Assembly (NCBI GenBank): GCA_035453905.1
Contig: DAOTDZ010000014.1
Coordinates: 150,452 to 214,451 of the forward strand
Direction: 5' to 3'
DNA length: 64,000 bases
Source: Myxococcota bacterium
Lineage (GTDB): Bacteria > Myxococcota > B64-G9
In this document: positions 1 through 64,000 of the stretch, piece after piece
Position numbering within the stretch: position 1 is the first letter of the stretch
How the letters are laid out: each line of letters starts with the position of its first letter
Notes under the pieces: generated by a model
Seen by the model: the letters and a program-made list of their open reading frames with translations, nothing else
The model's database searches: none
Told to the model about the DNA's origin: nothing
Position numbers and translations under genes: made by a program

Positions 1-380
1 GTCAGGGGCGGCGGATCGCACTCACTGAAGGTCCCGTCCAGCTCCTCGTCGCAGCAGACCGTGCCGTCGGCGGCGGTCGTGCAGCAGCGCCCGTCGTCGG
101 CGATCAGCCCGCCCAGGAGCTCGCACACGATCCCCTCGAGCACGGCCAGGTCGGCCGCGTCCACCCGCCCGTCGCCGTTGAGATCGCCCGCCAGATCGCC
201 CCCGCCCTGGTCGAGGATGGCCTGGAGCGCCGCCAGGTCCTGCACGTCCACCCGGCCGTCGCCGTTCAGGTCCCCGCTCGGGCTGGGGTCGTAGTCCACG
301 CAGCCCGTCGCCCAGCCCGCGAACGCAACCATCACCAGACCGGCCAGCAAGCCTCTCATCGCGTTCATCATCGTGTTCAT
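1..380 (-). CDS. Partial (3' end beyond window start) secreted/lipoprotein with a dockerin-type Ca-binding repeat pair and Cys-rich tail
   Basis: Manual minus-strand translation from ATG at 380: MNTMMNAMRGLLAGLVMVAFAGWATGCVDYDPSPSGDLNGDGRVDVQDLAALQAILDQGGGDLAGDLNGDGRVDAADLAVLEGIV... Signal peptide plus lipobox-like ATGC. Two DLNGDGRVDxxDLxxL dockerin segments. SD GGAGGGAG 8 nt upstream. Not in the ORF track because no stop lies inside the window. High GC3. Confidence 0.6.
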   Translation of the reverse strand, partial: MNTMMNAMRGLLAGLVMVAFAGWATGCVDYDPSPSGDLNGDGRVDVQDLAALQAILDQGGGDLAGDLNGDGRVDAADLAVLEGIVCELLGGLIADDGRCCTTAADGTVCCDEELDGTFSECDPPPL

Positions 381-671
381 CGTCGCTCCCTCCGCTCGAT
401 TGGGTTCGCTCCGCGCCTCGCGGGGTGTGCGAAGCAGGAAGCAGACCAGCCGGGAGCGCACCGCCCAACCGCATGAAAGCCCGAGGTTTTCGTGAAGGCC
501 CTGGCGGAGGCTGCGCGGGCCGTTCTTGGGGGGTGCGGCCTCCAGATCGGGGGCCTGCCAGGTAACTCTCCTTCCTCGAAGGTGTTTTCTGGTAGGTCCG
601 GCCCCGGGTCTTGCCCCCGGCCGCCCTCGTGTGGCAGATTCCCCTCGTCCATGGAGCGCAAGGAGGTTCCC

Positions 672-1196
672 ATGCCGCGTGCGATGGCCTGGACCGTGCT
701 GCTCACGCTGGCGCTGGCCGGCTGTGGCGGGGGCGACAACCTGGGGCGGGAGGACGTCGAGGACCTGCCCGCCGGGGACGCCACCGGCAGCGCCCTGTCG
801 GGCAACTACGACCTCGAGTTCTACACCACCGCCTGCAAGGGCGCCTGCCCGCTCATCGACATGGGGCTCTACTCCCTGTCCATCTGCGACGTGGGCAACA
901 CGGACGACGCGACCGTCAGCGTGACCCAGACCGACGGTCGCCTGCTCATCGTCGGCCCGAGCCTGCTGGTCCCTCGCATGGAGGGCGGGCTCGACCAGGA
1001 CGGCACCTTCCTGGTGGGCGGCTACGCCACGCAGAACTCGGGCTCGGTGGAGATCGTGACCCTGGGCGAGGGCGCCATCGACGGCCAGGGCCAGATGACC
1101 GGCAGCAGCGAGACGCACGCCTGGGGCGAGGTCAACCAGACGCGGATCGACTGCACCGCCCTGTTCGAGATCAGCGGCCAGCGCTCCAACCCGTAG
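672..1196 (+). CDS. Hypothetical lipoprotein
   Basis: Internal ATG of track ORF 492..1196, preceded by AGGAGG with a 5-nt spacer. N-terminus MPRAMAWTVLLTLALAGCGGG is a signal peptide with a lipobox. GC3-rich codons. Confidence 0.7.
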   Translation: MPRAMAWTVLLTLALAGCGGGDNLGREDVEDLPAGDATGSALSGNYDLEFYTTACKGACPLIDMGLYSLSICDVGNTDDATVSVTQTDGRLLIVGPSLLVPRMEGGLDQDGTFLVGGYATQNSGSVEIVTLGEGAIDGQGQMTGSSETHAWGEVNQTRIDCTALFEISGQRSNP

Positions 1197-1211
1197 GCCG
1201 CTTCGCCCCCT

Positions 1212-1901
1212 TCAATCGTATTCCTTGTCCGCGCGCTTGCGCTTGGCGCGGTCGTGGGCCTCGCGCTGCTCTTGCAGGACGCTGGCGACCTTCTCGTTCC
1301 TGGGGGCTTCCTTCTCGCCGCCGATGTCGCTCTCGCGCATGGGCGGCTTGTGGCTGGTGAGCACGTCGAGCAGGCGCTCGACCAGGCGCGCGGGGTCGGG
1401 CTCGTACATCACCCGCTCGGGCGGCGCGTGCCGGCCGGCCTTGGCCAGGATGTCGCCGATGTGGTCGGCGATGCCGCCCGTGCCCGTCAGCACCCCCACC
1501 GGCTTCATCTCCTCGTAGGCCACGGTGAACTCGTTCAGCGTGCCGATGCCCCCGCCCACGATCACCACCGCGTCGGAGGAGCGGATGTTGACGATGTCCC
1601 GCTCCATCAGCCCCATGCCCGAGAACAGGATCATGTCGTAGTGCTGCATGGGCGAGCCGTATACCTGAAGGTGCTCGGCCTCGCTGAAGGCCGGGGACAC
1701 GCCGAACACGAAGCCGCCCCGGGCCTTGGCGCCCGCGGCCGCGTGGTCCGGCAGGCCGGGGCAGGCGCCGGTGATGCAGATGCAGCCGCGGTCGGCCACG
1801 GCCTCGCCCAGCCGGCGGGCCAGTTCCTGCGCCCTCGGGTCCCGGATGGTGGGCCCGGAGGCCGAGCCCATCACGCCGATCTTGATGCGTTTCTTCTCCA
1901 C
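1212..1901 (-). CDS. LOG/TIGR00725-family Rossmann-fold protein (lysine-decarboxylase-like, cytokinin riboside 5'-monophosphate phosphoribohydrolase family)
   Basis: IKIGVMGSASG ... GGGIGTLNE motifs are typical of the LOG/SLOG family. GTG start with GGAGG and a 5-nt spacer at 1901. The ORF track's longer N-terminus is an Arg-rich extension. Confidence 0.7.
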   Translation of the reverse strand: MEKKRIKIGVMGSASGPTIRDPRAQELARRLGEAVADRGCICITGACPGLPDHAAAGAKARGGFVFGVSPAFSEAEHLQVYGSPMQHYDMILFSGMGLMERDIVNIRSSDAVVIVGGGIGTLNEFTVAYEEMKPVGVLTGTGGIADHIGDILAKAGRHAPPERVMYEPDPARLVERLLDVLTSHKPPMRESDIGGEKEAPRNEKVASVLQEQREAHDRAKRKRADKEYD

Positions 1902-1927
1902 GTCGCCTCCTCGGGAGCGGCCGCTGC

Positions 1928-3781
1928 TCAGCGGGGGTGGCGGGCCAGGTCCCACACCCGGCGCCAGGCAGGGCCGACCGGGTTCGCGGGCACGGCCGGT
2001 GCGTACTGGGCCGGGACGCCGCCGGTCATGGAGGCCAGGTAGCCGGCCACCGCGTACCACAGCTTGATCTCGTGGCCCGCGCCGTCGGTCACCAGGGCCG
2101 GCGCGGCGGGCTGGCCGTTCTGGTCCAGCGGCTGCAGGTTGAAGGACGCCAGGAAGGCCGCGATGTAGGAGGTGGTGGTGAGCTCGACCAGCTCCGTCAT
2201 CGGATCCAGGCTCCAGTCCGGGTTGGCGCTGGCGTCGTAGACCACCGTGCCCGCGTCCGACTCGTCCAGCGCGGTGTAGGTGGTCAGCTTCTTGATGCGC
2301 ATGTACTGCGGGGCGCTGGAGTCGATCTCCATGCGCAGCCCCGAGGTGATCATGAAGTAGTCGTTGTTGGTCATGCCGGCCGAGGCGCTGGTGGCCTCCA
2401 GGATGAGCTTCAGCGAGGCCCAGCTAAGGTAGAACTTCACCAGCGGGTAGCCCAGCCGCCCGTCCGGGCCGATGCCCAGCGGGGTCACGATGTAGGCGTC
2501 CGGCAGGCCCAGCGCGCCGCCCGGGCCGAGCAGCATGTCGTCGCGCACGTCCCCGCCGTTGGAGACCGCGGCGACCTCGGTGCCCGAGGCCCGCCGCGCG
2601 GCGTCCGCCACCAGGTAGCCCAGGTTGTGGGCGTCGAAGTAGGTCCGCTCCAGCGGGAAGCCGGAGGTGGTGAGCGACTGGTCGAACTCGCCCGTGAGGA
2701 ACGCGTCGGCCGCGGGCAGCACCGGGAAGCTCTGCAGCAGCTCCTGCTCGATCGACTGGATGAGCGGGTCGACCAGCGCCGACTTGGCGGGGTCGGCGGC
2801 CAGGCTGTCGTCGATGGCCAGGAGCTCGCCGGTGGCCGCGCGCGCGCCGCCCGCGCGGGTGAGCACCACGTGGGACAGGTAGCGGCCGTAGTCGCCGGCC
2901 TCCAGCGCCCAGGCGGTCTCGCCGTCCGGGCCGGTGATGGCGGCCAGCGACGAGCTCACCGTGTGCTCGTGGCCGGACAGCGCCAGGTCGATGCCCCGCA
3001 CCTGGCGGAGCAGCTCGATGGTGTCGCCCGCCGGCTGGCCCGCCTGCTCGGTGATGCCCATGTGCGCCAGCACGATGACCACGTCCGCGCCCTCGGCGCG
3101 CATCTCGTCCACCACGGCCTGGACCTCGGGCGCGAGCTCGGCGATGGTGGTGGCGAAGGTGACCGGCACCGCGTTGTAGGTGACCGTGCTGTAGGACACC
3201 GGCCCGAGCACGCCGGTGATGCCCACGCTCACCCCGCCCACCTCCCGCAGGATGTAGGGGTGGATGCGCTTGCCGGCCACGCCCTCGGGGCCGTACAGCG
3301 CCTCCAGGGCGTCGTCCCCGGCGTCGTCGGCGTCGAAGCGGATGTTGGCGCACACCAGCGGGACGCCGGGCGCCTGCGAGGCGTCGATCATGCCCACCAG
3401 CCCCGCGGGGCCCCAGTCGAGCTCGTGGTTGCCGATGGCGGCCGCGCTGAAGCCGAGCTCGGCCAGCAGATCGAGGTCGCCGCCCGCGCCGTTCGCCCCG
3501 CCGAACAGGGTGCCCATCTTGAAGTCGCCGGCGTCGAGCAGCAGCTTGGCGGGGGAGGGGTCGTCGGCGTAGAGCTTGGCCCAGCGGCCCATGCCCCCCA
3601 GGGTGCCGTCGCCGATGGCCCCGGTGTAGCTCATGTTCGGCTGGCCGAGCCAGTGGGAGTGGCGATCGTTCTGGTGGTAGACCACGAGCTCGTAGTCCTT
3701 GGGCGAGTCCTCGGAGCAGGCCGCGCCGGCCAGGAGGGTGAGCGCCAGGGTGGAGACCGGGATCAGGCGACGGATGTTCAT
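1928..3781 (-). CDS. Bifunctional metallophosphatase / 5'-nucleotidase lipoprotein (UshA-like)
   Basis: Metallophosphoesterase motifs (GNHE, GHEH) and a 5'-nucleotidase C-terminal domain. Start MNIRRL has GAGGAGG with a 5-nt spacer. Lipobox LLAGAAC. Confidence 0.8.
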   Translation of the reverse strand: MNIRRLIPVSTLALTLLAGAACSEDSPKDYELVVYHQNDRHSHWLGQPNMSYTGAIGDGTLGGMGRWAKLYADDPSPAKLLLDAGDFKMGTLFGGANGAGGDLDLLAELGFSAAAIGNHELDWGPAGLVGMIDASQAPGVPLVCANIRFDADDAGDDALEALYGPEGVAGKRIHPYILREVGGVSVGITGVLGPVSYSTVTYNAVPVTFATTIAELAPEVQAVVDEMRAEGADVVIVLAHMGITEQAGQPAGDTIELLRQVRGIDLALSGHEHTVSSSLAAITGPDGETAWALEAGDYGRYLSHVVLTRAGGARAATGELLAIDDSLAADPAKSALVDPLIQSIEQELLQSFPVLPAADAFLTGEFDQSLTTSGFPLERTYFDAHNLGYLVADAARRASGTEVAAVSNGGDVRDDMLLGPGGALGLPDAYIVTPLGIGPDGRLGYPLVKFYLSWASLKLILEATSASAGMTNNDYFMITSGLRMEIDSSAPQYMRIKKLTTYTALDESDAGTVVYDASANPDWSLDPMTELVELTTTSYIAAFLASFNLQPLDQNGQPAAPALVTDGAGHEIKLWYAVAGYLASMTGGVPAQYAPAVPANPVGPAWRRVWDLARHPR

Positions 3782-3844
3782 GGGGACCTCCTCGATCGAG
3801 GCCCCATTCAAGCCCGTGGCGGCCCCGGAGTCAACCTGGAAGGG

Positions 3845-4078
3845 TCAGAGACGGCTCTCGTCGCAGATGTTCTGGTCGAAGCGGTAGCGGCAGGTGGTGA
3901 AGCCGAACAGGTGGTAGAGCGGGGACCAGCCCGCGGCGGCGGTCGCCAGCGGCCACAGCGCCAGGAGCCCCCACCAGGTCGACAGGGCGAAGCCGACCAC
4001 CGCCAGGCTCAGGCCCAGCAGCAGGCGGAAGATGCGGTCCCACAGGGCGATGTTCGGTTCGGGTCGTGTCCAGCGCAT
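3845..4078 (-). CDS. Small inner-membrane protein, DUF2892 (YgaP-like)
   Basis: Motif WDRIxRxxxGxxL followed by two TM helices. Internal ATG with AAGGGAG upstream. Confidence 0.55.
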   Translation of the reverse strand: MRWTRPEPNIALWDRIFRLLLGLSLAVVGFALSTWWGLLALWPLATAAAGWSPLYHLFGFTTCRYRFDQNICDESRL

Positions 4079-4168
4079 GTTGTTGCACTCCCTTCCCCCG
4101 GCCCGGCTGACCGGCACGACTCGGTCGGGCGGTGGGGGAGGGGGCTTACGGGCGGACCCGCGGGGCGC

Positions 4169-4879
4169 TCAGCGCCGGCCGCCGACGATGCGCAGGATGA
4201 GCAGGAACAGGTTGATGAAGTCGAGGTACAAGACCAGCGCGCCGTGGATGGCCATCTTGCGCCCCGCCTCGGTGCCGGAGTCCACAACCTCGCCCATCAG
4301 CTTGATCTTCTGCGTGTCCCAGGCGGTCAGCAGCACGAAGATGAGCACGCCGGCGTAGGTGGTCACCCAGTACAGGGTGCTGTTCGCCCAGAACAGGTTC
4401 ACCACCGAGGCGATGATGAGCCCGAACAGGCCCATCATGGCGAAGTGCCCCACGCCGCTCAAGCTCCGCTTGGTGAAGTAGCCGTAGGCCGAGGTGGCGC
4501 CGAAGGTGCCGGCGGTCACGAAGAAGGCGGCGGCGATGCCGGACAGCTCGAAGAACAAGAACAGCACCGCGAAGGTGAGCCCGTTCAGGGCCGCGTAGGC
4601 CAGGAACAGGGCGATGGCGGTGGCGGAGTTGATGCGCTTGGCAGCCCAGGAGAACACCAGCACCAGCACCAGCTCGCCGACCAGCAGCGCGTAGAACACC
4701 CCGCTCCGGGCCATCTGCCAGGCCCACTCGGCCGGCACCAGCATGGCGATGGCGCCGGTCAGCGCCAGCCCGACCGTCATCCAGCGGTAGACCACCCACA
4801 GGAACGCGTTCTCGGCCGTGATGGCGCGCGCGCCCGCGCCCAGGTCCGTCTGCCCCTGGTAGCCCTGGAAATCCGCCAT
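4169..4879 (-). CDS. Bax-inhibitor-1 / YccA family membrane protein
   Basis: Seven predicted TM segments and BI-1/TMBIM-family similarity (MADFQGYQ..., C-terminal basic tail). AGGAGG 6 nt upstream of the ATG. Confidence 0.8.
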   Translation of the reverse strand: MADFQGYQGQTDLGAGARAITAENAFLWVVYRWMTVGLALTGAIAMLVPAEWAWQMARSGVFYALLVGELVLVLVFSWAAKRINSATAIALFLAYAALNGLTFAVLFLFFELSGIAAAFFVTAGTFGATSAYGYFTKRSLSGVGHFAMMGLFGLIIASVVNLFWANSTLYWVTTYAGVLIFVLLTAWDTQKIKLMGEVVDSGTEAGRKMAIHGALVLYLDFINLFLLILRIVGGRR

Positions 4880-4945
4880 GTGGCACCTCCTTGTCCGGCC
4901 CCGTATCTTGGGAGATCCGCGGGCCGGATGCAAGCGGACCGCGGC

Positions 4946-5000
4946 CGGGGCGTTGGCAGACCCGCCGTGTGTGAATCTCTCAGGGCAGCCTTCGAGGAGT
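4946..5000 (+). repeat. REP-like intergenic element, family 1 (GGCGTTGGCAGACCCGCCGTGTGTGAATCTCTCAGGGCAGCCTTCGAGG)
   Basis: One of five copies in the window (also 10693, 14208, 27073 and 27281). Imperfect hairpin potential. Confidence 0.6.
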
Positions 5001-5127
5001 CCTGCCTCCAACTAGACACCGGCCACTCGCAACCAGCCACTGGCTTCTCGCCACCTCCTTCCTTTCCTTCACCCCGGGGAGGTACAATCGCGCAAGGCCT
5101 GACCCGGCACGCTCAGGAGGGATTCCG

Positions 5128-7896
5128 ATGGGGATCATGCGGTTCGCAACCCGCCTCCGCCCGATCTGCGCGATCCTCGGCCTGGCCCTGTGCCTGGGGG
5201 CCCTCCTCGCCTGCCCGGGTTGCGTCGACTACCAGGGGAACGTCCCCTGCGAGTCCGACTCCGACTGCGGCAGGGCGCAGGCCTGCGACCTGACCCAGGG
5301 AATCTGCCGTCCCATGTCCTGCGTCCTGGCCTGCCAGGGCCGCGAGTGCGGGCCCGACGGCTGCGGCGGGACATGCGGCGCCTGCGCCGCGGGGGAGACC
5401 TGCAGCCAGGGCGGACAGTGCCTCGGCGCATGCTCGCCCGACTGCTCGGCCCGCGAGTGCGGGCCCGACGGCTGCGGCGGGAGCTGCGGCACCTGCCCGG
5501 CAGGAGAAGCTTGCACCCCTGTGGGCGTGTGCGGCGGCGACTACCCCTGCTGCGAAACCCGGGAGTGCGGGCCGGATCCGTGCATGGGTGTGTCGTGCGG
5601 CGCCTGCCTGCCGGGCGAGACATGCACCCCTGGGGGCATGTGCGAGGGCGACTACCCCTGCTGCGGGATCCGCGAGTGCGGGCCCGATCCGTGCGCGGGC
5701 GCCCCCTGCGGCACCTGCGGGATGGACGAGTGGTGCGACACGAGCGGCCAGTGCCAGGGCGTCTGCACCCCCGACTGCACCGGGAAGAGCTGTGGGGACG
5801 ACGGCTGCGGCGGGAGCTGCGGCACGTGTGCGTACGATGAATGGTGCAGTGCGGCAAGCCAATGCAGGGCGGCCGCCCAGGTGGGGGAGGCCTGCCCCTT
5901 CGAGAGCATCAACCCGGACGCCGGGGTGTGCGCCGAGGGCTTGACCTGCCTGGGCCTTGCGCCCGAACCCTACAGCTCTCCGTGCTCGGCCGACGAGGAC
6001 TGTCTGCTGTATCTCCAGGATTTCCATAACCCGGATTGTTCTGACGGTGGATGTGGGGGTTCCTTCTGCGTCGCCGATTGCGTGGCGGAGGACTGCGACT
6101 CAGGTTTCAGCCCACAAATGGTCGGGGGTCATTGCTACTGCATCCCGGCGAACGCAGGCCCGAACGACGGCCAGGTGGGCGACGCATGCTACTTCGATCC
6201 AGTCCATACCGAGGAGGGCGCCTGCGTCCCAGGCCTCGAGTGCTTTGGCATGGGGCCGTACTGGAACGAGATGCCCTGCACGGATGACTCCGACTGCTTG
6301 GCCTTCCTCCCTGCCTCCTACAACCCAGAGTGTGTCGCTGGCAGTTGCGGCGCGTCTCTCTGCGTCGGCCCTTGTGCCGCAGACGGCTCCTGCGCCGACG
6401 GCCTACAGCCGATTGTGATGGGCAGCGAGTGCTTCTGCATTCCCAGCGACCAGATCGGCACTGGCCAGCCCGGCGACCCCTGCCCCTTCGAGCAGGTCCA
6501 TGCGGACGACGGGCCGTGCGCTCCGGACCTCGTGTGCCTGGGCAATGCCCAGGGCGCTGAAGCCTGCGCGACCGTCGCAGACTGCGTGAACTTCGGCTAC
6601 GACCAGGTCTACAACCCGGAGTGCGTCCAAGGCTTCTGCGGCTTCTCCTTCTGCGCCGGCCTCTGCGTGAACGGCGGCCACTGCGACCCCGGTTTCCTGC
6701 CGATCGAATCGGAGGGCACCTGCTACTGCATCCCGGACACCTCGGAGGCCACCGGTCAGGCCGGCGATCCCTGCCCCTTCGACCAGGTCAACCCGACCGC
6801 GACCGAGTGCGCTGTCGGCCTGACCTGTCTGGGGATCCTGCCGGATCCGAGCTCGACTCCCTGTCCCGCGGGCGACGCGGACTGTCTGGCTTTCTACGCG
6901 GCCGCCTGGAACCCCGACTGCGCAGTGGGCGGCTGCGGCGTGTCCTTCTGTTCGGCAACGTGCACCAACGGCGCCTGCCCCGCGGGCTTCGGGACCTATG
7001 ACATCATGGACACCTGCTACTGCATCCCCCTCCAGCAGCCGTCCCCCTCCAGAATCGCCTACGTCACCAACCGGAGCGGCCGGTACGAGATCTGGGTGAT
7101 GACCGGGGACGGCCTCGGGCAGCGGCAGCTCACCTTCAGCGCGCCCGACGAAACCCAGCGCATGGGCGCGCACTCGCCGCGCTGGTCGCCGGACGGCGCC
7201 CGGATCGCCTTCCTGTACGGCGCCGGGGACCCGACGCCGGACAGCACGCGGACCATGGTGATGAACGCCGACGGGACGGACCTGCGGGAGGTCACCCACG
7301 CGATCAGGACCTACTGGGAGCTGATTGCCTGGAGCCTGGACGGGACCGCGATCCTCCAGGAGCTCGACCTCTTCATGAACTCTCAGATCCTGGGCGTCGA
7401 CCTGGCGACCGGCGCGACCCGGGTGGTCCTGGACGACACCCCGGACGGCTACCTCATCGCGGTCTCCCCGGACGTCAACCCGGTGGACGCCACGCTCGCG
7501 TACATCGCCTACAACACCGGCGGCGACTGGGGCGGCTTGCGCCTCCGCGCCATGGACGGCGGCGCCGAGACGACCCTCCTCGGCGCCGGGGTCGGGGTCG
7601 CCTCGCCGAGGTGGTCGCCGACCGGCGAGGAGATCGCGTACTCGCTCGAGGACTCCACGACAGGCAGCTTCAAGGTGATCGCCCGGGCTGGCGGGCCGCC
7701 CCGGACCATCACCTTGGACCCTCCGGTCGACACCAGGGCGGTCAGCGTGGACTGGACCGAGGACGGGTTCATCTTCAGGCGGTCCGCGGGCTCCGGCGGT
7801 GAGATCTGGGCCTGCGGGGCGGACGGCAGCGGGGCTCACGCGCTCCTCGCGGACGGCTGGAACAACCTGGAGCCGGACTGGAGGAGCGCGCCGTAG
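5128..7896 (+). CDS. Cys-rich repeat lipoprotein with C-terminal TolB-like (PD40) beta-propeller. About nine RECGPDGCGGSCG(T/A)C repeats, then five repeats of about 75 aa of the form GDxCxFDxVN...CLG...NPDC...CG.SFC.
   Basis: Signal peptide LLACPGC. GGAGGG 6 nt upstream of the ATG. Tandem Cys repeats are visible at the protein and DNA level. The C-terminus carries PD40-type repeats (SPRWSPDG x2). Confidence 0.8.
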   Translation: MGIMRFATRLRPICAILGLALCLGALLACPGCVDYQGNVPCESDSDCGRAQACDLTQGICRPMSCVLACQGRECGPDGCGGTCGACAAGETCSQGGQCLGACSPDCSARECGPDGCGGSCGTCPAGEACTPVGVCGGDYPCCETRECGPDPCMGVSCGACLPGETCTPGGMCEGDYPCCGIRECGPDPCAGAPCGTCGMDEWCDTSGQCQGVCTPDCTGKSCGDDGCGGSCGTCAYDEWCSAASQCRAAAQVGEACPFESINPDAGVCAEGLTCLGLAPEPYSSPCSADEDCLLYLQDFHNPDCSDGGCGGSFCVADCVAEDCDSGFSPQMVGGHCYCIPANAGPNDGQVGDACYFDPVHTEEGACVPGLECFGMGPYWNEMPCTDDSDCLAFLPASYNPECVAGSCGASLCVGPCAADGSCADGLQPIVMGSECFCIPSDQIGTGQPGDPCPFEQVHADDGPCAPDLVCLGNAQGAEACATVADCVNFGYDQVYNPECVQGFCGFSFCAGLCVNGGHCDPGFLPIESEGTCYCIPDTSEATGQAGDPCPFDQVNPTATECAVGLTCLGILPDPSSTPCPAGDADCLAFYAAAWNPDCAVGGCGVSFCSATCTNGACPAGFGTYDIMDTCYCIPLQQPSPSRIAYVTNRSGRYEIWVMTGDGLGQRQLTFSAPDETQRMGAHSPRWSPDGARIAFLYGAGDPTPDSTRTMVMNADGTDLREVTHAIRTYWELIAWSLDGTAILQELDLFMNSQILGVDLATGATRVVLDDTPDGYLIAVSPDVNPVDATLAYIAYNTGGDWGGLRLRAMDGGAETTLLGAGVGVASPRWSPTGEEIAYSLEDSTTGSFKVIARAGGPPRTITLDPPVDTRAVSVDWTEDGFIFRRSAGSGGEIWACGADGSGAHALLADGWNNLEPDWRSAP

Positions 7897-7983
7897 GTTC
7901 GCCGGGCCCCCCGGGGCCGTAGGTGCCAGCCGCCTGCAAGGCTGGGTGGTCCGCTGCACACGCAACCACCAGCGAGGGTCGCG

Positions 7984-8958
7984 ATGAAGGGCAAGTCGGT
8001 CGATCTGCTGATGAAGGCGAAGCGTCGGCTCGACCCGCGGGCCCACACGGCCTGGACCGAGTTCCACCCGTTCCGCTCGGCCGAGGCGCGCGCGGAGTAC
8101 TTCGCCTCTCTCGAGCCGCGCGAGCGGCGCTGGCCGATCCCCTCGGAGGACCGCGTCGTCGAGACCTCGTGGGCGCGGACCTTCGTCCGCGTGGGCGGAT
8201 TGGCCGGCGGGCCGCCGCTGGTGCTGATGCACGGCGCGGCCACCAACTCCCTGAGCTGGGAGTGCAACATCCAGGGGCTGTCGGAGCGTCATCGCACCTA
8301 CGCGATCGACAACCCCTACGACGTCGGCCGCAGCGTCTACGCGCGCGACGCGAGCAGCGTCGACGACTACGTGGCCTGGCTGGACGAGACGCTCTCCGCG
8401 CTCGGGCTCGCGGGCGGGATCGATCTGGTCGGCATGTCCTACGGCGCGTGGCTGACCGCGAAGTACACGCTCGCCCACCCCGAGCGCGTCGCCCGCGCGG
8501 TGTTGCTGGTCCCGGCCCTGACGGTGCAGAACGTGCGCTTCGTCTGGGTGGTGCGCTGCCTGTTGTCGATGCTCGATCGGAGGCTCTCGCAGAACTTCGC
8601 GCGCTGGACGCTCCGCGACGCCTACGAGCAGGGCCCGCGCTCCAGGCAGCTCGTCGAGGAGATCGCCGACGACGGCCTCGCCCTGTCGAAGAAGTGCATC
8701 TCCCGGCACGTGGTGCTCCCCACCAGGCTCGAGGACGCCGAGTGGCGGCGCCTCACCACCCCGATGCTGGTGCTCGTGGGCGAGCACGAGAAGCACTACC
8801 ACCCGGCGAAGGCGGTCGCCCACCTCGCGCGCGTGGCGCCCCGGGTCAAGGTGGAGGTCATCGCCGGCGCCGGGCACGATCTCGCGGCGGTCTTCCCCGA
8901 GCTGGTGAACCGGAAGGTGCTCGCCTTCCTCGAGGAGGGGCGGGCCGATTCGCGGTAG
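7984..8958 (+). CDS. Alpha/beta-hydrolase fold protein (esterase/lipase-like)
   Basis: HGAATNSLSW, nucleophile elbow GMSYGA, C-terminal His (AGHD). GAGGG 5 nt upstream of the ATG. Confidence 0.8.
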   Translation: MKGKSVDLLMKAKRRLDPRAHTAWTEFHPFRSAEARAEYFASLEPRERRWPIPSEDRVVETSWARTFVRVGGLAGGPPLVLMHGAATNSLSWECNIQGLSERHRTYAIDNPYDVGRSVYARDASSVDDYVAWLDETLSALGLAGGIDLVGMSYGAWLTAKYTLAHPERVARAVLLVPALTVQNVRFVWVVRCLLSMLDRRLSQNFARWTLRDAYEQGPRSRQLVEEIADDGLALSKKCISRHVVLPTRLEDAEWRRLTTPMLVLVGEHEKHYHPAKAVAHLARVAPRVKVEVIAGAGHDLAAVFPELVNRKVLAFLEEGRADSR

Positions 8959-9122
8959 GGGCCACCAGACACTCGCGACTCGTCACCCCCTTCGGGGGCT
9001 GCTCCGCTTCGCTCGAGGACTCGCTCGCTCCGCGGCTCGCCACCCGCCACCTCCTTCTTTCCTTCCTCCCGTGGAGGTACAATCGCGGAAGGCCTGGCCC
9101 GGCGCTCTCAGGAGGGACTCCG

Positions 9123-10676
9123 ATGGGGATCACGCGGTTCGCAACCCGCTCTCGTCCGGTCCGCGCGACCCTCGGACTGGCCCTGTGCCTGGGGGCCGTC
9201 CTCGCCTGCCCGGGCTGCGTCGACTACCAGGGGACCGTCCCCTGCGAGTCCGACTCCGACTGCGGCAGGGCGCAGGTCTGCGACCTGACCCAGGGGATCT
9301 GCCGTCCCATGTCCTGCATCCAGGCCTGCCAGGACCGCGAGTGCGGGCCCGACGGCTGCGGCGGGAGCTGCGGCGCCTGCGCCGCGGGGGAGACCTGCAG
9401 CCAGGGCGGACAGTGCCTCGGCGCATGCTCGCCCGACTGCTCGGCCCGCGAGTGCGGGCCCGACGGCTGCGGCGGGAGCTGCGGCACCTGCCCGGCAGGA
9501 GAAGCTTGCACCCCTGTGGGCGTGTGCGGCGGCGACTACCCCTGCTGCGAAACCCGGGAGTGCGGGCCGGATCCGTGCATGGGTGTGTCGTGCGGCGCCT
9601 GCCTGCCGGGCGAGACATGCACCCCAGCGGGCATGTGCGAGGGCGAAGCCCCCTGCTGCGGAAACCGGGAGTGCGGGCCGGATCCGTGCGCGGGTGTTTC
9701 GTGCGGTGAATGCATGGCGGGCATGCCATGCACCCCATCTGGCATTTGCATGGGCGATGCCCCCTGCTGCGAAAACCGGGAGTGCGGGCCGGATCCGTGC
9801 CTGGGACTGTCCTGCGGCACCTGCGGGATGGACGAGTGGTGCGACGCGAACGGCCGGTGCCAGGGCGTCTGCACCCCCGACTGCACCGGCCGCCAGTGCG
9901 GGGACGACGGCTGCGGCGGGAGCTGCGGCACCTGCGCGTACGATGAATGGTGCAACGACCTCGGCATCTGCGTCTGGGAATGCCAGCCCGACTGCACCGG
10001 CAAGGAGTGCGGGCCCGACGGCTGCGGCGGGAGCTGCGGCACCTGCGCCCCGATGCAGGTGTGCGACGCGACCGCCCGGTGCGTGCTCCCGGGCAACCAG
10101 CAGGCCGGCGAGCCCTGCGACTTCGACACGGTGAACGTGGGCGCCGGGGAGTGCATGACCGGCCTGGTCTGCCTGGGTGTCCTTCCGGACCCCACCATAG
10201 GGGCCTGCACCACCGACGGCGACTGCGTCAGTTTCCTGGACCCCCTCTGGAACCCGGACTGCGTGGGCGGCTACTGCGGCGCCTCCTTCTGCTCGCCGGA
10301 GTGCGAGAACGGCGCCTGCGACCCTGGCTTCCAGCCGCAGTACATCAGCGGCCTGTGCATGTGCATCCCTTACTGGCAGGACCCTGACCCGGGCCTGCCC
10401 GGCGACCCCTGCGCGTGGGACCAGGTGAACTCCGAGGCGGGCAACTGCGAGGCCAGCCTGCTCTGCCTGGGTATCCCCCCGGACCCGCTCGAGACGCCCT
10501 GTCCCGCGGGGGACGGGGACTGTCTGGCTTTCTACGCGGCCGCCTGGAACCCCGACTGCGTGGACGGCGGCTGCGGCGTGTCCTTCTGCTCGGAATCGTG
10601 CACCAACGGCGGCTGCATTACTGGCTTCGAGCCGATCGACATTTCGGGCGACTGCTACTGCGTCCCCCTCCCGTAG
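9123..10676 (+). CDS. Cys-rich repeat lipoprotein, shorter paralog of 5128..7896 (no PD40 propeller)
   Basis: Start MGITRFATRS is an internal ATG of read-through track ORF 7923..10676. Its 5' leader and RBS are near-identical to those of 5128. Same CGPDGCGGSCG repeats. Confidence 0.8.
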   Translation: MGITRFATRSRPVRATLGLALCLGAVLACPGCVDYQGTVPCESDSDCGRAQVCDLTQGICRPMSCIQACQDRECGPDGCGGSCGACAAGETCSQGGQCLGACSPDCSARECGPDGCGGSCGTCPAGEACTPVGVCGGDYPCCETRECGPDPCMGVSCGACLPGETCTPAGMCEGEAPCCGNRECGPDPCAGVSCGECMAGMPCTPSGICMGDAPCCENRECGPDPCLGLSCGTCGMDEWCDANGRCQGVCTPDCTGRQCGDDGCGGSCGTCAYDEWCNDLGICVWECQPDCTGKECGPDGCGGSCGTCAPMQVCDATARCVLPGNQQAGEPCDFDTVNVGAGECMTGLVCLGVLPDPTIGACTTDGDCVSFLDPLWNPDCVGGYCGASFCSPECENGACDPGFQPQYISGLCMCIPYWQDPDPGLPGDPCAWDQVNSEAGNCEASLLCLGIPPDPLETPCPAGDGDCLAFYAAAWNPDCVDGGCGVSFCSESCTNGGCITGFEPIDISGDCYCVPLP

Positions 10677-10692
10677 CCGTCCCCTGCAGGCA

Positions 10693-10742
10693 GGACGTTG
10701 GCATACCCTGCGTGTGCGAATCTCTCAGGGCAGCCTTCGAGG
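10693..10742 (+). repeat. REP-like intergenic element, family 1 copy
   Basis: Near-identical to the copy at 4946..5000. Confidence 0.6.
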
Positions 10743-10821
10743 GGTTTGCCGATACCCGACCCACGATCTATCGAGGAACCCGGCTACCCGCGGCCACCCG
10801 CGGCACTCGGGTGGCACCTGC

Positions 10822-10866
10822 GAAGGCCTCTTCTTCGCGGCGTCATGCGGAAGATCCGGTCCCACG
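10822..10866 (+). repeat. Intergenic repeat, family 2 (GAAGGCCTCTTCTTC(G/C)CGGCGTCATGCGGAAGATCCGGTCCC); second copy at 14137..14180
   Basis: Roughly 44-nt near-identical sequences in two different intergenic regions. Confidence 0.55.
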
Positions 10867-10968
10867 AGAGGTACCGGCTGCCTGAAGATGTGCAGATTGC
10901 GCTGCGGGTCTGAACGCGCGAAAATTGTCCAGGGGAGAGCATCGTCCCTGTGAGAATGGAGGTTACCC

Positions 10969-11706
10969 ATGCCAGCGATCCGTGGGGCCTTGGCGATGGG
11001 GCTCGCCCTCTCTTTGCTCTCATTCTCCGGCTGCGGTTAGGGTGCTTCCCTCTCGGAGATTCGCATCGAGCTCCAGGACCACGGCAGCGCCTCCTGCCTG
11101 GGCGCGGCCCACCTGATGATCCGCGCCCAGAACTCCCACGACACCCTGGAGCAACACGAGTACGGCAAGTTCTTCCAGACGAACCCCCTGGCCTGCGCGG
11201 GCGGCACGATCCTGGTCTCGGGCCTCGAACCAGACCACGAGTTCCGGGTCTCGGTCAGCCTGTGGGACTCGACCACCGACATGGATGGCCTGCTGGCCGA
11301 GGGCTCGACCTCCGCCTTCGAGCTCGAGCCGGGCGCCTCCCTACCCATCGCGGTAGACCTGTCGCGCACCGACGCTCGTCCGGGCACGATCAGCTTCGCG
11401 TCCCCGCCGGCCGACTGGTCCCAGGCCGCCGCGGCAGAGGCGTTTCGCTTCACCATCACCGCGGACGGGGAGACCGTGCCGCAGCGCTCTGGCCACCTCG
11501 ACGTCCAGCCCGAGCGCCTCACGGATCCGTTCCCGCTGATCATCTCCGACCTGCCCTTGACAGCCGAGCTTACCGAGTACCACGTGGTGGTGGAGGCACT
11601 GGGCAGGAGCACGCAGGGTCTCGACCCGCCCGTGCTCCACTCCTGGACCGCCACCGCTTTCCTGGGCGGCCCGGCGGTCAACCCTGGAGATTCGATCCTC
11701 AAGTAG
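10969..11706 (+). pseudogene. Lipoprotein gene interrupted by an in-frame TAG two codons after the lipobox Cys (MPAIRGALAMGLALSLLSFSGCG*GASLSEIRIELQDH...); remaining frame 11041..11706 is GC3-rich and open
   Basis: ATG at 10969 has GGAGG with a 6-nt spacer. There is no start-like codon with an RBS after the TAG until the track M at 11116. Coding statistics continue on both sides of the TAG. Confidence 0.5.
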
Positions 11707-11846
11707 GAGAGGGCCCAGCCCGCGAGTGCCAGCCGCCTGCTATCGCCGCGCTACCATCCGAAGTACAATGAGGGAGCCAGACGGCAGGCGAACGAGAGGG
11801 CGTGCGTGGAGGTCGGGATCCTGGAGATGCGGAGGAGGCGAATTTG

Positions 11847-12512
11847 GTGAGGGCTACAGTCTTGGCTCTTGTGATTCTTCTGGCCACGGGCTGTGCCGAG
11901 CAGGTTGCGGGCGTCGATGGTGGCACAAATGGAAACGGCTACTGTTCTTATCGGCTTGCCATCGATGAACTGCTACTATTTTCGGACTATGTAGCTCTTG
12001 GCAGACCGGTAGAAGCAAGGAAAGTGCTTTTCGAGGCGTTAGCTACTGCAGTTATCCCGCCTGAGGACTTCTTTTTTTGCACTATCTTCAGTGTGGCAAC
12101 CATTGACACGCTCAACGTGGCTGTAAGACAAGACGACAATGAAGAGGCAACACCGCCTTGGGGCGATGAATTGGCGACCTACCATGATGAATGCATGCGA
12201 ATTGCAGAATTTGAAAGAGGAACACAAAATCTACTTGCATATCCGACCGCACTCTTTTTTGCGCAGAACAACATATACCTGAATCGGCCATATCTTATTG
12301 AGATGCTGGAGGTCGTGGACTCGAAGGTAAAAGTTGGACCCTCGAATACCAGATGCGGTGTAGCGCTGGAAATCGAGGTGACTGAGCTGTTCGATGCCGT
12401 TGCGGTGGGCGACTTTTCTGCGCTGTTGGAGGCCGATACGTATCCTTGTCGGCAGAATGATGGTGCGGCCATTGATGACCCTGACGGCTCCGATGGATCC
12501 GAAGGGAAGTAG
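11847..12512 (+). CDS. Hypothetical lipoprotein, low-GC (foreign composition)
   Basis: GTG start with GGAGGAGG 8 nt upstream. MRATVLALVILLATGC has a lipobox. GC is clearly lower than the flanking DNA. Confidence 0.6.
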   Translation: MRATVLALVILLATGCAEQVAGVDGGTNGNGYCSYRLAIDELLLFSDYVALGRPVEARKVLFEALATAVIPPEDFFFCTIFSVATIDTLNVAVRQDDNEEATPPWGDELATYHDECMRIAEFERGTQNLLAYPTALFFAQNNIYLNRPYLIEMLEVVDSKVKVGPSNTRCGVALEIEVTELFDAVAVGDFSALLEADTYPCRQNDGAAIDDPDGSDGSEGK

Positions 12513-12613
12513 AGAGACATCCCCCGCCGAAAGGACCCCCGCAGGCAGGTGCCAGCCACACTAGATGGGCATCCGGGAATCGGGGCTGAATGACGAGATT
12601 GGAGTTCGAGGTC

Positions 12614-13528
12614 ATGAAATCGATCATCCATGCTGGGTGGTATGCGGCGCTTGCGATACCCTTGCTGATGGTTGGCGCAGAATCCTGTACTGGAGGAGCA
12701 GGTCAAGGGCGCTACTCTGGCGGCATGGGAGGGGCGAAGATCGTGGGGAGAGGATTGGAGTTCGATTGCCCTGAGTATCAATATGGCGACTGGGAGAACC
12801 CCCAGAAATTCTATCTATTTCCGAGAATCATAAAGAGTGGCGAGAGAGTAAAAATCTATCTGGCAGTGGAAGATGATGTGTTGATTAGAGAAAAGAATGC
12901 GAATGGAGAAGCAGAATTTTCTGTAGAAGTACTGCATGAGAAGGCATCACTCACCAGGGTGGGCTTTGCTGATGACCTGGGCAGCTTGGCGGGAACCATG
13001 TATTGGGCCCCGGTATTTCTGGGAACGGTTGATGTGGAGACCGATGTGCAGGGGTGGGTGGATGTGAACTATTTCAATGGGAAACAGGTGATAGGTACCA
13101 GGAGCATTCTGGTGACAGATGGCACCAAGGAGGAGTCTTCCTGGACATCAAAGGTGGTCTGTCGACTCGATTGTGGAAAATCTGTGCAGTTGGACCACGT
13201 CCTTGTCTACGTCGACCGCACCCCTGTCGAGTATTTCACCAAGATCGTGGCAGCCACGGGTGGCACCCTCGGCAGGATAGTATCTGTTGGATTCGGACAA
13301 GAGCCGTATGGGAATTGCTATCCTAGTTGCTATTTTCCATACCAGGGCGTTGCGTTGGACATCATTTTGCCTGAAGCGGGATTTCACACCGCCTGTGGAG
13401 CGCTAGATTCAGTGGAGAAGTTGGGAATTCCTGGAGTGAAGGTCGCAATGCCTACTAAAGAATTCGGCACTGTCGATTTGAACCCGCAATGCAGAACGAT
13501 GGAGTTTCCCGTTGGCGACTGCCACTAG
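12614..13528 (+). CDS. Hypothetical secreted protein, low-GC
   Basis: ATG with GGAG upstream. N-terminal hydrophobic signal segment (MKSIIHAGWYAALAIPLLMVGA). Low GC and AT-rich codons. Confidence 0.55.
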   Translation: MKSIIHAGWYAALAIPLLMVGAESCTGGAGQGRYSGGMGGAKIVGRGLEFDCPEYQYGDWENPQKFYLFPRIIKSGERVKIYLAVEDDVLIREKNANGEAEFSVEVLHEKASLTRVGFADDLGSLAGTMYWAPVFLGTVDVETDVQGWVDVNYFNGKQVIGTRSILVTDGTKEESSWTSKVVCRLDCGKSVQLDHVLVYVDRTPVEYFTKIVAATGGTLGRIVSVGFGQEPYGNCYPSCYFPYQGVALDIILPEAGFHTACGALDSVEKLGIPGVKVAMPTKEFGTVDLNPQCRTMEFPVGDCH

Positions 13529-13573
13529 TGGGCTGAGGAGAGAGGGCTGGCGCGGGGCGGCGGAGCAGGCAGC

Positions 13574-13918
13574 TCAGTGCAGGCGCGCGGGTGGCTCCTC
13601 CGCCTTGACCGCGTTCAGGTCCGCCTTGAGCTCGGAGATGTCGGCCTTGACGATGACCATGTCCGCCTTGAGGCCCGCCACGTCGGTCTTCAGCACGGAC
13701 ACGTCGGTCTTCAGCACGGACACGTCCTGCTTGAGGACCCGCACGTCGCCTGCCAGGTCGAGCACCGCGACCTCGAGCCGATCGAAGCGCGCGTCCTGCT
13801 GGTCGAAGCGCCTGTCGTGCCGGGCGAGGTGCTCGCCGTTCATCTGCACGCCTTCGGCCACGGCCTGGATGGAGGACTGGATGTTCTCCAGGAGAATGGC
13901 GACCTGATCCTGTTCCAT
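13574..13918 (-). CDS. Small coiled-coil repeat protein (DUF1640 / XhlA-like heptad repeats DVxVLKxD)
   Basis: Start MEQDQVAIL has GGAGG upstream. Repeats DVRVLKQDVSVLKTDVSVLKTDVAGLKADMVIVKADISELKAD. The DNA contains a perfect 21-bp tandem duplication. Confidence 0.5.
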   Translation of the reverse strand: MEQDQVAILLENIQSSIQAVAEGVQMNGEHLARHDRRFDQQDARFDRLEVAVLDLAGDVRVLKQDVSVLKTDVSVLKTDVAGLKADMVIVKADISELKADLNAVKAEEPPARLH

Positions 13919-14207
13919 GGCGCCTCCAGGGTAGCGGGCCTCGCGGGTGGAATCAACCCTCGCGTGCCCTCCCACGGACGGCGTTCCCGAGCAAGAACAA
14001 TGCTACGATGCTGGATCCACGAATCCGGGGGGTTACGTTGCCAGGCGGCCCTCGGCGCTGCGCGGGTGACCGGATTTCCCGGACACCGTGACCGGAAATC
14101 GGACACACGCGCCAGGTGCCAGCCACCCGGAGCCCGGCGAAGGCCTCTTCTTCCCGGCGTCATGCGGAAGATCCGGTCCCTTCCTGAGGTGCCACCCACC
14201 TGCAGCC

Positions 14208-14256
14208 GGGGCGTTGGCAGGCCGTCCGTGCGTGGATCGCCCAGGGCATTTCATGG
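14208..14256 (+). repeat. REP-like intergenic element, family 1 copy (diverged)
   Basis: GGCGTTGGCAGGCCGTCCGTGCGTGGATCGCCCAGGGCATTTCAT. Confidence 0.5.
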
Positions 14257-14391
14257 AGGCGAAGGACAGGCGGGAAGGGCAGGGGGCGAGGTGCCAGGCA
14301 GGTTCCAGCCCCCCTCCGGCCGGAACTTCAGGCCTCCGTGGTCCCGTCGCGCCACGCGCCGTCTCGTTTCATGGCGGATAACAATCACGAG

Positions 14392-15006
14392 CTAGTCAAT
14401 GAAAAAGCACATTCTGCGCCCTCCCTGGACTGGGATGCAGGGAAGGCCGTAGGTCGCGTTTCCTGGATACTTGCAATCATCGCAGTCTGATTGGTCTTCG
14501 CAAAGGTGCGAACAGAATGCTTGTGGGTTTTGTGGGTCACCATCGCAAAAAAGACCTTCTCCACAGGCTGACTGCTGTTGGTCAGTACAGGGTGTGCCAC
14601 AGGTGCCTTCTCGTGAACCACATTCTGCCCCGAGAGCTATCTTCTCGCAGAACGACGGTTCACCAAGTTGGCTGACGCAGCACATAGGACTTCCGTCATC
14701 TAGTATGTCCAAGCAGTCAGAATCGGCATCACATGGAATGGTACAAAGACCCATGGAGGGCCCAAAGAGGCCATACTTGCAGAATTGTGATTCACAGTCT
14801 TCGTTTTTGGCGCATAAGTCGCCAATACCCGCAGCGTTTCCATCGTTGCCGTCTTGACCATCCATCCCAGAATCAGGAGGCGATTCCAGATCGCTGCATC
14901 CAAGGAACAGCCATTGAATGGCAACTATTGAGACAAGCAGAGAGACTCTTCGAACTACAATATAGGGTTCGAGGAAGGTCGATCTGCTGAGACTCTTGAA
15001 CCCCAT
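14392..15006 (-). CDS. Cys-rich secreted lipoprotein, low-GC
   Basis: MGFKSLSRSTFLEPYIVVRRVSLLVSIVAIQWLFLGC has a lipobox. Many CxxxxC pairs. Low GC. Confidence 0.55.
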   Translation of the reverse strand: MGFKSLSRSTFLEPYIVVRRVSLLVSIVAIQWLFLGCSDLESPPDSGMDGQDGNDGNAAGIGDLCAKNEDCESQFCKYGLFGPSMGLCTIPCDADSDCLDILDDGSPMCCVSQLGEPSFCEKIALGAECGSREGTCGTPCTDQQQSACGEGLFCDGDPQNPQAFCSHLCEDQSDCDDCKYPGNATYGLPCIPVQGGRRMCFFID

Positions 15007-15067
15007 GGCTACCTCGCCCACGCGCCAGGTGCCAGCCACCCGGAGCCGGGCTCCTCGAGGCTCGCGC

Positions 15068-15697
15068 CTAGCGCGGCTTCCGGCGCAGCAGCCCCAGCCC
15101 GATCACCAGCCCCAGCACCAGCCCGCCGCCCTGGCCCGCGGTGGAGTCGGAGCAGTCCTCCGTGTCGTCGCAGGTGTGCCAGTAGCCCGCCTCGATGGTG
15201 TGAAAATGGCAGGACTGGTCGAGCGCCTGCGCGAGGACGAACTCCACCGGGGCGGAGTAGAGGTCGCAATCCACCTCCGTCCCGTCCACCCTGAAGCTCG
15301 CCAGGAGGCAACCGTCACTCTTGCTGATCACGAAGACCCCGCGCTCGCCCACGGCCAGGGGAGTGCAGCGGTTGCACCCGGATTCGCACGGCGTCCCTGC
15401 ACCCCAGGAGAACTCCACCGGGAAGTCCACGGCCGGGCACTCGAGCCCGCCATCGCAGTAGATCGGCGTCTGGAGGAGGCTGATGCTCAGCCCGTCCGTC
15501 TGGACCGCCGTCACCTCGGCCTGGGCCACCATGGAATTCTCCTGCCATTCGAAGCAGCAGGGCGCGCCGGGGCACATCGCGGCCGCGCTGGAGGGAAGGA
15601 CGACCAGCAGCAGCGCGGACAGGAGCCCGGCCAGCGCGACACCCTCGGCCGCGCGCGCCGCGCGGCAGACCCCTCGAGGAAATCCCTTCTCCCGCAT
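15068..15697 (-). CDS. Secreted Cys-containing protein with C-terminal MYXO-CTERM-type sorting tail (…DCSDSTAGQGGGLVLGLVIGLGLLRRKPR)
   Basis: Start MREKGF has GGAGG with an 8-nt spacer. Signal peptide. C-terminal Cys, Gly-rich stretch, TM helix, then RRK, as in the MYXO-CTERM domain. Confidence 0.6.
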   Translation of the reverse strand: MREKGFPRGVCRAARAAEGVALAGLLSALLLVVLPSSAAAMCPGAPCCFEWQENSMVAQAEVTAVQTDGLSISLLQTPIYCDGGLECPAVDFPVEFSWGAGTPCESGCNRCTPLAVGERGVFVISKSDGCLLASFRVDGTEVDCDLYSAPVEFVLAQALDQSCHFHTIEAGYWHTCDDTEDCSDSTAGQGGGLVLGLVIGLGLLRRKPR

Positions 15698-15925
15698 GTC
15701 CCCGACCTCCGTGAAGATGATTCCCGACCAGGGGAGGCTACCAGATAGAACGCCTGAAACCAAGGGGCGCGCCCGACCCGCAGGCGCCAGCCGTCGCGGG
15801 GGCGGACCCATGCGTCCGCCCCTGTGGGACTCCGGACCGATTCTCTGTAGGGGCAGACCCAACTTTCTGCCCCGGCGGCTGCACCAGCAGGCAGGGTTTC
15901 GGGAGGGCGCAGGGCACAGTCACGG

Positions 15926-16288
15926 TCAGGGCGTCCGCGGGCCCAGCACGTGGGGGAGCTGACGGTAGGTGATCGGGTCGAGCAGCAGGAGCGCGCGGAA
16001 GACCCGCCGGTGCGGCTCGGGCGATGCGGGGTGTGGCTCCAGGAAGAGCGCGGCGAGGAGATCGCGCCAGCGCAGCAGCTCGCGCCGCAGGCCGGGCCGC
16101 GGCTGGACCTCCACGGTGAGATCGGTGAGCGCGAGCGCGCGCTCGTAGCACGCGCGGAGCCGCTCGCCGCCGTCCTGGGCCAGGGCCCGCGAGGCCCGGT
16201 GGAGCTCGTTGCCGATCATCAGCAGCTGCTCGCCGAGACTGAACTCGGCCCAGCGCGCGGGCGACAGGCCTGCGTGCTGTCCCGCCAT
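15926..16288 (-). CDS. Hypothetical protein, translationally coupled to the upstream gene (ATG overlaps its TGA)
   Basis: MAGQHAGLSPARWAEFSLGEQLLMIGNELHRA... The N-terminal part of track ORF 15926..16798 is an Arg-rich artifact. The ATGA overlap fixes the start at 16288. Confidence 0.5.
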   Translation of the reverse strand: MAGQHAGLSPARWAEFSLGEQLLMIGNELHRASRALAQDGGERLRACYERALALTDLTVEVQPRPGLRRELLRWRDLLAALFLEPHPASPEPHRRVFRALLLLDPITYRQLPHVLGPRTP

Positions 16289-16656
16289 CAGAGGTCCTCC
16301 CCCTGGCCGATCAGGGCGAAGGTGATCTCCCGGATCGCGGCCCGGATGGCGGGATCCGTGATCTCCATGGAGGGGTTGCCGCGGCTGGGGCGGATGTTGA
16401 TGAGCGCGGTGTGCTCGAGGCAGCCGTCGGGCCCCTGACCCGGGTAGTAGTTCGCGCCCCACAGGTCCGCCTGCTGGCTGCCGTCCTCGAGCAGCAGCTT
16501 TTCGGCGTCGGCGTGCAGCTCGCCGCCCACGGCCACCACCCGGCGGCGGACGTCGACCACCAGCTTGACCATGTCGCCGAAGTAGAGCCGCGTGAGGCGC
16601 GCGAGCTCGCTCCGGGCGATCGGCTGCGTGACGATCAGGATGCTGTCGGCCACCAC
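16288..16656 (-). CDS. Conserved hypothetical protein (about 120 aa)
   Basis: GTG start with GGGAGG upstream. GC3-rich coding with a balanced amino-acid composition. Confidence 0.55.
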   Translation of the reverse strand: MVADSILIVTQPIARSELARLTRLYFGDMVKLVVDVRRRVVAVGGELHADAEKLLLEDGSQQADLWGANYYPGQGPDGCLEHTALINIRPSRGNPSMEITDPAIRAAIREITFALIGQGEDL

Positions 16657-16839
16657 GACCTCCCGAGAGCTGCCGACAGGCTCGCACCGCGGTGGCGAAG
16701 ATGCAAGCAGGGAGGTCGACGGCGGGTTGCCGCCCCGGTCCGCAGCCGGGGCCTCGTGGGTGAGGGGCTGCCGCCCATGTGCGGGGCGGAAGGGTCACGG
16801 CCCTTGCCCGGGAGCGGGCAGCCCGGGTAAGCTCCCCCC

Positions 16840-17205
16840 ATGCTGCGCGAGATCCAGCCCGTGGCCCAGGCGCCGGGCGAGCCCACCAGGCGCTGGTTCC
16901 AGGACGAGGAGTTCGACCTCTTCGTCTGGCAGGACGACCAGGGGCGGATCGTCCGCCTCCAGCTCGCCTACGACCGGCGCCGGTTCGAGCGCCTGCTCAC
17001 CTGGGACGAGGGCCGGGGCTACTCCCACGGCGGGGTGGACGACGGCGAGCGCGGGCCGCTCACCCCCAAGGCCAGCCCCGTGCTGGTGGCCGACGGCCAG
17101 TTCGACGCCGCCCGCATCGCCGCCCGCTTCCGGGCCGCCGCCGGGGACCTCGAGCCCGGCCTGGCCGGGTTCGTCGAGGAGCGCCTGCGGCGAGCGCCGA
17201 TCTGA
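16840..17205 (+). CDS. Hypothetical protein, divergent from 16656
   Basis: Clean ORF with GC3-rich codons. RBS is weak. Confidence 0.45.
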   Translation: MLREIQPVAQAPGEPTRRWFQDEEFDLFVWQDDQGRIVRLQLAYDRRRFERLLTWDEGRGYSHGGVDDGERGPLTPKASPVLVADGQFDAARIAARFRAAAGDLEPGLAGFVEERLRRAPI

Positions 17206-17363
17206 TTCCCCCGTGCTCCCGCCCGGTTGACGCTCGAACCCCAGCGTGATTTGCTCGCCCCTGACAGCCAGCGCAGCCCGCGCCGCGTGGTCGGGAGCGG
17301 GGATCTTCCGCGCGCCTGGCGCGTCTTGAGGCCTGGCGGCCTGCCGCCGAGGGAGGGTCCGAC

Positions 17364-20300
17364 ATGCACACGGGTTCCCAGGGCAAGGGCTTCTTCCGGG
17401 GTTCCAGGGGCGCGCTCCGCGGCGCCCTCCTGCTCGCGCTGGCGGGCACGCTGGCGCTGCCGCTGCTGGCCGCGAACTGCGGAGAGCCGGTGCGCTCGCA
17501 ACCGCTCCAGGCCCGCCTCGAGCTGGCCGCGGGCGAGGTGAGCGTGGAGCAGGGCGGGCAGACCGCGCTGGCCCAGTCCGGGCACGCGCTGCTGGCCGAC
17601 GCGGGGGTGCGCACCGGCCAGGGGGCGCGCGCGCTGGTGCGGCTCTCCAACGGCGCGGCCATCTTCCTGCGGGGCGACACCCGGCTGCGGCTGGCCGCCG
17701 GCGCGGTCAGCCTGGAGGCGGGCGAGGTGTGGGTGGACGCCCCGGAGTCGGAGCGCGACGCCCCGGTGCAGAAGGTCGGCGAGGTGACCGTGTACGGCGT
17801 GGACGCCGGGCTCGACATCCGGCGCACCGACGCGGGCGGCGCGGTGGTGTACGTGGCCCGCGGGGTGGCCACCATCAGCGCCCCGGGCGGCCGGGTGGAG
17901 CTCAGGGCCGGCGAGCAGGCCGTGGTCGAGGGCGCGGCCGCGCCGGCGGTCACCCCGGTGGCCTTCTGGGACGACTGGACCGGCGGCATGGCCGACAACC
18001 GCGTGGCGGGCGGGCTCAGCGGGGCCGGGGCCGGGCGCGTCTACGGCGTGGATCTGTCCGACCGCAGCGGCGCCCCGGCCAGGCCCCTGGAGATCAGCCG
18101 GCAGGCCATCCGGGCGGTGATCCGCGACGGGCTGGCCGAGACCGAGGTGGACCAGACCTTCTTCAACCCCGGCGAGCGGGCGGTCGAGGGCTGGTACTGG
18201 TTCGCCGTGCCCGAGGACGCGGTGGTGACCGGCTTCGCGGTCGAGACCGACGGCGTGCTGGTGGACGGCGAGTTCATCGAGCGCCGGGCGGCCTCGGCCG
18301 GCTACGACCGGGCCGTGGCCACCGGCCACGAGCCGGCCATCCTGGAGTGGGTGGACAGCCGCACCTTCCGCGCGCGCATCTTCCCCGTGCCCGCGGTCGG
18401 CACGCGCCGGGTGGTGCTGCGTTACTTGCAGATGCTGCCGGTGGTGGCCGGGACCTTCCGCTACCTCTACCCGCTGCAGAGCCCGGAGCCGGTGCGCATC
18501 GGCGAGTTCAGCCTGGGCGTGGACCTCGGCCCGGCCGGCAAGGACATGAGCCTGACCACGCTGGCCGACGCACTGGTCGAGGACGGCGGCAGCCGGGTGG
18601 TCATGCGCCGCTCGGGCTACGTGCCGCGGGCCGACTTCCTGCTCGAGGCGACCCTCGACCAGAGCCCCGAGGCGGCCCGCGCCTGGCGCTTCAGCCCCGG
18701 GGGCGAGGCGGCCGACTACGTGATGGTGCGCTACACGCCGGACTTCGAGTGGAAGCCGGGCGCCGCGGGCAAGGCCGCGGTGGTGGTGGTGGTGGACACC
18801 TCGGCCGGGGCCGACGAGGCCAGCCGCAGCCTGAAGGTCACGGCCGCGGAGTCGATCCTGCGGGCGCTGGCGGTGGACGATCGCTTCGCGCTGGTCGCCC
18901 TCGACGTGAGCCCGGTGGTGCTGCACCCCGCAGAGGGCCTGGCGGCCGCGACCGATCAGGAGATCGCCACGGCGCTGGAGCGGCTGTCCGAGCACGCGGC
19001 CGGCGGCGCGACCGATCTGGGCGCCATGTTCGACGTGACGCTGCCGCTCCTGCACGGGGCGGAGCAGCCCGCGGTGATCTACGTGGGCGACGGCCAGGCC
19101 ACCTCGGGCGAGACGGGCGGCGAGGCCCTGGTCGCGCGGCTGCGCCGGGCGCTGGCCACCTCGCGGGCGCGCCTGTTCACCGTCGGTGTGGGCCCGCAGG
19201 CCAGCCAGGCGCTGCTCGGCTCGCTGGCGGACCACGGCGGCGGCCAGGTGTTCCAGATCGACGAGCCCGAGGCGGCCAGCGAGCGCGCGCTGTCGCTGGT
19301 GGCGGCGCTGAAGACGCCCACGCTGACCGACTTCGAGATCGACCTCGGCGCGGCGCTGGACGAGGTGTTCGTCAGCGCCCAGGGCAAGGTGCGCCAGGGC
19401 GAGGAGGTGCGGGTGCTGGCCCGCACCCACCACCGGCTGCCCGGGAGCCTGAAGGTCAAGGGGCGGGTGAACGGCGAGGCGTTCAGCCGCGAGTACGGCA
19501 TCCAGGAGGAGAGCGGCCCGCTCTCGAGCTTCGTGCCCAAGCTGTGGGCGGCCGACTACCTGCGCCGGGTGCTCGGCTCGGTGGCCGACCCCGACGAGCA
19601 GCGCGGCCGGGTGCTGCAGCTCGGGGTGGAGTACGGGCTGCTGACTCCCTTCACCAGCATCCTGGCGCTGGAGAGCGAGGCCGCCTACCAGCAGCAGGGC
19701 ATCCCGCGCCTGCGCTCGCCGCTGCGGGGGGTAAGGCTGTCCGCGCTCCTGGAGCGCGAGGACGGCCGCCTGGCCGCGCTCCAGCGCCTGTCGAACTCGG
19801 TGGGCTTCGGCTGCGCCCTGGAGAGCCCCCAGGAGTCGATGCCGGCCGCGCAGCTCGCGCCGGCGCCCGTGGAGCAGCAGAAGATGGCCGGCCACCGCGC
19901 GATGCGGGACTTCGCCGAGAGCGAGGCCCGCGCCCCGGCCCCCGCGCCGGCCGCGCCCTCGCTGGCGGCGGAGGGCTACGGCGGCGCGCCCGGCGGCGCG
20001 CTGGGCGGCCTGTCCGGCGGGGACGTGGCTCTGGCCAAGCCGGGGCCGGCCCCGGTCGCCAAGGCCGAGCCGGCCCGGGAGGAGGCCCGGGGCGGGGAGC
20101 TGGACGACGGCCGGGGGGGCATCGGCTCGCTCGGCCGGCCCCCGCGCGGGCGGCCGGCGCCCGAGCTGCTGACCTGCTCGGACGCGGCCGCGCGGCCGCT
20201 GCGCGAGCGGGTGATCCTGTGGAGGAAGCGGCTGCGGAGCGCGGCGGACGGCTACGGGCTGGTCGCCCAGTACCAGGCCGTGCGGGCCGCTTGCGAGATC

Positions 20301-21458
20301 CCGGACTGGCGCGCCGAGGCCACCTTCCTGCGGGTGCTGGAGCGGGGCGTGCGCACCGAGGGTGACGTGGCCGTGGTGCTGCACGCCTTCGACGGGCAGC
20401 CCGAGGTGCAGCAGTACCTGGCCCGGCTCATCCTGCGCCGGGCGGCCGAGCCGCGCCTGGTGGCGGCCGTCGAGCGGGTGCTGTTCAAGGACCGCATCCA
20501 GTGGACCAGCGTGGATCTGGAGCTGGCCGGCCTGAAGGACGCCGGGGCCCGCATCGAGCGGCTGCGCCAGGTGCTGGCGCGCTCGCCCGACGATCCGGAC
20601 GGCGTCCTGCGGCTGGTGCACCTGCTGGTGGAGGCGAACCAGGTCCAGGAGGCGCTCATCCTGGGCCGGCGGCTGCGCGACACGGGTCTCGCCACCCCGT
20701 TCCTGTCCCGGGAGCTGGGCGACGTGCTGGCCCGCAACCAGATGTCGGATGAGGCCGTGCGCACCTACTCGGAGATCGTGGAGTTCGCGCCCGACAGCCA
20801 GCCCTCGCGGAAGCTCCTGGGCGACATCTACCTGGCGCACGGCTGGTTCGATCCGGCCTACCGGCAGTTCCGCGCGCTGACCGAGCTGGCGCCCGAGGAG
20901 CCCCAGTTCCAGCTCCGGCTGGCCGGCGCGGCGGCCGGGGCGGGCCGGGTGGACGAGGCGCTGCGCATCGAGCGCCAGGTGGCCCGGGCCACCGGCCGGC
21001 CGGGGCCCGCGGACCCGCGCCTGTGGGCCCGGCTGTGGTCGGCCGCCCGCCTCGCGCGCATGCTGCACGAGCCGCCGGCGGTGCCCGGCCTGGATCCGGC
21101 CCGCGTGCGCGAGGGGCTCAAGTCGAAGCTCAAGGAGCTGCAGCTCTTCCGCGGGGCGGGCACCCTGGTGGTGCTTTCCTGGGAGGACCTGACCGCGGAT
21201 CTGGCGTTGCTGACCTTGCGCGGGGACACGGCCGCCGCGTTCGGCGAGGCCACCGACGCGGCCCCGGTGGGGCTGTCCGCGGTGCTGCTGTCGCCGGCCG
21301 ACCTCGAGCAGGCCTCCCTGCGGGCGCAGCTCAGGAGCACCGTCTCCCGCAACCCCATCGCGCTCCGGCGCCAGGACATCACTTGGGACGGCAAGGAGTT
21401 CCAAGTGAAGGTGACCTCGCTGACCCTGCCCCCGGGCGGCTCCCGGCTCGACCTGTGA
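17364..21458 (+). CDS. Large secreted multidomain protein: FecR-like N-terminus, VIT domain, von Willebrand A domain, C-terminal TPR repeats
   Basis: GAGGGAGGG 6 nt upstream of the ATG. Signal peptide. VIT-like block (FFNPGERAVEGWYWFAVPEDAVVTGFAVETDG...YDRAVATGHEPAILEW...IFPVPAVGTRRVVLRYLQ). vWA MIDAS-like (VVVDTSAG). TPR-like C-terminus. Confidence 0.8.
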   Translation: MHTGSQGKGFFRGSRGALRGALLLALAGTLALPLLAANCGEPVRSQPLQARLELAAGEVSVEQGGQTALAQSGHALLADAGVRTGQGARALVRLSNGAAIFLRGDTRLRLAAGAVSLEAGEVWVDAPESERDAPVQKVGEVTVYGVDAGLDIRRTDAGGAVVYVARGVATISAPGGRVELRAGEQAVVEGAAAPAVTPVAFWDDWTGGMADNRVAGGLSGAGAGRVYGVDLSDRSGAPARPLEISRQAIRAVIRDGLAETEVDQTFFNPGERAVEGWYWFAVPEDAVVTGFAVETDGVLVDGEFIERRAASAGYDRAVATGHEPAILEWVDSRTFRARIFPVPAVGTRRVVLRYLQMLPVVAGTFRYLYPLQSPEPVRIGEFSLGVDLGPAGKDMSLTTLADALVEDGGSRVVMRRSGYVPRADFLLEATLDQSPEAARAWRFSPGGEAADYVMVRYTPDFEWKPGAAGKAAVVVVVDTSAGADEASRSLKVTAAESILRALAVDDRFALVALDVSPVVLHPAEGLAAATDQEIATALERLSEHAAGGATDLGAMFDVTLPLLHGAEQPAVIYVGDGQATSGETGGEALVARLRRALATSRARLFTVGVGPQASQALLGSLADHGGGQVFQIDEPEAASERALSLVAALKTPTLTDFEIDLGAALDEVFVSAQGKVRQGEEVRVLARTHHRLPGSLKVKGRVNGEAFSREYGIQEESGPLSSFVPKLWAADYLRRVLGSVADPDEQRGRVLQLGVEYGLLTPFTSILALESEAAYQQQGIPRLRSPLRGVRLSALLEREDGRLAALQRLSNSVGFGCALESPQESMPAAQLAPAPVEQQKMAGHRAMRDFAESEARAPAPAPAAPSLAAEGYGGAPGGALGGLSGGDVALAKPGPAPVAKAEPAREEARGGELDDGRGGIGSLGRPPRGRPAPELLTCSDAAARPLRERVILWRKRLRSAADGYGLVAQYQAVRAACEIPDWRAEATFLRVLERGVRTEGDVAVVLHAFDGQPEVQQYLARLILRRAAEPRLVAAVERVLFKDRIQWTSVDLELAGLKDAGARIERLRQVLARSPDDPDGVLRLVHLLVEANQVQEALILGRRLRDTGLATPFLSRELGDVLARNQMSDEAVRTYSEIVEFAPDSQPSRKLLGDIYLAHGWFDPAYRQFRALTELAPEEPQFQLRLAGAAAGAGRVDEALRIERQVARATGRPGPADPRLWARLWSAARLARMLHEPPAVPGLDPARVREGLKSKLKELQLFRGAGTLVVLSWEDLTADLALLTLRGDTAAAFGEATDAAPVGLSAVLLSPADLEQASLRAQLRSTVSRNPIALRRQDITWDGKEFQVKVTSLTLPPGGSRLDL

Positions 21459-21567
21459 GCCCGGCCCACCCCCCTGGCCGCCCTCCCCGGGGGAGGGTGG
21501 GCGCTCCGCCCCGTTTCTGCTAGAATCCTCTCGACTCTCCGGTGGACCCGGACCCTTGGAGGTGACC

Positions 21568-24500
21568 ATGTCCCTGCGCAGGAACGCAGACCGGTCGGCG
21601 CGCTTCCGTCCCCTGGCCCTGGCGCTGCTGTGCGCGGCGTTCGCCCTGGGCAGCCTCGGCTGCAGCGACTCGGGCGGGCTGCCCGAGTGCATGAACGGGC
21701 TGGACTGCGACGACGGCGATCCATGCAACCTCGATCGCTGCGATCCCGTCGAGGGTTGCGTGCACCGCCCCGGTTCGCCGGAGGAGGTCTGCGACGACCA
21801 GGACGCCTGCACCACGGACACCTGCGACCCGGTCACGGGCTGCGCCCACGCGGACACCTCGGCCGCCTGCGACGACGGCAACCCGTGCACGGCCGACTCC
21901 TGCGACCCGGCCGCGGGCTGCCTGAGCGACGGCACGGATCTGGCCGGGCCGTGCGACGACGGCAACCCCTGCACCGCCGGGGACGCCTGCCAGGGCGACC
22001 GGGCCGGCACCTGCCGGGGGCACGAGTTCGTGGACGCGGACTGCGACGACGGCAACCCGTGCACCCGGGACCTGTGCGACCTCGAGCTCGGCTGCCGGCA
22101 CGACGGCACGGGCGAGCGCGGGCCGTGCGACGACCTCAGCGTGTGCACCACCGACGACGTGTGCCAGGGCGACGCGGCCGGCACCTGCCGGGGCACGGAC
22201 CTCGGCCTGGAGCGCTGCGACGACGGCGACCCCTGCACCGCGGACACCTGCGACCCGCTGCTGGACTGCCAGCACGCGAGCGAGGGGGTGACCGCGGCCT
22301 GCGACGACGGCGATCCCTGCACCAGCATGGACGCCTGCCAGGGCGATGCGGACGGCACCTGCCTGGGGACCGTGCCCACGAGCTGCGACGACGCCAACAC
22401 CTGCACCCTGGACAGCTGCGACCCGGTCGCGGGCTGCGTGCACGACGGCACCGGCGTGGTGGACGGCTGCGACGACAAGAACGTGTGCACCAGCGGCGAC
22501 GTGTGCCACGGCGACGCGGCCGGCACCTGCGCCGGCGTGTTCCAGCCGAGCTCGGCCTGCGACGACTCCAACGTGTGCACGGTCGACACCTGCGATCCGG
22601 TCCAGGGCTGCGTGCACGACGGCACGGACATCTCGCGCGCCTGCAGCGACGGGGACCCCTGCACGACCGGCGAGCTGTGCCAGGGCGACGCCGCGGGCAC
22701 CTGCGGCGGCGGCGGCCCCACCGACTGCGCCGATCTCAACCCGTGCACCGCGGACGCCTGCGACCCGGCCGTGGGCTGCGTGCACGACGGCGCCGGCATC
22801 CTGACGGCCTGCGACGACCTGAGCCTTTGCACCCAGGACGACGCCTGCCAGGGCGACGCGGCCGGCACCTGCAGCGGCGCGCCGGTCTCCTGCGACGACG
22901 GGAACGCCTGCACCGAGGACATCTGCGAGCCGCTGGAGGGCTGCCGCAGCGATCTGATGGCCAACAAGGACTGCGTGCCCAACATCGAGGTGGACTACCC
23001 GCCGCGCGGCGCGACCCTCCAGGGCGCGCTCGGCGACCCGGTGGTGACCACCACCGGCCACGTGTGGAGCGGGGCGGGGCCGATCACCTCCTTCCGCATC
23101 AACGGCGCGGACGTGGCGGTGGCGGCGGACGGCAGCTTCAGCCAGCCGGTGCAGGCCATGACCGGCGGCAACACCCTGGTGTACGAGGCCGAGGACGCCC
23201 TCGGCACCTACCGCAAGCGCGTGCAGGCCTTCCTGTGGTCCGACCGCTACCTGAAGCCCGACATCCTGATCCTCAAGAGCGGCATGGTGGACCCGGGCAT
23301 GGGCATCTGGCTCAGCCAGGAGATCCTGGACGACGGCGACCACAGCCTGCCCCCGGACGATCTGGCCACCATCTTCGAGCTGGTGCTGGCGGACCTGGAC
23401 ATCGGCTCGTTCATCGATCCGTCCACCCCCATCGCCAGCGAGGCCGGCTTCGACATCTACGTCACCGGGCTGACCTACGCCTCCGCCACCGCCAACCTGA
23501 CGGCCATCAACGGAGGCATGCGCATCGACGCCGCGCTCAACACCATCCACGGCGATCTCTACTTCGACTGCACCGAGTGGTACTGCGAGCTGGCCGGCGG
23601 CGACGGCGGCGGCGACATCGCCATCGACTCGATCACCATCAGCGCCGACGTGCTGCTGTCCGTGGCCGCGGACCACACCCTGGTGGTGACCGTGGCGAAC
23701 CCGGTCACCTCCATCAACAACCTGGACGTGAGCGCGGACGACGGCTGGACGAACTTCCTGCTCAGCATCGTGGAGACCTTCATCCGCGACTCCCTGGTGG
23801 CCGATCTCGAGGCCGAGCTGAACAGCCAGCTCACCGGGCAGCTCGCGCCCATGCTGCAGGACGCGCTCTCGGCGCTGGCCTTCAACGAGTCGTTCGACCT
23901 GCCCCGGCTGGACGGCTCGGGCGAGGTGATCTCGGTGAACCTGGTGACCGACTTCTCCTACACCAGCTTCCACCCGGGCGGCGGGGCCATCGGGTTGCGG
24001 GCCGTGGGCTACACGGTCGACGCGGTGCCCTACGACAACCTGGGCGTGCCGGGCCGGGCCGGCTGCGGCTCGGGCGTCCAGACCCTGGTGGTCCCGGGCG
24101 CCTTCCCCTTCGAGTTGTCGCTCGCGGACGACACGCTCAACTCCCTGTTCTTCGCCGCCTGGAACGGCGGGCTGATGGAGTTCCCGGTGCCGCCCGAGCT
24201 GCTGGGCGACATCGACTTCGCCCAGTACGGCATCACCAACATGAGCATGTCGCTCTCGGCCATGCTGGCGCCGACCGCCACCGACTGCTGGCCGGACGGG
24301 CAGCTGCGCATCTTCATCGGCGACCTCAGCCTGCGGGCCTCGTTCCAGTTCGCCGGCCTGCCGGTCGACCTGGTGCTGTGGGCCACGGCCACCATGGGCC
24401 TGCAGGTGACCGCCGAGAACGGCGAGATCGCCATCGCCATCACCCAGATCGACGCAATCGAGACCCAGCTCGAGGTGCAGCAGGACAGCCTGATCGGGCT

Positions 24501-24711
24501 CATCGACCTCATCGGCGACGGGCTCGAGGTGCTGCTGACCGACACGCTCATGGAGATGCTGGGGGGCGGCGCGCTGGCCACCATCCCGCTGCCGGAGATC
24601 GATCTCAGCGCGGCGCTGCCCACGCTGCCGCCGGGCACGGTCATCGCGCTCGATCCGCAGCAGGTCACCCGGCAGGGTGGCAACACCATCATCAGCGGCG
24701 ATCTGCGCTAG
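21568..24711 (+). CDS. Cys-rich repeat secreted/lipoprotein. About 13 tandem repeats of about 40 aa (CDDGNPCTxDxCDPxxGCxH...), then a roughly 570-aa non-Cys domain.
   Basis: ATG with GGAGG and a 5-nt spacer; the track M at 21556 is TTG. Signal peptide ALALLCAAFALGSLGC. Repeats are evident. Confidence 0.8.
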   Translation: MSLRRNADRSARFRPLALALLCAAFALGSLGCSDSGGLPECMNGLDCDDGDPCNLDRCDPVEGCVHRPGSPEEVCDDQDACTTDTCDPVTGCAHADTSAACDDGNPCTADSCDPAAGCLSDGTDLAGPCDDGNPCTAGDACQGDRAGTCRGHEFVDADCDDGNPCTRDLCDLELGCRHDGTGERGPCDDLSVCTTDDVCQGDAAGTCRGTDLGLERCDDGDPCTADTCDPLLDCQHASEGVTAACDDGDPCTSMDACQGDADGTCLGTVPTSCDDANTCTLDSCDPVAGCVHDGTGVVDGCDDKNVCTSGDVCHGDAAGTCAGVFQPSSACDDSNVCTVDTCDPVQGCVHDGTDISRACSDGDPCTTGELCQGDAAGTCGGGGPTDCADLNPCTADACDPAVGCVHDGAGILTACDDLSLCTQDDACQGDAAGTCSGAPVSCDDGNACTEDICEPLEGCRSDLMANKDCVPNIEVDYPPRGATLQGALGDPVVTTTGHVWSGAGPITSFRINGADVAVAADGSFSQPVQAMTGGNTLVYEAEDALGTYRKRVQAFLWSDRYLKPDILILKSGMVDPGMGIWLSQEILDDGDHSLPPDDLATIFELVLADLDIGSFIDPSTPIASEAGFDIYVTGLTYASATANLTAINGGMRIDAALNTIHGDLYFDCTEWYCELAGGDGGGDIAIDSITISADVLLSVAADHTLVVTVANPVTSINNLDVSADDGWTNFLLSIVETFIRDSLVADLEAELNSQLTGQLAPMLQDALSALAFNESFDLPRLDGSGEVISVNLVTDFSYTSFHPGGGAIGLRAVGYTVDAVPYDNLGVPGRAGCGSGVQTLVVPGAFPFELSLADDTLNSLFFAAWNGGLMEFPVPPELLGDIDFAQYGITNMSMSLSAMLAPTATDCWPDGQLRIFIGDLSLRASFQFAGLPVDLVLWATATMGLQVTAENGEIAIAITQIDAIETQLEVQQDSLIGLIDLIGDGLEVLLTDTLMEMLGGGALATIPLPEIDLSAALPTLPPGTVIALDPQQVTRQGGNTIISGDLR

Positions 24712-24739
24712 TCCGCGGCGCCTGGAGCGGGAGGAGAAC

Positions 24740-27022
24740 ATGCACACGGCTCACATTCGTCCCTGGCGCCCGATCGCGGCGGCCGCGCTGCTGCTCGGCT
24801 CGCTGGCCTGCGGCGGCACCCAGTGCGACTGCGTCCAGCCGCTCGGCGGGCCCGTCCCGGCCGAGGAGCAGGTCCTCGACGCGGTCCAGCTCCGCCTGAC
24901 CCCGCAGGCCTTCGACTTCCTCGAACAGAACCTGCCCGGCCTGCTGGCGAGCATGCTGCCCGGCGGGCTCGCCTTCCCGGTGCCGCCCATGCACCAGGAG
25001 TTCGACGCCTGGATCTTCTCCCTGTCGCTCGACATCTGCGAGGCCGGCTGCGAGCTGCAGGCGGACATCGCCGGCGCCACGCTCGCGCGGGTGGAGCCCG
25101 ATCGGCTGCACCTGACCGCGCTCGCCAACCTGACGGGCCTGCTCACCCTGGGCGGCGACGTGGAGTGCAAGGTGCCCATCGCCATCCAGCAGAAGCCCGT
25201 GGAGGCGGACGTCATCCTGCGCGTCGATCCGCGCGACGGCCTGCTGTCCTTCGGGGTGCAGGGCCTGACCGTCGCCATCACCGACGAGGACTACGAGCTC
25301 GAGTGCTACGGGATGCTGGGGGCGCTGGTCGAGTCCCTCAAGGGCTTCCTCACCCAGATGATGAACGAGCAGATCAGCGGCCAGCTCGACAGCGCCCTCG
25401 GCGGCATGCTGGACCAGGCCACCTGCCTGGCCTGCGGCTTCTACACCGGCGGCTGCCCGGGCGGCTCGGCCTGCGACGGGGAGTACTGCCTGGACGGCGC
25501 GGACGTGTGCCTGACCAACCCGCTGGGGCTGGCGGGCAGCCTGGACGTCGGCGCGCTGCTGGCCTCGGTGGTGCCCGGGCTGTCGGCCGAGCTCGAGGTG
25601 TTCCTGGCCGCCGGCCAGCAGGCGGAGCCGGCCGTGGACCCGCTGGTGGTGGCCGACGGCCTGGAGCTGCGCATGATCGGCGCGTTCGACGCCGAGCGGA
25701 ACCGCTGCGTGCCCGAGCCCGACCCGGCCGAGCTGCCGCCGGTCGCGCCGGCGCCGCGGCTGCCCTTCGCCGCGGACAACCTGGTGCCGGGCAGCGCCGT
25801 GCCGTTCATGCTGGGTGTGGGGGTGTCGGACGCGTTCCTCGACCGGGCGCTCCTCAAGGCCTACCTGGGCGGGGCGCTGTGCCTGTCGCTCGACTCGGGC
25901 CTGTCCGACATGCTCTCCTCGGGCACGCTGGCGATGCTCATGGGCTCGCTGGACACCCTCACCCGCGGCCAGAACGCCCCGGTGCGCATCGCGCTCCGGC
26001 CCCAGGGCGTGCCCGGCCTGATCGTGGGCCTGGGCACCTTCACCGTGGACAACCTCGGAAACAAGATCATCGACGATCCGCTGCTGACCATCGAGCTGCC
26101 GGACGTGGCGCTCGACTTCTACGTGCGGGTGGACGAGCGCTGGGCGCGGGTGGTGACTCTCACCCAGGATCTCCGCCTGCTCCTGGGCATGGACTTCCTG
26201 CCGGACAACCGGGTGCTGCCGGTGTTCGACGCGAACTCCATCGAGATCGGCGAGGTGGTGGCGTCGAACTACGAGCTCCTGGCCGAGGACCCAGCCGCGC
26301 TCGAGCAGCTCCTGCCCACCCTGCTGGGGCTCGCGCTGCCCATGCTGACGGAGTCCCTGGGGGTGATCGACATCCCCGAGATCCAGGGCTTCCTGCTCGA
26401 GATCCTGGCGGTGCGAGGGGAGCTGGCGAAGCTCGACGGCTCGGCCGGCTTCGAGCACCTGGCGCTGTACGCCAACCTGGGCCTGGTCTCCGCACCCCCG
26501 CCCGCCCCGCGCGAGACCCGCGCCTGGGTGCGCGAGGTGCGCACCCCGGCCTGGAGCGCCATGTCCATCCACGCCCCGGGCGGGCCGGCCTACCCCGAGG
26601 TGGCGCTGGACGTCGGCGCGGACCGGGCCGGCCCGGCCGAGTACTCCTGGCGCCTGGACGGCGGGGGCTGGAGCGTGTTCCAGCCCGGGCCGCGCCTGGT
26701 GGTGAGGAGCCCGGTGCTGGCGCTGCGGGGCGAGCACCGCATCGAGGTGCGCGCGCGCACCGCGGGCGCCTACCGCTCGCTCGATCCCAGCCCCGCGCTC
26801 GTGCGGGTGGACATCGCGCCCCCGCGCGACCTGCCCGTGGCCGCGGACCGGCCAGCCGGGCCGTCGCTGGACCGGCTGGGCCAGCCCGGGGGCGAGCTGC
26901 GGGTGGGCGAGGACGCCGCCGCGCCCGGGGAGCCCCAGGCCGGCTGCGCGACCGGCCCGGGCTCTGGCCTGGCGCTCGGCCTGCTCGCCCTCGCGCTCCT
27001 CGGGCTGCGGCGCAGGGCCTGA
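24740..27022 (+). CDS. Large secreted protein with MYXO-CTERM sorting tail (…GCATGPGSGLALGLLALALLGLRRRA); probably co-transcribed with 21568..24711
   Basis: Start MHTAHIRPW has GGAGG with a 5-nt spacer. Signal peptide LLLGSLAC. C-terminal Cys, GxG, TM helix, RRR. Confidence 0.75.
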   Translation: MHTAHIRPWRPIAAAALLLGSLACGGTQCDCVQPLGGPVPAEEQVLDAVQLRLTPQAFDFLEQNLPGLLASMLPGGLAFPVPPMHQEFDAWIFSLSLDICEAGCELQADIAGATLARVEPDRLHLTALANLTGLLTLGGDVECKVPIAIQQKPVEADVILRVDPRDGLLSFGVQGLTVAITDEDYELECYGMLGALVESLKGFLTQMMNEQISGQLDSALGGMLDQATCLACGFYTGGCPGGSACDGEYCLDGADVCLTNPLGLAGSLDVGALLASVVPGLSAELEVFLAAGQQAEPAVDPLVVADGLELRMIGAFDAERNRCVPEPDPAELPPVAPAPRLPFAADNLVPGSAVPFMLGVGVSDAFLDRALLKAYLGGALCLSLDSGLSDMLSSGTLAMLMGSLDTLTRGQNAPVRIALRPQGVPGLIVGLGTFTVDNLGNKIIDDPLLTIELPDVALDFYVRVDERWARVVTLTQDLRLLLGMDFLPDNRVLPVFDANSIEIGEVVASNYELLAEDPAALEQLLPTLLGLALPMLTESLGVIDIPEIQGFLLEILAVRGELAKLDGSAGFEHLALYANLGLVSAPPPAPRETRAWVREVRTPAWSAMSIHAPGGPAYPEVALDVGADRAGPAEYSWRLDGGGWSVFQPGPRLVVRSPVLALRGEHRIEVRARTAGAYRSLDPSPALVRVDIAPPRDLPVAADRPAGPSLDRLGQPGGELRVGEDAAAPGEPQAGCATGPGSGLALGLLALALLGLRRRA

Positions 27023-27072
27023 CCTCCCTGCGAGGCACCATCCAACTACCATCCAGGCGTTGGCTGACCTTC

Positions 27073-27130
27073 CCCTGAGAGAATGCCCTGAGCGAATCAC
27101 ACACGCAGGGTCTGCCAACGTCAGGACGAG
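27073..27130 (-). repeat. REP-like intergenic element, family 1 copy (inverted orientation); second partial copy at 27281..27335
   Basis: Reverse complement matches CGTCCTGACGTTGGCAGACCCTGCGTGTGTGATTCGCTCAGGGCATTCTCTCAG. Confidence 0.6.
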
Positions 27131-27354
27131 GACCCCATCTCGGAAGAGCCCTTCGCGGGAGTCTCCCTTCCGGTCCTCGAAACTCGCGGATCGGTCCCGC
27201 GCAGGCTTCGGCGTCCAGTGCTCAGGCTGCTCACTCCCTCACCTGCGCGGTCGGCTGTGGAGGCTCAGACATCTCGGACCGTCAGGGAGACCCCCGCTCG
27301 GGCACACCCGGAGGGTCTGCCAACGTCAGGACGTGGTCGGGCTTCGGGGGGCGG

Positions 27355-27765
27355 TCAGGATTTCGCGGTCGAGGCGCCGGCGGACCCGCCAGGGTTCAGC
27401 TCCTGGGCCAGCCACTTCCCCAGGATCTTGCTCTTCAGCACGTAGCCGTCCGCGCCGCAGGTCCTGGCCAGCTCCTTGAGCTCGGTCTCGTCCATGCCGG
27501 AGCAGAGCACCACCTTGATGCCCTTGAAGATGTCGTTGCCCTTGAGGAAACGGCAGTAGCTCTGGCCGTCCACGTCGGGCATCATCACGTCCAGCAGGAC
27601 GAGATCCGGCCGGGTGGCCTTGTTCAGGATGGTCCGGGTGGCCTCGTCCACGGCCGCGGCCGTGTGGACCTCGAAGTTCTGCTCGCTGAGCTCGCCCCGG
27701 ATCAGCATGGCGGTGGTCAGGCTGTCGTCCACCACCAGCACCCGCCACTTCTTCTCTTCCACCAC
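27355..27765 (-). CDS. Single-domain CheY-like response regulator
   Basis: GTG start after GGGAGGGAGG. VLVVDD...LVLLDVMMPDVDG...VVLCSGM has the Asp pocket and the conserved K region. Confidence 0.75.
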   Translation of the reverse strand: MVEEKKWRVLVVDDSLTTAMLIRGELSEQNFEVHTAAAVDEATRTILNKATRPDLVLLDVMMPDVDGQSYCRFLKGNDIFKGIKVVLCSGMDETELKELARTCGADGYVLKSKILGKWLAQELNPGGSAGASTAKS

Positions 27766-27993
27766 CGCTCCGCCTCCCTCCCATCCCCTGGCCCCGACCT
27801 GCAGCATCGCACTACCTCCGACGGAGTAGGAACCAGCCTGGTTCTGTCTTTTTATGTACTGGTTCCGGACCCGCTGCCAAGGGAAAAGATGTCCCCAGGT
27901 GGGGGTGCCGGTGTGACCGGAAAAATCGGACACGGTGGGCGCTCCGGAGGGGAGTCGAGCGCCTAACGCTTTGATCTTCAAGAGGATGCATTT

Positions 27994-28009
27994 TGGCCCT
28001 GGCTTTGCT
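27994..28009 (+). promoter_or_regulatory. Sigma-54-like promoter (TGGCCC-N5-TTGCT) upstream of comM/yifB. An upstream palindrome GGAACCAG…CTGGTTCC may be an enhancer-binding-protein site.
   Basis: GG and GC dinucleotides are spaced exactly as in TGGCAC-N5-TTGC. About 45 nt upstream of the ATG at 28054. Sits in an AT-richer intergenic region. Confidence 0.4.
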
Positions 28010-28053
28010 AGCGCCAGAGGCGGCGGGCATCCAGCCCGCCGGGGAGGAGGGCC

Positions 28054-29586
28054 ATGCTCGCCAGGGTGTTTTCCGGTGCCATTCTCGGGGTGGATGCCTT
28101 CCAGGTCGAGGTCGAGGTGGACATGGCCCGGGGGCTGCCCAACTTCGCCACGGTCGGGCTGGCCGAAGGGGCGGTGCGGGAGAGCCGGGTGCGGGTCGAG
28201 TCGGCCCTCAAGAACTCCGGCCTGGAGTTCCCCCAGAAGAGGATCACGGTGAACCTCGCCCCGGCCGACGTGCGCAAGTCCGGCTCGGCCTTCGATCTGC
28301 CCATCGCCCTCGGGCTGGTGGCCGCGGGGGAGGGCATCCCGGACGAGCGCCTGGCCCGCACCCTGGTGCTCGGCGAGCTGGGGCTGGCCGGAGAGGTCCG
28401 GCGGGTGCCCGGGGCCCTGGCCATGGCGCTGCTGGCCCAGCAGCAGGCGCTGGAGGAGGTGATCTGCCCGGTCGAGTGCGCCGCGGAGGCGGCCGTGGTG
28501 GAGAGCCTGCGGGTGATCCCGGTGCGCACCTTCCGGGAGGTGGTCGACCACCTGACCGGCGCGCTGCCCCTGCAGCCCTGCCCGCCGCCGGCTGCGCCCC
28601 TCCAGGGCGGGGGGCTCATGCCGCTGGACTTCTGCCACGTGCGTGGGCAGGCGAGCGCCAAGCGCGCCCTCGAGGTGGCGGCCGCGGGGGGCCACAACCT
28701 CCTGATGGTGGGCCCGCCCGGCTCGGGCAAGACCATGCTGGCCAGGCGGCTGCCGACCATCCTGCCGCCGATGACCTTCGCCGAGTCGGTCGAGGTGAGC
28801 AAGATCCACTCCATCGCCGGGCTGCTGCGCGCGGGCGCCGGCCTGCTCGCGGCCCGCCCGTTCCGGGCTCCCCACCACACGGTCTCGGACGCCGGCCTGG
28901 TGGGCGGGGGGGGGATCCCCAGGCCCGGGGAGGTCACCCTCGCGCACCGGGGGGTGCTGTTCCTCGACGAACTGCCCGAGTTCCGGAAACACGTGCTCGA
29001 GGTGCTCCGCCAGCCCCTCGAGGATCACCTGGTGACCATCGCCCGGGCCCAGACCACCATCACCTTCCCGGCCAGCTTCATGCTGGTGGCGGCCATGAAC
29101 CCGTGCCCGTGCGGGAACCTGGGCGATCCGCGGCACGCCTGCACCTGCTCCTCTGGCGCCATCCTGCGCTACCGGGAGCGCCTGTCCGGGCCGCTCCTGG
29201 ACCGGATCGACATCCAGGTGGAGGTCCCGGCCGTGGCCTGCGGCGAGCTGGTGAAGGCCGGGCCGTGCGAGGGCTCGGAGGAGATCCGCGCGCGGGTTTT
29301 ACGGGCGCGCGAGCGGCAGCGCGGCCGGTTCGAGCCCACCGCCGCCTCGGCCTGCAACGCGCACCTCGGCCCGGCCCAGGTGGAGCGCTGCTGCAAGCTG
29401 GGCGCGCCCGAGCAGGCCCTGCTGGAGATGGCCGTGCGCCGGCTGGGCTTCTCGGCCCGCGGCTTCGACCGCATCCTGAAGGTCGCCCGCACCGCGGCCG
29501 ATCTCGAGGGCGCCCCGGACATCCGGGCCGAGCACCTGGCCGAGGCCATCCAGTACCGCTCCCTGGACCGCCCGATTCAAGCCTAG
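28054..29586 (+). CDS. comM: YifB/ComM-family AAA+ ATPase (Mg-chelatase subunit ChlI-like)
   Basis: Lon-like N-terminal domain, Walker A GPPGSGKT, FLDELPEF, C-terminal Mg-chelatase C domain. Confidence 0.9.
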   Translation: MLARVFSGAILGVDAFQVEVEVDMARGLPNFATVGLAEGAVRESRVRVESALKNSGLEFPQKRITVNLAPADVRKSGSAFDLPIALGLVAAGEGIPDERLARTLVLGELGLAGEVRRVPGALAMALLAQQQALEEVICPVECAAEAAVVESLRVIPVRTFREVVDHLTGALPLQPCPPPAAPLQGGGLMPLDFCHVRGQASAKRALEVAAAGGHNLLMVGPPGSGKTMLARRLPTILPPMTFAESVEVSKIHSIAGLLRAGAGLLAARPFRAPHHTVSDAGLVGGGGIPRPGEVTLAHRGVLFLDELPEFRKHVLEVLRQPLEDHLVTIARAQTTITFPASFMLVAAMNPCPCGNLGDPRHACTCSSGAILRYRERLSGPLLDRIDIQVEVPAVACGELVKAGPCEGSEEIRARVLRARERQRGRFEPTAASACNAHLGPAQVERCCKLGAPEQALLEMAVRRLGFSARGFDRILKVARTAADLEGAPDIRAEHLAEAIQYRSLDRPIQA

Positions 29587-29612
29587 CGGCGGGCTGGTGT
29601 AGGATTGGACGC

Positions 29613-31508
29613 ATGGTTGCCTCGCCGCTCGCCGCGTCTGCTGGAGGCTCCAGGCTGCTGGCTCGTCCCTGGCTGCCCGCCCTGATCGTCGTGGGCCTGG
29701 CGCTGGCGGTGCGGCTGGTGATCCTGTGGCAGTCCCAGGCCAGCCCGACCTTCGCGGCGCCGATCATCGACTCGGCCCGCTACGACCACCTGGCCAGGGC
29801 GCTGGCCGCGGGTGAGGACCCGGGCGCCGAGCTCTACTGGCAGCCGCCCGCCTACCCGCTGCTGCTGGCCGGGCTGTACGCGTCGAGCGGCGGCTCGATC
29901 CTCCTGGCGAAGCTGGTGCAGGCCCTGGCCGGCGCCTGCACGGCCCTGCTCGCCTGGCGGCTCGGCCGGCGGCTGGTCGGCGCCGCGGGCGGGTGGCTGG
30001 CCGGGCTGTGCGTCGCGCTGTACGGGCCGCTGGTCTACTTCGAGGGGGAGCTCCTGGCGGAGGGCTGGGCGGCGCTCCTGGCCCCGGCGCTGGTGCTCGC
30101 GCTGCTCCACGTCGCGGAGCGCGGTGGGAAGCTGGCCGGGCTGGGCGCCGGGCTGCTGCTGGGGCTCTGCTGGCTCACCCGGCCGACCTTCGCGCCGGTC
30201 TGCCTGGCCGGCCTGGCCTGGCTGGCGTGGAGGCGCTGGCGGCTGACCCCGCGCCTGGCGGCGCTGGCCCCAGTCGGGCTGGCCGCGCTCGCGCTCGGGG
30301 TGACGCTGGGCGCGCTCGGGCTGGCCTCGGCCCACGCGCTCGGGCGGCCCGCCCTGTTGCCCCTGTCCGGGGGCCTGAACCTGCACCTCGGCAACCAGCC
30401 CGAGCTGTGCCGCGGGCTGACGCTCCGGCCCGGGGCGGGCTGGGACGAGCTGGTCCACGAGGCCGAGGCGGCGGGCGCGGGCCAGGATCCCTTCGCCCAG
30501 CAGGCCCACTTCGCGGGCCGGGCCTGGGGCTTCGCCGCGGCCGATCCCCTGGGCTTCGCCCGCGGGCTGGGCGCGAAGGCCCTGCGGCTGGTGAGCGGGC
30601 GGGAGCTGCCGCGGAACACCGACGTGTACACCGCGGCCGGGTACGCGCCACTGCTGCGGGTGCTGGTGTGGAAGGCGGGCGGCTTCGGCTTCCCCTTCGG
30701 CCTGCTGCTGCCGCTGGCCGCGCTCGGGCTCGTCTTCTTCCGGCCGAGCTTCCCCGGGCCGGTCTGGCTGCTGCTCGGGCTGTGGTCGGCCTCGCTGGTG
30801 TGGGTGCTGGTGGCCGACCGCTACCGCGTGGTGCTCGTGCCGGTGCTGGCCGCGCCGGCCGCGGCCGGCGCCCTGCTGCTGGTCGAGCGCGCGCGGCGCA
30901 GGCGCTGGCGCGAGCTCTTGGCGCCGGTCGCGCTCCTCCTGGGCGTGGGCGCCCTGGCCTGGGCGCCGGGGCCGTTCTGCGAGGAGCAGGGGCCCTTCGA
31001 GGCCGAGCTCCACCTGGGGGCGGGCGCGTACCACCAGTCCCACGGCCGCCCCCGGGAGGCCCTGGCCGCCTACCGGCGCGCCCTGGCCCTGCAGCCCGGG
31101 TTCCGCGAGGCGCGGGCCAACCTGGCCGGGCTGGACAGCCAGCTCGGGCGGCTCGCGCTCCAGCGCCGGGACCCGGCCGCGGCCGAGGCGCACCTCGCGG
31201 AGGCTGTGGACCTGGGCCAGGCGGATCCGGCCACACTGAACGATCTGGCCTGGCTGCTGGCGGGCGGGGAGGGGAAGCGCTCCTCGCCCGTGGACTGCGC
31301 GCGGGCGGTCGAGCTCGGCGAGCGGGCGGTGGCGCTCACCTCGCGCCAGGACCCGGCCATGCTGGACACGCTGTCGCTGGCGCTGCTCTGCGGGGGGGAG
31401 CGGGCGCGGGCGGCGCAGGTGGCCCGCGAGGCCCTGGCGCTCGCCGAGCAGCGCGGCCTGACCGAGCTCGTCCACTCGCTCCGCGCCCGGCTCGAGCCCG
31501 GCCCGTGA
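29613..31508 (+). CDS. GT-C fold glycosyltransferase (ArnT/PMT-like, GT39/GT83) with C-terminal TPR repeats
   Basis: Polytopic membrane N-terminal domain with an ArnT/PMT-type loop motif (IIDSARYDHLARAL). TPR-like tail. Internal ATG of the long track ORF. Confidence 0.7.
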   Translation: MVASPLAASAGGSRLLARPWLPALIVVGLALAVRLVILWQSQASPTFAAPIIDSARYDHLARALAAGEDPGAELYWQPPAYPLLLAGLYASSGGSILLAKLVQALAGACTALLAWRLGRRLVGAAGGWLAGLCVALYGPLVYFEGELLAEGWAALLAPALVLALLHVAERGGKLAGLGAGLLLGLCWLTRPTFAPVCLAGLAWLAWRRWRLTPRLAALAPVGLAALALGVTLGALGLASAHALGRPALLPLSGGLNLHLGNQPELCRGLTLRPGAGWDELVHEAEAAGAGQDPFAQQAHFAGRAWGFAAADPLGFARGLGAKALRLVSGRELPRNTDVYTAAGYAPLLRVLVWKAGGFGFPFGLLLPLAALGLVFFRPSFPGPVWLLLGLWSASLVWVLVADRYRVVLVPVLAAPAAAGALLLVERARRRRWRELLAPVALLLGVGALAWAPGPFCEEQGPFEAELHLGAGAYHQSHGRPREALAAYRRALALQPGFREARANLAGLDSQLGRLALQRRDPAAAEAHLAEAVDLGQADPATLNDLAWLLAGGEGKRSSPVDCARAVELGERAVALTSRQDPAMLDTLSLALLCGGERARAAQVAREALALAEQRGLTELVHSLRARLEPGP

Positions 31509-31658
31509 CCGATTTACGGACACCCCTGCGGACACCTCGCTCCCCCGCCGCCGCGTAACTGCCTGTTTTCCCTGGCCCGGGTCGCTGGCCCGAGGCTTGC
31601 AAGGCAAGCTGGCACCCCGGCGCGGGGCCGGGGCTGGCGCGACCAAGGGAGGTGAGGG

Positions 31659-32665
<1,007 letters not shown>

Positions 32666-32666
<1 letters not shown>

Positions 32667-33566
32667 TGGACGGGGCCGAGGGCACCGCCCGGGTGCTGGC
32701 GGAGCGCAACCCGCCCACCCGGCGGGTGCCGTGCCTGGTGGTGCTCACGGGCCGGGAGGCCGGGCGGGTGCTGGCCATCGCGCGCGGCGAGCACATCCTC
32801 GGCCGGGGGCCGGGCGCCAGTCTGCGCCTGGAGGATCCGGCCATCTCCCGGCGGCACGCCCGGTTGATCGCCCGCGCCAGCCGGCTCGAGGCCGAGGATC
32901 TGGGCAGCACCAACGGGCTGTGGTGGAACGGGCAGCGGGTGCCGCGGGCCGCGCTGCTGGACGGAGACCGGCTGCAGCTCGGGGACTGCCGGCTGGCCGT
33001 GCGCTGGAGCGGCGCGGACGAGGGCCGCCTGTGGCGGCAGCTCTACCTGCGCGCCACGCGGGACGCCCTGACCGGCCTGCACAACCGCCCCAGCCTCGAG
33101 GAGCGCCTGGCCCGCGAGCTGGAGCGCCACGGGCGCTACCGGCGCGGGCTGGCGCTGCTGGTGCTCGACCTCGATCGCTTCAAGAGCCTGAACGACGCGC
33201 ACGGCCACGCGGCCGGAGACGCCGTGCTGCGGGCGACGGGTCAGGTGCTGCGCGCGCAGCTGCGCGCCTCCGATCTGGCCGCGCGGGTGGGGGGCGAGGA
33301 GTTCGTGGTGCTGCTACCGGAGTGCGATCCGGCCCAGGCCCGCGAGGCGGCCGAGAAGCTGCGCCGGGAGCTGGCCGGCCTGGAGGTGGCCGGTCCGGGG
33401 GGAGCGCGCCTGAGGGTGACCGCCTCCGTGGGGGTGGCGCTGGCCGGCCCGGCCGCGGACAGCCCCGCCGCCCTGCTGGCCAGGGCGGACGCGGCCTGCT
33501 ACCGGGCCAAGCAGGGCGGCCGGGATCGGGTCTGCTGCGCCCCGCCCGCGGGCGGCGGGGAGCCGG

Positions 33567-33577
<11 letters not shown>
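32666..33577 (+). CDS. FHA-domain diguanylate cyclase (FHA + GGDEF, active-site GGEEF)
   Basis: Its ATG overlaps the recA TGA (TGATG). FHA motifs GR...SRRHA...STNG. GGDEF domain with RVGGEEF. Confidence 0.85.
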
Positions 33578-35288
<1,711 letters not shown>

Positions 35289-35404
35289 GCGCGCTCACCT
35301 CGCGGGAGGGCGACCCTGCCGGCCTGCCCACCCAGCCATGGGATGGTGCGGATTATCGGGTCCTGGACCGGGGGTGTCAACCCGGGCGGTCCGCCCGGCC
35401 GACC

Positions 35405-37837
35405 TCAGGAGCGACGGGCGCAGGCCGGGACGTAGGAGACGAAGCCGGGCCGCACGTCCACGCGGATGGCCTGGCAGGAGTAGGTGTCGGCGGGCTCGCA
35501 GTCGGCGTCGGTGGCGCAGGACTGGGAGCAGTACTCCATACCCGCGCCGCCGCCGCCCTCGATCAGGCACAGGCCCGTCCAGCAGACCTCCGCGCCCAGC
35601 TGGCAATCCGCCCCGAGCTGGCCGGAGCCCGGCCCGCCGACGTCGCACAGGTACAGGGCCGCGGTGCCGGTCTGGTTGTAGTCCATCTCGCAGGCCTCCC
35701 CGGAGCGGCAGTCCGAGTTGACCGTGCAGGGGCGCTTCTCCGGCTTGCACAGGTTGGTCGTGTCGTACACCGGCTGCCCGGAGTTGTCGTCGCCCAGGTA
35801 GAAAACCTGCGTCCAGCAGGTGAACTCCCGCTTGCAGAGGTTGTCCTCGCACAGGTAGCCGAGCTGGCAGGTCTCGTCGTTGGCGCAGCTCGTGGCGGTC
35901 TCGAAGGTGGGGCAGTCGGCGTCCGAGACGCACACGCCCAGGCAGTAGCCCCAGTTGCCGCACCAGACCGAGAAGCAGTTGGTCGGGTTGGAGCAGGGCG
36001 CGCCCGTGTTGTCGTAGCCGGGGCCGGAGCCGTACTGGCACTCGGTGATGAGCGACAGCCCGTCCGCGTTGAGGAACACCTGGCAGGAGCGGCCGGCGGG
36101 GCAGTCCGCGTTCCGCCCGCAGGAGTTGGGATCGCGCGTGCAGGCGTAGACCAGGTGATCCGTGCCGCCCATATCCGGGATGTAGACCCCTCCGCACACG
36201 GTGCCCTGCACGCAGTCCGAGTTCGTCACGCACATGTCGGAGCAGGTGCCGGTGGCGGCGCCGTCGCACAGGCGGTCACCGCACACGCACAGGTTGTTCT
36301 CGCAGTCGGAGTTGGAGGTGCAGGTCCCGCCGGCCTGCTGCCCGCCGGCGTTGGGCGAGCGGCACAGGGTGAGCACGTCGGTGTTGGTCTGGCGGAAGGA
36401 GCACACCCGCGACATGGAGCAGTCCGGCGAGCGGCGGCAGATGGTCTCCCCGCTGACCTCCGGCATGCAGCTCTGGATGTTGCCGGTCACCTCGGCCAGG
36501 GTGTAGGACACCGTCTGGCACGTCGTCCCCTCGTAGTCCGCGCAGTGCAGGTCGTCCTCGCAGATCGCGCCGCAGGAGCGGGAGATGCACAGGGAGTTGA
36601 CGCACAGGATGCCCGCGTTCTCGTCGCAGTAGTAGCCCGGCTGGCGGTTGCCGGGGATGGTCTCGATGCACTCGGTCACCAGCTGGGTGGAGGTCTCGTC
36701 CACGACCACGCCGCACAGCTGCCCGGCCGTGGTGCAGTCCGGATCCTGGTGGAAGGTGCAGGCGGTGCCCTCGTCCTGGCGCTCCAGGATGAACGAGCAC
36801 TGCGGCGAGCAGACGATGGTGAAGGCCGAGGTCAGGCTGGCCTTGGCGCTGCAGGGGAACCCCAGCCCGCCGCACTCGACGTAGAAGTTCATCTGCGAGT
36901 CGATGTGGCCCGTGCAGTAGATGGCGTCGATGCTGAAGGTCAGCGTGCAGCCGGTCTGGGTGAACTCGACGTTCTGGGCGTTGGAGATCTGCAGGCAGTA
37001 GGAGGTGATGTTGTATAGCCCGCTGAGATCCGGGCAGGTCGGGGTCTGCTCCGGGTTGACCGTGTCGTTGGTCTGCTGGCACTCCGGGATCTCGTCGATC
37101 TGCCCGTCGCAGTCGTTGTCCATGTTGTCGCAGCGCTCGGCGACCTCGGGGTTCACGGCGGCGTTGCGGTCGTCGCAGTCATCGCCGCCCACGAACACCG
37201 CGTTGTGCAGGTCTCCGTCCACGTCCCCGTCGCGGGAGGTCGGGTCGCAGTCGTCGTCCAGGTTGTTGTAGATGACCTCGGAGGCCGCCGGGTTGACCTT
37301 GACGCTGTTGGCGTCGCCCTGCACGTCCAGGCAGTCGCAGCAGTCGCCCCAGCCATCCATGTCCCGATCGCGGCCCTGGTTCATCGTGCCCGCCGCGGAG
37401 CAGTCCGGGATGCAGCTGCCGGTGGCCACCTCGCACACGAAACCCTCCAGGATCGAGGCGTCTCCCGAGCAGTCCGCGTCCGTGGCGCAGGCGCCGGCCG
37501 TCGGCTGCTGGGGCTCGCAGCCCGGAGGCGGCGGCCGGTCCGCGTTGTCGTTCTCGTTGTGGTCCTGATCGTTGCCGCCGAACAGCTCGTAGCAGCGGCC
37601 GAGGGCCTGGTCGCAGCGCTGCATGACCGTGTCGCAGTCCAGGTCGGTGGTGCACTGCCCCAGGACCATGCGGCTGTAGCGAGAATCCACCACGCAGCGG
37701 TTCGTGGTGGTGTCGCACACGTAGCCGGTCTGCGGGCAGTCGGTGTCGTAGCGGCATTCGCCGCTGCTGCCCGTGCAGGCCGGGAGGGCCAGGGCGGCAG
37801 CCATCAGCGCGCACACCACAAGCGTCAGGCGCTTCAT
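35405..37837 (-). CDS. Large Cys-rich secreted lipoprotein with MopE-like putative metal-binding motifs (DNDCDGQIDE, DDDCD)
   Basis: Start MKRLTLVV has AGGAGG with a 6-nt spacer. Lipobox LALPAC. Cys-rich throughout. Confidence 0.8.
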   Translation of the reverse strand: MKRLTLVVCALMAAALALPACTGSSGECRYDTDCPQTGYVCDTTTNRCVVDSRYSRMVLGQCTTDLDCDTVMQRCDQALGRCYELFGGNDQDHNENDNADRPPPPGCEPQQPTAGACATDADCSGDASILEGFVCEVATGSCIPDCSAAGTMNQGRDRDMDGWGDCCDCLDVQGDANSVKVNPAASEVIYNNLDDDCDPTSRDGDVDGDLHNAVFVGGDDCDDRNAAVNPEVAERCDNMDNDCDGQIDEIPECQQTNDTVNPEQTPTCPDLSGLYNITSYCLQISNAQNVEFTQTGCTLTFSIDAIYCTGHIDSQMNFYVECGGLGFPCSAKASLTSAFTIVCSPQCSFILERQDEGTACTFHQDPDCTTAGQLCGVVVDETSTQLVTECIETIPGNRQPGYYCDENAGILCVNSLCISRSCGAICEDDLHCADYEGTTCQTVSYTLAEVTGNIQSCMPEVSGETICRRSPDCSMSRVCSFRQTNTDVLTLCRSPNAGGQQAGGTCTSNSDCENNLCVCGDRLCDGAATGTCSDMCVTNSDCVQGTVCGGVYIPDMGGTDHLVYACTRDPNSCGRNADCPAGRSCQVFLNADGLSLITECQYGSGPGYDNTGAPCSNPTNCFSVWCGNWGYCLGVCVSDADCPTFETATSCANDETCQLGYLCEDNLCKREFTCWTQVFYLGDDNSGQPVYDTTNLCKPEKRPCTVNSDCRSGEACEMDYNQTGTAALYLCDVGGPGSGQLGADCQLGAEVCWTGLCLIEGGGGAGMEYCSQSCATDADCEPADTYSCQAIRVDVRPGFVSYVPACARRS

Positions 37838-37972
37838 CGTGGACCTCCTGGAAAGCCGACTCATCCCTGGCTACAAGTTAGAACAAAAACCGCGCTGGGT
37901 CAATGTGGTAGCGTGTGCGGGCCCGGGGCCGGGCCGGACGGCGGTCAGGGCGGAGCGGGGGGGCGGACCGGG

Positions 37973-39640
37973 TCAGTAGTCGTCGACGGGCATCGGGGCC
38001 GACGGGCGGCGGCCCTGACGAATGGCCTGCGGATCGACGTCGGTGAGCAGGCTCTCGTTCGTCTCGACGCGGGCCTGCGCCAGGCGATCGGACAGCCAGG
38101 TGCGCAGCTGCGCCGCGCGGCGGCCGCGCAGGATCTCCAGGCGCAGATCCTCCTTGGCCTGGGCGAACATGCCCATGTCGGGCTCGGCCCTGTCGGCCAG
38201 GCGGAAGACCACGTACTCCTTGCCGCCCAGAGGGTTGTCCACCTCGAACACCTGCTCCGGGTAGGGCTGCTCCTTGGTCAGCGCGAAGGCCGCGCGCGCG
38301 AGCGCCTTGTCCAGGCCGAGCTGGGGCAGGTAGCCCATCATGCGCGCCACCAGGCCCGTCTTGCGGGCCTGGGGCTTGGGCGCGGGCGGCGCCTTGGGCG
38401 CGTCCGCCGGCTGGGCCGGGTCCGCCGTCTCGGCGGGTTTGGGCAGGAGCTCCTCGAGGGTCTTGCCGGCCTTCATCTCGGCGAACAGCCGCTCGGCCTC
38501 GGCCTTGGCCTTGGCCCCCGCCCGCTCCTCCAGCAGCAACCCGCGGGCCAGCTCCTGCTCGACCTTCTCCAGCGGGGTGATCTCCGCCTCGACCACCTTC
38601 AGCACCTTGAACACGTGGAAGCCCTTGTCCGACTTGACCACGCCGCTCAGCTCCCCCTCCTTGAGGGCGAAGGCGGCCTCGGCCAGGGGCGCGCCCCAGC
38701 GCGCGGTCAGCTCGTCGCGGCCCATGAGCGGCAGCTCGCCGCCCTTCTCGCGGGTGGCGTCGTCCTGGGAGTACTCCTTGGCCTGCGCGGCGATCTCGGC
38801 CCCCTTGACCAGGTCCTCGTGGGTCAGCTCGGCCCGCTCCTTGCGGTCGGCGACCACGTCCTCGCTGGCGCCCTGCTCGGTCTCGAAGAATACGTGGGCG
38901 ACCTGCACCTTCTTGGGCTTGTTGTACTGCGCGTCGCGCTCCTTGTAGGCCGCCTCGACGCGGGCCCGGTTGGCTCCAAGGAACTCGGCCACCTCGGCGT
39001 CGGTGGCCTGCGCGTCCTGGCGGAACATGGCGCTCGAGAGGCGGACGTACTCCACGTCGACCTTGGACTCGTGCAGGCGGTAGCTCTGCTCCAGCTCCTC
39101 GTCGGTGACGCGGGCGGCCTCCTGGATGACCCCGGACATGCGCTGGGCCAGCATCTGCTGGCGCCACATCTCCTCGAACACGGTCGGGGAGGTCTCGAAG
39201 TAGCGCTGGATGATCAGCTTGTACTTGCTGAAGTCGAAGCGCTTGTTGTCGTCCAGGAACATGGGCGACTTGCGGATGTCGGCGTTGCGCTCCTCGTCGC
39301 TCACCCGCAGGCCCACCTCGCGGGCCGCCTGGATGAGCAGCGTCTGCTCGATCAGGCTCTCGATCACCCGCTGGCGCATGGCCAGCTTCTCCTCGCGCTT
39401 CAGGCCCCGCTCCTTGCGGTTGGCGAGCGTGTTGCGCAGATCGGTCCGGAAGGCGAACAGGAAGGTGTCCTCGGTGATCGGCTCGCCGTTGACCATGGCG
39501 GCCACCGGCATACCGCTGCAGCCCCCCGAACGGAAGCCGGCGGAGCCTGCGCCGAACGAGAAGACGAACACGAAGATGATGAACCCGAACAGCAGGATGA
39601 CGATGGCCGACTGGGCCTGGGTGCGCATCTTGTCGAGCAT
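37973..39640 (-). CDS. PpiD/SurA-like periplasmic chaperone / peptidyl-prolyl isomerase (SurA N-domain + PpiC rotamase)
   Basis: Start MLDKMRTQAQSAIVILLFGFIIFVF has an N-terminal TM anchor. AGGAG upstream. PpiC-type rotamase region and SurA-like N-terminal domain. Confidence 0.8.
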   Translation of the reverse strand: MLDKMRTQAQSAIVILLFGFIIFVFVFSFGAGSAGFRSGGCSGMPVAAMVNGEPITEDTFLFAFRTDLRNTLANRKERGLKREEKLAMRQRVIESLIEQTLLIQAAREVGLRVSDEERNADIRKSPMFLDDNKRFDFSKYKLIIQRYFETSPTVFEEMWRQQMLAQRMSGVIQEAARVTDEELEQSYRLHESKVDVEYVRLSSAMFRQDAQATDAEVAEFLGANRARVEAAYKERDAQYNKPKKVQVAHVFFETEQGASEDVVADRKERAELTHEDLVKGAEIAAQAKEYSQDDATREKGGELPLMGRDELTARWGAPLAEAAFALKEGELSGVVKSDKGFHVFKVLKVVEAEITPLEKVEQELARGLLLEERAGAKAKAEAERLFAEMKAGKTLEELLPKPAETADPAQPADAPKAPPAPKPQARKTGLVARMMGYLPQLGLDKALARAAFALTKEQPYPEQVFEVDNPLGGKEYVVFRLADRAEPDMGMFAQAKEDLRLEILRGRRAAQLRTWLSDRLAQARVETNESLLTDVDPQAIRQGRRPSAPMPVDDY

Positions 39641-39753
39641 TTCCGCCTCTCCTCGCGCCCGCCGCCCTGGGGGGCGCTCGATGGAGCGTAGATGATACCC
39701 GGGCAAGCCGCCGTTTCAAGAGAATTCTCACCTTCGGGGCGGGCCGCATTTTA

Positions 39754-39782
39754 CTTGCTAACCCCCTGGGTTTTTTGTAAAT
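39754..39782 (+). promoter_or_regulatory. Sigma-70-like promoter for mreB: TTGCTA, 17-nt spacer, TG-extended TAAATC
   Basis: Element sequences and spacing read directly. Located about 80 nt upstream of the mreB ATG. Confidence 0.35.
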
Positions 39783-39857
39783 CACGGGGGGCTGCCAGGT
39801 GGCAGCTGGGTCGCATGACACGCGGGTGGGCTCGCGGGCCTCGCCCGGTGGAGATAG

Positions 39858-40903
<1,046 letters not shown>

Positions 40904-40904
<1 letters not shown>

Positions 40905-41776
40905 TGTCCAACCCGCCCCGCAACCGGCGCTGGCTGGCCGCCCTGGGGCTGAGCCTGTTCGCCCTGCTGCTGCTCGCGGCCCAGCTGCGGGCGCCGCACG
41001 AGCAGAACTGGATCGATCGGGTGGTGCTGTGGCTGACCGCCCCGCTGCAGAAGGCGGTCGGCTGGAGCCTCGAGGGCGGGGCCTCGCTGTGGCGCTCCTA
41101 CGTCTGGCTGGTCGACGTCGAGGAGGAGAACGCCCGCCTGCGGACCGAGCTGGCCGCGCTGCGCAACACGCTCACGGACCAGCGCACCCTGCTGGCCGAG
41201 AACGAGCGGCTGCGCGAGCTCACCCGCATGCGCAGCCAGCTCGGCGCGCTGCCCGTGACCGGCGCGCGGGTGATCGGGCTGGGCACCTCGCCCGTCTCGC
41301 GCGTCGTGCGCATCGACGCGGGCGCCAGCGAGGGGGTGCAGGTCGGCGACGCGGTGGTGGCCGGTGGTGGCCTGGTGGGCAGGGTCTCCGGGGTGAGCGG
41401 TGGCTGGGCGGAGGTGCTGCTGCTGGTGGACAGCCGGGCCGCGGTGGACGTGGTGGTGGAGCGCTCCCGGGCCAGGGGAATCGTGCGGGGACGGGGCGAT
41501 CTGCGCGGCGTGGATGTGGATCATCTGGTGCGCACCGCGGATGTCCAGGTCGGCGACGAGCTGGTCACCTCGGGCCTGGGCGGGACCTACCCGTCCGGGC
41601 TGCGCGTCGGCACGGTGCTCTCGGTCACCACCCCCATGGTGGGGGTGTTCCGCGACGCCGAGCTGACCCCGGCGGTGGACTTCGCCCTGCTCGAGGAGCT
41701 CCTGGTCGTGCGCGCGCCCGTGCCCGCGCCGCGCCCCGGCGAGGGCGGCGGAGCGGGCGAGGGGAGGGCGCCGTGA
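40904..41776 (+). CDS. mreC: Rod shape-determining protein MreC
   Basis: Its ATG overlaps the mreB TGA. N-terminal TM helix, coiled coil, MreC beta domains (GxxVVxxGGLVGRV). Confidence 0.9.
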
Positions 41777-59889: not shown

Positions 59890-62800
59890 TCAGCTGCAGT
59901 AGCCGTACTCCCAGGTGTTGTAGTATTCCCAGCAGCCGTACACGTACGAGTAGCACTCCGTGCCGCAGACGTACTGGCCGGAGCTCGTGTCGCACTCGCA
60001 GATCTGGTCGTAGTCGCAGTCCGCCAGGCCAGCGGGGCACTGGCACACCCCGCCCACGCAGATCTGGTTGTAGGAGCACAGCGGGCTGCCGGTGCAGCCG
60101 CCCACGGAGCAGTGGTCGCTTATCGTGCAGGCGTCGCCGTCGTCGCAGGGGGAGGCGTTGGGGGGGTTGGCGCAGCCGCCGCCGGCCGGCCAGCACTCGT
60201 CGTCGGTGCAGGGGTTGCCGTCGTCGCAGCTCAGCTTCGAGCCGCTCTGGCAGCAGGCCTCGCCCGCGGCGCCGTTGCAGGTGTCGCCCGCGGTGCAGGC
60301 GTCGCCGTCGGAGCAGGCGGCGGTGCTGGGCACGTAGCTGCAGCCCGAGCCGTCGTTGCAGTAGTCGTCCGAGCAGGGGTTGCCGTCGTCGCAGCTCGCG
60401 AGCAGGGCGCCGCCGCTGCAGGAGGTGCCCTGGCAGGTCTGCGCGTACCAGGCCAGACCGCTGCAGTAGGTCGAGCCGCACGGGAGGCCGTCGCCCGCCG
60501 CCGGGTAGCTGCAGCCGGCGCCCCCGTCGCAGCTGTCCGCGGTGCAGGGGTTGGGGTCGCCGCAGACCTGGATGATCTCGCTCCCGCCGCACTGCCCGCT
60601 CTGGCAGGTCTGGCGGCGCCACTCCAGCCCGCTGCAGGAGCGCGCTCCGCACTCCATCCCGTCGCTCACCGGGGGATGGACACAGCCTGAGCCCGGGTCG
60701 CACACGTCGCTGGTGCAGGGGTTCCAGTCCTCGCAGTCCGGCGCCACGCCGGCGACGCAGCTCGGGCTCTCGCACCGCTCCGGCCCGTTGCAGGCGTTGC
60801 CGTCGTCGCATTGCCAGTCCGAGGTGCAGGACTGGCAGACGGTGTCCGCACCATCGACGGCCCCGTCGCAGTCGTTGTCCAGCCCGTCCGCGCAGGTGGC
60901 CGAGCCCAGCGGTCCCTCGGTCGCTCCCGGGTGGATGGTGTTGTTCTGGTCATCGCAGTCCTGGCCGCAGGGCGGCGGGGCGTGGCCGTCGGAGTCGGCG
61001 TCGATGGCCTGGCCGGCGCAGGTCCCGCCGGCGCAGGCGTCGCCGCTGGTGCAGGCGTCGAGGTCGTCGCACGGCGCCGTGTTGTGGCTGTGCGTGCAGC
61101 CGTTCGCGTCGCAGCCGTCGTCGGTGCAGGGATCGCCGTCGTCGCAGGCGCTCGCATCCGGGCTGAAGACGCAGCCCGCGCCCTGGTCGCAGGTGTCGAG
61201 GGTGCAGGGGTCGCCGTCGTCGCAGGTCCGCGGCGTGCCCTGGCAGCTCGCGCCGACGCAGGTGTCGCCCTCGGTGCAGGCGTTGCCGTCGTCGCAGCCC
61301 CCGCCGGTGGAGACGTGGGAGCAGCCCTGCTGGGGATCGCAGAGATCGTCGGTGCAGGGGTTGCCGTCGTCGCAGCGCTCCAGGCACGAGCGGCAGGCCT
61401 GCGGGGAGCCCAGCGCGGTTTCGCAGCCCGGGCTGGCGTCGCAGTCGCCCTAGCCGGGCTCGCAGGCGCAGGCGCTGAGCTGGCAGGTCGCGCGCGAGCC
61501 GCAGACCCGCTCGCAGGAGCCGCAGTGCTGCGGGTCGTTGCTCAGATCGACGCAGGCGGTGCCGCAGCAGAAGCTGGCCTGGGTCCCGGGGCAGTCCGGC
61601 CCCGTGCCGCCGCAGGCGCAGGTCGCTCCGGTGCAGAGCTCGCCGCTGTCGCAGGTGGTGCCGTTGCAGGCCTGGCCGTTGCAGAGGCCGCCCTCGCAGC
61701 CGTAGGGGCAGTCCTCGGGGACCTCCGTGTACTGGCAGACGCCGTCCGCGCACTGGCCGGGGACCTCGAAGCGGACGCGCGCGTCGCCGCGGCACTCGGC
61801 CGGCGGCGGCTGGTCGCAGCCCTGGAGCTGTCCGTGGCACTCCTCGGCCTGGCAGACATCGCCCTGGGTGCAGGCGTCCCCGTCCGTGCAATCCTGGCCC
61901 CCGGGCGCCCAGGCGGGCTGCAGCGCGGCCGGATCGAACAGGCAGCGGAAGGTGCCCCAGGCGCACTGACGCGCCTGGCACTGGAGGGCCTCGGTGCAGA
62001 TTTCACGCGGGCAGCACAGGCCATCCTCGCAGCGCTGCCAGTCCGCGCACTCCACACCCACGCAGAGCCTGGGCGCGCACACCCCCCCGGCGCACACCTC
62101 GCCCGCGCCGCAGGGCGTCGCCCCGCAGGCCAGCGGGTAGCAGGCGCCGGCCGCGCACTCCTCGCCCGAGGCGCAGGTCACCTGGGCGCACGAACGCGGG
62201 ACGCAGGCGCCCTCGAAACAGACCTCGAGGCCTTCGACGCAGTCCAGCTCCGGGCAGTCCGCCTCCAGGCACCAGCCGTTGGCGCATTCGAGGGCGCCGC
62301 AGTCGACCTGGCCGCAGCTGCGCTGGACGCAGGCGCCGTCCACGCAGATCTCGTCGTGGCCGCTGCAGAGCTCCTCGGTGCACTCGCTCGGGTAGCAGCG
62401 ACCGCCGCTGCAGACCTGGCCGGTCGGGCAGACCACCTCAGCGCACGAGCGATCGCGGCACTCGTCCTCGATGCACACCTCGCCGTAGCCGGCGCACAGC
62501 CTGGTGGGGCAGTCCCTGGGGTAGCACCTGCCCGCGGCGCAGACCTGGCCGGTCGGGCACTGGACCGCGAGGCAGGAGGCCGGGGTGCAATCCTCCTGCA
62601 CGCACACCTCGCCCAGCCCGGGGCAGTTGCGCCAGTCGCAGGCCGACGGGTAGCAGTGCCCGTTGGCGCAGCCCTCGCCCGGGGGGCACTCCACCCACAG
62701 GCAGGCCACCTCCTGGCAGGTCTCTCCGAGGCAGACGTGGCCGGGCGGGCAGCTCCGATCCGTGCAGCTCGTGGGCAGGCACTCGCCCCGGACCACGATC

Positions 62801-62895
62801 CCGTCCGGGCAGCTCCCGATCTCGCCGGAGTCGCAGCCGGCCGGACCCAGCACCAGGGACAGGCACGCGACCGCGAGCATGACGCGCAGTGCCAT
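59890..62895 (-). CDS. Very large Cys-rich lipoprotein (about 1000 codons) in a single open frame except for one in-frame TAG at 61450..61452. Contains CDDGNPCT repeats, a MopE-like DNDCDG motif and a C-terminal Tyr/Cys-rich tail.
   Basis: Start MALRVMLAVACLSLVLGPAGC has AGGAG with a 7-nt spacer and a lipobox. Track ORFs 61450..62916 and 59890..60747 are in the same frame. Manual translation of 60748..61449 is fully open, Cys-rich and has no start-like codon. Confidence 0.6.
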
Positions 62896-63017
62896 CGCTC
62901 CGCTCCTCGTCTGCATGACGACGGGGTCATTCTAGCCCAGATCGGCGGAATCCGCGATGCGAGGGCAGGAGCCAGGCCCGGAGCCAGGCCCGGCGGCGGT
63001 CCCGGGCGAACCGCGCC

Positions 63018-64000
63018 TCAGTAGTAGCAGGTGATGTAGCCGCTGCAGCCCGGGTAGTAGTACTCGTCGTAGCAGCAGTAGTAGTAGTTCGTGTCGCACT
63101 CGCAGATCTGGTCGTAGTCGCAGTCCTCGAGGCCGGCCGGGCACTGGCACACCCCGCCCACGCAGATCTGGTTGTAGGAGCACAGCGGGCTGCCGGTGCA
63201 GTTGCCCCCGGAGCAGTAGTCGCCGGTGGTGCAAGGGTCGCCGTCGTCGCACGGACCGGGCTTGGCGGGGTAGGCGCAGCCGGTGGCCGGGTAGCAGTCG
63301 TCGTAGGTGCAGATGTTCCCGTCGTTGCAGGGCGGCGTCACGTTGGGGTCGAACTGCGGGTGGCAGCAGGCCTCGCCCTGGGCGCCATTGCAGTAGTCGT
63401 TGGCCCCGGTGCAGGCGTCGCCGTCGGAACAGGGGTTGGTGTTGGGCACGTAGCTGCAGCCCGAGCCGCCGTTGCAGTAGTCGGTGGAGCACACGTTGGC
63501 GTCGTTGCAGTTCTGGATGAGCGCGCTCGACGAGCAGGCGCCCGACGTGCAGGTCTGGCGGCGCCACTCCAGGCCGCTGCAGTAGCGCGAGCCGCACTCG
63601 GTGCCGTTGGCGACGTTCGCGTTCGTGCAGCCGCTGGCGGCCGCGCAGGAGTCGTTGGTGCACTGCTGGCTGTCGTTACAGTTCTGGATGAGCGCGCTCG
63701 ACGAGCAGGCGCCCGACGTGCAGGTCTGGCGGCGCCACTCCAGGCCGCTGCAGTAGCGCGAGCCGCACTCGGTGCCGTTGGCGACGTTCGCGTTCGTGCA
63801 GCCGCTGGCGGCCGCGCAGGAGTCGCTGGTGCACTCGATGCCGTCGTTGCAGTTCTGCAGCCCCATGTCGCCGGAGCAGGTGCCGCTCTGGCAGGTGTGG
63901 GCGTACCACGCCAGGCCGATGCAGTAGCGCGCGCCGCACTCGGTACCGTTGGCGACGTTCGCGTTCGTGCAGCCGCTGGCGGCCGCGCAGGAGTCGTTGG
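63018..64000 (-). CDS. Cys-rich secreted protein, paralog of the 59890 gene's C-terminal region. Partial: the 5' end lies beyond the window. Contains 168-bp near-identical tandem repeats.
   Basis: Frame open to the window edge. Shared C-terminal block SPLCSYNQICVGGVCQCPAGL(A/E)DCDYDQICECDT and a Y/C-rich tail. Confidence 0.7.
   Translation of the reverse strand, partial: NDSCAAASGCTNANVANGTECGARYCIGLAWYAHTCQSGTCSGDMGLQNCNDGIECTSDSCAAASGCTNANVANGTECGSRYCSGLEWRRQTCTSGACSSSALIQNCNDSQQCTNDSCAAASGCTNANVANGTECGSRYCSGLEWRRQTCTSGACSSSALIQNCNDANVCSTDYCNGGSGCSYVPNTNPCSDGDACTGANDYCNGAQGEACCHPQFDPNVTPPCNDGNICTYDDCYPATGCAYPAKPGPCDDGDPCTTGDYCSGGNCTGSPLCSYNQICVGGVCQCPAGLEDCDYDQICECDTNYYYCCYDEYYYPGCSGYITCYY
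63508..63843 (-). repeat. Two near-identical 168-bp tandem repeat units inside a Cys-rich coding region (a third diverged unit continues to the window edge)
   Basis: The unit starting gttgcagttctggatgagcgcgctcgacgagcaggcgcccgacgtgcaggtctggcggcgcc... recurs with a 168-bp period. Confidence 0.7.

Follow-up and report, generated by a model that had tools for sequence, protein, structure and literature searches.

Extragenic M box repeats, probably tied to a RayT-like transposase, beside low-GC genes in an uncultured Myxococcota

What is the short motif that recurs between genes of atypical composition in a 64-kb stretch of DNA (below, the window) from an uncultured, high-GC Myxococcota bacterium? 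A sequence-only reading had noted the recurrence of AGGTGCCAGCC shortly after stop codons, and had likened it to sites between recombining cassettes or to a dedicated promoter. The motif, here termed the M box (GGTGCCAG within AGGTGCCAGCC), is probably the conserved core of a family of lineage-specific extragenic repeats belonging to a RayT/TnpA-REP-like Y1 (HUH) system of uncultured high-GC Myxococcota.

The M box and its companion repeats in the window

Exact matches to the 11-mer AGGTGCCAGCCRC are found four times in the 64-kb window, all on the + strand, at 7921, 12547, 14114 and 15027, where 0.02 are expected; none of 100 shuffles reached that number, and the claimed recurrence is real. 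Allowing one mismatch gives 13 matches against 3.6 expected, four of them being unrelated coding repeats at 22 kb, while near-copies of the 11-mer lie at 14187 (AGGTGCCACCC), 14289/14300 (AGGTGCCAGGC-AGGTTCCAGCC), 15782 (AGGCGCCAGCC) and, on the minus strand, 10809. With the near-copies included there are ten M box sites between 7.9 and 15.8 kb, nine of the ten on the + strand and all intergenic in a region where about 20% is intergenic; within the window this is far above chance. No M box lies elsewhere in the 64-kb window, so that their density is low relative to classical REPs. The M boxes keep one orientation whatever the strand of the neighbouring genes. They are listed here with the elements around them:

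7921..7933, +: M box AGGTGCCAGCCGC, 24 nt past the TAG that closes gene 5128-7896; hydrolase gene 7984-8958 starts 50 nt after the box
10809..10819, -: the sole minus-strand copy, an M box variant that reads AGGTGCCACCC on its own strand and abuts the 44-nt repeat
11724..11736, +: degenerate M box GAGTGCCAGCCGC, 18 nt past the TAG of 10969-11706, having GTGCCAGCCGCCTGC in common with the copy at 7921
11847..12512, +: lipoprotein gene of low GC, cassette gene 1
12547..12559, +: M box AGGTGCCAGCCAC, separating low-GC cassette gene 1 from cassette gene 2
12585..13528, +: low-GC cassette 2, ORF 12614-13528
14066..14106, +: two imperfect H palindromes, GTGACCGGATTTCCCGGACAC and GTGACCGGAAATCGGACAC
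14106..14134, +: 29-mer CACGCGCCAGGTGCCAGCCACCCGGAGCC, an M module with its core at 14114-14126; left copy of a direct repeat
14137..14180, +: 44-nt repeat belonging to the repeat mosaic, with a second copy (98% identity) at 10820-10863
14187..14199, +: M box variant AGGTGCCACCCAC, directly joined to a D17-type repeat
14202..14261, +: D17-type repeat (GCGTTGGCAG..CGTGCGTGGATCG..CAGGGCA)
14289..14310, +: double degenerate M box AGGTGCCAGGC-AGGTTCCAGCC; the homology of cassette 3 to locus L083 starts at the next base
14311..15016, -: low-GC cassette 3, ORF 14392-15006, encoding a Cys-rich secreted protein
15019..15047, +: right 29-mer M module, core 15027-15039, 12 nt from the cassette-3 ATG and 20 nt beyond the TAG of 15068-15697 (minus)
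15782..15794, +: degenerate M box AGGCGCCAGCCGT, upstream of the minus-strand gene 15068-15697
27913..27933, +: isolated intergenic H palindrome, GTGACCGGAAAAATCGGACAC
31505..31523, +: isolated intergenic H palindrome, GTGACCGATTTACGGACAC, upstream of recA

Some details of the initial description needed correction. The copy placed at 11725 is present at 11724-11736 but reads GAGTGCCAGCCGC, with only GTGCCAGCCGC intact, and the 29-mer was correctly located at 14106-14134 while its second copy lies at 15019-15047 rather than starting at 15018. Placement shortly after a + strand TAG stop holds for the sites at 7921, 11724 and 12547 (24, 18 and 34 nt) but not for that at 14114, which follows no stop and lies 192 nt upstream of the start of a minus-strand gene; the core at 15027 comes 28 nt after the TAG of the minus-strand gene 15068-15697 and is 20 nt away from the ATG of the minus-strand gene 14392-15006. 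Since TAG stops are common throughout the whole window, this detail carries no weight, and an enrichment at TAG has been rejected. The motif was not accepted as coding sequence either, be it as xGASx peptides or as a minus-strand GTG start, the frames and contexts differing between copies. An origin from the terminal repeats of ISL3 or IS66 was likewise discarded: both an ISL3 transposase gene and an IS66 inverted repeat are truncated by the unit, which does not form their ends.

The H element is a 19-21-nt palindrome, GTGwCCG-loop-CGGwCAC, found four times in the window (0.035 expected), each time in intergenic DNA. Further copies of D17 lie at 4941-5000, 10686-10745, 27072-27122 (minus) and about 27303-27325 (minus). 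M, H and D17 are dispersed through intergenic DNA, singly or in small mosaics and frequently close behind stop codons, and the window holds one M/H/D17 mosaic cluster. The M core is non-palindromic and the folds of most individual copies are no better than those of shuffles, so that M itself falls outside the classical REP definition; modest hairpins can be drawn for the copy at 15019 and for the first copy, 7921..7933, which is followed by a potential CCAGCC-N8-GGCTGG hairpin. At both gathering and E-value thresholds, Rfam gave no match in the window region or in six related loci, no tRNA or tmRNA that might serve as an integration target is present in the window, and none of the five terminator-like hits coincides with an M box.

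A RayT-like transposase gene flanked by M and H

Cassette 2 has its one homolog on contigs from a different high-GC Myxococcota-like organism (the L078 type), where AGGTGCCAGCC recurs downstream of it. A 24-mer scan of metagenomes yielded 13 loci of this organism carrying 30-nt modules (C-rich-GTCC-AGGTGCCAGCC-GACTGATGGC), single or in two to four tandem copies with a period of 29-32 nt, often at contig ends. At least four further organisms or samples carry this core. It is also found at position 5388 of L224, another contig of the metagenome-assembled genome (MAG) that holds the window (tetranucleotide correlation with the window 0.946), 8 nt past a TAG stop; the two matches to M in L224 are one intergenic and one coding. 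Synteny between the L078-type loci and the window was rejected: they share a single homologous gene (15068-15697, 40% aa identity), a tblastx comparison being dominated by high-GC noise. In the GTDB representative set the 24-mer union pattern gave three single chance hits in unrelated phyla and neither organism; in viral contigs the paired-motif pattern met only pentapeptide-repeat and other coding repeats, patterns of 14-16 nt gave at least 120 chance matches, and a literature search with the sequence itself returned only unrelated primers.

Locus L212 encodes, at 2124-3059, a Y1/HUH transposase with an HUH motif (NHFHLIL), a Tyr motif (LRYLLSHG) and a weak hit to PF01797. It has 384 homologs, many of them named RayT by JGI, and a conserved C-terminal extension of about 170 aa. 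A profile search of the family against PDB found ISDra2 TnpA (1e-4) and E. coli TnpA-REP 4ER8 (3e-3), and 4ER8 was also the top Foldseek hit of the AlphaFold model (pLDDT 87.5; E 1.4e-6, TM 0.66). There is no rayT gene in the 64-kb window. The accession ranges HOX42519-46670 and HRY91808-95915 include the cassette-2 protein of the window together with five rayT-family proteins, one range holding at least one P0013-type and three P0006-type proteins; by these ranges the MAG encodes at least four rayT genes, and rayT appears to be multi-copy there. In the L078-type organism, too, the transposase gene is seen in several contexts.

In at least five related metagenomic loci, the transposase gene is flanked by the M core and H in inverted orientation. 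Arrays on both sides are seen in L212, L222, L227 and L230; L223 has one on the right, its left side being cut by the contig end, L224 has one on the left only, and L229 has them on both sides in a divergent form (CCCCAAGGGTGCC four times plus a hairpin, 46% protein identity). In the relatives as in the MAG of the window, the left flank consists of an array of modules, each C-rich followed by (A/T/C)GGTGCC(AG..), then short tandem repeats, then one or two H; the array on the right is inverted, so that the M boxes point inward toward rayT. In the organism of the window, the rayT flanks carry variant cores (CGGTGCCAGCC, AGGTGTCAGCC, TGGTGCCAGCC/GG) rather than exact AGGTGCCAGCC. The H pair at 14066..14106 with the M box that follows is the same module as the left flank of the rayT genes of the relatives, and window positions 14056-14135 align with their rayT-proximal module. 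In that alignment 91% of the hairpin cells pair (slid controls, 23-44%), three of the pairs being compensatory; H, unlike M, is thereby an imperfect palindrome of the REP kind. D17 is also represented, by three tandem copies within the rayT left flank of L230 (4870-5010).

Because the shared core and H flank the transposase gene in inverted orientation, the M box is best read as a RayT-associated, REP-like extragenic repeat, atypical in that its core is non-palindromic, its modules of about 30 nt duplicate in tandem and its transposase is apparently multi-copy. The transposase is predicted to recognize H hairpins, M boxes or both on single-stranded DNA and to cut and rejoin there, which would spread the repeats in one strand orientation, as in nine of ten copies, on the G-rich strand. 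The repeats would then accumulate and recombine within a variable region, and this may account for their place at the edges of three horizontally acquired low-GC genes. Exchange at the M boxes might be catalyzed by the transposase or be ordinary recombination between dispersed repeats.

Junctions of the low-GC genes, and other explanations

The genes flanked by the motif had been described as low in GC, and their coding parts are indeed 38-58% GC against 71% for the window. The three M-flanked low-GC genes are foreign near-orphans, and homology to their sole relatives stops at or near M boxes. Cassette gene 1 has two homologs (37-40% identity) among 1.84 billion representatives. Cassette 2 has one non-self homolog (L078; 58% aa, 71% nt), which is translationally coupled to a peptidase S8 gene, and the homology begins at 12585, 26 nt downstream of the M box 12547..12559. 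Cassette 3, also with a single non-self homolog, is 89% identical to L083 at the nucleotide level, from the base following the M boxes at 14289-14310 to 2 nt from the right repeat. The 29-mer direct repeats at 14106 and 15019 bracket an 884-nt segment of 57% GC. A second such arrangement lies beside a rayT gene in L230, where a 30-nt M module (22 nt exact) is duplicated at 5175 and 5618 around a 421-nt low-GC insert with a minus-strand ORF, its ATG 17 nt from the second repeat, a geometry like the 12 nt of the window.

These junctions, with the genes cut from operons within 12-26 nt of their start codons, the tandem duplication of modules and the co-orientation of sites regardless of gene orientation, are what favors an integron-like alternative, in which the modules are site-specific recombination sites and a promoterless single-ORF cassette leaves with one M module as a circle, which may be single-stranded and cut out by a RayT-type HUH enzyme, and re-inserts at another M box to give M-cassette-M. 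Capture by such an enzyme through single-stranded intermediates would explain both 14106/15019 and L230 5175/5618. We nevertheless consider site-specific recombination of this kind rather unlikely, and the involvement of a RayT-type enzyme in excising and inserting the cassettes equally doubtful. Among 15 contigs from at least seven samples, there is no presence/absence polymorphism of the flanked genes, a variation that the sequence-only reading had proposed to look for. The M boxes around cassettes 1 and 2 have just an 11-13-nt core in common, those at the island ends of L210 are inverted and point outward, and the difference between L078 and L080 resembles a swap between two divergent copies of a longer repeat, its sides being 84% and 100% identical, which fits homologous recombination. 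IS200/IS605-type enzymes are not known to make 30-nt duplications, and variable islands gather repeats and IS remnants in any case. What stands of the inter-cassette proposal is a transposase-tied mobile repeat family with copies at the homology breakpoints of three foreign genes, one of them bracketed by a 29-nt direct repeat; the window offers neither an integrase or recombinase nor attC-like structure, the spacers having no paired inverse core sites and no stable single-strand folds.

The other suggestion, a dedicated or ECF sigma promoter or a regulator-binding site serving downstream secreted-protein genes, draws on copies 50-110 nt upstream of three + strand genes for secreted proteins or lipoproteins and on a conserved core with variable flanks, as expected for a protein-binding site, but is very improbable: the motif has the same orientation beside + and - strand neighbors, lies downstream of convergent genes, forms tandem arrays in relatives and, in several organisms, stands inverted on both sides of the transposase gene. 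A promoter scan returned no sites, no copy has a bipartite -35/-10 with fixed spacing, and the window has no sigma or anti-sigma gene. A sigma-54 promoter on the reverse complement (TGGCAC) was also rejected, the spacing to the -12 GC being wrong and varying between copies. We give just as little credence to products of local segmental duplication, or an RNA-level terminator or stabilizing hairpin, with no link to mobile DNA. The window copies do all lie within 8 kb, the 29-mer, 44-mer and D17 are local duplicates, and two copies can fold modestly; against this, the core in other organisms and in L224 already contradicts local duplication, folding z-scores are mostly non-significant, and the M boxes have neither terminator-like sites nor an Rfam match.

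Relation to known systems

The RayT-associated repeat family proposed here was compared with E. coli TnpA-REP/YafM (PDB 4ER8) and the Pseudomonas REPINs (Bertels et al. 2017, PMC5581495). Like these, it has a Y1/HUH transposase, with 4ER8 as best structural match, inverted short repeats on both sides of the gene, further copies dispersed extragenically, typically just past stop codons, and a 19-21-nt imperfect palindrome in the repeat set. It differs in that its most conserved element, M, is non-palindromic and arranged in direct tandem arrays of about 30-nt modules, in the C-terminal extension of about 170 aa, in the low density and clustering of repeats in the organism of the window, in copies that bracket foreign genes, and in a gene that appears to be multi-copy (at least four in the MAG), whereas domesticated RAYTs are single-copy (PMC5581495).

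The transposase fold, catalytic motifs and subterminal hairpins are shared with the IS200/IS605 elements IS608 and ISDra2. Members of that family are strand-specific and orientation-biased and are not known to make classical transposase-type target duplications, much as in the M system. Unlike them, the system here has flanks that mirror each other as inverted repeats, lacks a tnpB partner, has far more solo repeats than genes, and shows 29-30-nt duplications around inserts. Integron attC arrays and CALINs likewise have short co-oriented sites between promoterless single-ORF cassettes of atypical composition, with the site shortly past the stop codon and one cassette inverted relative to the others. 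Here, however, there is no IntI (a Pfam search of 30 ORFs distributed over the window gave no tyrosine recombinase of that kind, nor any other recombinase) and no imperfect R''/L''-L'/R' palindrome of 55-140 nt with GTTRRRY boxes, the conserved part is an 11-13-nt non-palindromic core, and cassette turnover is absent among the sampled strains. As in BIMEs, distinct short motifs (M, H, D17 and the 44-mer) are combined in varying order and orientation at different intergenic sites, but they are unrelated in sequence to the enterobacterial BIME components, whose host factors are IHF and gyrase.

Most work on REP-RAYT systems has been done in Proteobacteria, chiefly in enterobacteria and pseudomonads (PMC5581495). 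The present data indicate that uncultured Myxococcota have a related system whose repeat grammar differs: a non-palindromic box in tandem modules of about 30 nt is combined with a hairpin, and the transposase bears an additional C-terminal domain. The boxes stand right at the borders of foreign orphan genes. Should they be active joining sites, they would open a new route for gene capture, comparable to that of integrons but driven by a transposase, in Myxococcota; otherwise they would still be useful for marking variable regions and assembly breakpoints in these genomes.

The M box and its setting in the window

The recurring motif, here called the M box, has the core GGTGCCAG preceded by a C-rich leader. 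Four exact plus-strand matches to AGGTGCCAGCCRC are found in the window where 0.02 would be expected, and allowing one mismatch in the 11-mer brings in further copies; one placed at 11725 in an earlier sequence-only reading is present, but its sequence reads GAGTGCCAGCCGC. All ten copies, the mismatched ones included, are intergenic. The motif is real and non-random. Nine of the ten lie on the G-rich strand, which would fit a strand-specific mechanism acting on single-strand DNA. The other 48 kb of the window hold no M box except unrelated coding repeats at 22 kb. Three copies lie 18-34 nt downstream of plus-strand TAG stops; this association, once taken as a special feature, carries no weight, since TAG stops are common throughout the window.

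Repeats and low-GC genes of the window (strand where assigned)
7921, 12547, 14114, 15027 (+): M box, exact
14187, 14289/14300, 15782; 10809 (-): M box, one mismatch
14106-14134, 15019-15047: exact 29-mer repeat
10820-10863, 14137-14180: 44-nt repeat, 98% identical, M boxes on its flanks
14066, 14088, 27913, 31505: H palindromes (19-21 nt), four against 0.035 expected
4941-5000, 10686-10745, 14202-14261; 27072-27122 (-), ~27303-27325 (-): D17, 60-nt repeat, intergenic and dispersed
11847-12512 (+): cassette 1, low-GC gene
12614-13528 (+): cassette 2, low-GC gene
14392-15006 (-): cassette 3, low-GC gene

The GC content of the whole window is 71%. The low GC claimed for the flanked genes is borne out, the coding parts of the three cassettes falling to 38-58%; the motif-bearing spacers remain GC-rich. 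Anaerobic-digester metagenome contigs of 215 and 319 kb are 99.95% identical to the window, whose genes (Cys-rich Dicty_CTDC/MopE proteins, a major-vault-protein homolog, RecA, MreB, PBP2) fit the Myxococcota assignment. The major-vault-protein homolog (51112-53379, minus strand) has MVP shoulder and Vault_3 domains, and a large VIT/vWA/TPR protein (17265-21458, plus strand) is encoded in the same bacterial window.

Genes 5128-7896 and 9123-10676 encode paralogous Cys-rich secreted proteins, with 5' regions 92% identical, including ~65 nt upstream (5062-5361 and 9057-9356); one runs on into a PD40/TolB-like beta-propeller and the other ends there. Comparison of the window with the JGI contig shows 10 differences, every one at 5439-5555 of this paralogue repeat; they probably reflect assembly collapse. 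The lipoprotein gene at 10969-11706 has an in-frame TAG (11038-11040) right behind its signal-peptide lipobox (…LSFSGCG*GASLSEIR…), past which the frame stays open to 11706. The TAG is found in six independent assemblies, which excludes a sequencing error; the gene is either a pseudogene or read through.

Association with RayT-family transposase genes

At a related metagenomic locus, L212, an ORF (2124-3059) lies between inverted M arrays, at 1815/1833 on the plus strand and 3346-3454 on the minus strand. It has HUH (NHFHLIL) and Tyr (LRYLLSHG) motifs, a weak PF01797 match and 384 homologs at E<=1e-5, many of them labelled "REP element-mobilizing transposase RayT" by JGI. Against the PDB, a 40-sequence profile matched ISDra2 TnpA (E 1.2e-4) and E. 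coli TnpA-REP 4ER8 (E 3e-3); 4ER8 was also the best Foldseek match (E 1.4e-6, TM 0.66) of the AlphaFold model of the family member P0013 (pLDDT 87.5, pTM 0.85), with the IS608 and ISDra2 transposases behind. A C-terminal extension of ~170 residues is conserved in the family.

The same flank layout is found at L222, L223, L227 and L230 (72-76% identical proteins), L224 (58%) and L229, from a 54% GC organism. On the left, C-rich + (A/T/C)GGTGCC(AG..) modules form an array; short tandem repeats follow it, and then one or two palindromes of the form GTGwCCG-(A/T-rich loop)-CGGwCAC, often with another M box. On the right is an M array, inverted. The box versions are AGGTGCC, TGGTGCC and AAGGGTGCC. 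L229, at 46% protein identity, has CCCCAAGGGTGCC; the sequence of the box thus shifts along with that of the protein.

Window positions 14056-14135, comprising two H palindromes and a 29-mer, align column for column with the rayT gene-proximal modules; pairing in the two H stems reaches 91% (slid controls: 23-44%), and six sequences show three compensatory pairs. D17 (GCGTTGGCAGACCC..CGTGTGTGAATC.CTCAGGGCA) occurs as three tandem D17-type copies in the left flank of the L230 rayT gene (4870-5010), and a D17-like element (GTTGGCAC…CCCTGCG) lies at L078 4265-4300. The module alignment and the D17 copies beside rayT tie M, H and D17 into one repeat system, of which D17 is probably the third component. 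At 10.8 kb the 44-mer has inverted M boxes on its two sides (GGGTGGCACCT … AGGTACCGGCT), and at 14.1 kb direct ones; an inversion of the segment, or of its boxes, between one site and the other would give this pattern.

The cassette-2 protein of the window has accessions HOX45555.1 and HRY95915.1, and in the same contiguous ranges lie a P0013-type protein (HOX43889.1, HRY93537.1) and proteins of a second rayT type, P0006 (HRY95467.1, HRY95311.1, HRY91808.1, HOX42519.1, HOX46670.1). The family therefore appears to be multi-copy in the window's genome, whereas classical RAYTs are single-copy (PMC5581495). L224, from the same samples as the window, has a tetranucleotide correlation with it of 0.946, above that between the window's two halves, and carries a solo AGGTGCCAGCCACCTGC 8 nt past a TAG stop.

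On the contigs with the cassette-2 homolog, three or four copies of AGGTGCCAGCC follow downstream. When metagenomes were scanned with a 24-mer that covers both sequence types, 13 loci came up in three digester samples, from a second high-GC organism (65-77% GC). Its ~30-nt unit, a C-rich leader, GTCC, AGGTGCCAGCC and then GACTGATGGC, stands singly or in 2-4 tandem copies before a conserved 230-330-nt tail, and often at contig ends, where a repeat that breaks assemblies would be expected. Units coincide with rearrangement junctions: a 738-bp Rhs-fragment/immunity-like cassette, whose end falls at a unit, sets L078 apart from L080 and turns up again in a second context (L213/L220); elsewhere an ISL3 transposase gene is cut short by one unit and an IS66 terminal repeat by another. 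GTDB representative genomes gave three matches only, judged chance. At L078 4511-5123 and L211 3-938, the neighbours of the units are orphan C-terminal fragments of Rhs/YD-shell type, behind which come small membrane proteins; these modules are polymorphic-toxin/immunity-like. At L210 9257-13679, inverted M boxes that point outward enclose a 4.4-kb island of low GC. The island encodes a Cys-rich protein, a Gly/Ser-rich repeat protein of 538 aa and a 282-aa ORF, and an ISL3 transposase gene is cut off at its left end. On the right it adjoins a homolog (40%) of window gene 15068-15697; an M box lies 48 nt past that homolog's stop (28 nt in the window).

Transcription signal, cassette site or extragenic repeat

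The sequence-only reading offered a promoter/ECF-sigma element or a recombination site. The former fails: no sigma-70-like promoter or terminator-like site was found at any copy, no sigma factor is encoded in the window, and motif orientation is fixed whatever the direction of the neighbouring genes, which argues against a transcription signal. Rfam has no family matching the M box, and individual copies, folded as single strands, mostly do no better than shuffled sequences. The recombination-site reading holds in part, in that homology limits of foreign low-GC genes fall at or near boxes, but there is no attC-type structure at them and no integrase, recombinase or transposase among the window genes.

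The flanked genes are foreign near-orphans: cassette 1 finds two homologs (37-40%) in 1.84 billion representatives, and cassettes 2 and 3 have a single non-self homolog each (58% and 80% aa). Elsewhere the homologs sit in operon-like arrangements, that of cassette 2 overlapping a peptidase S8 gene and that of cassette 3 lying 15 nt behind another low-GC gene. The L078 DNA match covers window 12585-13522, its left limit 26 nt beyond the M box at 12547; the L083 match (14310-15016) begins directly after the degenerate double box 14289-14310 and stops 2 nt short of the 29-mer at 15019. A 20-nt exact match (CGAATTTGGTGAGGGCTACA) also joins window 11839-11858, the cassette-1 start-codon region, to L083 36-55, in the 3' coding part of the gene upstream of the cassette-3 homolog; reading frames differ and the flanks on both sides are unrelated.

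The 29-mers of the window enclose 884 nt (57% GC) including cassette 3, with 12 nt between its ATG and the right copy. Beside the L230 rayT gene, two copies of a 30-nt module (22 nt exact) likewise frame a 421-nt insert (48-55% GC), with a minus-strand 107-aa ORF whose ATG lies 17 nt from the second repeat. Together with the tandem arrays of 29-32-nt modules, these two structures suggest that the ~30-nt module is what is duplicated, and possibly inserted, as a unit. Several points speak against active turnover of cassettes: 15 contigs from several samples show one identical arrangement, with no strain-to-strain presence or absence of the flanked genes; the difference between L078 and L080 resembles an exchange between diverged repeat copies; and variable islands collect repeats and IS remnants anyway. 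Transposase-driven gene capture at the modules is therefore considered unlikely and is not our main conclusion. The M motif is most probably the conserved box of a family of extragenic repeats, REP-like and RayT-associated, in uncultured Myxococcota.

Follow-up and report, generated by a model that had tools for sequence, protein, structure and literature searches.

A TAG codon within a conserved protein motif of a Myxococcota gene: probably a young nonsense substitution in one of two tandem paralogues

Introduction

Near one end of a 64,000-nt stretch of DNA from a Myxococcota bacterium (hereafter the window), two Cys-rich open reading frames are separated by one TAG codon with a glycine codon on either side. 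Another gene of the window is also interrupted by a Gly-flanked TAG, and a first-pass annotation had offered this shared context as a pointer to programmed read-through, a mutational hotspot or a systematic base-calling artefact. Here, we ask whether the TAG is an error, a decoding signal or a lesion.

Layout of the interrupted gene

Translation of the minus strand from 62916 to 59887 gave a single internal stop, the TAG at 61450..61452, surrounded by the residues ...CACEPG*GDCDASPGCE... (Table 1). Together with collinear homology across the stop, this retranslation bears out the earlier view that the two frames form one gene, which a single TAG divides. The gene is 3,027 nt long, and its product is a Cys-rich repeat secreted protein or a probable lipoprotein. 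The true start is likely the ATG at 62895, which has GAGGAG ahead of it and at which public gene calls for the upstream part also begin (481 aa).

Table 1. Positions of the features discussed in the text, in coordinates of the window.
Feature	Position	Strand	Remarks
Whole interrupted gene	59890..62916	-	1008 sense codons, internal TAG and terminal TGA (59890..59892)
Upstream ORF	61453..62916	-	488 aa from first ATG, 481 aa from ATG 62895
N-terminal signal peptide, lipobox-like LGPAGC (Cys28)	62833..62916	-	Read from the translation
Conserved disulfide-module motif C-A-C-E-P-G-*-G-D-C-D-A-S-P-G-C-E	61420..61470	-	TAG at aromatic position
In-frame amber codon TAG (codon 489)	61450..61452	-	Context GGC TAG GGC
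Downstream part, 519 codons and TGA	59890..61449	-	Intact; without start codon for 234 codons
Tandem paralogue, 3' part, runs off the window	63018..64000	-	Full gene intact, encodes P0001/P0121, 1586 aa
Other TAG-interrupted gene, ORFan	10969..11706	+	GGAGG, ATG 10969, 23-codon lipoprotein signal peptide, TAG 11038..11040, 221 codons

The standard-code product is the upstream ORF, which comprises a signal peptide ending in LGPAGC, ~12 Cys-rich repeats of ~22 aa and an MXAN_6577-like module of which only the first half is present. The label 'lipoprotein' given in the first-pass annotation is supported only in part. A signal peptide is present, but LGPAGC, checked against the lipobox [LVI][ASTVI][GAS]C, has a non-canonical Pro at -3; the paralogue P0001 has a canonical LGLGSC. 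A lipoprotein is thus what we infer from the sequence.

The downstream part contains Dicty_CTDC repeats, a MopE-like DxDxDG...DNDCDG stretch, ECGxRxCxGLEWRRQTC units and a Tyr-rich tail. We regard it as real coding sequence, because the Dicty_CTDC model (PF00526) matched it in six stretches with 107 bits against a Pfam gathering threshold of 27. As had been argued before, it is not an independent gene: no ATG, GTG or TTG occurs in the 234 codons 61449..60748, the first being GTG at 60747. At the gene's own start-codon frequency (26/1009), the chance of such a run is ~0.002. The downstream part also lacks a signal peptide.

Public gene calls place a 285-aa or 255-aa ORF downstream of the TAG, which might suggest two separate products, namely a 488-aa protein with a genuine stop and a second protein obtained by reinitiation at GTG 60747. 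Some homologues, such as P0023 (555 aa), likewise end shortly after the equivalent module. However, this would leave 234 homologous codons between the TAG and GTG 60747 untranslated, and the reinitiation product would begin in the middle of a repeat and lack a signal peptide, despite being of a disulfide-rich extracytoplasmic type. Moreover, the TAG interrupts a conserved module instead of marking the edge of a domain. Two separate products are therefore highly improbable.

A conserved protein motif at the stop

A search gave 505 homologues at E <= 1e-10. The module at the stop has the consensus C-x-C-x-x-G-[WFY]-G-[DN]-C...GCE, in which the TAG takes the [WFY] position. This position was aromatic in 117 of the 122 motif instances from homologues (W 82, F 21, Y 14), with a similar set of residues in the strict form of the motif (W 10, Y 7, F 6), while 41 and 68 of these instances had G at the two neighbouring positions. 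The tandem paralogue P0001, which lies immediately upstream at a distance of 100 nt, is 78% identical to the interrupted gene. Residues 224-559 of the latter align with residues 220-555 of P0001 at 61% identity in a block that spans the TAG, and the paralogue codons at the aligned site are GGC TTC GGC GAC TGC (CGCQPGFGDC). Because G-[WFY]-G-[DN]-C is conserved in the homologues and the paralogue has GGC TTC GGC, we take the flanking Gly codons to come from the protein motif and to carry no signal. The gene thus shows a sense codon at this position in its homologues, in-frame homology downstream and a downstream part that is not a gene in its own right, as is typical of a nonsense-interrupted gene.

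When W was put in for the stop, the match to NF041328 (MXAN_6577-like cysteine-rich protein) covered profile positions 23-114 (37.2 bits), as compared with 23-65 (31.9 bits) for the interrupted sequence. All matches to this model (24.7 to 37.2 bits) fell far below the NCBIfam cut-off of 100 bits, and the likeness is confined to one module. The gene resembles the secreted Cys-rich repeat proteins found among Myxococcota and other former Deltaproteobacteria (PF00526, NF041328) in its CDDGNxCTxDxC repeats, which score above the Pfam threshold, in the C-x-C-x-x-G-W-G-D-C...GCE module and in its N-terminal signal or lipobox. It differs from them in the low NF041328 score (37 vs 100 bits), in N-terminal ~22-aa Cys repeats without a Pfam model, and in being interrupted.

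No orthologue closer than the paralogue was found in a collection of 5.8 billion proteins, among the GTDB species representatives or in JGI metagenomes. Besides identical clone copies (L020), the search for an orthologue with a sense codon gave at most 56% identity in genome contigs and at most 50% in metagenome contigs, and an uninformative motif search in the 79 distant metagenome loci gave 0 instances. Because a close orthologue with a sense codon was not found, we infer the ancestral codon from the paralogues only.

The second interrupted gene and the shared context

The other TAG (11038..11040) is real as well and lies 50 kb away. It follows the lipobox Cys of MPAIRGALAMGLALSLLSFSGCG by two codons, and the ORF that runs to 11706 is in the same frame. 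Both amber sites are indeed Gly-flanked as noted earlier, here as GGT TAG GGT, and they have nothing in common besides these Gly codons. A homologue search with this gene, an ORFan, returned only the gene itself.

G-x-G positions make up 13/1009 of the gene 59890..62916 and ~2/245 (by eye) of the gene 10969..11706. The naive joint chance of Gly-TAG-Gly at both genes is ~1e-4, for a pattern that was picked post hoc. As a DNA word, GGYTAGGGY was seen twice in the window, where 1.48 occurrences would be expected, and two or more turned up in 44 of 100 shuffles. The word is thus not enriched.

The interruptions in the window numbered two. The GC3-based screen for in-frame stops mostly returned antisense frames, and GC1/GC2 filters were added. 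A TAG at 7894..7896 between two coding ORFs was also considered as an interruption, and was rejected in favour of two normal genes on account of an 87-nt spacer with a GC hairpin and GAGGG before ATG 7984.

The shared context could also arise if both stops were real nonsense mutations at a hotspot specific to the G-runs of GGY-TGG-GGY. With a Trp ancestor, a G-to-A change at the first G of a TGGGG run would account for either site, and W is more frequent than any other residue at the motif position. Yet, the paralogue has TTC and not TGG, the ancestral codon of 11038..11040 is beyond recovery in an ORFan, a sample of two sites has no statistical power, and none of the known methylation or deamination motifs suits both. 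We consider such a hotspot very unlikely. Dcm-type CCAGG deamination was rejected as well; it fits only 61450..61452 and needs a Gln ancestor, which is contradicted by the motif.

Reproducibility of the TAG

Contigs from at least four JGI samples (3300025706, 3300010429, 3300009838 and 3300009771) and one ENA assembly (ERZ27257455) carry the whole gene, TAG included, without a single base difference. The TAG is identical in the contigs L001-L005 and L020, and the contig names stem from several assembly pipelines (JGI Ga..., ENA k141_). At TAG 11038..11040, 16 contigs agree, among them one of ~5x coverage and the Logan assemblies of three separate SRR runs. The clone, which comes from digester or sludge samples, is present in assemblies of the runs SRR4244739, SRR5007150 and SRR18360463.

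A sequencing or assembly artefact, through a systematic miscall beside GGC or collapse of the paralogues over a true sense codon, might be suspected in a G+C-rich region with a 78%-identical paralogue 100 nt away, all the more as all data apparently come from short-read metagenomes. Against this stands the agreement of the assemblies at both sites, and the paralogue's TTC mixed with any sense codon cannot yield TAG. An artefact is extremely unlikely, and we judge TAG 61450..61452 to be real and not an assembly error because the identical gene was recovered in at least five assemblies.

The first-pass annotation had stated that the recurring context argues against two random errors. Random sequencing error is indeed unlikely, given the identity across assemblies, but the inference from context is unsupported since the Gly residues belong to the motif. 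The systematic base-calling artefact that it suggested is very unlikely too, as several assembly pipelines and many sequencing runs agree. Strain polymorphism was zero among the copies, and no strain-based selection test is possible because all of them are identical.

TAG as a terminator in the window

Nine of the 27 confident genes in the window end in TAG, and seven of these nine ordinary terminators carry G at +4. They include CGG TAG GGG of 7984..8958 and GGG TAG GTC, and some follow a Gly codon. A ComM/YifB-like gene ends at a TAG 8 residues past the end of its Mg_chelatase_C domain. Judged by these gene ends, TAG is a genuine terminator and the genome uses the standard code.

Both interruptions found in the window are TAG, and none is TGA or TAA. 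This is as expected from codon usage, since ~70% of the one-step nonsense changes at present codon usage lead to TAG. Alternatively, a dedicated tRNA, either for pyrrolysine or acting as a natural amber suppressor, might recode TAG, or the code might be partially reassigned in this lineage. The exclusive use of TAG would agree with this, and bacteria that use pyrrolysine also keep TAG as a terminator. As in pyrrolysine decoding, the bacterium belongs to an anaerobic-type community and has an in-frame UAG within coding sequence. However, the nine TAG-terminated genes have family-consistent ends and the TAG bias needs no recoding. The affected genes are not methylamine methyltransferases, and the position is a conserved Trp/Phe/Tyr that requires an aromatic residue. 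The search for suppressor tRNAs, proposed in the first-pass annotation, found no tRNA in the window and its flanks (L001, L012; ~78 kb), and no pyl genes were seen in the sequence examined here. Recoding is exceedingly improbable.

State of the downstream part

The 519 codons downstream of the TAG contain no second stop and no frameshift. Of the conserved Cys columns that paralogue and outgroup have in common, 55 of 55 are kept downstream of the TAG. A relative-rate test with P0005 as outgroup gave symmetric numbers of unique substitutions (31 vs 34), with no rate acceleration downstream. This test was preferred to one with P0002 (81 vs 27 unique changes downstream, 11 vs 26 upstream), which was set aside because P0002 is a mosaic, its N-terminus being like the interrupted copy and its further part like the paralogue. 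The dN/dS between the paralogues, 0.58 upstream and 1.02 downstream, was rejected as evidence because synonymous sites are constrained (GC3 ~0.96), the C-terminal repeats misalign and most of the divergence is older than the mutation. The undecayed state of the downstream part would fit a young lesion and maintained read-through equally well.

Amber read-through might have been selected as a function. A leaky Gly-UAG-Gly would then produce a short form of 488 aa and a long form of 1008 aa, and the gene 10969..11706 would behave likewise. This would account for two TAG-interrupted secreted-protein genes in 64 kb with Gly codons on both sides, and for a downstream region that is fully intact down to its conserved Cys; read-through is the sole way to make that region useful, as it lacks a start for 234 codons and a signal peptide. 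A near-cognate insertion of Tyr or Trp would restore the motif. In addition, G-rich upstream sequence and a G at +4 increase read-through in E. coli reporters (PMC11126739).

In contrast, the closest relative, the tandem paralogue, does not share the TAG but has TTC. The site had no Rfam match, and no unusual RNA fold that might act as a stimulatory structure was found 3' of the TAG (z = +0.63). Ordinary terminators likewise carry G at +4, sometimes after a Gly codon too, the two sites share only Gly codons, and the Gly context is fully accounted for by the protein motif. In a clonal population with zero polymorphism, the intact downstream part is uninformative on selection. Selected read-through is therefore unlikely. 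The shared context, earlier seen as a pointer to read-through or a hotspot, loses its force with the Gly residues explained by the motif, the DNA word at chance frequency and the +4 G shared with terminators.

Programmed read-through is exemplified by the A1 protein of phage Q-beta, at UGA. The two cases are alike in having a long homologous frame past the stop that is expressible only by read-through. They differ in that the stop studied here is absent from the nearest relative, showed no stimulatory element and stands in the context of ordinary terminators. It is quite improbable that this lineage tolerates or exploits inefficient termination at Gly-UAG-Gly, with two secreted lipoprotein genes expressed as short and long isoforms after insertion of Tyr, Trp or Gln in place of the conserved aromatic residue. 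If true, it would represent functional UAG read-through on a bacterial chromosome without a dedicated tRNA. The locus has a bearing on bacterial translational recoding only if read-through is shown experimentally.

A young nonsense substitution

We conclude that TAG 61450..61452 is probably a real, population-fixed and young nonsense substitution in one of two tandem paralogues, and not a decoding signal. The likeliest change would be TGG (Trp) to TAG by a G-to-A transition, or alternatively TAC (Tyr) to TAG, and the struck codon would have encoded the conserved aromatic residue of the G-[WFY]-G-[DN]-C...GCE disulfide module. Translation would then halt at codon 488, resulting in a shortened N-terminal protein that breaks off within its last module. 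With neither a start codon nor a signal peptide of their own, the 519 downstream codons would be an orphaned remainder, and their lack of decay suggests that the lesion is young. The downstream part could be made only through occasional near-cognate misreading of UAG, perhaps as trace read-through; such misreading takes place at low level in nonsense pseudogenes of enterobacteria. Possibly, the loss is tolerated thanks to the intact paralogue immediately upstream.

This interpretation is in line with the nonsense pseudogenes of Salmonella, which mostly carry UAG, arise from C-to-T or G-to-A transitions and are weakly translated (PMC9122581). Like the 'pseudo-pseudogenes' of Salmonella Typhi and Paratyphi A (PMC9122581), the gene studied here has a single in-frame UAG in an otherwise intact frame, with a probable origin by transition, a sense codon in homologues and possible low-level near-cognate read-through. 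Unlike in Salmonella, the place of an intact sister-strain orthologue is taken by a tandem paralogue of 78% identity, and the host is an uncultured high-G+C Myxococcota bacterium.

The significance of the locus lies mainly in its annotation. In public pipelines it appears as two or three separate 'hypothetical proteins' (481 aa and, downstream, 285 or 255 aa), while the proper record would be one nonsense-interrupted paralogue of the intact 1586-aa neighbour. More generally, most nonsense mutations in very G+C-rich genomes are expected to be amber, and what looks like a 'recurring context' of a stop may be no more than a conserved protein motif.

As a minor observation, the peptide spanning TAG 61450..61452 would read ...SACACEPG[Y/W/Q]GDCDASPGCETALGSPQACR if the stop were decoded.

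An amber codon within a single reading frame

Translation of 62916..59890 confirmed the suggestion of the first-pass annotation that two neighbouring ORFs form one frame split by a single TAG (...TGC GCC TGC GAG CCC GGC TAG GGC GAC TGC..., CACEPG*GDC). The downstream part lacks a signal peptide and, as that annotation had also claimed, a start codon of its own: the 234 codons 3' of the TAG are free of ATG, GTG and TTG, the earliest being GTG 60747. The chance of such a run is ~0.002 from the gene's own frequency of start-type codons (26/1009), which supports the view that this stretch never needed its own start. That the downstream 519 codons are truly coding is shown by a match to Dicty_CTDC (PF00526; 107 bits, cut-off 27).

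Coordinates of the two amber sites and associated features in the window
Feature	Position	Strand	Description
Interrupted gene	62916..59890	-	single frame, 1008 sense codons, one internal stop
Internal amber TAG	61450..61452	-	sole interruption of the 1008-codon frame
Terminal TGA of interrupted gene	59890..59892	-	end of frame
Tandem paralogue	63018 to beyond 64000	-	directly upstream of interrupted gene
Site-1 TAG	11038..11040	+	GGT TAG GGT, between signal peptide and 221-codon frame

A sequencing or assembly artefact might be suspected behind such a stop, but the evidence leads us to reject it. The 481-aa product ending at the 61450 TAG recurs in contigs of 0.2–0.32 Mb from JGI samples 3300025706, 3300010429 and 3300009838 and from ENA assembly ERZ27257455, and a short contig of JGI sample 3300009771 also spans the site. 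The full 3,027-nt gene occurs without a single difference in each of five loci from other assemblies (L001 to L005); within 11 kb, differences between these assemblies and the window are confined to the paralogue repeats. Likewise, the site-1 TAG is the same in 16 contigs, including Logan assemblies of SRR4244739, SRR5007150 and SRR18360463 and one contig with about 5x coverage. Hence, both stops belong to the genome of a clonal population that has been widely sampled; they are not random errors, a possibility that the first-pass annotation had already thought unlikely. This clonality leaves no polymorphism for testing selection.

The stop lies at a conserved aromatic position

The 61450 TAG lies within a disulfide module, C-x-C-x-x-G-[aromatic]-G-[DN]-C-x(3-8)-G-C-E. 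The read-through protein, i.e., the frame translated across the TAG, has 505 homologues at E <= 1e-10. At the TAG-equivalent position, the 23 instances of the strict motif carry W (10), Y (7) or F (6), and the 122 instances of a relaxed motif (17 proteins) carry W (82), F (21), Y (14), L (3) or another residue (2); in the latter set, the preceding residue is G in 41 and L in 63, and the following one G in 68 and D in 43. Near-exact parallels of the module occur in the homologous protein P0040 ('CVCDDGWADCQGATPGCETELWT...CEDGNPCTTDVCDP') and in the tandem paralogue ('CGCQPGFGDCTLDPGCETTLGS...CEDNNPCTDDSCD'), whose codons at this site are GGC TTC GGC GAC TGC. Residues 224-559 of our copy align with 220-555 of the paralogue product (P0001) at 61% identity, collinear through the stop. 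The match to NCBIfam NF041328 (MXAN_6577-like cysteine-rich protein) covers profile positions 23-65 with 31.9 bits and, once the stop is replaced by W, 23-114 with 37.2 bits; both scores are under the family cut-off of 100 bits. A real amber codon thus occupies the conserved aromatic position of a folded module, which it interrupts, and the Gly codons on either side belong to the motif. The one-step ancestors are TGG (G-to-A transition) and TAC (C-to-G), of which TGG seems preferable because W is commonest at this position.

The recurring Gly-TAG-Gly context

The other Gly-flanked amber site reported in the first-pass annotation is real. At site 1, an ATG at 10969 preceded by GGAGG opens a 23-codon lipoprotein signal peptide, MPAIRGALAMGLALSLLSFSGCG, and the frame 3' of the TAG ends at 11706. 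The recurring context had been put forward as an argument against two random errors, with programmed read-through among the possible causes, but it is not evidence for recoding. The motif fully explains Gly-TAG-Gly at the 61450 site, and GGYTAGGGY is not enriched as a DNA word in the window (2 matches versus 1.48 expected; at least 2 matches in 44 of 100 shuffles).

Nor is TAG special in this genome, where it functions as a terminator. It ends 9 of the 27 confident genes in the window, including a ComM/YifB-type gene (28012..29586) whose TAG lies 8 residues past the end of the Mg_chelatase_C domain. Seven of these nine stops have G at +4 (e.g., CGG TAG GGG and GGG TAG GTC), so neither a +4 G nor a Gly codon in front sets the internal TAGs apart. 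A third apparent in-frame TAG (7894) was rejected as an interruption: it terminates a gene in the usual way, and behind it come a hairpin, an SD-like sequence and then another gene. Under the codon usage of the window (13,026 codons), 70-73% of one-step nonsense substitutions give TAG, since CAG, GAG, TGG, TCG, AAG and TAC are common codons; inside the Cys-rich interrupted gene the figure is 41%. The outcome seen in the window, two interruptions that are both TAG and none that is TGA or TAA, therefore has a probability of about 0.3-0.5.

As regards signals for recoding, ARAGORN found no tRNA in the window, L001 or L012 (the last two from other assemblies); Rfam gave no match at gathering thresholds; and folding of the 123 nt from the 61450 TAG does not exceed that of shuffled sequences (z = +0.63). 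The 123 nt from the site-1 TAG (11038..11160, +) reach -50.3 kcal/mol (z = -3.13; 0 of 200 shuffles as good), with a hairpin, GGGCGCGGCC...GCGCCC, enclosing the internal ATG 11116. This fold has no equivalent at 61450, and no element is common to both sites.

In E. coli reporters, read-through rose with a G-rich sequence upstream and with G at +4 (PMC11126739). This context is present at the 61450 TAG, but in a genome of 72% G+C it is also the normal state. Selection favouring leaky contexts, or true functional read-through, would fit the fact that both genes encode secreted or lipoprotein-type products and that both stops are flanked by Gly. G-x-G makes up ~1% of positions in either protein (13/1009 and, at site 1, about 2/245, counted by eye), which gives a naive joint chance of about 1e-4 for a pattern that was chosen post hoc. 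The motif fully accounts for the 61450 site, and the site-1 gene is an ORFan without comparators. We treat the shared context as coincidence and consider selection for leaky contexts or functional read-through improbable.

A probable recent lesion in a redundant gene

Over its 519 codons, the downstream part carries neither a further stop nor a frameshift. Every Cys column conserved between the paralogue and an outgroup is kept in our copy (50/50 with P0002, 55/55 with P0005, both homologous proteins), and with P0005 as outgroup unique downstream substitutions number 31 in our copy versus 34 in the paralogue. With P0002, the counts are 11 versus 26 upstream and 81 versus 27 downstream; these opposite directions were read as mosaicism of P0002 rather than decay. 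NG86 dN/dS between the paralogues (0.58 upstream, 1.02 downstream) is unreliable because of extreme GC3 and repeat misalignment. The intact downstream part indicates that the lesion is either young or tolerated.

Most likely, an ordinary nonsense mutation recently became fixed in this redundant copy of the tandem pair. Translation would stop at codon 488, leaving a secreted protein or lipoprotein cut short within its last module; the remainder would be an orphaned, young relic, its loss presumably buffered by the intact paralogue. UAG may occasionally be read by near-cognate tRNAs, a possibility on which the E. coli reporters and Salmonella nonsense pseudogenes bear (PMC11126739; PMC9122581), the latter being mostly UAG, arising via C-to-T or G-to-A transitions, with low protein levels (PMC9122581). 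Wider interest is low unless read-through is experimentally demonstrated.

The paralogue and the Cys-rich family

The complete paralogue product (P0001/P0121, 1586 aa) has a cluster member, P0121, deposited as HOX45592.1, 'hypothetical protein [Myxococcota bacterium]' (NCBI TPA MAG). Assemblies differ in copies of a 57-aa unit, 'NCND...ECGxRYCxGLEWRRQTCxSGxC', in this gene (63018..64000, -; L001 10001..14761; L004), giving 1586 versus 1529 aa. The window also mismatches JGI contigs at 63745 and 63748 (SG versus NA), within near-identical repeats. These differences may reflect assembly ambiguity or real repeat polymorphism. The nearest non-self homologue, P0002 (JGI, 650 aa, partial), resembles the interrupted copy in its N-terminal third and the intact paralogue in its CTDC region, which includes a segment absent from our copy. 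This mosaic suggests that recombination or gene conversion took place, or that our copy underwent a deletion.

At least four Cys-rich repeat genes occur in the window, indicating heavy investment of this genome in the family. A further large Dicty_CTDC repeat protein (21424..24711, +; 1095 codons stop-to-stop, terminator TAG) matches PF00526 with 160 bits in 9 stretches. A ~650-nt segment is present twice (5049..5699 and 9045..9694, +; about 93-94% identity), within two different large genes, a 922-aa one (5128..7896) and a Cys-rich 'ECGPDGCGGSCGxC' repeat lipoprotein gene ending at 10676.

The site-1 gene lies at the left edge of a low-G+C island (~12000..16000; 0.557 over 12-14 kb, then 0.643 over 14-16 kb, versus about 0.70-0.75 outside) rich in ORFan and lipoprotein-like genes. 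Several independent short assemblies end close to 10400/10547 and 17100/17160. Finally, a gene of ~720-755 aa (51112..53379, -; also L001 24511..24761) matches MVP_shoulder (PF11978, 106.7 bits, full profile) and Vault_3 (30.3 bits), both of them domains of the major vault protein (MVP) of eukaryotes, so that this Myxococcota genome encodes an MVP-like protein.
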